DNA from: Eubacteriales bacterium
GTDB taxonomy: Bacteria; Bacillota; Clostridia; Oscillospirales; CAG-272
Assembly: GCA_045631765.1 (NCBI GenBank)
Contig: JAZQVK010000027.1
Coordinates: forward strand, 1 to 32,371
Reading direction: 5' to 3'
DNA: 32,371 nucleotides
A program made the position numbers and the translations under genes. This document shows positions 1 to 32,371 of the stretch, one piece after another. Under the pieces are notes generated by a model. The model did not search any database. It saw only the letters and a program-made list of their open reading frames with translations, and was not told where the DNA came from. How positions within the stretch are numbered: the stretch's first letter is position 1; the number at the start of each line of letters is the position of its first letter.

Positions 1-141
1 CTTGCCGCCGCCGAGGAGGCCGTGCCGGTGGTATAACAAAAGAGAGCAGCTGCAAGGGTGTTGTCCTTATCGGAGAATTATGATAGGGATATGGCATAGC
101 CCGATGCATTTGTAATACAAATGCGAAACAGACGATAAAAA

Positions 142-185
142 CAGAAGAGAGAGTTTCACGCACTTCCGTGAAACTCTCTCTTCTG
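142..185 (-). terminator. Intrinsic terminator-like hairpin (19-bp perfect stem)
   Basis: CAGAAGAGAGAGTTTCACG (142-160) pairs perfectly with CGTGAAACTCTCTCTTCTG (167-185), with a 6-nt loop. On the minus strand the hairpin is followed by TTTTT (plus-strand A5 at 137-141). It lies distal to the hairpin array downstream of the 412..1509 gene. Confidence 0.5.
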
Positions 186-194
186 CTTTCTATG

Positions 195-362
195 AGTGAT
201 ATTCTTTGCTTTCGCAAAGAGTGATATTGCCCTTCGGGCAGTGGTATTGTTCGGCTTCGCCTCACAGTGATATTCTATTCGCCCTAAAACTCACGTAGCG
301 AATATCACTGGGACGAAGTCCAAATATCACTGCGTAGCAATATCTCTCGCCAAGGGCGAATA
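195..362. repeat. Word-hairpin array L1
   Basis: AGTGATATT occurs at 195, 220 and 266, with variant AGTGGTATT at 240. Its reverse complement AATATCACT occurs at 301 and 323, with variant AATATCTCT at 339. The words are separated by mini hairpins: CTTTGC-TTTC-GCAAAG 204-219, GCCC-TTC-GGGC 229-239, GGC-TTC-GCC 253-261 and GGAC-GAA-GTCC 311-321. TATTCGCCC 277-285 pairs with GGGCGAATA 354-362. Confidence 0.6.
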
Positions 363-367
363 GAACT

Positions 368-395
368 GGCGTTGTGTCCTTTAGAACACAACGCC
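368..395 (-). terminator. Hairpin immediately downstream of the URO-D-family gene (weak terminator candidate)
   Basis: GGCGTTGTGT (368-377) pairs with ACACAACGCC (386-395), with an 8-nt loop. It sits 17 nt after the stop at 412. The trailing U-tract on the minus strand is poor, hence the low confidence. Confidence 0.35.
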
Positions 396-411
396 ATACC
401 TGCACGGTTTT

Positions 412-1509
412 TTAATATACACCATATTTGTGCGCTGCCTGATACATGGTGATCAGGTTTTCAACGGGGGTGTTATCCTGGATCTCGTGGGTCGGGGCAA
501 AGTGGTAGCCGCGCACCGGCATCATGACATCCAGCGTTTCGCGGCAGACCTGCTCGGTCTCCTCGGCGGTGCCGTAGGCCAGCGGGCCGGCGGTGGAGAT
601 GCAGCCGCGGAAATTCAAGCGCCCGCCGAAATGCGAGGCAAGGTACTGTGGGCTCATGTTGGCGGCCTCAGGCTGCAAGGTATCTACCCCGCGAACGCCC
701 AGCTCGATAAAATCCTCATACACCCAGCTGCTGCTGCCACAGGTATGCACCAGGGTGGGCAGGCCGTAGCTGGCGGCCAGATCGACGAACTGCTTGTGGA
801 TAGGCTTAATCTGCTGCCTATACAGATCTAAGCTGATCATAGGGGCGATCTGGGTACCCAGATCCTCACCAAGCCACACGAAATCAAGCTGGCCCTTGCA
901 CTTATCAATCGTGCGCTCCATCATGCCCAGCTGGAAGGCGGCTCTTCTCTGCACAAAGCGCATGGCTGCCTCGTCATCCAGCATGATGTGGCATAGAATA
1001 TCCTCTACCCCCATCAAGCGGCCGTTGGAGTTGAGCACGTCCGGCACGCCGGGGTTGCCCACGTACAGGCCGTATTGCCCGCCGTAGCTCTTTGCCTGCT
1101 CAAGGGCGATATCGTAATCAAAATCGTCGGGGTTGGGAACGGGAAAACGATCGAACATCTCATCGGTGGCATCCTTGAGCGGGAAATCGCAAAAATCCCA
1201 GTAGCCGCCCGTGCCGTGCGCCACCCAGCGCATAATGCAGCCCTCTAACTGGTCTACGCGCCGGTTTTCCGGCACCGGGAATAGCGGCTTTCCGGTATAG
1301 ACGGGGTTGATCGGTCTGTAATCGACACCAAGTGCCTGATACACCGCCTCGATATCGCTTTCCGGCACGCCAAGTGCCGCGCAAAGCCGGCTGTGAATGC
1401 CGGGGTTAGCCGAATACCCGATGGTTACCCGATCGGTCTTTTCAAATTGAAAGGTTCTCTTAACACGCTCCTTGGCGGTCATGGTCTCCTTGGCTTTGAT
1501 GATCTTCAT
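412..1509 (-). CDS. Uroporphyrinogen decarboxylase (URO-D)/MtaA-CmuA-like family protein
   Basis: 365-aa ORF with SD AAAGGAG about 8 nt upstream of the ATG. The N-terminal 'TAKERVKRTF..EKTDRV' and the C-terminal 'GVDTLQPEAANMSPQYLASHFGGRLNFRGCIS' follow the URO-D-family pattern. The family call is from memory, not a search. Confidence 0.8.
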   Translation of the reverse strand: MKIIKAKETMTAKERVKRTFQFEKTDRVTIGYSANPGIHSRLCAALGVPESDIEAVYQALGVDYRPINPVYTGKPLFPVPENRRVDQLEGCIMRWVAHGTGGYWDFCDFPLKDATDEMFDRFPVPNPDDFDYDIALEQAKSYGGQYGLYVGNPGVPDVLNSNGRLMGVEDILCHIMLDDEAAMRFVQRRAAFQLGMMERTIDKCKGQLDFVWLGEDLGTQIAPMISLDLYRQQIKPIHKQFVDLAASYGLPTLVHTCGSSSWVYEDFIELGVRGVDTLQPEAANMSPQYLASHFGGRLNFRGCISTAGPLAYGTAEETEQVCRETLDVMMPVRGYHFAPTHEIQDNTPVENLITMYQAAHKYGVY

Positions 1510-1546
1510 AGGACAAGCTCCTTTCCATACGCTTTTATTATACCAC

Positions 1547-1575
1547 GCCTGCTTGTGCTTGTATATAGGGCGGGG
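1547..1575 (-). promoter_or_regulatory. Candidate sigma-A promoter for the 412..1509 gene
   Basis: On the minus strand: TATACA (1570-1575), a 17-nt spacer, then TGG-TATAAT. The -10 hexamer is at 1547-1552 with an extended TGn. The -35 matches the consensus at only 4 of 6 positions. Confidence 0.4.
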
Positions 1576-1693
1576 TTGCTTTCTCTTTGCCGCGCGGGCA
1601 ACGAAACCACAGACGGCTCATTCCGCCTTCTGCACCCCGCCTCTCTCACTATGCGGCAAAATCGCTCACGATCGGTCTCCTTGTTATCGTGTA

Positions 1694-2047
1694 TCATTCG
1701 TTTGCCGAATCGCGTACCGCACGGTACATCGCGAGGATGTTTTCGGGCGGCACGTCGGGCATGATGTTATGCTCTTGGTTAAAGACAAAGCCACCGTCTT
1801 GATGAAAGACGTCGATCATCCGGCGGCAATGGTCATAGACCTCGGCAGGGGTGGCGTGGTTGAGCATCGTTTTGGTATTGCAGCCGCCGCCCCAGAAGGT
1901 GATATCCTTACCAAACTCGCGTTTTAGCTTCTCGGCCTCCATCCCGTAGGCAGAGGTCTGCACGGGGTTGAGGATGTCGTAGCCCGCCTCGATGAGGGCG
2001 GGGGTCTTGTGAGCGATGGCCGCCAGCACTCTTTCTCTTGCTGTCAT
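1694..2047 (-). pseudogene. Internally deleted URO-D-family paralogue (117-aa remnant)
   Basis: The ORF joins a URO-D-like N-terminus (MTARERVLAAIAHKTP) directly to the last ~100 aa of the family. That C-terminal part (LIEAGYDILNPVQ...FGKDITFWGGG...NIMPDVPPENILAMY) aligns by eye with the C-terminus of the 365-aa neighbour. About 230 central residues are missing. It still has SD AAGGAGAA and abuts the stop of the upstream gene. Confidence 0.6.
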
Positions 2048-2058
2048 CTTACTTCTCC

Positions 2059-3168
2059 TTATTTCAAATATACGGTATATTCCTTCAGCACGTCCGTCTG
2101 GGCGTAGTACTCGTGCTTACCGGTATTGCGGATATAGAAAACAACGCGGTCGGGGTAGACCTCAAAGACCAAAAACTGCGCCAAGGTGGGCGTGGCGGTA
2201 TGCGGGTGGTAGCTCACCTGCTCCTCGCCGCCGTAGCCGCTCATACCGTCCTCTTCAAAATACTGGCGGCCGAACGGGCGCAAGCCACCCATATGGACGA
2301 AGGAATAGGCGTATTCCTTCCCACGCGAGTCGCTTGCCTGTAGGTTAGCATCCAGCGGCGTGCCACCCTCATCCATGTGCAGCACCGCGCCGGAGGAAAA
2401 ATCCCGGTAGCAGGAGGTCTCGCCGTGCACGTGGCCGTACAGGTAAAAGGCGTTTTGGTGCCCCCGAAAGATCTCGTAAAACAGCGTGTGGTCACCGTTG
2501 ATCATGGTCTCGGTCAGCTTGCCGTTTGTATAATAATAGTTGGCCGACAGGTGCCCGACCACAAAGACCGTTTTTTTACCATCCGGGTCTATCTCGTCCA
2601 GCTTGTTTTTGACCCAGCGCATCGTTTCATCGCTGTAATACCCCTCGTGCGAGTTGAAGGCGGTATCGGGATGGATATTGATGCCGATGAAATCTACCCC
2701 GTTCACCACGTAGTGAAAGGCGCCAAGATAGCGCTCGCCCGGCTTTTCCTTCGCCGTAAGCGGCAGGCACTCATCATCCGCAAGCGGGTCGAAGGCCTCG
2801 TCCATCAGATCGTAAAAATCGGTGGTGTTATACGGCTCGTTTTCCGCGGTGCCGATGTCACCGAGGATCATATCGTTATTGCCGGCCACGTACAGCACCC
2901 GGCCGCCCTTCACGCTTTCGGCAATGCAGGCGTGCATCTTCTGCTTCAGGTCTAAAAAGTTCTTCTTGGGCAGCGCGCAAGACTTGTTCCAATGCGGGTA
3001 GTCTGAAATATTGTCTCCGCCAACCAGCGCCACGTCGGCCATGCCGAACTCGCGCATCGCCAGCTCCCTTGCCTGCACGAGCGATCTTCTGACCGTGGTG
3101 GGGTAATCCAGCATGGATTGCTGGTTGTGGATATCGGTAAAGCAAAAGCCGGTTAGTATTTTTTCCAT
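2059..3168 (-). CDS. Calcineurin-like metallophosphoesterase
   Basis: 369-aa ORF carrying the metallophosphoesterase motifs: DIH near the N-terminus, GDNISD, GNND, a GH at 'VVGHLS', and GHVHG. SD AGGAG lies upstream. Confidence 0.8.
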   Translation of the reverse strand: MEKILTGFCFTDIHNQQSMLDYPTTVRRSLVQARELAMREFGMADVALVGGDNISDYPHWNKSCALPKKNFLDLKQKMHACIAESVKGGRVLYVAGNNDMILGDIGTAENEPYNTTDFYDLMDEAFDPLADDECLPLTAKEKPGERYLGAFHYVVNGVDFIGINIHPDTAFNSHEGYYSDETMRWVKNKLDEIDPDGKKTVFVVGHLSANYYYTNGKLTETMINGDHTLFYEIFRGHQNAFYLYGHVHGETSCYRDFSSGAVLHMDEGGTPLDANLQASDSRGKEYAYSFVHMGGLRPFGRQYFEEDGMSGYGGEEQVSYHPHTATPTLAQFLVFEVYPDRVVFYIRNTGKHEYYAQTDVLKEYTVYLK

Positions 3169-3290
3169 TTCGCGGCATCTCCTGTGTCGGTCGTTCTGGA
3201 GCGCATGCTCCTTTTTTATATCATATCACACATATATGCAAAAAGCAAGAAAAAGAAAAGCCGGCTTTTTCGCAATTTACACTTTTCTTC

Positions 3291-3319
3291 TTGACACAGG
3301 CTGTTTTCTATAGTAAACT
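3291..3319 (+). promoter_or_regulatory. Candidate sigma-A promoter for the beta-helix gene
   Basis: TTGACA (3291-3296), a 17-nt spacer, then TAAACT (3314-3319). SD GGGGAGGA follows, 6 nt before the ATG at 3350. Confidence 0.45.
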
Positions 3320-3349
3320 TTAGGTATCAAGCAGTTTGGGGAGGACAAT

Positions 3350-5059
3350 ATGGTCTACTACATAAGAGATTTTATCAAGGACGAGGAAAATTGCACGCCC
3401 GCCTTCGTAGAGGCGATCGACAAAATGGCGGATGGTGATACGCTCTGCCTTGGCGGGGGAACCTTCCGGTTTCGCCCAGAGGGGGCGTTTATCAAGACCT
3501 ACTATATGTCGAACAACGATGGCGGTGTAAAACCCATCGTGATGCCGATCATCGGCAAAAGGAACGTAACGATCGACGGCGGTGGTGCCACGCTCATTTT
3601 CAACGGAGAAACACTTCCCGTGGTTATCGACGATTCCGAGAATATTTGTCTGAAAAACCTTTCTATCGACTACGCCGTACCGATGTACGCGCAGGCAGAG
3701 ATCGTGGAGGCGCGTGACGACCGAACGGTGCTGCGCTTTGACGGCAAGCAGTTTTTCTGCCGCGTGGACGAGGAGGGCAACTGGTGCTTCCATAGCCCCT
3801 GTGACGGCTGGGAATATCATCGAGAAGAGGCACTCGCGCTCCAGTTTGAGCCGGACGGCAAGCCCTCTGCGTATTCGCGCCCTTATTTCCCCTACAGCGG
3901 CAAGCCCAAGGATCACGGCTTCCTTGGCGGTATGTTCCTTGACGTCCGCCTTGAGGAGCTTGGCGAAAATCTGATCGCCATGCATGCGGATTTCAAAGGC
4001 TTTCACGCCGGGCACACGGTGGGTGGCAGCTTTATCATGACCTACGCCGGCCGCGAGTTCCCCGGCATATTCGTAAACGATTCTAAAAACGTAACTATAG
4101 AGGAGATCACGCTTTATCAGACGATCTCGATGGGGATCATCGCGCAGACAACCGAGAACATCCGGCTCCACAAGGTGGTCGCTGTACCGAGAGCAGACCT
4201 TGGCAGAATGCTCTCGACAGGCGCTGACGCCACGCACTTTGTCAACTGCCGCGGTAAGATCGAGCTCTCGCATTGCAGCTTTACCAATATGATGGACGAT
4301 GCGGGCAACGTACACGGAAATTATCATTTGTATCTTGCAAAAGAAACGGAAAACACCCTGCTTCTCGGCTTCGGCCACTATCAGCAGAAGGGCGTGCTTA
4401 CCTACCGGGTGGGCGATACTGTTGACGTGATCGACAGCGAGACGAATGAGATCGTAGCGGAGGCGAAGGTGGTCGCAGCTTCGCTTGTTGATATTGATCA
4501 TATCCGGCTCACGCTTGACAGAGAGATTCCCGCCCCCACGAATGACCATTGGGTCACCGAGAATATCACCACCGCACCCGAGGTGCATATCCACCACACC
4601 ACGTCGGGCTTCAACCGCCCCCGCGGCTTCCTTTTGAGCACGCGAGGCAAGGTGCTGGTTGAAAAGTGCAAATTCTCGAATATGAATCAGGGCATTCAGC
4701 TTTCGGGCGAGCTTTGCGACTGGTATGAGTCGGGCGCGGCACTTGACGTGACGATCCGCGACAACGATTTTGAAAACAGCGCCTATGCGGGCGGTGTAGC
4801 GATCTACAGCTGCCCACGTCTCCGCGCGACGGATAAAAACAAGGAGATCATCTATTCCGGCAGGCTTGTCGTTGAGGGCAATCGCTTTGAGCAAGCCGAG
4901 AAGAGGATCCTGGAGGTCGCACACGCGAGAGAGGTTGTATTCCAAGACAACGTTTTCATAAGAAACGATACCCTGCCGCCCCACGCCCCTTACGGCGAGA
5001 CGGGGATCCGCTTCCAGCATTGCGGCAAGGTTGCCATTGAGGAAGCAAAAGAGATTTGA
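3350..5059 (+). CDS. Right-handed parallel beta-helix repeat protein (possible glycoside hydrolase or polysaccharide lyase, GH110-like?)
   Basis: 569-aa ORF with a strong SD and no signal peptide. Short periodic beta-helix-like segments recur (NVTIDGGGATL, ICLKNLSID, NVTIEEITLY, VEKCKFSN, VTIRDNDFEN, VVEGNRFE). It is the only plus-strand gene. The subfamily call is uncertain. Confidence 0.7.
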   Translation: MVYYIRDFIKDEENCTPAFVEAIDKMADGDTLCLGGGTFRFRPEGAFIKTYYMSNNDGGVKPIVMPIIGKRNVTIDGGGATLIFNGETLPVVIDDSENICLKNLSIDYAVPMYAQAEIVEARDDRTVLRFDGKQFFCRVDEEGNWCFHSPCDGWEYHREEALALQFEPDGKPSAYSRPYFPYSGKPKDHGFLGGMFLDVRLEELGENLIAMHADFKGFHAGHTVGGSFIMTYAGREFPGIFVNDSKNVTIEEITLYQTISMGIIAQTTENIRLHKVVAVPRADLGRMLSTGADATHFVNCRGKIELSHCSFTNMMDDAGNVHGNYHLYLAKETENTLLLGFGHYQQKGVLTYRVGDTVDVIDSETNEIVAEAKVVAASLVDIDHIRLTLDREIPAPTNDHWVTENITTAPEVHIHHTTSGFNRPRGFLLSTRGKVLVEKCKFSNMNQGIQLSGELCDWYESGAALDVTIRDNDFENSAYAGGVAIYSCPRLRATDKNKEIIYSGRLVVEGNRFEQAEKRILEVAHAREVVFQDNVFIRNDTLPPHAPYGETGIRFQHCGKVAIEEAKEI

Positions 5060-5080
5060 TTGGCAACACGCCTTGTTTCA

Positions 5081-5262
5081 GCGTAGTGCCCTTAAGCACT
5101 ACGCCATGAATGGCACAAGCGGTGCGTGAATTGCCTTCGGCATGAAGGAACAGAGCCATTCAATTCATGAAATCGGTAGCTTTCAAATCATGAAGCCGCA
5201 AGGCTTCTATTCACGGCGGCTTGCCGTCAATTCATTTTTCACATTTGCATACACAAATGCAG
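5081..5262. repeat. Word-hairpin array L2
   Basis: A 9-bp hairpin GCGTAGTGC/GCACTACGC lies at 5081-5104. The word C(A/G)TGAA follows at 5105, 5125, 5141, 5166 and 5189, with complements TTCACG at 5210 and TTCATT at 5231. Interspersed mini hairpins are GCAC-AAGCG-GTGC, GCC-TTC-GGC 5133-5141, GAAGCC-GCAA-GGCTTC 5192-5207 and ACGGC-GGCTT-GCCGT 5213-5227. The array ends with CATTTG-CATACA-CAAATG at 5242-5259. Confidence 0.55.
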
Positions 5263-5313
5263 TATTTCGTATGCCTTCATTAAGAACTACAAAACCAATT
5301 GCAAAGTAACGCA

Positions 5314-5346
5314 AAGGCACTTATGGCAAACCGCCATAAGTGCCTT
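5314..5346 (-). terminator. Terminator-like hairpin after the endonuclease gene
   Basis: A 14-bp perfect stem AAGGCACTTATGGC / GCCATAAGTGCCTT with a 5-nt loop. It lies 14 nt downstream of the stop at 5360 on the minus strand. The trailing sequence is only moderately T-rich. Confidence 0.5.
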
Positions 5347-5359
5347 ATCTTAATGAATG

Positions 5360-6183
5360 TTATTTGCCATTAAATCCTAAATAACTACTGAACCCAAGCA
5401 TATAGGCTGCCATAGCAATAGCTAAATCCTCGGACTCCATATTCTTTTCTGCTGCCAATGCCTTTAATTCGTCAATTACAGTATCGTGAGGAACTATCGT
5501 GCTATCCAATTCTTTAACAGCCTTTTCGATAACAGACGGGAGCGCCATACATAGTTGATAGAAAGCATCCTCTTGACCTGTAACGAGCGCATAAAATTGA
5601 TCAAGACTTACTCTACGAATGAGTTTGTGACCAACTTTCTTTTTATCAACGGTTGTTTCCCACTTGATATTTTGAGATCGTTTTGCAATTACTTCTACTA
5701 AAAAACATGCACAATCATCGTCATTTAATAACTGATTTTGCATTTTAATAAAGGTTTTTCCTGAAGCCGCATCATTCATTGTGTTATGCTTGTTTTTCAT
5801 TTCTACATAAACGGTATGAACTATTCCTGCGTCAGGAATTGAAATGCCATCCGCATTTTCGTAAATTACATCCCATCCACCTTCTTCCCCGTTGGGGGGA
5901 CGTGGCAATTTTTTATGTATTGAAAAATGCGCTGATGAAAATACCCGATGTCATTATTGTTTGATTTGTCGCGTTGGCGGAATATTTCATTACTTACAAT
6001 TTCTTCCCAAGTAGCATGATAAACGGTTTTATCAAAAATCAACTTAATGGGGTCAATTGTATTTTTATTAAATCTTTTGAGATTGAAAGACTCCAATTTC
6101 TTATCATATTGCTGAATGGTTTCTTTTACGTGCTTTGAAAATTCGTCTTCACTAATAAATGATAAATTCCACATTATAAACAC
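5360..6183 (-). pseudogene. Type II restriction endonuclease, Eco47II-like family, disrupted by a 1-nt frameshift
   Basis: Two overlapping ORFs (5866..6183 and 5360..5908) together resemble one ~274-aa Eco47II-family enzyme. Recognisable segments are 'LSFISEDEF', 'IDPIKLIFD', 'IGYFHQRIF', 'GWDV...VEMKNKHNTMN' and 'FYALVTGQEDAF..LPSVIE'. The frames switch inside a C6 run (plus-strand G6 at 5894-5899). One extra C restores ...NCHVPPNGEEGGWDVIY... The gene overlaps the upstream methyltransferase by 10 nt. The family call is from memory. Confidence 0.6.
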
Positions 6184-7403
6184 TCCAATGCTTCTTTAAT
6201 TTTTACTGCTATATCGTACGCCAAATTTACCGGAACGGCATTACCAACTTGCTTGTACTGTTGTCCTACGCTACCGCAAAATTGCCAATCATCAGGGAAA
6301 CTTTGGCAACGAGCATTTTCTCTGATTGTAAGTGGACGAGGCTCCAATGGGTGGCAACGATCGGTTTGCTTTTGGCTTGGAGAAGTCAAAACGGCAAGGG
6401 AGGGTTCATCAAGGCTCAATCTTCTTAAAATACCTGTTCTTCCACCTTCCATATACCAACAACTTTTCATATATTCTTTTGCCACATCTTCTGGTATATC
6501 TCTCCAGTAACCGCCGGGAGGAACTAATTCAAAAATTTTACGTTTATATGCAGAATAAGGTGTACCTTCGCTTTTAGGACAATCAAGCAAAACATCTCTT
6601 AATACAGGCTTGTTCTTGTGCGGAATAGGAAATTCAAAGGAGGTCTTTCCGACAAGATCATTTCTTATACCAATAGTGATAAGTCTCTCTCTTTTTTGTG
6701 CAACACCGTAATCCCAAGCATTCAAGACCTTTTTTTGTATACTATACCCTGTACTTTCAAATATATCGGTAATGGTTTTATATGTGCGTCCTTGATCGTG
6801 GGTCAGCAAGCCTTTAACATTTTCGAATAGAAACATTTTTGGTTGTAATTGTTCCAAAAATTTTGCATAATGATAAAAAAGTGTTCCGCGTGCGTCTTCT
6901 AACCCCAACCGCTTTCCAGCATACGAAAAGCTTTGACAAGGTGCTCCACCCGAAAGCAAATCAAGCTCGCCCTTTTGCAAACCAAAATACTCGTTTAAAT
7001 CAAGACATGATATATTGGCAATATCATCATTTACAACACGCCAATTAGGACGATTGCACTTTAATGTATCGGCGGCATCCTTATCAAACTCAATAAGTCC
7101 TATTGTGTCAAAACCCGCTTTTTCTATACCAAGAGCCAATCCGCCAGCACCAGCAAACAACTCAATGGTTGTGGGTGCTTTTATAGGTGTCACCTTTGAC
7201 GTTTCAGGTATGACTTCAATTATATCGCCGACATTGCAATCTAAAGCAATACATATTTTTTCTATGCTATCAAAAGAAATAGTTTCATTTCTTCCCATAC
7301 GTGCCATAACATTAAAGCTGATACCAGCGGCTTCTTTTAAGTCTGTTTTGTTCATATTTCTATCAATGAGTAATTTCCAAAGATTGTTATAACATACAGC
7401 CAC
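6174..7403 (-). CDS. DNA (cytosine-5) methyltransferase with an N-terminal XRE-type HTH domain
   Basis: 409-aa ORF with a GTG start. The N-terminal ~65 aa are HTH-like (NKTDLKEAAGISFNVMARMGRNE). The canonical C5-MTase motifs follow: FAGAGG (I), GGAPCQSFS (IV), ENVKGL (VI), QKRERL (VIII), and RPLTIRENARCQSFPDDW plus GNAVPV (IX/X). Confidence 0.9.
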   Translation of the reverse strand: MAVCYNNLWKLLIDRNMNKTDLKEAAGISFNVMARMGRNETISFDSIEKICIALDCNVGDIIEVIPETSKVTPIKAPTTIELFAGAGGLALGIEKAGFDTIGLIEFDKDAADTLKCNRPNWRVVNDDIANISCLDLNEYFGLQKGELDLLSGGAPCQSFSYAGKRLGLEDARGTLFYHYAKFLEQLQPKMFLFENVKGLLTHDQGRTYKTITDIFESTGYSIQKKVLNAWDYGVAQKRERLITIGIRNDLVGKTSFEFPIPHKNKPVLRDVLLDCPKSEGTPYSAYKRKIFELVPPGGYWRDIPEDVAKEYMKSCWYMEGGRTGILRRLSLDEPSLAVLTSPSQKQTDRCHPLEPRPLTIRENARCQSFPDDWQFCGSVGQQYKQVGNAVPVNLAYDIAVKIKEALECL

Positions 7404-7449
7404 GATATTTTCTCTCTTTCAAAACAAATACACAAAAATGGTTATTTGC

Positions 7450-7478
7450 ATTATAGCATATTTTAGCACAAAAATCAA
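7450..7478 (-). promoter_or_regulatory. Near-consensus sigma-A promoter of the R-M operon
   Basis: On the minus strand: TTGATT (7473-7478), a 17-nt spacer, then TGC-TATAAT. The -10 is at 7450-7455 with an extended TGn. A 6-bp inverted repeat CAAATA-N12-TATTTG (7425-7448) sits between the -10 and the start codon. Confidence 0.55.
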
Positions 7479-7842
7479 GCCCTTCTCACGATTTCGTTAG
7501 AAAATCTCTTTTAGTTGTCTTTAATTAAGTCAGTGCTTGTCAAGAAAAGAGGACAGGGAACTTAAAGCGCTCTCTGTCCTTTTTCTGTCGCCAGGTACTG
7601 TATTCTGTTGAACTTAAAAACTGACCTTTAGCGTACAGCCCATCGGGAAAGCGATATCGGCACAGGCAATCACCTCTAACCACCTATACACGGACATATG
7701 CGCGCCCTCGCAAATGCTACCCGTACCAACTTCCCATATGGCACCTCTGTTTGTTATGAAAATTGGAACTTTACTCGTATGATAGCAGGCTTTTTACCGC
7801 CTGTCAAGTCTTATAGCGGCAAACGCGCTTGCCCAACGTTCA

Positions 7843-8541
7843 TCAAAGGTAGCGAACGCCTGCTTCATCCTTGATAAAGGGTCTTGCCCTGCGGGAAAGG
7901 ACGGCCTCCATAAAGGCCTGCACGTCCGCCAGCGGCTCCTCGGTCGCCATGCCGCCAAGGCTGGTTTTGGCCCCGCCAACGTGATTATCGGTACCCGCAA
8001 AGGGGATCAGCTGATAATTTTGGCAGTATTGCTCTGCCATTGCATTTTCGAACGCGGTACGGCAGGCATTATATACCTCAACCCCGTGAACCTGCCGCGG
8101 GTACAGGCGAATATGGTCGATATAGCTTGCCTCACGAAACGGGTGGGCCTGCACGATCAGCGCTCCCTCCTCCAGCAGCAGGGAAAGCAGCTCGCTTTTT
8201 TTCATTTTATCCATATCCGGATGGGAAAGGCACCATTCCCTGTCAATGCCGTACACCAAAAAATCGGTGCCGCCATGCGACATTTCAATGCCAAGAAAGA
8301 CCGAAAGGCCAAGCTCGTCACCAATGCGCTTGCCCTCCTCATAGGCGGAAAAATAGGCGCGGATCCGCTCGTCATACGGCAGATCACGCAGGTCATACGC
8401 TATGTTGCCGTCCAAAAAATGCTCGGTCATGCAGACTCCGGCAAAGCCTGCCGATTTATAAAATTCCAGCGCCTCGCGCACGCTCACCCGCGCACACGCG
8501 CTGGTGGGGGAGGTATGCATATGGGTCTCGTAAAGATACAT
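7843..8541 (-). CDS. PHP-domain metal-dependent phosphoesterase
   Basis: 232-aa ORF beginning 'YETHMHTSPTSACA' (PHP motif I, HxH), with later TEHF, AHPFR and GTDNH motifs. SD AAGGAG lies 8 nt upstream. Confidence 0.8.
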   Translation of the reverse strand: MYLYETHMHTSPTSACARVSVREALEFYKSAGFAGVCMTEHFLDGNIAYDLRDLPYDERIRAYFSAYEEGKRIGDELGLSVFLGIEMSHGGTDFLVYGIDREWCLSHPDMDKMKKSELLSLLLEEGALIVQAHPFREASYIDHIRLYPRQVHGVEVYNACRTAFENAMAEQYCQNYQLIPFAGTDNHVGGAKTSLGGMATEEPLADVQAFMEAVLSRRARPFIKDEAGVRYL

Positions 8542-8571
8542 GCTTCTTGCTCCTTTTTAGAATAACGAGGC

Positions 8572-8745
8572 TTACACGATCACCGTGTAGCACAGCATTT
8601 CATAGTGCAGTCTGGTACCCACGTCGATACCGGGCGGCAGGAGTGCCATCGCCAGAAACAGATCATCCTCTGCCCCACTTCCGTCTGCACGGAGATAGGC
8701 ATACTCGCCCTCAATTTTAACTACGGTATAATTCTTCGGTTCCAT
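8572..8745 (-). CDS. DUF3006-like small protein (57 aa, not in the supplied ORF track)
   Basis: My translation is MEPKNYTVVKIEGEYAYLRADGSGAEDDLFLAMALLPPGIDVGTRLHYEMLCYTVIV*. The pattern 'V.IEG.YA.L...DG.......LP.....G..L' is typical of DUF3006. It lies 30 nt upstream of the PHP gene and directly behind a consensus promoter. Confidence 0.55.
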   Translation of the reverse strand: MEPKNYTVVKIEGEYAYLRADGSGAEDDLFLAMALLPPGIDVGTRLHYEMLCYTVIV

Positions 8746-8775
8746 ACGGTTTTCCTTTTATCAAGCGTTTCTTTC

Positions 8776-8804
8776 ATTATAGCACCCCGGGCAACAGGTG
8801 TCAA
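8776..8804 (-). promoter_or_regulatory. Consensus sigma-A promoter for the DUF3006-PHP pair
   Basis: On the minus strand: TTGACA (8799-8804), a 17-nt spacer, then TGC-TATAAT (-10 at 8776-8781). Both hexamers are perfect and there is an extended TGn. Confidence 0.65.
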
Positions 8805-8825
8805 GTTTTATGGGAACTTTCGTAT

Positions 8826-8913
8826 GCGCGGAGCGCAACCTCGTTCATTTGTGCCGCGAGCGGCAATGATGTTGACCTTTGGTCAAATGATGTTGTGCCT
8901 TGCGGCACAAATG
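8826..8913. repeat. Word-hairpin array L3
   Basis: Mini hairpins are GCGC-GGA-GCGC 8826-8836, GCCG-CGAG-CGGC 8853-8864, TTGACC-TTT-GGTCAA 8872-8886 and TGTGCC-TTGC-GGCACA 8894-8909. The 10-nt direct repeat AATGATGTTG occurs at 8865 and 8886. The long-range pair CATTTGTGCC (8846-8855) / GGCACAAATG (8904-8913) encloses the array. Further small hairpins continue to about 9024. Confidence 0.5.
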
Positions 8914-8945
8914 AAAAATCCTCGTTCCGAAGAACGAGGATTTTT
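8914..8945. terminator. Bidirectional intrinsic terminator
   Basis: AAAAATCCTCGTTC-CGAA-GAACGAGGATTTTT. The stem is GC-containing, the loop is a tetraloop, and an A5 run precedes while a T5 run follows. It therefore reads as a terminator on both strands and separates the 9195..10664 unit from the DUF3006 promoter. Confidence 0.75.
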
Positions 8946-9005
8946 GGAGGCATAGTACAAAATGCAACTTCCTCCGCTTTGCACCAAAGCAACGCCGCAG
9001 CCCGA

Positions 9006-9119
9006 TCAAAGCATTTTGATGCGGGGCTTATCTTTTTCAAGATGCGCTATATAAAAATCTATCACGTTCGATACCGGGGCGATCGGCTCTTGTATTTCGT
9101 CTTGTTTCATTTTTGTCAT
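9006..9119 (-). CDS. Possible 37-aa small ORF (very uncertain)
   Basis: My translation is MTKMKQDEIQEPIAPVSNVIDFYIAHLEKDKPRIKML*, preceded by AAGGAGAA 9 nt upstream. I recognise no family, and its 3' end runs into the hairpin-rich region, so it may be non-coding. Confidence 0.2.
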   Translation of the reverse strand: MTKMKQDEIQEPIAPVSNVIDFYIAHLEKDKPRIKML

Positions 9120-9194
9120 TTGCCGTGTTTCTCCTTTTCCCAAAGCAATCGCCGCTTGGCGCTCCTTTGGCAAAATGCTGACTATTTTAAACGA

Positions 9195-10664
9195 TCAAGC
9201 CCGCTTGATCTTTAATCTGCCGCTGATCTGATGGTCTACCTTCTGATGGCAGGATAAATATTCATCCAGTACCTCGCGGCATGAGGTCGCCACCCTTCTG
9301 GGCATTCCGTTTTGTGCGATCTCCTCCTGAGAGATCGAGAAGAAATCCTTCATATTTAAGTAGAAGAAATATTGAAGTCCGATCTTATAGACCCTCTCTT
9401 CATCTATCGGCTCGCCATTCAAGGAAAACTCCTCAAAGCGATGGCGCGGTTTGTCATATACCACCCGCACCCCTTTTGAAAACTGAAAAAACTCGCAGTG
9501 AGTACCCTCCCACACCTCATCACGTAGCATAAACAAGATCATTTTCTTAAGCTGAGCACCTGTTGCCCATAACGCAATGGCCGAATCGTCGTAAGGAAGG
9601 CATTCGGTAAGATCGGAAAGCAATATGATGGGACCAATCTCACTCACCCGTATACTGCCTGACCCCACAAGCATGATATCCAGCCGTAAGCTTTCTTGCA
9701 AAGCATCTGCAAGAAAGCCACCCAGCTCGGTTTCCTGATACCATGATGGGTGCGTCAGCTTCCGTTTCAAGCGTGTGATCACGCGGCTGTATTTTTCCTC
9801 CGCGGCTGACTTATACCGATGTAATATCTTTTCAAGGGCGACGTCTCTCGGACAATGCTCGCCGGTGATCGGAATGCTTTTCCAAGCAAAATCGCGGATA
9901 CTGTTGGTATCCGTATCTATTTCAAGATCAAATCTACCTATCTGGTCGGTACCTGTTCCCGCCTGCGCGATCAATATGCCGTTGACCTGCTCGGGCTGTT
10001 CAAGATACGTATGAGAATGGCCGCCAATAATGATATCCACCCCAAGAGAGGGGTCCAGCTGTGCAGCCAGCTGCTTATCCTCCTCAAAGCCGATATGCGT
10101 CAGAAGGATCGTGCAATCTACGTCCGTAGAATGATAAGCATTGCAAATACGCGCGATCTCTGTTGCCGCATCGTGAACGTCTACAAAGCCTCCGACCAAT
10201 GCCTCTTTTTTAGCCTGCGGAAGCACCGCCTCGGTGAGAATACCGATAAACAATATCTTCATCCCATCTATTTCTATAACGTGATGTGGCTTAAACAATC
10301 TGGCGTTGTTGGTGGTAATATGCAGATTAGCGTTGATGATCGGAAATTTTGCACATTTTTCAAGAAATAACAGATGTGCAATGCCGTAATCTATCTCGTG
10401 GTTCCCGATCGTAACCACGTCTGGCGCCAGCATATTCATAATTTCGATCGTGGAAACGCCGCGAAACTCCGAATCAATGACCGATCCGCGAAACATATCG
10501 CCTGCAATGCAGTAAATGGCATTCCTTTCTTCGCCTCGAACCTTATTGACGTATCCTGACAGCATGGACACGCCACCGATCAGCTGCTCATCGACCTCCT
10601 CGGCAAGAAAATCGCCGTGAAGATCGTTGGAGTGCAGGATCGTGAGCTTTTTGATGCTCGCCAT
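9195..10664 (-). CDS. Bifunctional metallophosphatase/5'-nucleotidase family protein, copy A (cytoplasmic)
   Basis: 489-aa ORF with SD GGAGGTG and no signal peptide. Motifs are HSNDLHG, GDMFRG, GNHEIDYG, LTHIG and GGHSH, followed by a C-terminal 5'-nucleotidase-like substrate domain. It is a paralogue of 27087..28583. Confidence 0.85.
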   Translation of the reverse strand: MASIKKLTILHSNDLHGDFLAEEVDEQLIGGVSMLSGYVNKVRGEERNAIYCIAGDMFRGSVIDSEFRGVSTIEIMNMLAPDVVTIGNHEIDYGIAHLLFLEKCAKFPIINANLHITTNNARLFKPHHVIEIDGMKILFIGILTEAVLPQAKKEALVGGFVDVHDAATEIARICNAYHSTDVDCTILLTHIGFEEDKQLAAQLDPSLGVDIIIGGHSHTYLEQPEQVNGILIAQAGTGTDQIGRFDLEIDTDTNSIRDFAWKSIPITGEHCPRDVALEKILHRYKSAAEEKYSRVITRLKRKLTHPSWYQETELGGFLADALQESLRLDIMLVGSGSIRVSEIGPIILLSDLTECLPYDDSAIALWATGAQLKKMILFMLRDEVWEGTHCEFFQFSKGVRVVYDKPRHRFEEFSLNGEPIDEERVYKIGLQYFFYLNMKDFFSISQEEIAQNGMPRRVATSCREVLDEYLSCHQKVDHQISGRLKIKRA

Positions 10665-10733
10665 TTCATCACCTCCACGTTTTCGTTTGCCGCTGTACTG
10701 TCCAACCGGCGAACACGATCAGCACATCGCTTT

Positions 10734-11309
10734 TCACAGTGCGGCGGTTATCTCCTGCTTTGCTTTTCCCATGATCGTTTCCGTATCGGCATCGACTATA
10801 TCCAATCCCTCTGCGGCATAGCGATAGATGCCGGGGATGTGGAAGAAGGCTTGCGCCAATGCTTTTATATAGGAAAAGCCGAAATCATTCTGCCCAATAA
10901 AGCCGCCGGCGGTTGTCACGTAGTACAACGCCTTTGCCTTGCACAGGCTCTTAGGGCTGCCCTGCTCGGAATAATAAAAGGTGATGCCTGAAACAGCAAC
11001 GTTTTCCAAATACGTCTTCAACACAGCGGGGAACATCATATCCCAGTACGGTGCGGCGATCACGATGATATCCGCAGCAGCAAACTGCTTCGCCACGGCA
11101 AAGCTCGTATCTGAGAAATCCTTATTCTGCGCTGCCTGGTTTCGTTTCTCTATTCCCCTAAGGTCTAACGCGGACAAGGATGCTTCATATAAGCGCACCT
11201 CCTGCACCTCGCCCTCAAGCCTTTGCAAAAGGGCTTCAGCCAGCTCCAACGTCCGCGAACAAGGTCTAACACAAGCGTTCAAAAACAATATTTTATCCAT
11301 ACTCATCAT
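10734..11309 (-). CDS. Flavodoxin-like fold NAD(P)H-dependent oxidoreductase
   Basis: 191-aa ORF with a layout typical of the FMN-dependent NAD(P)H oxidoreductase family. It begins 'KILFLNACVRP..SRT..LAEA', with 'IVIAAPYWDMMFPAVLKTYLE' later. The exact start (M1, M2 or M4) is unclear because no SD is evident. Confidence 0.7.
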   Translation of the reverse strand: MMSMDKILFLNACVRPCSRTLELAEALLQRLEGEVQEVRLYEASLSALDLRGIEKRNQAAQNKDFSDTSFAVAKQFAAADIIVIAAPYWDMMFPAVLKTYLENVAVSGITFYYSEQGSPKSLCKAKALYYVTTAGGFIGQNDFGFSYIKALAQAFFHIPGIYRYAAEGLDIVDADTETIMGKAKQEITAAL

Positions 11310-11350
11310 TTCGGGGCAAATTTCATGCCCGCTAACCTAAAAAGCAACGC

Positions 11351-11382
11351 ATAACACCTTGCGCGATCGCGCAAGGTGTTAT
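11351..11382 (-). terminator. Perfect 32-nt palindrome, terminator candidate at the end of the long operon
   Basis: ATAACACCTTGCGCGATCGCGCAAGGTGTTAT lies 12 nt after the stop at 11394. On the minus strand it is followed by GCGTTGCTTTTT. Confidence 0.6.
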
Positions 11383-11393
11383 GCCATTGTTGA

Positions 11394-12296
11394 TTACATA
11401 AACAAATTGTGAATAAAAGATTCTATGATCACGGGAACAAAAAACAATATAGGGCCAGCAAGCTGTACAAAAAATCCGATTCTTGTGAACCCCTTACGGC
11501 GCAGGGCGATAGAAGCGGCGATCGTGAAAGCTGTCATTGCAGGAATACATAAATAAACCTGGTACATAAATTCGCCACCGCCCATAACAAGCTGCATGAG
11601 CCATACCGAGAAAGCGAAAAAAGGAATCCCCACGAGGCCAATCAAAAAGTTGAACACGGTGGAAAGCCTGTCAAGCGATCTATATTCGACGCTTTTATCC
11701 TTTTTTACAAAAACGATGCAGGCAAGAACCGTCAAAGCGCCAATCAACATCATAACAAGCATGCTGCCTACGTGCAAAAGGGAAAACCCTGCAAACTTCA
11801 ATGAATTTTCGATAGGTGTGGGATACTCCCAGCTGATGATCTCCGCATCAAACACATCGGCCACTTCAATGCCTATGCCCTCTGAATCAACAGCCTCAAG
11901 ATATGGATATTCATTCTCTATCTCGTACTCGTAGAAGCCAGCGTCACCCATCAAATAGTCTGCATCTAACGGGATTACCACATATAGCTCAGCGCCAGCC
12001 TTCTGTGCTACCATGAATGCGTGATCTTGTAGATCCACACCATTCTGCATATGCCTTCCGTCATACTCCCTGTCGGTAAAGATATCATAGGCACTGTGGC
12101 CGAGAAAGCTACATCTGAAAACGCCCTCAAAAGTCTTCTCTTCACCGTTAAGCTTATACGCAACCGCGTATTCAAAATCATGCTCCTTAATGACCGGCTC
12201 CTTGAGCATGCAGGTGAGAAAGCAGGATGCTGCTGCAACAATCATACCGATCACGATCAAAATGATCGGCAATTTCACGCTTTTGAGATTCATCAT
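11394..12296 (-). CDS. Membrane protein, unknown function
   Basis: 300-aa ORF with SD GAGG 6 nt upstream. It has an N-terminal TM helix, an acidic extracytoplasmic domain of ~140 aa, and 4-5 C-terminal TM helices. It lies 18 nt downstream of the STAS-kinase gene. Confidence 0.7.
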   Translation of the reverse strand: MMNLKSVKLPIILIVIGMIVAAASCFLTCMLKEPVIKEHDFEYAVAYKLNGEEKTFEGVFRCSFLGHSAYDIFTDREYDGRHMQNGVDLQDHAFMVAQKAGAELYVVIPLDADYLMGDAGFYEYEIENEYPYLEAVDSEGIGIEVADVFDAEIISWEYPTPIENSLKFAGFSLLHVGSMLVMMLIGALTVLACIVFVKKDKSVEYRSLDRLSTVFNFLIGLVGIPFFAFSVWLMQLVMGGGEFMYQVYLCIPAMTAFTIAASIALRRKGFTRIGFFVQLAGPILFFVPVIIESFIHNLFM

Positions 12297-12314
12297 TTCC
12301 GACCTCTTTGTGGA

Positions 12315-13487
12315 TTAAAAGCACAAGCTATCTGTTTTTTCAAGAAGGATCGCCAGCATTTCCTTGCATCGTGCGATCTTTACAGGGCTTTCCGCCTCGT
12401 TGGGGCGGCGAATAGCGCGGCGAAGCATACGGGTATAACCAACGATCATTGCCTTTTCGGCAACGCTTTGGCATGCGGCTTCATCATCCGTACCAAGATA
12501 CAGCTGAAGAGCCATCTTCCAGAATCTTCCTGCGGTTTCAAAGCTATAGCCGAAGAAGTGCATCATATTCTGGTGGTCATGCTCGGAATATCCGACAAAC
12601 GCATTGAACATGGACCCCAGCTCAAACACGGGGTGCCCCATGCACAGCGTATCCATATCAATAAGCAAGGGCTCCCCATTCTGCACCATAATATTATTGG
12701 TATGATAATCACCGTGCATCAAGGTGTTCTGCTTCGGCACCGCCTCTATGAGAGCGCGCAGCTTCTTTCCCTGCTCCTCGGGAATGTGAGGGGCTACGAA
12801 ATCTGCCCAGTCAAGAGCGATCTCCTTCATATCGGGAACCTCGCCATCCTCTACGTGGATGGCGTGAATGCTCTTAAGCATATCAATATAATATTTTGCA
12901 GCCGCTGTCAAATCGTTAGGATCGTTGCGGATCAGCTTCGTTACGCTGACGGCATTCAAAAGCTCTGTTACGGTACCGTAGCCCTCTCCCACACGAACGA
13001 TGCCGTAAGGAATTGCGGTATTGATGCCGAGAACGAAGGCTTTTCTCGCATTCTCTCGCTCTTGCTTGATCTCAGGAAGGGCATCCTTTGCAAAATAGGT
13101 TTTCAATATGGTTTCATCATCGTAACGGTAAACGGCACCGTTTGCACCCTTTGCAATGAACTCACACCCCTCCACGCTCATTCTCTGATAAGCCTTTTCA
13201 ACCGTAACCATATCGGTAAAGCCGGTCATATCAAAAACCTCGTACACATCGGAGGCCGCGTTGATGATTGCAAGCTTGGGCTCTTCCTTTCTAAGTCTTA
13301 AGATCACGCGCAAGCCCGCGGAAGATATGTACTCGAGCTGATCGGCATCCACAACGGTATGCTTTCCCGGGTTATCATTTTTAATACTGAAAATTTTCTC
13401 CTCTGCCTCTGCCGCATTGGAAGCATCAATTCTTCCCTCTATGGCGATATACAGAATATCCTTGTCTATACGATAGGTAACGTTCAT
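12315..13487 (-). CDS. STAS domain fused to an aminoglycoside/choline-kinase-type (APH, protein-kinase-like) phosphotransferase domain
   Basis: The N-terminal ~100 aa are STAS (GRIDASNA..., LEYISSAGLRVIL, VYEVFDMTGFTD). The kinase-like part has GANGAVYRY (P-loop-like), ILKTY (Lys), HGDYHTNNIM (Brenner HxDxxxxN) and LIDMD (metal-binding Asp). I prefer the ATG at 13487 (SD AAGGA) over the TTG at 13493. That start is 2 nt after the stop of the upstream HD gene. Confidence 0.8.
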   Translation of the reverse strand: MNVTYRIDKDILYIAIEGRIDASNAAEAEEKIFSIKNDNPGKHTVVDADQLEYISSAGLRVILRLRKEEPKLAIINAASDVYEVFDMTGFTDMVTVEKAYQRMSVEGCEFIAKGANGAVYRYDDETILKTYFAKDALPEIKQERENARKAFVLGINTAIPYGIVRVGEGYGTVTELLNAVSVTKLIRNDPNDLTAAAKYYIDMLKSIHAIHVEDGEVPDMKEIALDWADFVAPHIPEEQGKKLRALIEAVPKQNTLMHGDYHTNNIMVQNGEPLLIDMDTLCMGHPVFELGSMFNAFVGYSEHDHQNMMHFFGYSFETAGRFWKMALQLYLGTDDEAACQSVAEKAMIVGYTRMLRRAIRRPNEAESPVKIARCKEMLAILLEKTDSLCF

Positions 13488-13489
13488 TT

Positions 13490-14173
13490 TCAATTTTCCT
13501 TTCCGAATACAAGCTCTGTAAGCGTGTTGTATTCAAGCCAGGCCGAGGTGCCCGACAGCCGCTCGGTCAATTTAACGATCGAGCGGTAGTACCAGGCTTG
13601 CTCGGTAACATCCTTTTGGTTAAATCTTTGCCACAGCTGTACGCCCTCTACCTTGAAATCACGATAGATGGCGCGCATATTAGCCAGCTTATCGCCCAGC
13701 CATACCATCAAGACGGCCATATCGTCTGTGTTTTTTAACACATTGAGGGATTCTTCCTTGCGGATACGCCACGTAGCAGACGGCGGAAGCTCTGCACGTT
13801 TATCCTCGGTTTCGGACTCAACCAGCTCCCGTACACGCTTTCCAAATCTCTCTTCAATTTCTTCGATGGTAATACCCGCATCCTCTACAACGTCATGAAG
13901 GGCGGCCGCAGCGATCAGGCTCTGATCCGCAGACATCGTTCCAACGATGACTGCCGCTTCCATGGGATGAAGAATATACGGAGACTCACTTTTTTTGCGC
14001 CTCATACCATCGTGAGCCTTAACGGCAAACGCTATTGCTTCACTAACAAGCTCCATAGAATATAACCGCAAGCGGTTCGACGTTGCGCCTCCCGATATAC
14101 GGTCTTCCTCCGTTCCTTTCAATAAAAATCTGTGATCAATCAAGCAGCAGGCCGTTTTTGCATGCTCATGCAA
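13490..14173 (-). CDS. HD-domain protein of the RelA/SpoT (p)ppGpp-hydrolase type (small alarmone hydrolase-like)
   Basis: 'AIAFAVKAHDGMRRKKSESPYILHPMEAAVIV' and 'AAALHDVVEDAGITIEEIEERFGKRVRELVESETEDK' match the RelA/SpoT HD hydrolase pattern. No synthetase domain is present. The start is uncertain: ATG at 14173, or ATG at 14056 giving MELVSEAIAF... Confidence 0.75.
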   Translation of the reverse strand: MHEHAKTACCLIDHRFLLKGTEEDRISGGATSNRLRLYSMELVSEAIAFAVKAHDGMRRKKSESPYILHPMEAAVIVGTMSADQSLIAAAALHDVVEDAGITIEEIEERFGKRVRELVESETEDKRAELPPSATWRIRKEESLNVLKNTDDMAVLMVWLGDKLANMRAIYRDFKVEGVQLWQRFNQKDVTEQAWYYRSIVKLTERLSGTSAWLEYNTLTELVFGKEN

Positions 14174-14186
14174 AAACAGGGTTCCC

Positions 14187-14657
14187 TTATTTTGCTTCGT
14201 TGAGTACGTCGCGACGAACGGCCTGAGCAGCCTTTACAAAAAAGACGTAAACAACTGCGCCCAAAGTGGCATTTGCAAAATTGAGGATAGCATCAATGAT
14301 AGGTGCACTGCCGTCAAACAGCGTGATGGCGGCAGATATAGCGGAAATAACACTCATAACAAAGAACACCTTTGCAGCGGTGATGTAGCCTTTGTCGGTA
14401 TTGGGGTTTTTGCTGACCTTCAAAGCCTTGATGCCAATAAGCACATCTGCAAATACGATAAGCCCCAGAAGCCCGCCGATAACGCCCAGCATCACCTTTA
14501 CCGCAACCAGGATCTGCGGCTCTACGCTGGCAAGCGTTTCGGCTACAGTGCCATCAACAAGACTGGCAACAACGGTAGAAATGAACATAAACAAGTTAAG
14601 AACGCCGAGAACAATTAAAACCAAGCCGTAATCGTGAAGAACCTTTCTGTTTTGCAT
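14187..14657 (-). CDS. Small 4-TM membrane protein (paralogue of 25553..25996)
   Basis: I chose the start at 14657 (MQNRKV...) because AAAGGAGA lies 8 nt upstream. The conserved loop 'GIKALKVSKNPNTDKGYI' resembles 'GVRGLRIAKNPTPSKGHI' in the paralogue. Confidence 0.7.
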   Translation of the reverse strand: MQNRKVLHDYGLVLIVLGVLNLFMFISTVVASLVDGTVAETLASVEPQILVAVKVMLGVIGGLLGLIVFADVLIGIKALKVSKNPNTDKGYITAAKVFFVMSVISAISAAITLFDGSAPIIDAILNFANATLGAVVYVFFVKAAQAVRRDVLNEAK

Positions 14658-14685
14658 GATTTTTTCTCCTTTTAATAAAAAATTT

Positions 14686-14976
14686 TTATTCAATGGTCAA
14701 AATATCGGCAAAGCCGGTCATTTCAAAGACTTCCATAACAAGCTCACAAACGTGAATAAGCTTCATCGCACCCTCTGTTTTCTTTTGAGCGGCAAGCAAA
14801 ACACGAAGTCCTGCGGATGAGATATAGGTCAGCTTTTCGCAATCAATAACGATCGAGCCGGTTCCGTCATATTGCTCATCAAGAAATTTCTCAAGCTCGG
14901 GGGCGGTGGTGGTATCCAAACGGCCGTCTAAGGCTACGGTCAAGATGCCGTTATTTTTTGTAAAATCAATTTTCAT
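14686..14976 (-). CDS. STAS-domain anti-sigma-factor-antagonist-like protein (SpoIIAA/RsbV family), copy 2
   Basis: 96 aa: GRLDTTTAPELEKFL, LTYISSAGLRVLLAAQKK (phosphorylatable Ser context), VMEVFEMTGFADIL. SD AAGGAG lies 7 nt upstream. Confidence 0.9.
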   Translation of the reverse strand: MKIDFTKNNGILTVALDGRLDTTTAPELEKFLDEQYDGTGSIVIDCEKLTYISSAGLRVLLAAQKKTEGAMKLIHVCELVMEVFEMTGFADILTIE

Positions 14977-14987
14977 TTCTTATCTCC

Positions 14988-15587
14988 TTATGCAAACCTT
15001 TTCATCATAACGATTTCTGCGCAATTCCCCTTTACGCCAACGATTACGTCGTCAGCAACCGAGGCGATCACAGATTTCTCAAGCTCATCCCACGCCTCTG
15101 CCTGCTCTTCCTTTTTCACAGAGCTTCTGTATTCCTCCAATCTCCAAAGGTAAGCATAGTCTACGCCGTCGCAATATCCGTTCGCAAACCCAAACGATCC
15201 CGACGACAGGGCCAACGCTGCCATTTTCGTCTCGTCCAAGAAGAAGGTTTCAATGGCATCACGGATCTTGCCGACAATGCCAACCGCTTTGGCATTTTTC
15301 TTGTTCTTGGCAATACCGATCAGCTCCTCCTTCTTGTCAGCATTGAACTCGGGAATTTGAATAGAAACGTTTACCTTGCATACCCCCTCCTCGAACTCGA
15401 TCCAAAGCTTGCCTTCAAAATCGTCGATGATGTTGGGAAGCATTCCGTCGATCTCCTCGCAAAGCAAGCGTAATTGAAGCGCCTGCTTGTGACTAAGACC
15501 GTTATATTCCGCCACTCGTTCGCTTTCTCTCAGAATGGCATCCAGATCTCTTGTTCCTTTTTCGATGGTGCATACGTTTGATTTCAT
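14988..15587 (-). CDS. Hypothetical 199-aa cytoplasmic protein between the two STAS genes (possible degenerate GHKL/RsbW-like fold)
   Basis: Strong SD AAAGGAGAAAAGAT-ATG. I recognise no family. 'QLRLLCEEIDGMLPNII' and 'GKLWIEFEEGVCKVNVSI' resemble the RsbW N-box and following strand, but I see no G1 or G2 ATP-binding boxes. Confidence 0.65.
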   Translation of the reverse strand: MKSNVCTIEKGTRDLDAILRESERVAEYNGLSHKQALQLRLLCEEIDGMLPNIIDDFEGKLWIEFEEGVCKVNVSIQIPEFNADKKEELIGIAKNKKNAKAVGIVGKIRDAIETFFLDETKMAALALSSGSFGFANGYCDGVDYAYLWRLEEYRSSVKKEEQAEAWDELEKSVIASVADDVIVGVKGNCAEIVMMKRFA

Positions 15588-15599
15588 ATCTTTTCTCCT

Positions 15600-15908
15600 T
15601 TAATTCTTTTTCATTTCAATTGCCAAAATGTCAGCAAAGCCGGTCATCTCGAATACCTCCATAACCTCTTCGCAAACGTTGCTCACCTTCATAGAACCGA
15701 GCTTCTGCATCTTCTTCTGTGCGCCGAGAAGAACGCGAAGACCTGCGCTGGAGATATATTCCAGGCGGTTCAAATCAAGAACGAGGTTTTTCGTGCCCGC
15801 AATGTCATTGCTTATGGTTTTGTCAAGGGCGGGTGCCGTGGTGGTATCAAGTCTTCCTACAAGCTCGATAATGGTTTCTTCTGCGTTTCTCTTAATTTCG
15901 ATCGTCAT
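15600..15908 (-). CDS. STAS-domain anti-sigma-factor-antagonist-like protein, copy 1
   Basis: 102 aa: GRLDTTTAPALDKTI, LEYISSAGLRVLLGAQKK, VMEVFEMTGFADIL. It is very similar to copy 2. Confidence 0.9.
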   Translation of the reverse strand: MTIEIKRNAEETIIELVGRLDTTTAPALDKTISNDIAGTKNLVLDLNRLEYISSAGLRVLLGAQKKMQKLGSMKVSNVCEEVMEVFEMTGFADILAIEMKKN

Positions 15909-15929
15909 ACCTATAAATCTCCTTGCCGT

Positions 15930-18749
15930 TTAAATTTTTTTAATCATAGTCAGAACGTTTTCGCCGTTTTCATAGGCGTAGGTTACCGTATCCATCGTTT
16001 TCTTCGTAATGAAGATGCCAAGCCCGCCGATCTCACGATCCTCGGCTGACAGCGTGATGTCCGGATCAGGCTTTTGAAGTGGGTCAAACGGTGTGCCCTT
16101 ATCCCGCATTCGGAAGGTGATCTCGCGGCTTTCCGCATCAAATCCGATGCCGAGCGTCATATCTCCCTCACCGTCTCCGTAAGCGTAGTGAGCAACATTG
16201 ACGAATACTTCTTCAATGGCTACACAAATAGCCGTTTGAATTTTCATGGGGCATTCGTAGCCCTCCAGCGTTTGATCTACAAATCCAAGAACGTCGGATA
16301 ATACGTCTATCTTGGCAGGAAACGTCTTATTCGTCACGTGCACGCCTCCTTGCTTAGGTTTATAATCGAACATCAGCATCGTAATATCGTCAAACTGCGG
16401 TGCCTCGCCCACAAATTCATCAATATTGGCTTTTAAGGCCGGTAAAAAGTCGGTTGCCTCCGCCGAAGCGTTTTTGTTCATAAAGGCTAAGAGTCTATCC
16501 TCGCCGTAAAGCTTGTTTTCCGTATTCGTTGCCTCGGGCACGCCGTCGGTATACAAGAACAACCTGTCTCCGGGGTACATCATAAGCTCACCTACGCGGT
16601 AACGTACACCCTCCATGCCTGCAAGAACAAAGCCTGCGCGCGTTTTGAGATATTCAAAATCGCCATTCGCCCTCTTTAACAGGGGCGGATTGTGGCCGGC
16701 ATTGGCGAACTGCATGCTTCCTGTTGTCAAATCCAAAATGCCCATCCAAGCGGTAACGAACATGCCCGATTCATTGTTTTCACAAAGCTTTTCGTTTGCT
16801 TTTGTGAAAATATCGTTTACCGCCATACCGCTTTCCGCAAGGTCCTTGATAATGGTCTTGGCGGTCATCATAAACATCGCTGCCGGAATTCCCTTGCCCG
16901 ACACGTCAGCAGCAAGAAAGGCTACCGTGGTGTCGCTAAGCTTATAGAAATCGTAGAAATCTCCCCCGACCTCTTTTGCAGCGATCATCTGCGCGTATAT
17001 TTTATAATCCTCGTTTTCCGGGAAGTTGGTGGGTAGTGCCGAAAGCTGGATCTGCTTCGCGTATTCCAGCTCCTTGTCGATACGCGCCGCCGCTTCCGCG
17101 ATATAGCGCTTCAGAGTAGAGACTGTAGAGTTAATATCATCCGATAAGGACGCAAACTCCTGGCTTGACCGCACGTCCACCGTCACGTTCAGATCTCCCT
17201 TTGTGATCCGCCCGAGCGTATCGTTGATCTTCTGCAAATTATTGATAATAACACGCTTAATGAGTATGTAAACAAATACGAACAGGGTGGCAAAAATAAT
17301 AACCTGCATAAAGATGCTCGTATAAAGAGAGGCGTCACGCATAAACGTAGCCTCCGCCTCGGGCATTGCAGCAATAATGCAATATCCCTCGACAAACTTA
17401 AATACGTACATATATTTTGCATCGTTAATATCAGCATCATAAAGTGCTGTAGCGGTTTTGCCCTCTTTCATCTCATCAGGCACTTTAATTCCGATTTTGG
17501 ACAGCGGGGCTCCCGCATATCCGTCTCTATCGGTAACAATGGTAAGCGTTTCGTCGCAGATCGCTACAAATCCGTTTGTTCCAACGTGACGGTTTTTCGT
17601 AAAGTCGATCACGTATTCATCCAAAATATTATGGAACTGCTCTGCATCGCAGCCAACCTGAATAAATCCGCCCTCCGTAAGATTGACGGCAGCATATTTT
17701 CTCCACACCGAGCCGTCCTTCCCTCTCGGGCTGTACTTCTGCACGAAAGAATCCTGCTCCCGCAAGGTATCAACGAACTCTTTAGACTGCTCCTTGCTTT
17801 TCATATCGTAATGGATACTGTCATCTTCCGTGGAGTCCAGGATAATTCCCTCCCGGCTGACAACGTTGATCTCAACGATTCCGTATTTTTCTACGATATC
17901 AAACAGTGATGCATTCGGATCGTTTTCATATTCAACCTTGACGGCCTCGGCAATGCCAAGAAGGTGGGCATTGGATTTTCCGTTAATGTCTGCCTCCACG
18001 TCGTTTATCGCAGCCGTAAACACTTCCTTTGTTTCAATCTTTACCATCCCGTTTTGGAGAATGTAGGTAAAGGCGCTGGTAACAAGATACGCGATCACGA
18101 TGCAAGCCAAAAGCCAACGCTGAAAGGTACTGGAAATCCCTTCACTATCCTTCTTTAATCGAAAACGCTCATGGCTTAGCAGAGAAACGATAATGATCGC
18201 ACAACCAACAGCCACCGCATTGCCGATCACCATCGGAATAGTGGCCCCCTTGACAAACTCAAAGGCCTGGGAGGAATTATCCATATTGGTAATAAAGATC
18301 AATATCATATGGATAACTTCACAGGCAACCGCGATGCAAACGCCGTAACCCCAGGTAGGCTTTTTATTGTCAAACATCAGCTTTCTGAGCCCTGCCGCCA
18401 TCAAGCCGGAAAGAATCGTTGCGATACTACAGGCAAGCTGCGTGTAAGTGCCGGCGCCCCAATATACCGAAAACCAACGGTAAAGGCCACCGAGGCATCC
18501 CGAAATAATACCTGCGGGAGCACCAAATATAAGACCTGCTGACAGCGGTGCGGCATCACGAACGTTGACAACGGCACCGAGCCACTCTACACCGTAGCTT
18601 GATGCAAAAGCCGATACGCCGCCAAAAAGAACGCCGACCAGGATCTGCTTTGTCATATACGGTAATTTTTTTGCGGGCGTGTATTTATCTGCCAAGTAAA
18701 CACAAAGCACAAGAAAGCAGTTAATCAATATGGGAATCGTTAATCTCAT
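15930..18749 (-). CDS. Membrane sensor: 5TMR-LYT-like domain, extracytoplasmic domain, HAMP, PP2C/SpoIIE phosphatase and RsbW-like HATPase (Ser kinase) domain
   Basis: 939 aa; all boundaries below are approximate.
- aa 1-195: multi-TM region with 'VNVRDAAPLSAGLIFGAPAGIISGCLGGLYRW' (LytS-type 5TM receptor pattern; nt 18165-18749).
- aa 233-474: between TM helices (nt 17328-18053).
- aa 498-550: HAMP-like.
- aa 565-797: PP2C motifs VGGDFYDF, LAADVSGKGIPAA, LYTDGVPEA, FDDITML (nt 16359-17057).
- aa 808-939: HATPase_c_2-like motifs EEVFVNVAHYAY, RDKGTPFDP, GGLGIFITKK (nt 15933-16328). Confidence 0.9.
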   Translation of the reverse strand: MRLTIPILINCFLVLCVYLADKYTPAKKLPYMTKQILVGVLFGGVSAFASSYGVEWLGAVVNVRDAAPLSAGLIFGAPAGIISGCLGGLYRWFSVYWGAGTYTQLACSIATILSGLMAAGLRKLMFDNKKPTWGYGVCIAVACEVIHMILIFITNMDNSSQAFEFVKGATIPMVIGNAVAVGCAIIIVSLLSHERFRLKKDSEGISSTFQRWLLACIVIAYLVTSAFTYILQNGMVKIETKEVFTAAINDVEADINGKSNAHLLGIAEAVKVEYENDPNASLFDIVEKYGIVEINVVSREGIILDSTEDDSIHYDMKSKEQSKEFVDTLREQDSFVQKYSPRGKDGSVWRKYAAVNLTEGGFIQVGCDAEQFHNILDEYVIDFTKNRHVGTNGFVAICDETLTIVTDRDGYAGAPLSKIGIKVPDEMKEGKTATALYDADINDAKYMYVFKFVEGYCIIAAMPEAEATFMRDASLYTSIFMQVIIFATLFVFVYILIKRVIINNLQKINDTLGRITKGDLNVTVDVRSSQEFASLSDDINSTVSTLKRYIAEAAARIDKELEYAKQIQLSALPTNFPENEDYKIYAQMIAAKEVGGDFYDFYKLSDTTVAFLAADVSGKGIPAAMFMMTAKTIIKDLAESGMAVNDIFTKANEKLCENNESGMFVTAWMGILDLTTGSMQFANAGHNPPLLKRANGDFEYLKTRAGFVLAGMEGVRYRVGELMMYPGDRLFLYTDGVPEATNTENKLYGEDRLLAFMNKNASAEATDFLPALKANIDEFVGEAPQFDDITMLMFDYKPKQGGVHVTNKTFPAKIDVLSDVLGFVDQTLEGYECPMKIQTAICVAIEEVFVNVAHYAYGDGEGDMTLGIGFDAESREITFRMRDKGTPFDPLQKPDPDITLSAEDREIGGLGIFITKKTMDTVTYAYENGENVLTMIKKI

Positions 18750-18761
18750 CTCAATACCTCT

Positions 18762-19721
18762 TTACGCAAGAAAATCTATCAAAAGCATCACATAATCAGC
18801 AAGGATATTTCCAACAATACCAATCGCCATCAGCAGCACCATGTATAAAAACATGCTTCCGCGGCTAACAGAATCCTTCGTAATGTTATAATAAAAATTA
18901 AACTGTCCCTGCAAATTATCCTCCCGGCTCTGATTCCATTGATACGTGATTACGTCCTCACGTTTATATTCCTCGGGAAGATAGCCTTCATACAAATTTT
19001 CTTCCAATCGGTGAATACGATAACAGCCGGAATCGTTCAGATCGTAATTTTCATCAATCGAAAGCGTAATGACCGCCTTTTTTAATTTCTGACGGTGAAA
19101 CGCCCCGATCCTGGTAATTTCTTCGGGCAAAAGCCTCGATTCATTTACCCGTATGGAATATCCGTATTTTTCTGAAACCACCGGGGTTGTGATCAAATCG
19201 CGCAGTCTTGCAAGCGCATTTCCCATGTTGACACGAGGCTTAAATATTTCATTTAGGGATTTATGCGGCATGCGCCAGATAAAATACGCCTCATCATTAT
19301 CCAAAAACGGCTGCAACGCAGTTAAATCAATGCCGATCAGCGTACCGTCAGCCAAGTGCTCTGCCTGACAATCCAACGTGCTTATATGCACGATATCCAC
19401 AGTCTTTCCGTTATATGCGATCTCGGAGGTGTGCTCGTTCTTCATATAGTCCACGATGCAAGCTGCGCTAAAGGTTGCCTGCAAAATTTTTGTATCGTTA
19501 AAGCGCAGCGATACGTCCTCTATTTCATGCTGAGGCACGGCAAACGGAACGTATACGTGTAAGGCCTTGCTGGCCTTTATGCCGCGTATGCGCACTGCTA
19601 TATCTACGTAGCTCTTTCCCTTGGGGTTTAGCCAATCGTTGATGTATACCGTGCTGGTATCATCTCCGTCGATCCATACCGCCCAACCGTCATCGGCGAA
19701 TTTTCTTTGTTTTTTAGGCAT
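18762..19721 (-). CDS. Hypothetical 319-aa protein with a single C-terminal TM helix (tail-anchored), no recognised family
   Basis: SD AGGGA upstream. It lies 12 nt upstream of the sensor gene and 19 nt downstream of guanine deaminase. The C-terminus 'SMFLYMVLLMAIGIVGNILADYVMLLIDFL' is hydrophobic. Confidence 0.7.
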   Translation of the reverse strand: MPKKQRKFADDGWAVWIDGDDTSTVYINDWLNPKGKSYVDIAVRIRGIKASKALHVYVPFAVPQHEIEDVSLRFNDTKILQATFSAACIVDYMKNEHTSEIAYNGKTVDIVHISTLDCQAEHLADGTLIGIDLTALQPFLDNDEAYFIWRMPHKSLNEIFKPRVNMGNALARLRDLITTPVVSEKYGYSIRVNESRLLPEEITRIGAFHRQKLKKAVITLSIDENYDLNDSGCYRIHRLEENLYEGYLPEEYKREDVITYQWNQSREDNLQGQFNFYYNITKDSVSRGSMFLYMVLLMAIGIVGNILADYVMLLIDFLA

Positions 19722-19740
19722 TTCTTCCCTGCACCTTCTC

Positions 19741-21036
19741 CTATAGAATATGTCTTCCCGCTACAAGCTTAGCGGCAATATTTTTCTCATCTAATCCCAA
19801 ATAAACAGCGCGCTCCATTCGTTCTGCAAGATTGAGGCGCTGGGGATGGGGGAGCACGCTGTCATCCAAGACAACTGCATCAAATTCATACCCCTCTTCA
19901 AAGCTTCCCACCTTGCCAAAGAATGCTCCACCGCCCTTTGTTGCAAGATAAAAGGCTTCCGAAAATACAAGAGGCTTATAGGCTTCATCTACCATTCTGA
20001 AATACAGCTTGGATACCTGGATCGCATCGGTGATAGCCCGGAATATAGACGCACTATGTCCACCTGCAACGTCACTGCCAAGCCCGATATTTAGCCCGAG
20101 ATCCAGATATTTACGAATCGGAGCAATACCCGAGGTAAGGTTCATATTGGAAGCAGGGCAATGCGCTACAAACACGCCGTTTTTGCGCATCAGCGCCACC
20201 TCCTCATCGGTTGACCAAACACAATGCGCCATCACGGTTTTTACGTCGGTATTTATATCGTCGTTTTTGCCGAACAGGTCGTATTCGTTATAGGACTCCC
20301 CATAAAAAGCATTGTCGGGGCGAAGGATTTTCACAAAATCGATCTCCCCCTTGCTTTCCGAAAGGTGCGATTGTACGGGGATGCCGTAGGCCATCTGAAT
20401 TTCCCTGAGCTCTTCCATCAGCTTATCTGTACAGCAAGGAATAAATCTCGGAGTCAGGATCGGTTTTGTATTCTTGAATTTGTCCTTTACCGCGTTGATC
20501 CAGCCAAACGTGGTGTATGCGGAAATATCGGCGCTGTCCTCGGTAAGCGCCTCGCTTGCTTCTCTGTCCATATTGACCTTACCAACGTAGCTGATAAGTC
20601 CGCTTTCCTCCATAAGCTTCATGAAAAGCTCGGTAGCATAGCGATGGCGAGTTGCAAAAATGCAAGCCCTTGTGGTAGCCCCCGTTTTCAAGGCATCTAC
20701 GAAGATGCCGTATGCTCTTTCGGCATACTCGAGGTTCTCGTATTTTTCTTCCTCGGGGAAGGTATAGCGGCTCAGCCAATCCATCAGCTCAAGATCCATA
20801 CACATTCCACGAAACGCATACTGCGGTGCGTGTACGTGAAGATCGACCATGCCCGGAAATACCAACAAATCCCCATAGTCATAAAGCGGAAGGCGCGCAT
20901 ATTCTGCAGGCAAGGTATGAAATATGCCTCGCGACACACCATCTACACAAACGGCAAAAGCCCCCTCGTGCAGATCAAGCTCTTGCGGATCCTTCGTTTG
21001 GCAGATATTGCCCTTGATTACAAAGCTATTATTCAT
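19741..21036 (-). CDS. guaD: Guanine deaminase (amidohydrolase superfamily)
   Basis: 431 aa. 'FPGMVDLHVHAPQYAFRGMCMDLELMDWLSRYTFPEEEKYENLEYAERAYGIFVDALKTGATT' closely parallels the E. coli GuaD N-terminal region as I recall it (PGFIDTHIHYPQ...LLEWL..HTFP.E..Y.DLEYA). SD GAGGAGG upstream. Confidence 0.8.
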   Translation of the reverse strand: MNNSFVIKGNICQTKDPQELDLHEGAFAVCVDGVSRGIFHTLPAEYARLPLYDYGDLLVFPGMVDLHVHAPQYAFRGMCMDLELMDWLSRYTFPEEEKYENLEYAERAYGIFVDALKTGATTRACIFATRHRYATELFMKLMEESGLISYVGKVNMDREASEALTEDSADISAYTTFGWINAVKDKFKNTKPILTPRFIPCCTDKLMEELREIQMAYGIPVQSHLSESKGEIDFVKILRPDNAFYGESYNEYDLFGKNDDINTDVKTVMAHCVWSTDEEVALMRKNGVFVAHCPASNMNLTSGIAPIRKYLDLGLNIGLGSDVAGGHSASIFRAITDAIQVSKLYFRMVDEAYKPLVFSEAFYLATKGGGAFFGKVGSFEEGYEFDAVVLDDSVLPHPQRLNLAERMERAVYLGLDEKNIAAKLVAGRHIL

Positions 21037-21083
21037 CGCGCCCTCCTCTTCAAATTCACAAATGAAAGCAGGATACGTATTAG

Positions 21084-21308
21084 TTAACGAATTCCGTCGA
21101 AATATTGGCTACAGGCCATTAAATATTCCGTCCAATCAAATTTCGTTTCAATATCGTACTTATCTAAGATCGTATTGAGATCCGCAACTCTTTGGAAGAG
21201 CTCCTTGATCTGCGCTTTTTCCTCCTCCGTGTATTGTTCGTAGTTGTCTAATAGATCTTCCACTACTGTCTTGAACTTTTTCATTAACTCTTTCTTTTCG
21301 CTTTTCAT
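21084..21308 (-). CDS. Small helical hypothetical protein (74 aa)
   Basis: Strong SD GGAGGTAAGCAA-ATG. The protein is charged and helical (KKELMKKFKTVVEDLLDNYEQYTEEEKAQIKELF). I recognise no family. Confidence 0.55.
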   Translation of the reverse strand: MKSEKKELMKKFKTVVEDLLDNYEQYTEEEKAQIKELFQRVADLNTILDKYDIETKFDWTEYLMACSQYFDGIR

Positions 21309-21393
21309 TTTTGCTTACCTCCATGTTGTTCAACTTGGTTTTTTATTTACGTGCTTCTATTAAAAAGCTATCAATTCGGCGGGTGTCGGATCG

Positions 21394-22062
21394 TTATTCT
21401 TTGTTCATCGGCTCTCTCGCCATAGCGTAATGCGTAACAGGCGTTTTCGGTATCAGCTCCTCCCTCATTAAATCGAAGCCATAGTGCCGATAAAGCCCCA
21501 CGTTCGCCTCCTTATTGGTCTCCAAATAGGCTACCATGCGCTCGTCATCACAAAACTGCAGCATCGGGCGCATCAGCCTGCTGGCAATTCCCTTGCCCTG
21601 CGCCTCCTTTTTAATGGAGAGATTATATAAATACCAATCGTAATTATCGGTGAACTCTTTTTTCAGGCCCATCGCATAGGCCTCGTAGGTTAACAGCCTG
21701 CCGATAATTCCAAGGCCCGCATGAAACACGAGGCTTAGCCCGCCATTCATGAAAAACGGAAGCGCCTTGCTGCCGGCAAAGCCAAAGGGGAGCCATACGG
21801 CAAAGCCGTTCATTTCTTCACTATCGGCATACATGACCGCATCCTCGGTCATGGTTTTGAGCGAGATCTGCATGATCAGCTTAGATGCCTTGGCATCATA
21901 TTTCCCCCCCGTAAACCAATTGTGCAAGGGATAGTCGCGGTATGCATCCGCCGCGACCTCGGCCAAGCGGTCAAGATCCTTTTTCTGAACTAAGTATAAG
22001 CCCGCCATTTCTATCGCCTTTTTGGCAAGCGGGATTTCTATTTTTCTAACCAGTTTATCCAT
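21394..22062 (-). CDS. GNAT-family N-acetyltransferase
   Basis: 222 aa. 'LYNLSIKKEAQGKGIASRLMRPML' is the acetyl-CoA motif A (QxxGxG/A), followed by 'YLETNKEANVGLYRHYGF'. SD GAGGAG upstream. Confidence 0.75.
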   Translation of the reverse strand: MDKLVRKIEIPLAKKAIEMAGLYLVQKKDLDRLAEVAADAYRDYPLHNWFTGGKYDAKASKLIMQISLKTMTEDAVMYADSEEMNGFAVWLPFGFAGSKALPFFMNGGLSLVFHAGLGIIGRLLTYEAYAMGLKKEFTDNYDWYLYNLSIKKEAQGKGIASRLMRPMLQFCDDERMVAYLETNKEANVGLYRHYGFDLMREELIPKTPVTHYAMAREPMNKE

Positions 22063-22088
22063 GTAAGCTCCTCATTTGGCTGATAAAT

Positions 22089-22619
22089 TCACCGATCTGT
22101 CGGTATTTCCGCCTCGCAAAGGAAGGTCATCAGCGCGTCTGCGGTCTCCTTCACGTTAGAGACGAAGCACAATTTATAGCTTCCGTATCCGGGTACGTCC
22201 AAAATCAAATCTCCGTATTTCTCCGAGAACAAATGGATCATGAGCACCGCTATAAGCTCTTTTGAATAGATAAAGGGAAGATGATACGTTACCATCGCGC
22301 CCTCAAAGGCAGAAAGCGGTATCTTGGCTTGCTTGTTGCCGTAAACGTAGACGTATTCACCGTCTGTCTCTGCCAGCACCTCGGGCGATTTACGGTAAAT
22401 ACGATAGGGGCGTATGAAAAGAAAGTATGCAAACGAGCCAAACATCAGCATACCTATCACCACAACACCAAGAACGTAAGGATTCAGGAGCAAGGATGCA
22501 TCTCCCAACAGAACGGCAATGGGAAGTCCGAGCATCGCCGCCGCCATGACGATCGCGCCGATCACCAGCTGCACCCTTAAAATACCGAACGAACTCATTT
22601 TTTTGACTAATATTTTCAT
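22089..22619 (-). CDS. Membrane protein, unknown function (2 TM plus a soluble C-terminal domain)
   Basis: 176-aa ORF with SD GGAG. Two N-terminal hydrophobic helices are followed by a ~100-aa domain. Confidence 0.6.
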   Translation of the reverse strand: MKILVKKMSSFGILRVQLVIGAIVMAAAMLGLPIAVLLGDASLLLNPYVLGVVVIGMLMFGSFAYFLFIRPYRIYRKSPEVLAETDGEYVYVYGNKQAKIPLSAFEGAMVTYHLPFIYSKELIAVLMIHLFSEKYGDLILDVPGYGSYKLCFVSNVKETADALMTFLCEAEIPTDR

Positions 22620-22735
22620 AAAACCACTCCGTGATCTATTTTATAAAATAACGTTTCAAGCTTTTTCGACCTAATCAGCTTACGTATCAGCAAAACTGCA
22701 GAGGCCTTGACCGCGCTTGCATAACACTATCGGTT

Positions 22736-23218
22736 TTATTTTCGATTCATCCTCAAAATTGAAGTGATGGTTTCGATCCCCGCCGGGCATACACTCTGAC
22801 AAGACAGCGCCTTGTCGGTTGAAACGGCGGCGTGCGCCAAAGCGATTGCGAAGAAGAGCGGGGGAACGATCGTGTGAACGATTTGCGGCGGCTGCATGGC
22901 ACCGGATGCGCCCGCAATATGCAAGGCGGTAAATGCGATCAACAAAATTCCGCTTACACGCTGAAAGATCGTAGCACCGTTCATGCTGGGATAGCTTTTT
23001 ACCTTCCGCCTTTCACCTTCCATGTGAGAGGAGATCACAAGATCTATACTGATGAACGCGTGTAGCGCCACCAAGCCCGCCAATATCCAAGGTACCATAG
23101 GCGCGCTCTGCGCAACGCTTCCCCTTGAAAGCATCCAAACAGAAGTAAACATGGCGTGATCCAGCAGTAAAAGGGTAGTCAACAGACTGATTATTGCGTT
23201 GATCTTACGCATGAGCAT
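22736..23218 (-). CDS. Membrane protein, unknown function
   Basis: 160-aa ORF with SD AAAGGAGA 7 nt upstream. It has 4 hydrophobic segments with conserved-looking His residues. Confidence 0.6.
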   Translation of the reverse strand: MLMRKINAIISLLTTLLLLDHAMFTSVWMLSRGSVAQSAPMVPWILAGLVALHAFISIDLVISSHMEGERRKVKSYPSMNGATIFQRVSGILLIAFTALHIAGASGAMQPPQIVHTIVPPLFFAIALAHAAVSTDKALSCQSVCPAGIETITSILRMNRK

Positions 23219-23260
23219 ACGCTTTCTCCTTTTGGTACTCTTTTCGCTATCATTGCCGCG

Positions 23261-23605
23261 TTAACGATTTGCTTTCTTGCTTACAATGAGCTTATGCACG
23301 AACAAAAGCACGAGAAGCCCAACGAACAATGCCGCACCTGCCCGGTGAGCGATATTGAGCGCAGCAACGTCCTTAACCTTCATGACGATGGGGCCTGTGA
23401 TCAAAGCAATGCCGTAGCAGGCTCTCATAACGATCTCAAGCACGGGGATCCGCCACTCCTTTTTGGTTGCGGCGGTATATACGGCCAAAACGAAAATTCC
23501 GGCTACGGCAATGGCAATGTGTGCCGCCACGCCCGTTGCTTTGAACAAAAACAGTAAAATACCTACTACCAGCATGATGGGGGCAAAAATGAAGTCCTTT
23601 TTCAT
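23261..23605 (-). CDS. Small 4-TM membrane protein, unknown function
   Basis: 114-aa ORF with SD AAGGAA upstream; strongly hydrophobic. Confidence 0.6.
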   Translation of the reverse strand: MKKDFIFAPIMLVVGILLFLFKATGVAAHIAIAVAGIFVLAVYTAATKKEWRIPVLEIVMRACYGIALITGPIVMKVKDVAALNIAHRAGAALFVGLLVLLFVHKLIVSKKANR

Positions 23606-23634
23606 GGTGCATTCCTTCGATTTATGTAAAATAA

Positions 23635-24327
23635 TTATTGATCTTGGTTGTTTTTCGTTTTCTTCTTTCCCAACCTATCAAGCCCAAAGAAGGCAAATCC
23701 AACCGCAGCAAATACCACGCCAAGAATGCCGATCCACATAAGAACGCCCGTGGTACCTTGCGTATCAAGATTTACAAAGAAATACGGATAGATGAGAGGC
23801 GTGCTTGTGGTGGGGATCAGAATGGAGGTAACAAACTTCAAAATGATCGCCTGGATAAGAAGGAATATTGCGTATACAAGCGGAAACGCGATCGAAGCGA
23901 GGGGATAATACCACTTCATTTTCTTGCGCTCGTAAAACAAGAACCAGTCGGCTATGTAGAGAATGGGAAGCACGACGTGGAAGCACAGGCTGCCAACACG
24001 CCAGTTTGCCTGGGGATCGCGCCCTTCTGCGCCGGCAAGCATAATGTTGAATACAAGGAAGGTCAAAAGAATGCCAAGCATGCCGATAAATTTCAGCATT
24101 GGCGCGGCAGAAACGTAGCTATCCTCCTTCTTTTTTGCCGTCTGGATCAAAGCGGCAAGCATAACGCCGATGCAAAGGTAATTGCTGATGTTGGTGAAAT
24201 GCACGTAAAAATCCCAACGAATCGTTTGAATGTTATCAAAGATTCCCAGGCTTGCAATCATACCAACAAGGCCGAGCGTGCAATAGATGGTCTGATAAAT
24301 TAATTGTGCGGTTCTGTTTTTGATCAT
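23635..24327 (-). CDS. Pr6Pr-family-like polytopic membrane protein
   Basis: I set the start at 24327 (MIKNRTAQ...) because TAAGGAGA lies 7 nt upstream. 'DFYVHFTNISNYL' resembles the FT.xSN signature I associate with the Pr6Pr family. It has 6 TM segments. Confidence 0.6.
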   Translation of the reverse strand: MIKNRTAQLIYQTIYCTLGLVGMIASLGIFDNIQTIRWDFYVHFTNISNYLCIGVMLAALIQTAKKKEDSYVSAAPMLKFIGMLGILLTFLVFNIMLAGAEGRDPQANWRVGSLCFHVVLPILYIADWFLFYERKKMKWYYPLASIAFPLVYAIFLLIQAIILKFVTSILIPTTSTPLIYPYFFVNLDTQGTTGVLMWIGILGVVFAAVGFAFFGLDRLGKKKTKNNQDQ

Positions 24328-24347
24328 GATCATTCTCCTTAAGGCTT

Positions 24348-24620
24348 TCATGTAATATACAATACGAGCTTGCAATCAGCTCGTCGTATTCGTAGATAAT
24401 TTTCTTTGTTTACTGATTTTTGCCCTCTTGCGCTTGTCTTTGCTTTATCCATCGCCAAAAGCCGTGAAAGCAATCCGTTCACTTCTGATGCGAATACCGA
24501 AGCAAAGATTCCAATCAGCACGAATATGAGAGGAAAACGCGCCTTCTTTTCCACCAATATGGTCATGAGCAAGATCGGAACAGAAATCACGACAAATAAA
24601 ATATAAATTATATTGTCCAT
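24348..24620 (-). CDS. Small membrane protein, possibly a truncated remnant
   Basis: ATG at 24620 overlaps the upstream gene by 13 nt. The product starts MDNIIYILFVVISVPILLMTILVEKKARFPLIFVLIGIFASVFASEVNGLL, then has a non-hydrophobic, low-quality tail. The SD is weak. Confidence 0.35.
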   Translation of the reverse strand: MDNIIYILFVVISVPILLMTILVEKKARFPLIFVLIGIFASVFASEVNGLLSRLLAMDKAKTSARGQKSVNKENYLRIRRADCKLVLYIT

Positions 24621-25288
24621 TTTTCCACGCCTTTCTTTGCAGCGACCATCGTACAAACGCAAAGAACACAAAATACCACCGCCGCGATAGCCAGCGGAAT
24701 TGCTTCATAGTAATTCCACGCCGTCAAGCAAGCAAGCTCTGAAAAGCTAAGCAGCAAAACAAAAACGTGATAGGGCTTGAGTGATTTTATAAAGCCAAAA
24801 TCCAGATCGGGAAGCAAGACGTGCTTCAAATTGAAGTACACGCTGATGATAGCGGGTATCCAAACGAAGACATACACGACCTTCGTTGCTATTGCCACGT
24901 CCTCTACCAAGGCGTTAGGAATATACGAAAGCGCGGCCAAGAGGGGAGCCAGTAGCGCAATGAGCCTGGCAGGCCGCATTTTAGGAGAACCGTCATCTAC
25001 GATCCTATCAAGCTGTCCATAGCTTGCTGTAATAATAAACAAGAAAAAGCCGATACGCCCAAGGTACGCGGGGGTAAAGCCCTCTACAATGTTTTTTGCT
25101 GTAAGCATCTGGCACAAATGATACACGCTACCAAGTGCGTGGCTCGCCATCGCCATGGTAATGCTTTGCAAGAAGAGCGGCTTCCCTTTTTTGAAAAACC
25201 ACTTCAAGCCAAAAACAAAAGAAAACAGCACTGCAGCTAAGGGGGCAAGCTCTGCCACCCACAGACATACAAGCTCTATATGTTCTAT
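24608..25288 (-). CDS. Polytopic (~7 TM) membrane protein, unknown function; start codon unresolved
   Basis: The long ORF runs to 25540, but its first ~84 codons cover a terminator, an operator and a promoter and encode Cys-rich junk. A strong SD GGGAGGTG is followed 7 nt later by an in-frame ATA (25286-25288). No ATG, GTG or TTG lies at a usable distance. Confidence 0.55.
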   Translation of the reverse strand: MEHIELVCLWVAELAPLAAVLFSFVFGLKWFFKKGKPLFLQSITMAMASHALGSVYHLCQMLTAKNIVEGFTPAYLGRIGFFLFIITASYGQLDRIVDDGSPKMRPARLIALLAPLLAALSYIPNALVEDVAIATKVVYVFVWIPAIISVYFNLKHVLLPDLDFGFIKSLKPYHVFVLLLSFSELACLTAWNYYEAIPLAIAAVVFCVLCVCTMVAAKKGVEKWTI

Positions 25289-25440
25289 TTTGTGACACCT
25301 CCCATCACACACTGTAAAACATATGATAGCTACCTTCGGGTTAAGCCTTTGCCCTTCTTGGCAAGGCGGTTGAAGGCAAAACTGCTTCGAAAAAGAAGAA
25401 AATCGTATGCTACTACATATAAGATATAATATACAGAGAT

Positions 25441-25476
25441 ATTGTAGCATGGTGGGTGTTACAAAGGTGTTACAAA
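25441..25476 (-). promoter_or_regulatory. Operator A (TTTGTAACACC x2) plus -10 box
   Basis: On the minus strand: TTTGTAACACC-TTTGTAACACC (25455-25476), 8 nt, then TACAAT (25441-25446, preceded by TGC). The same 22-mer with the same 8-nt spacing occurs at 28665-28686. Confidence 0.6.
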
Positions 25477-25490
25477 CAGAGGATAAATTC

Positions 25491-25529
25491 AAAAAAAAGC
25501 AGCACCCCACCTTACGGTAAGGGTACCGC
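25491..25529 (-). terminator. Intrinsic terminator ending the 27087..28583 - 25553..25996 unit
   Basis: On the minus-strand RNA, GCGGUACCC...GGGUGCUGC forms a 9-bp stem including two G-U pairs, with an inner CCUUAC/GUAAGG helix. It is followed by U8 (plus-strand A8 at 25491-25498). It lies 24 nt after the stop at 25553. Confidence 0.7.
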
Positions 25530-25552
25530 CGTTTTTTCATTTTGCCTGTTGT

Positions 25553-25996
25553 TTAACAGCACGCCTTTCGTACTGCTCTTGCATAGTTAATATATTCCAA
25601 ATAGATAGTCACTTCAAGCAAAAGGCTGAAAAGCGTTGTGACATTGTCATATGCGCCGCCCCGGCTTATCATACGAGCGACGGGCTCGATAAGCCCCAGA
25701 GCAGCCAATACCAAAAGGATCACAGCCCAAACGATATGCCCCTTAGAGGGGGTGGGGTTCTTAGCGATTCGCAACCCCCGAACGCCTACGTAGACCTGCG
25801 GCAGCAGAAACAGCAGCGAGACCGCCAAAAGAATGATCTTTGTGATAAGCAACAGGTTTTCGGGCGCCCCTTCGGGGATCGTAGCATGGTTGAGCTTACC
25901 ATACAAAAGCTCGGCTACGATCTGAACCAGATAAACTCCTGCAAAAACCAACACGACAATAGATGATATTTTTAAGTTTTTTCTTGCTTGTTCCAT
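25553..25996 (-). CDS. Small 4-TM membrane protein (paralogue of 14187..14657)
   Basis: I set the start at 25996 (MEQARKN...) because GGGGGGAG lies 6 nt upstream. It shares the loop motif 'RIAKNPTPSKGHI' with the paralogue. Confidence 0.7.
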   Translation of the reverse strand: MEQARKNLKISSIVVLVFAGVYLVQIVAELLYGKLNHATIPEGAPENLLLITKIILLAVSLLFLLPQVYVGVRGLRIAKNPTPSKGHIVWAVILLVLAALGLIEPVARMISRGGAYDNVTTLFSLLLEVTIYLEYINYARAVRKACC

Positions 25997-26031
25997 AGTT
26001 TTCTCCCCCCAAGCATTGTGCTGTGCATAGA

Positions 26032-26928
26032 TCACTTCAAATATTCATCCAGATAAATGCCGCACAAATACGCCATAGACTGATTACTTTGATACTTTTT
26101 CTCGAAAAACGCAATGATCCTGCGTGGAACGATCACTTCTCCGCCGGCATCCTTTGCCTTGTTGTCATTTGCCAGTCTTTGTATAGCCTCTTCCACGGTA
26201 GGCAAATCATATTCCGCAGCGGTTTGATAATACCGCTCGGTCGCAAGCTTGTCGCGGCGATGCATGTTGTTATGTATTACTCTCAACAGGCATGCAATAC
26301 CAAAGCTCAAAAGCAGCATCAGAACCAATATGTAATACCACGGCATCAGATCCTCAAAGCGGTAGTGATCGCGCCAGCCGCCATTCTCCTCACCGATGAT
26401 GATGGCCAAAACGAGATATACCATAGCATAAAGAAACACGGGCAGAACGGCAATCAACGTAGCTTTGAATTTAACGGTATGATAAACGTTTACAAACAAA
26501 AAGGCTACGATCGCTATGATAGGAACGATCGTGTGCAGGAACAAATTTTTCCCTTCGATCATGATCGGCCCAAAGCCTGCCCGCGGCGAGAGAATAGCAA
26601 GCGCCACAAGGAAGGTCAGCGTGATACAGTTGACGCTTACGTAGGTCAAGACTACAATCCATCTCGGCAGATGGTAGTTTCTTTGGCGAATGCCGTCAAT
26701 GGCAAACGGGATCGTCATTGCCGATGCTACCCCAACGAGCATATTGGACAGAACCGTAAACATGCGAAACGTCTTTACGCCAACCTCCTCAACGATTTCA
26801 GTAGGGGCTGCCAACAAATTGATCACAATAGAAATAAAAACCAAAACAACGATGATCATAGAAAAGATCAGGTTTAACCAAGAATTCACCAAATGCGTTT
26901 TTTGCACGCCGCAACCGTTCACTACCAT
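26032..26928 (-). CDS. Polytopic membrane protein (Pr6Pr-like N-terminal region plus a cytoplasmic C-terminal tail)
   Basis: I prefer the start at 26928 (MVVNG...), with AAGGAG 9 nt upstream. 'FRMFTVLSNML' is similar to the FT.xSN motif of 23635..24327. It has ~6 TM segments and a ~70-aa soluble tail. Confidence 0.65.
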   Translation of the reverse strand: MVVNGCGVQKTHLVNSWLNLIFSMIIVVLVFISIVINLLAAPTEIVEEVGVKTFRMFTVLSNMLVGVASAMTIPFAIDGIRQRNYHLPRWIVVLTYVSVNCITLTFLVALAILSPRAGFGPIMIEGKNLFLHTIVPIIAIVAFLFVNVYHTVKFKATLIAVLPVFLYAMVYLVLAIIIGEENGGWRDHYRFEDLMPWYYILVLMLLLSFGIACLLRVIHNNMHRRDKLATERYYQTAAEYDLPTVEEAIQRLANDNKAKDAGGEVIVPRRIIAFFEKKYQSNQSMAYLCGIYLDEYLK

Positions 26929-27086
26929 AACAAACTTCTCCTTCATCCATGATATTTGCGCACCATTATGACATAGGGCGCGTTGCAAGGGATTACCTAT
27001 TCTAAAAAGCAAGAGCGCGCCATCGTTTTTTCCCCGCTTGGGATGCTTTTTGGATAGATGCTTCGCTGCTCTCTACCTTTACAGGT

Positions 27087-28583
27087 TCATTTTTCTAAAT
27101 ATTCCGCGTGTAGTATTTCAAACCGACCGCGATCTTGAACGGTGATCTTTTCATTTTGCGCGATCATCCACCTTGCCAGATCGCTAAAGGTAGAAATGGC
27201 GATAAGGCTCACCTTTTCCTCCGGCACGGTAAATCCGAAATACCGTTTGAATTTACACAGGCAATTTTTAGTCATGCCTACGGTATAGCTTCGCTCATCG
27301 TCAAGCGCTTCTCCGTTAAGGCCGATATATTCCACACGGCATCCACGCTCCTTATAGCGTTCCACGTCCGCGATCAGCTTGAAGCCCCGGCTGTATTGAA
27401 ACGTACCGTTCATAACCGAGCCATCCGGCTTCAAGGAGAACAGATACGAAAACGCCTGCCGCAGTTCTCTCCCGGTTAAGGTCACGTTTACAAAATTATC
27501 GTCATACGGATACAGCTTTTTTAGGGTCTCCAGCTTGACATCTGGGCCGCAGGATCTCAAACGAATGCTTCCTGATTGAACGATCACGAAATCGGGCCTA
27601 TAGATGTCGAGAAAGGCATCGGCTATCAGATCTCCAAGATCGGTCTCCTCCAGGCGACTTTTATGCTCGTAGCGCTCTGCCAGCTCGCAGATAAAGCAAT
27701 CATCCTTGCGTGCGTTTCTGTCATACAGAACGTGGTCAACGTAGCTGTCGGCCTCCATATCAAATTCGCAAAGCGAATCGTTGATCTCCACCAGCTCCCA
27801 TCGGTGCCCGACAATGCCGCCGTCTTGGGCATCTATCTCAAGATCCAGTCTGCCGATATGTGTCATCCCGTAATTTGACTGCACGATCAGCGTGCCGCCC
27901 ACGAGCTCTTCCCTCTCCATTTTAATATGCGAGTGTCCGCCAAGAATCACGTCTACCTTCATATCCGCAGGCATGCTCTGCGCAAGCAGCCGATCGCCCT
28001 CAATGCCGTAATGTGACATTACCACCGTCAGATCAATCTGCTCGTTTTTGTGCTTTCGGATCTCGGCTCGAATGGCCTCATACGTATCCTTATAGCTGAG
28101 CATCGTGCTGCAAAATTCATCTGCCATGATGCCATTCATAAAATGCTCGGGAATGACGCCGATGGCAAGTATTTTCACACCGTTTATATCATACACGCGG
28201 CTTGGCTCAAAAAGCGGCTTGTCGAGAGGCTGAACAAGCAGATTGGCACACAATATCGGCGTTCTGATACATTCCTTGAAAATAAGCAGGTGAGCAAGAC
28301 CGTACTCCATTTCGTGATTTCCAAGAGACAGAGCATCCGACATAATGAGATTCAGCAGCTTTACCGTATTGATCCCCTTGCTGCATGCATTCTGAATATT
28401 ATCCTGCAAAATATCTCCGCATATCGCACAAAATACGGCATCTTCTCTAAGGCGGACCCTTTTTATATATCCCGAAAGCAAGGAAATGCCACCTACGAGG
28501 GTATAGTCCTCTGCGATCTTAAAGCTGATCTGCCCGTGAAAATCGTTGGCATGTAATATCGTTATTTTTTTCGTTCTGCCCAT
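27087..28583 (-). CDS. Bifunctional metallophosphatase/5'-nucleotidase family protein, copy B (cytoplasmic)
   Basis: 498 aa with motifs HANDFHG, GDILQD, GNHEMEYG, MSHYG and GGHSH. It is clearly alignable by eye with 9195..10664 and has no signal peptide. Confidence 0.85.
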   Translation of the reverse strand: MGRTKKITILHANDFHGQISFKIAEDYTLVGGISLLSGYIKRVRLREDAVFCAICGDILQDNIQNACSKGINTVKLLNLIMSDALSLGNHEMEYGLAHLLIFKECIRTPILCANLLVQPLDKPLFEPSRVYDINGVKILAIGVIPEHFMNGIMADEFCSTMLSYKDTYEAIRAEIRKHKNEQIDLTVVMSHYGIEGDRLLAQSMPADMKVDVILGGHSHIKMEREELVGGTLIVQSNYGMTHIGRLDLEIDAQDGGIVGHRWELVEINDSLCEFDMEADSYVDHVLYDRNARKDDCFICELAERYEHKSRLEETDLGDLIADAFLDIYRPDFVIVQSGSIRLRSCGPDVKLETLKKLYPYDDNFVNVTLTGRELRQAFSYLFSLKPDGSVMNGTFQYSRGFKLIADVERYKERGCRVEYIGLNGEALDDERSYTVGMTKNCLCKFKRYFGFTVPEEKVSLIAISTFSDLARWMIAQNEKITVQDRGRFEILHAEYLEK

Positions 28584-28650
28584 AGTGCTTCCTGTTTGTA
28601 AATTGATTCCTTTGGGGGAATTGCTTTGTGATATGCGATATTATAAAACT

Positions 28651-28686
28651 ATTATAATACGGCAGGTGTTACAAAGGTGTTACAAA
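28651..28686 (-). promoter_or_regulatory. Operator B (TTTGTAACACC x2) plus -10 box
   Basis: On the minus strand: TTTGTAACACC-TTTGTAACACC (28665-28686), 8 nt, then TATAAT (28651-28656). It lies ~70 nt upstream of the 5'-nucleotidase-B start and directly downstream of the response-regulator gene. Confidence 0.6.
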
Positions 28687-28690
28687 ACCG

Positions 28691-28718
28691 AGAGCGACAG
28701 AAACTTTTCTGCCGCTCT
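28691..28718 (-). terminator. Hairpin after the two-component operon (terminator or attenuator)
   Basis: A 12-bp stem AGAGCGGCAGAA / UUCUGUCGCUCU on the minus-strand RNA (one G-U pair) with a 4-nt loop. It lies 7 nt after the stop at 28726. The trailing U4 is the first bases of operator B. Confidence 0.5.
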
Positions 28719-28725
28719 TTGATCA

Positions 28726-29499
28726 TTATTTGAACTGAAGCAGGGCGCAGGTCTCCTCTGCCCAGCTATACTGTGTCATGTATTCACCGTGAAATTCGGG
28801 CTTGCCGGTTTCAAGATAGCTGATATAATCGCACTTGATCAAGCTGGTATCGACACGGTAGCACGGGATCTCGTGGCACAAAACCGCCTCTGCCCCCACC
28901 GATTTCAGCGTGTTTTTCAGATCCATTAAGAGCTGGCGCAGATACGCTGCGTTTTTAGTTTCATCCGTATCGTCGGGAAACAGCACGGCACAGATCTGCT
29001 TTGTCGTCATGCCTGCCCCCTTTCGGTCTATGAGAAAAGCAAAGAGCTCTTTTGTTTTCAGACGCTTGAATACAAGCTTTTCTTCATTCACATACACCTC
29101 AAAATTACCGAAGCAGCTCACCCTAAGCAGCCTTTCCCTTTGTCGGAGACCATTAATGTTGTCGATTTCGCCTTGCACGTCCTCGGCTGCGATCGGCTTC
29201 ATCAAATAGCCCGAGGCGTGAAGCTTGAAGGCCGGAATGGCATATTCCTCATAGCCGGTGCAGAATACGATCTTACAATTCGGACGGGCCTCGATAATTT
29301 TTTCGGCAAGTGCAAGCCCCCCCATGCCACGCATATTGATATCCAAAAAGGCAATATCCGTAGAATGGCTCTTAACAAACGCAAGTGCTTGCTCACAATC
29401 GGAAAACTTTGCGACCTCCGTAATATCGGGCGAAGCCTCGATGGCCGCCACCAAGGCACCAAGCATCAACGCTTCATCATCCACTGCTATGGCAATCAT
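28726..29499 (-). CDS. Response regulator: REC domain plus a C-terminal winged-helix (OmpR/SARP-type) DNA-binding domain
   Basis: 257 aa. The REC part reads 'IAIAVDDEALML', 'DIAFLDINMRGMGGL' and 'KIVFCTGYEEYA...GYLMKP'. The output part 'LRVSCFGNFEVYVNEEKLVFKRLKTKELFAFLIDRKGAGMTTKQICAVLFPD' follows the SARP/BTAD N-terminal wHTH pattern. The start overlaps the HK stop (ATGA) and has SD GGAGG. Confidence 0.8.
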   Translation of the reverse strand: MIAIAVDDEALMLGALVAAIEASPDITEVAKFSDCEQALAFVKSHSTDIAFLDINMRGMGGLALAEKIIEARPNCKIVFCTGYEEYAIPAFKLHASGYLMKPIAAEDVQGEIDNINGLRQRERLLRVSCFGNFEVYVNEEKLVFKRLKTKELFAFLIDRKGAGMTTKQICAVLFPDDTDETKNAAYLRQLLMDLKNTLKSVGAEAVLCHEIPCYRVDTSLIKCDYISYLETGKPEFHGEYMTQYSWAEETCALLQFK

Positions 29500-31346
29500 T
29501 TACTTACCTCCTTTGGAATAGTTACCAGCACCCTGGTGCCGACACCTACGGTGCTTTCGATCTCCAGCTTACCGTTTACCATCACCTTAAGTCGTTCACG
29601 AATGTTGCGAAGCCCTACGTGCTTTCTTTCATCTATCAGCACGCCCGTATCAAAGCCTACGCCGTCATCTACCACCGAAATGCAATATTCCGCATCGGTC
29701 TCATAGGAAACCACGTGGATCGTTCCCCCCTTGGAAAGCTTCATCAAGCCGTGCTTGATCGCATTTTCAACGATTGGCTGAACGGTCAGCGCGGGGATAT
29801 GGAAGTCCTCGGAATTCATTTCAAACGTGAAGGTCATATCCGGGAAGCGAACGTTTTCAATGCTGATGTAGTGGTGCACGTGCTCCATTTCCTGCGACAT
29901 TAAAATCGGCTTGGGGTTATCAAGCTCTCCAAAATTGCCTCGGAGATATTTGGCAAAGTTGTGTACAAGGTCTCCCGCCTTTGGGGGATCCAGCTTGCAA
30001 AGCTGCTCGATGCTGCCAAGCGTATTATAAATAAAGTGCGGGCGGGTCTGGCTCATCATGGTGGAGATCCTGCTTTCGGCAAGCTCTGCGTTCAAAACGA
30101 TCTTTTCCATCTCGAGCTCTTTTGCCTTGGTAGCTGCATTGATGCTGTGAGGGATCAGCTTCAGCACCATCACCATTGCTACGGCAAACAAAGCAACGAA
30201 AACGTATTGCGAAACGACACCGCCCTGCCAAGCGCCAAGCCACGTTCCAACGGCATCGGCCGCAAAGGCAAGCAGCGGAAGAGATGCGGCGATATAGAGC
30301 CAGCGTTCCTTTTTTTCGGCTTTTATAAACTCTTTTATCAGGCAGAGCAGTAACACGATATTGCCAAGGAGCTGTACGGCAACCCACCAGAGCCAGATAT
30401 CATAAAAGAATACGGCACTAACGATCGGCAAAAGCAAAAATACGGCGTTTGCCACCGCCAAAAGAACCACCGTCAGCCTGCCGACCTTTTTCGTTCCCTT
30501 GAAAAAATAGGAGATGCTTATAGATACGAAGAGCATATAGAACATCATTGAGAAGCCAAGAACGGTAGTGTTTGAAACGATAGATTCACTCCAGAAGGAA
30601 ACACCGGCCGCGCTATACGCAATGTAGAATCCCGCAAACAAGACGACAAGCCCGAGAAGCCAGATGATCCTGTTGCTTTTTATATGTATCAGGCTTGAGA
30701 ACAGGGCAATACCAAGGAATACGAGAGAAACGAGCATCAACAGCATACCCGTATTTCTCTGTGGCTCGCCGCTGCTCAAAACACCCTTTTCAAACTCAAT
30801 TCCCGTCCAAAAGGCCAGGGAGGAAAGCATTTCGTCGATCGCGGTCTCATTTCCAAAGCGGTGGGGATTATGAACGAGGATCTCAACCGGCTCCTCGCTT
30901 TCGCTTGTAAAGAAGCAAGCGGTCCAGCCTTCACCGCATACGGAATTTCCGTACAGGGGATTTTCCATATCTATCACAAACGGCTCAAATCCCGTTTCAT
31001 AAACCGTTAGGTTGATATGGTCGGTATAGAACGCGATCGGCAGATCCCCCCTATAAATACCAACGTATCCACCCTCCGGATCAAACATGTGGAAATTACC
31101 GCGAAGGGTAACATCCCCCTTTGTAGCAGGGATATGCTCCCCCTCTACGATCTTCTGCCACTCACCGCCCTCTATTCGATACTCGCCATCAAACCGCACC
31201 TGCGCGATCAAAGCAGGCGCCGCTTGCAGGCTGTTGCTATGATTGAACCACAGCAAAAGCCCCGCAAGCAAGAGCAAAAGCAAGACGCCCACGATCGGAA
31301 AATATATTTTTTTGAATATGGGAAGCTTGTTTTTAAGATCCGGCAT
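29496..31346 (-). CDS. Sensor histidine kinase, LytS/YehU-type (His_kinase PF06580-like plus HATPase_c), with a large extracytoplasmic domain and a multi-TM region
   Basis: I set the start at 31346 (MPDLKNK...) because GGAGG lies 7 nt upstream; the track start at 31376 has no SD. It has an N-terminal TM helix, a ~160-aa outside domain and ~7 TM helices (7TMR-DISM-like layout). Downstream are 'SQTRPHFIYNTLGSIEQL' and 'VQPIVENAIKHG...DDGVGF...GLRNIRERL'. Confidence 0.85.
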   Translation of the reverse strand: MPDLKNKLPIFKKIYFPIVGVLLLLLLAGLLLWFNHSNSLQAAPALIAQVRFDGEYRIEGGEWQKIVEGEHIPATKGDVTLRGNFHMFDPEGGYVGIYRGDLPIAFYTDHINLTVYETGFEPFVIDMENPLYGNSVCGEGWTACFFTSESEEPVEILVHNPHRFGNETAIDEMLSSLAFWTGIEFEKGVLSSGEPQRNTGMLLMLVSLVFLGIALFSSLIHIKSNRIIWLLGLVVLFAGFYIAYSAAGVSFWSESIVSNTTVLGFSMMFYMLFVSISISYFFKGTKKVGRLTVVLLAVANAVFLLLPIVSAVFFYDIWLWWVAVQLLGNIVLLLCLIKEFIKAEKKERWLYIAASLPLLAFAADAVGTWLGAWQGGVVSQYVFVALFAVAMVMVLKLIPHSINAATKAKELEMEKIVLNAELAESRISTMMSQTRPHFIYNTLGSIEQLCKLDPPKAGDLVHNFAKYLRGNFGELDNPKPILMSQEMEHVHHYISIENVRFPDMTFTFEMNSEDFHIPALTVQPIVENAIKHGLMKLSKGGTIHVVSYETDAEYCISVVDDGVGFDTGVLIDERKHVGLRNIRERLKVMVNGKLEIESTVGVGTRVLVTIPKEVSK

Positions 31347-31488
31347 GGTCCTACCTCCGAAAATTTTACGCAGCATGATATCCGTTTCACATCATTAAGG
31401 CACCAGGCATCCGATCGAACCGAAGCAAACGCCATCGGGTCTGCGATAAGCATGCTTCTCGCTCCCGTCACTGCCTCTCTTACGTTAT

Positions 31489-31516
31489 ATTATATCACAA
31501 AACAGTATTTTTTCAA
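31489..31516 (-). promoter_or_regulatory. Candidate sigma-A promoter of the two-component operon
   Basis: On the minus strand: TTGAAA (31511-31516), a 16-nt spacer ending in TGA, then TATAAT (31489-31494). This implies a ~135-nt 5' leader. Confidence 0.5.
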
Positions 31517-31600
31517 TACGCCTTTTATAAAGTCGCCCCCGCAAGGCCATCAGACCGTAAAAGAGGCCATGATGAAGGCTGCTGCTTTTTTCCGCTGAAA

Positions 31601-31637
31601 GCACGAAAAGCCCTTGATTTTCAAGGGCTTTTCGTGC
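31601..31637 (-). terminator. Terminator-like hairpin after the partial upstream gene
   Basis: A 17-bp perfect stem GCACGAAAAGCCCTTGA / TCAAGGGCTTTTCGTGC with a 3-nt loop. It starts 1 nt after the stop at 31639. Only a short U-run (TTT) follows on the minus strand. Confidence 0.6.
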
Positions 31638-31638
31638 T

Positions 31639-32371
31639 TCAGATCGTAAGTCTCAAATTCGCCTGTTCAAAGCTAAGCACATCCACTGTTTCAAAGTGAA
31701 TGCCTACCGTGCTGCAAATATCGATCAGATCAGGAATGATCTGCTTATCCTGAAAGTTTTCACAAATATTCAAAATCAGCGTGCCGCCAAAATCAATCGC
31801 GGCAACGTTGCATTCACTGAAATCCGGCCAGGAGCGAAAATTGAAGTCAGCAAGTCCGGACATCACTTCATCCGGCAAGTCAATTTTGCCAAGATAGGTA
31901 AAGACGAAATTGCATTCCGAATGCTTCATCACACCGAAAACGACCTTTGCCAGAGCTTTTTGCAGGAAGCGGGGCTTTATGGAAACAAGAGGTCCTACCG
32001 TATCAACGAATTCCGTTGCCGCCTTTACAATGTTTTCCTGCTGCACGGCAAGATCGAGAAGTGACCGGTAAATCGTGCTGACGAGCGCGAAATCCATCGT
32101 GTCATAACGGTCAACGTAAGTAATGTTCTTGGAGATGATGCAGTTGTGCATGGTCTGAAAACCCATTGGGCCGCGGCAATCAATCACCACACTGCAACTG
32201 ACATTTTTGTTCTTTGCCTTTGGGTTTATATGCTTGCGTAGTGCCATGGAAACCAAAGGCGGCAGCACCGCTGCCGGAGAGGAATCACTCTTCTTTGCGG
32301 CGGCAAGCACCTCGCTCATGGGCGCTTTCAGAATGTGGCAATCCGTTCGATAACCGCGTTTGAGAAAGGGG
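31639..32371 (-). CDS. Partial CDS (5' end outside the window), unknown function; possibly the C-terminal half of a condensation/CAT-like acyltransferase
   Basis: The reading frame stays open from 32319 to the window edge (PFLKRGYRTDCHILKAP-MSEV...). The family suggestion is weak and rests only on overall pattern. Confidence 0.55.
   Translation of the reverse strand, partial: PFLKRGYRTDCHILKAPMSEVLAAAKKSDSSPAAVLPPLVSMALRKHINPKAKNKNVSCSVVIDCRGPMGFQTMHNCIISKNITYVDRYDTMDFALVSTIYRSLLDLAVQQENIVKAATEFVDTVGPLVSIKPRFLQKALAKVVFGVMKHSECNFVFTYLGKIDLPDEVMSGLADFNFRSWPDFSECNVAAIDFGGTLILNICENFQDKQIIPDLIDICSTVGIHFETVDVLSFEQANLRLTI

Follow-up and report, generated by a model that had tools for sequence, protein, structure and literature searches.

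The window, the whole stretch of 32,371 nucleotides that was analysed, carries a compact run of minus-strand genes between positions 11394 and 19721. All nine open reading frames originally predicted there were found again at the same coordinates, and the domains assigned to them were all upheld by Pfam. The features of the locus, including the guanine deaminase gene upstream and the terminator downstream, are:

19741..21036, minus strand: guaD, guanine deaminase (NCBIfam guan_deamin 1.3e-91; Pfam Amidohydro_1 7e-45)
18762..19721, minus strand: orf319, a ~285-aa cytoplasmic domain and one C-terminal transmembrane helix (285-303), tail-anchored
15930..18749, minus strand: sensor, 939 aa, 5TMR-LYT, HAMP, PP2C/SpoIIE and HATPase_c_2
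15600..15908, minus strand: STAS protein 1, 102 aa (Pfam STAS 3.1e-17; NCBIfam ant_ant_sig 2.7e-21)
14988..15587, minus strand: p199, 199 aa, predicted pseudokinase with SpoIIAB/RsbW/UsfX fold (AlphaFold model and fold search)
14686..14976, minus strand: STAS protein 2, 96 aa (Pfam STAS 1.1e-15)
14187..14657, minus strand: small polytopic membrane protein, 156 aa (ATG with AGGAG Shine-Dalgarno; 4-5 hydrophobic segments)
13490..14173, minus strand: HD_4 protein, small alarmone hydrolase-type (Pfam HD_4 1.1e-21)
12315..13487, minus strand: STAS-APH fusion, 390 aa (Pfam STAS 1.8e-11, APH 7.2e-21; NCBIfam TIGR02172 2e-33)
11394..12296, minus strand: 300-aa membrane protein, last gene before the terminator, a variable accessory
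11349..11384, minus strand: intrinsic terminator, 16-bp stem (9 G-C pairs), 4-nt loop, then GTTGCTTTTT on the minus strand

With the start codons first proposed, neighbouring genes are separated by 11-28 nt or overlap slightly. A GGAG-type Shine-Dalgarno sequence lies ahead of guaD, orf319, p199, the sensor gene, the two small STAS genes and the genes of the 156-aa and 300-aa membrane proteins. The single strong terminator expected downstream of the unit is present, as the stem listed above and its T run. guaD lies 19 nt upstream of orf319 and is probably co-transcribed with the operon; between guaD and a GNAT gene there is a 74-aa ORF (21084-21308). The most likely start of STAS-APH is the ATG at 13487, predicted to give 390 aa as in homologues, and that of the small membrane protein is the ATG at 14657 (156 aa). 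The HD_4 protein has 227 aa if read from the TTG at 14173, or 188 aa from 14056. The latter may be the true start, judging by the length of its homologues, and would put a 130-nt gap with no clear Shine-Dalgarno sequence ahead of the gene.

Besides p199, treated below, three genes encode proteins that could not be placed in families. orf319 matched none in Pfam, NCBIfam or PADLOC, and a fold search with its AF2 model (moderate, pLDDT 62, with an acceptable N-terminal beta-rich domain at residues ~12-160) returned no credible match. It has 5832 homologues, the best 120 of which are all at least 85% identical. The two membrane proteins likewise had no match in Pfam or, for the 300-aa protein, NCBIfam; the latter protein consists of one N-terminal transmembrane helix, a ~150-aa loop and four C-terminal transmembrane helices. 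Placement of the orphan genes in well-characterised, unrelated families would have counted against a partner-switching operon, and none was so placed.

The sensor, the STAS domains and p199

The 939-aa sensor unites the PP2C phosphatase and the RsbW-type kinase in one membrane protein, as had been proposed, and both domains have intact motifs. Pfam recognises 5TM-5TMR_LYT (2.5e-24), HAMP, SpoIIE/PP2C (3.3e-48) and HATPase_c_2 (2e-21). The 5TMR-LYT membrane module (aa 29-188) is followed by an extracytoplasmic region (~aa 228-478) with transmembrane helices on both sides, the HAMP domain (aa 497-547), the PP2C/SpoIIE phosphatase (aa 606-796, nt 16362-16934) and the RsbW-type Ser kinase (HATPase_c_2, aa 810-937, nt 15939-16322). 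The phosphatase keeps GGDFYD, DVSGKG, YTDG and FDDIT; the kinase keeps the N-box EEVFVN, the G1 box DKGT and the G2 box GGLG, and these boxes are invariant in 12 homologues. The closest solved structures are Rv1364c (3ke6, the best), SiaA (6k4e) and RssB, and the NCBIfam SiaA model matches at 3.4e-19, far below its cut-off.

All three STAS domains share the motif L[ET]YISSAGLRV[LI]L noticed at the outset, the second Ser of which aligns with the phospho-Ser of SpoIIAA. The predicted acceptors are Ser54 of STAS protein 1 (codon 15747-15749), Ser54 of STAS protein 2 (codon 14815-14817) and Ser56 in the N-terminal STAS domain of STAS-APH (codon 13320-13322). With the PP2C phosphatase and the RsbW-type kinase both intact and an acceptor Ser in each of the three STAS domains, the assignment of the locus as a partner-switching cluster is borne out.

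p199 matched no Pfam or NCBIfam family. Its AF2 model (pLDDT 83, pTM 0.78) was compared with the PDB by Foldseek, and the top 14 matches are all UsfX, SpoIIAB or RsbW, at probability 0.99-1.0 and a target-normalised TM-score of 0.54-0.73, with E-values (1.1e-3 at best, 1e-3 to 1e-1 overall) that are marginal. Query-normalised TM-scores are ~0.4 because of a 60-residue insertion. The best match is UsfX in complex with RsfB (8ih8), so that kinase-inactive UsfX heads the list, and several of the 14 structures come from complexes with STAS antagonists. In an hhalign comparison the invariant EE of p199 falls on the N-box EE of kinase domains, in a profile similarity to HATPase_c_2 that is not significant (E 0.022, probability 2%). 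The Mg-binding Asn of the N-box is replaced by Met49, the G1 box is absent and the G2 box GGLG has become WDEL. With these ATP-binding motifs lost, p199 is probably a pseudokinase and, on the modelled fold, probably an anti-sigma-factor-like protein without catalytic activity. Structure prediction and fold search thus bear out the earlier suggestion of a possible pseudo-GHKL protein. The accompanying claim that no anti-sigma factor is encoded in the operon needs qualification, since p199 has an anti-sigma-factor-like fold, and the protein, at first counted among several outputs, is better read as an anti-sigma-like switching partner.

p199 is the founding member of a large unannotated family that is genomically tied to STAS genes. 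The family comprises 874 clusters at 50% identity and is carried by at least 585 species genomes (Clostridia, Treponema, Fibrobacter). Tandem-duplicated members of ~400 aa exist and, by analogy with SpoIIAB and RsbW, would fit a dimeric protein.

These components suggest that the kinase and partner jobs of the classical RsbW/SpoIIAB protein may be split between two proteins. As it carries both a PP2C phosphatase and an intact RsbW-type Ser kinase, the sensor would set the phosphorylation state of the conserved Ser in the two free STAS proteins and in the STAS domain of the APH fusion. p199, a putative dead GHKL paralogue and probably a dimer, would bind unphosphorylated STAS and, when free, would bind and control a target.

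Gene neighbourhoods and candidate outputs

The cluster is a real, widely conserved signalling operon of gut bacteria. Its gene order recurs, as the original prediction required, in at least 19 other gut or rumen Clostridia assemblies, in which the close-clade loci are not phylogenetically independent. The invariant core of the first variant is sensor, STAS, p199, STAS and STAS-APH, and that of a sister variant is STAS, p199, alarmone synthetase (SAS), alarmone hydrolase (SAH) and STAS. STAS protein 2 is kept downstream of p199 in the close clade, and STAS-APH in all its type-A loci and in distant Clostridia. orf319 is 58-91% identical across 13 loci, in each of which it lies directly upstream of the sensor, and is variable in two loci. 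The other variable members are the HD gene, guaD and the two membrane genes, the 156-aa gene occurring at the same position only in L003, L009 and L013 of the close clade and the 300-aa gene only in L007 and L008. L008 also has a 1115-aa FG-GAP/fn3 gene inserted between the first STAS gene and p199.

Three genes encode candidate output enzymes. The HD_4 protein keeps the HD, ED and DKLAN motifs, and among solved structures it is closest to a small alarmone hydrolase (7qoe, 2.3e-26), with Rel/SpoT hydrolase domains and MESH1 next in rank. The C-terminal part of STAS-APH is a putative phosphotransferase of APH/choline-kinase fold with an intact catalytic loop (HGDYHTNN) and IDMD motif. The guanine deaminase call scores 307.5 bits, below the curated cut-off of the guan_deamin model (375.4). 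L001, L003, L005, L008, L010 and L019 also carry a guaD homologue in the operon, placed upstream of either orf319 or the sensor, and the operons of L004, L007 and L016 lack one; the HD_4 gene is found in 8 close-clade loci and is absent from 7. Neither is therefore an obligatory output. The three enzyme genes are linked by fusions elsewhere, HD_4-APH in Treponema sp. JC4 (L069) and, adjoining p199, an HD_4-Amidohydro_1 protein (L029) whose C-terminal part is close to guaD (phmmer 9e-185).

Could the enzyme genes be mere passengers? The signalling unit would then be the sensor, the two STAS proteins and p199, with guaD, HD_4, APH, orf319 and the membrane genes carried along. Among close relatives the presence of HD_4, guaD and the membrane genes does vary, as does that of orf319 in two loci, and the gene inserted in L008 points the same way. 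This reading is nevertheless very unlikely: the APH domain is part of one polypeptide with a STAS domain whose acceptor motif matches that of the others, the HD_4-APH and HD_4-guanine deaminase fusions and synthetase-hydrolase pairs beside p199 recur in unrelated lineages, orf319 is conserved as strongly as p199 and keeps its position, and the operon has 11-28 nt gaps and one strong terminator.

A wider set of p199 loci informs on the output. The commonest arrangement, in 40 of 80 loci, is a STAS gene directly adjoining p199, mostly on its upstream side as here. Within 5 kb of p199, across Clostridia and Treponema, a STAS gene occurs in 53/80 loci, PP2C in 40/80 and a kinase in 38/80. RelA_SpoT synthetase genes stand beside p199 in L017, L018, L020, L021, L023, L029, L069 and L077; 14 loci have HD_4, and 10 (eight from Fibrobacter) PAS-HD_5, no more than 5 kb away, and L073 has two GAF-GGDEF genes. 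Overall, a nucleotide-messenger enzyme lies within 5 kb in just 26/80 loci, and 12/80 have no recognisable partner. In L023 and L069, p199 occurs together with an alarmone synthetase and hydrolase, and the 16.6 kb examined per locus contain neither STAS nor PP2C nor kinase genes, which argues that p199 itself works with these enzymes.

The most likely targets, in place of a sigma factor, would thus be enzymes of alarmone ((p)ppGpp) and guanine-nucleotide metabolism: in the window, the HD_4 small alarmone hydrolase, the probably co-transcribed guanine deaminase and the APH-fold kinase, the last controlled directly through its own STAS domain. In the sister operons a RelA/SpoT-type small alarmone synthetase would take the place of the window's output enzymes. 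Enzymes had been among the outputs named at first; the specific alarmone and guanine-nucleotide class comes from the context in distant genomes and was not part of that proposal. For the reading as a whole, a switch with p199 as its dead partner and these enzymes as its output, we estimate a probability of about 0.5.

Alternatively, the system could be a canonical partner switch in which p199, like UsfX or RsbW1, is a kinase-dead anti-sigma factor that sequesters a group-3 sigma factor of another locus, and the enzyme genes are regulon members or bystanders. Anti-sigma factors are the best structural matches of p199, kinase-inactive UsfX first; UsfX and Rv1364c, the best solved relative of the sensor, both belong to the SigF pathway, and the 12 loci without an informative neighbour would also fit. 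In mycobacteria, RsbW homologues that have lost kinase activity can still be genuine anti-sigma factors (PMC7693655). Against this, phmmer searches with FliA, RpoS and RpoE queries, covering gene neighbourhoods, confirmed that no ORF of the 32-kb window is of the sigma-70 family and found none within ~8 kb of p199 in 82 related loci of several phyla, except one ECF sigma factor (L039, ~5 kb from p199). A conserved sigma pair just outside the operon would have spoken for such a switch, and beyond that single ECF none was seen. In classical systems the sigma gene adjoins the anti-sigma gene (rsbV-rsbW-sigB, spoIIAA-AB-sigF, usfX-sigF). Recurrent alarmone synthetase/hydrolase, HD_5 and GGDEF neighbours, some without a STAS gene, would be unexpected for an anti-sigma factor, and we regard this explanation as unlikely.

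In another arrangement p199 would be a regulatory pseudokinase that heterodimerises with the kinase domain of the sensor and tunes its kinase/phosphatase balance, as RsbW3 may do with RsbW1, and the STAS proteins would act directly on the enzymes, on the model of SiaC-SiaD and HsbA-HsbD. p199 shares the fold of the sensor kinase domain, SpoIIAB- and RsbW-type proteins are dimeric and RsbW3 binds RsbW1 (PMC7693655). Diguanylate cyclases are directly regulated by STAS proteins (PMC8457831, PMC5085249), and the STAS-APH fusion implies that a STAS domain can act on an enzyme without an intermediary. However, p199 also stands beside a synthetase and hydrolase, or beside PAS-HD_5, where neither a kinase nor a STAS gene lies within 8 kb (L023, L069 and Fibrobacter loci), and its tandem duplication suggests self-association over a heterodimer. 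This arrangement is accordingly judged improbable, and p199 as the STAS-binding partner that controls nucleotide enzymes is preferred.

Comparison with known partner switches

The Bacillus subtilis RsbU/V/W-SigB and SpoIIE/AA/AB-SigF systems draw on the same families, a PP2C phosphatase, a phospho-Ser STAS protein and a partner of SpoIIAB/RsbW fold, and the order STAS then RsbW-like parallels rsbV-rsbW and spoIIAA-spoIIAB. Their third gene encodes a sigma factor; in the operons described here that position is taken by a second STAS or an alarmone synthetase gene. Their anti-sigma factor is also the kinase, whereas in the window the kinase is joined to the phosphatase and the ATP motifs are missing from the free RsbW-like protein.

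In HsbR a PP2C phosphatase is fused with an RsbW-type kinase, and the protein acts on the STAS protein HsbA. The HptB-HsbR-HsbA-HsbD/FlgM pathway of Pseudomonas aeruginosa thus shares the phosphatase-kinase fusion with the window, and an enzyme of nucleotide second-messenger synthesis, the diguanylate cyclase HsbD, is among its outputs (PMC5085249, PMC6482189). Its input, however, is a receiver domain and phosphorelay instead of a membrane sensor, it has one STAS protein and no pseudokinase partner, and its outputs are the c-di-GMP and FlgM/RpoS pathways as opposed to the alarmone and guanine-nucleotide enzymes proposed here.

SiaABCD of the same species has a membrane HAMP-PP2C phosphatase (SiaA) and a GHKL-like kinase (SiaB), which are separate proteins, unlike the window sensor. 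SiaC is phosphorylated on Thr and is merely STAS-like. The system has a diguanylate cyclase as its output and lacks a dead-kinase paralogue as well as any APH or HD_4 enzyme. The switch protein SiaC directly activates this nucleotide-messenger enzyme, SiaD (PMC7647112, PMC8457831).

SypE/SypA (Vibrio fischeri), BtrU/V/W (Bordetella) and HenR-STAS (Anabaena) are partner-switching-like systems with non-sigma outputs, and SypE likewise fuses kinase and phosphatase domains (PMC10120452, PMC8256260, PMC13555669). Their outputs are polysaccharide synthesis, type III secretion and a glycosyltransferase, and all lack the three STAS domains, p199-type pseudokinase and alarmone enzymes of the operons described here.

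On the enzyme side, the window HD_4 protein is a clear homologue, with catalytic motifs, of the SAH proteins (compare Tde-SAH and Tde-SAS of Treponema denticola, RelH and MESH1), and in the sister operons the hydrolase gene is accompanied by a synthetase gene. In some spirochaetes short RSH are the sole alarmone enzymes (PMC10434055). A literature search on SAS/SAH regulation returned allostery, TPR domains, transcription and toxin-antitoxin pairing, and no link to STAS partner switching.

The mycobacterial SigF network also divides work between kinase-active and kinase-dead RsbW homologues and has several STAS antagonists (RsfA/RsfB). Of the Mycobacterium smegmatis homologues, RsbW1 has no kinase activity and binds SigF, RsbW2 is the kinase and RsbW3 does neither (PMC7693655). 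Rv1364c of the network is a sensor, PP2C phosphatase and GHKL kinase in one protein (PMC7693655). The output is SigF, encoded next to usfX, whereas the window operon has no linked sigma gene. p199 differs from UsfX and RsbW in being unrecognisable as HATPase_c_2 by sequence and in its insertion of ~60 residues. Two further differences from the mycobacterial network are the integral membrane 5TMR-LYT/HAMP architecture of the window sensor and the fusion of one STAS domain to an APH kinase.

Organization and conservation of the operon

The nine minus-strand ORFs of the original prediction (11394-19721) were all found where it had placed them, with gaps of -4 to 28 nt when its start codons were used. 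They are preceded by guaD, and the genes at the 5' side of the operon, together with the central gene encoding the 199-aa protein (hereafter p199), are as follows:

21084-21308, minus strand: 74-aa ORF preceded by a GGAGG ribosome-binding site, located between guaD and the GNAT gene upstream of it
19741-21036, minus strand: guaD
18762-19721, minus strand: orf319, an orphan of 319 aa
15930-18749, minus strand: sensor of 939 aa
14988-15587, minus strand: p199

One small STAS gene lies between the sensor gene and p199, and p199 is followed by a second STAS gene and by genes for a small membrane protein, an HD_4 protein, a STAS-APH fusion and a 300-aa membrane protein. Shine-Dalgarno sites of the AGGAG/GGAG type stand before guaD, orf319, the sensor gene, p199, the two small STAS genes and both membrane genes (with the ATG at 14657 taken as the start of the small one), which bears out the claim that almost every gene has its own. 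The one strong terminator claimed was likewise recovered (11349-11384; 16-bp stem, nine of its pairs being G-C, and a run of T residues on the minus strand). Promoter-like matches were as frequent in the window (19) as in shuffled sequence (18.3), so the promoter scan is uninformative. Comparison with homologues indicates that three start codons need revising. The STAS-APH protein most likely starts at the ATG at 13487 (390 aa) and the small membrane protein at 14657 (156 aa); the HD_4 protein possibly starts at 14056 (188 aa), which would open up 130 nt between the genes and leave the HD_4 gene without an evident ribosome-binding site. The 74-aa ORF is conserved, has an equally long counterpart at the equivalent place in the related locus L001 and gave no convincing family match; its presence leaves the 5' boundary of the transcription unit unfixed. 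A riboswitch upstream of guaD was rejected as a candidate, since no Rfam match was obtained even at permissive thresholds and the apparent long leader is filled by the 74-aa ORF.

Examination of gene neighborhoods in other genomes revealed that the operon recurs and is not a one-off. A human-gut contig carries guaD, orf319, sensor, STAS, p199, STAS, HD_4, STAS-APH, membrane protein and 5'-nucleotidase genes in an order matching that of the window. The 19 closest loci, from uncultured gut and rumen Eubacteriales/Clostridia, have p199 proteins of 58-81% identity and share an invariant core of sensor, STAS, p199, STAS and STAS-APH; guaD, HD_4 and both membrane genes are variable among them, as is orf319 in two loci. 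Although some genes come and go around the fixed core, a loose neighborhood of unrelated genes is judged very improbable. In a sister variant (L017, L018, L020, and L021), p199 is followed by a 352-aa RelA_SpoT synthetase, a 176-aa HD_4 hydrolase and a STAS protein in place of STAS and STAS-APH. The operon is thus real and conserved, and most of the original interpretation holds. In one related MAG (L008), a 1115-aa FG-GAP/fn3 gene (4584-7928) lies between the first STAS gene and p199, an exception to an otherwise constant order that could reflect either an insertion or a misassembly.

Other parts of the window contain a low-GC island at 5360-7403 (0.38-0.43 vs. ~0.47) with a restriction-modification pair, and a two-component system:

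5360-5908: ORF matching positions 91-201 of the Eco47II-type endonuclease profile
5866-6183: overlapping ORF matching positions 1-95 of the same profile
6174-7403: C5 cytosine methyltransferase with an N-terminal HTH_26 domain
28726-31376, minus strand: two-component system comprising a 626-aa LytS/YehU-type His_kinase with HATPase_c and a 257-aa response regulator, the output domain of which is not recognized by Pfam

The split of the endonuclease over two overlapping ORFs indicates that the gene is frameshifted or that the assembly is in error. At 3320-5059, two ORFs of ~570 aa overlap on opposite strands; the real gene is the plus-strand ORF (3350-5059), which has Beta_helix and GLAA-B domains, the minus-strand ORF having no family. 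A run of minus-strand ORFs at 22089-27012 (176, 160, 114, 246, 310, 160, and 326 aa), several of which resemble membrane proteins, gave no Pfam match for any member. A role in anti-phage defense, suggested by the synthetase-hydrolase pairs of related loci and the nearby restriction-modification island, was considered and rejected: there were no meaningful PADLOC matches and the flanks hold conserved housekeeping-type genes.

Sensor, STAS domains and enzymes

All domain assignments of the original prediction were confirmed by Pfam and NCBIfam. The sensor is made up of 5TM-5TMR_LYT, HAMP, SpoIIE/PP2C and HATPase_c_2 domains; it has some seven or eight transmembrane segments, and ~250 residues form an extracytoplasmic region. 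For comparison, BtsS, a receptor of the LytS-type 5TMR-LYT class, binds pyruvate (PMC10653868). The phosphatase domain matches Pfam SpoIIE at 3.3e-48 (164.6 bits, cut-off 25) and retains its metal-binding aspartate motifs (GGDFYD, DVSGKG, YTDG, and FDDIT). The RsbW/SpoIIAB-type serine kinase domain matches HATPase_c_2 at 2e-21 (76.7 bits, cut-off 27.4) and has intact N, G1 and G2 boxes, the E/N, DxG and GGLG residues being invariant in 12 homologues.

The three STAS domains, two in STAS-only proteins and one in the 390-aa fusion, share the acceptor context YISSAGLRV, in which the second serine aligns with the phosphoserine of SpoIIAA (Ser58) and of RsbV; the STAS proteins match NCBIfam ant_ant_sig above its cut-off. 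In the fusion, the APH domain scores 75.5 bits (Pfam cut-off 23.2), and both the catalytic loop HGDYHTNN (residue 258), of the form HxDxxxxN, and the metal-binding IDMD (residue 276) are intact. The same protein scores 116 bits with NCBIfam TIGR02172, below the paralogue cut-off of 228. The HD_4 protein (Pfam 77.6 bits, cut-off 27.2) has HD, ED and DKLAN motifs, and is a clear homologue of small alarmone hydrolases: among solved structures it matches the small alarmone hydrolase 7qoe best (2.3e-26), with Rel/SpoT hydrolase domains and MESH1 ranking next.

The remaining products, p199, orf319 and the two membrane proteins, have no family in Pfam, NCBIfam or PADLOC. The tail-anchored orf319 is always encoded 5' of the sensor and is extremely conserved, over 100 of its positions being identical among 37 sequences. 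Its AlphaFold2 model is mediocre (pLDDT 62) because the usable homologues are too alike (65-90% identity), and neither sequence nor model yielded a function. A relationship to pentameric ligand-gated channels was rejected, as TM-scores did not exceed 0.23 and the resemblance is that of a generic β-sandwich plus helix.

The p199 family

Searches with p199, as a single sequence and as an 81-sequence profile, gave no match in Pfam, NCBIfam, PADLOC or PDB sequences, nor in Pfam and NCBIfam at E-values up to 0.1, HATPase_c_2 included. An HMM of the local kinase domains did not recover p199, and hhalign of the family with the sensor kinase domain alone gave no match; against a 12-sequence kinase alignment the two were in register at an insignificant score (E 0.022, probability 2%). 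Structure prediction from the 81-sequence alignment (mean column identity 38%) produced a confident AlphaFold2 model (pLDDT 83, pTM 0.78). When this was compared with the PDB using Foldseek, the 14 best matches were all SpoIIAB/RsbW/UsfX anti-sigma factor kinases, among them the UsfX-RsfB, SpoIIAB-SpoIIAA and RsbW-RsbV complexes (E from 1.1e-3, probability 0.99-1.0, target-normalized TM-score 0.54-0.73); histidine kinase ATP domains came next with much lower probability. Query-normalized TM-scores are only ~0.4 because of an extra helical/disordered segment (approximately residues 83-145). Hence p199 is predicted to adopt the Bergerat (GHKL) α/β fold of the SpoIIAB type.

The ATP-binding boxes are lost. 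An invariant E44-E45 aligns with the EE of the kinase N box in hhalign, and all 81 members have Met, Leu or Ile where the kinases have the Mg-binding asparagine; the G1 box (DxG/DxGxG) is absent and the GGLG of G2 is replaced by a nearly invariant W-D-E-L. Kinase activity depends on these boxes, whereas anti-sigma activity does not. From the sequence and the predicted fold we conclude that p199 is likely a degenerate RsbW-like domain lacking the motifs for canonical ATP binding, in support of its earlier description as a possible pseudo-GHKL protein. A conserved SGKN-x4-G-x2-GK-x-R segment occupies the position of the former ATP lid and may have been re-used for binding a nucleotide messenger or an enzyme partner.

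At 90% identity the family forms 2059 clusters, and at 50% identity it is reduced to 874 representatives (516 of the latter with E ≤1e-10). It spans gut/rumen Clostridia, Treponema and Fibrobacter, and was found in at least 585 genomes in a scan of one genome per species. Some members, ~400 aa long, are tandem duplications of p199 and have no further Pfam domain (P0247, P0248, P0254, P0256, P0263, P0285, P0297, and P0349), which points to a dimer as the functional unit. No Rosetta-stone fusions of p199 to STAS or other domains were found, the longer members being tandem duplications or carrying unannotated extensions.

Genomic neighbors, proposed output and known systems

The genome loci number 80, and many are short contigs; in half of them (40/80) the gene directly beside p199 on the same strand encodes a STAS protein, and in 53 a STAS gene lies within 5 kb. 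Within the same distance, PP2C genes occur in 40/80 loci and RsbW-type kinase genes in 38/80, fused as in the window or as separate genes. The elements of a partner switch are present, but what is its target? As originally reported, the window holds no sigma factor: phmmer with FliA, RpoS and RpoE and Pfam scans of the other genes returned no sigma-70-family match. With the E. coli FliA, RpoS and RpoE queries, all ORFs of 82 loci and the window gave a single ECF sigma factor, 5 kb from p199 in L039, and a Pfam scan of 106 otherwise unlabeled p199 neighbors gave no sigma factor among families common to at least two neighbors. A sigma factor encoded elsewhere, which the anti-sigma-like fold of p199 would allow, is thus an unlikely target. 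The families that do recur among the 106 neighbors include HD_5/HD with PAS, RelA_SpoT, ABC transporters and Bmp/PnrA, along with others. Pairs of ~725-aa genes lie upstream of STAS and p199 in L024, L042, L047 and L061, and their size suggests that they are the source of the pooled ABC_tran/ABC_membrane matches.

In eight loci, which represent at least five lineages (the nearest relatives of the window operon, a Clostridiales MAG, Traorella, Treponema sp. JC4, and an Oscillospiraceae MAG), p199 has a RelA_SpoT synthetase gene as its neighbor. Alarmone synthetase/hydrolase genes number, at a rough estimate, one or two per genome, so by chance they would be expected within 5 kb of a given gene in fewer than 1% of loci. 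Two fusions connect the enzyme genes of the window with each other: an HD_4-APH protein in Treponema sp. JC4 (L069:6503-7975), encoded directly beside p199, and an HD_4-guanine deaminase in an uncultured Traorella (L029:3972-5822), encoded in a p199 operon next to PP2C-kinase, p199 and STAS genes. PAS-HD_5 proteins are encoded 3' of p199 in eight Fibrobacter loci, PnrA-like nucleoside-binding proteins after p199 in three Treponema loci, and two GAF-GGDEF proteins after p199 only in L073 (a Lachnospiraceae MAG). Two paralogous 5'-nucleotidase genes are present in the window:

9195-10664: 5'-nucleotidase (Metallophos and 5_nucleotid_C)
27087-28583: 5'-nucleotidase (Metallophos and 5_nucleotid_C)

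A gene like the first directly follows the operon in the related loci L001 and L007, and the occurrence of two such paralogues in 32 kb fits a guanine-nucleotide theme.

The operon is best classed as a partner-switching variant built around a previously unrecognized pseudokinase family, and is probably aimed at alarmone/guanine-nucleotide metabolism. In the mechanism proposed, the sensor would set the phosphorylation state of the STAS domains, and STAS in its unphosphorylated form would bind p199, the gene for which sits between two STAS genes, in the manner of SpoIIAA with SpoIIAB. When free, p199 would bind and regulate an enzyme client, probably as a dimer; the STAS domain of the APH kinase could either control this enzyme in cis or recruit it to p199. 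Overall, the switch would control (p)ppGpp turnover and the guanine-nucleotide pool, via the hydrolase, guanine deaminase and nearby 5'-nucleotidases. We give a sensor-STAS-p199 switch acting on these enzymes about an even chance (0.5). Alternatively, p199 could modulate the kinase domain of the sensor, leaving the STAS proteins as direct effectors. The predicted fold of p199 is that of the sensor kinase domain, and one STAS domain is fused to an enzyme; however, in L023 (synthetase, hydrolase, p199) and L069 (HD_4-APH, p199, synthetase), profile searches found no STAS or kinase gene in 16.6 kb each, and we regard such a modulator role of p199 as distinctly unlikely. Broadening the switch on alarmone and guanine-nucleotide enzymes to the whole family, p199 would represent a widespread group of dead anti-sigma-like GHKL proteins linking STAS switching directly to nucleotide second-messenger enzymes, such that the sensor controls the (p)ppGpp/guanine-nucleotide pool post-translationally; this generalization is tentative and rather doubtful.

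Partner switching is a main post-translational logic module of bacteria, and to our knowledge nearly all mechanistic understanding of it comes from sigma factor control. The operon and the 874-cluster p199 family are common in gut/rumen Clostridia, Treponema and Fibrobacter, yet lack annotation. Few upstream signals are known for small alarmone synthetases (SAS) and hydrolases (SAH), and the proposed output, if true, would provide a direct protein-level link from a membrane sensor to (p)ppGpp/GTP homeostasis. It would also exemplify how the fold of an anti-sigma factor can lose its catalytic activity and acquire a client other than a sigma factor. Coupling of p199 to these enzymes would give gut anaerobes a stringent-response input pathway that depends on neither sigma factors nor ribosomes. 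The family also offers leads for hundreds of hypothetical proteins, with Treponema sp. JC4 and [Clostridium] aminophilum as cultivable carriers.

How does this assembly compare with known switches? The combination had not been recognized as a described system, and the literature searched contains no account of the p199 family, the STAS-APH fusion, a STAS-SAS/SAH link, or 5TMR-LYT and TIGR02172 in such a combination, although absence there is no proof. Three defining features of the RsbU/V/W type are present (PP2C, RsbW-type kinase, and phosphorylatable STAS), but the fourth, a linked sigma factor as target, is missing. Non-sigma STAS modules are still being newly reported, e.g., HenR in Anabaena (PMC13555669). 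The fusion of phosphatase and kinase is most closely paralleled in Rv1364c, HsbR and SypE, and the second-messenger output in SiaABCD and HsbA-HsbD (PMC7647112, PMC8457831, PMC5085249). The regulated partner in SiaABCD and HsbR/HsbA/HsbD is a diguanylate cyclase, whereas Pfam scans found no GGDEF gene in the window. For a kinase-dead partner, the closest precedents are UsfX and RsbW1. In M. smegmatis, RsbW2 phosphorylates RsfB, RsbW1 binds SigF without kinase activity, and RsbW3, which neither phosphorylates RsfB nor binds SigF, binds RsbW1 (PMC7693655). This set provides a precedent for the split between kinase-active and kinase-dead RsbW proteins proposed here (PMC7693655).
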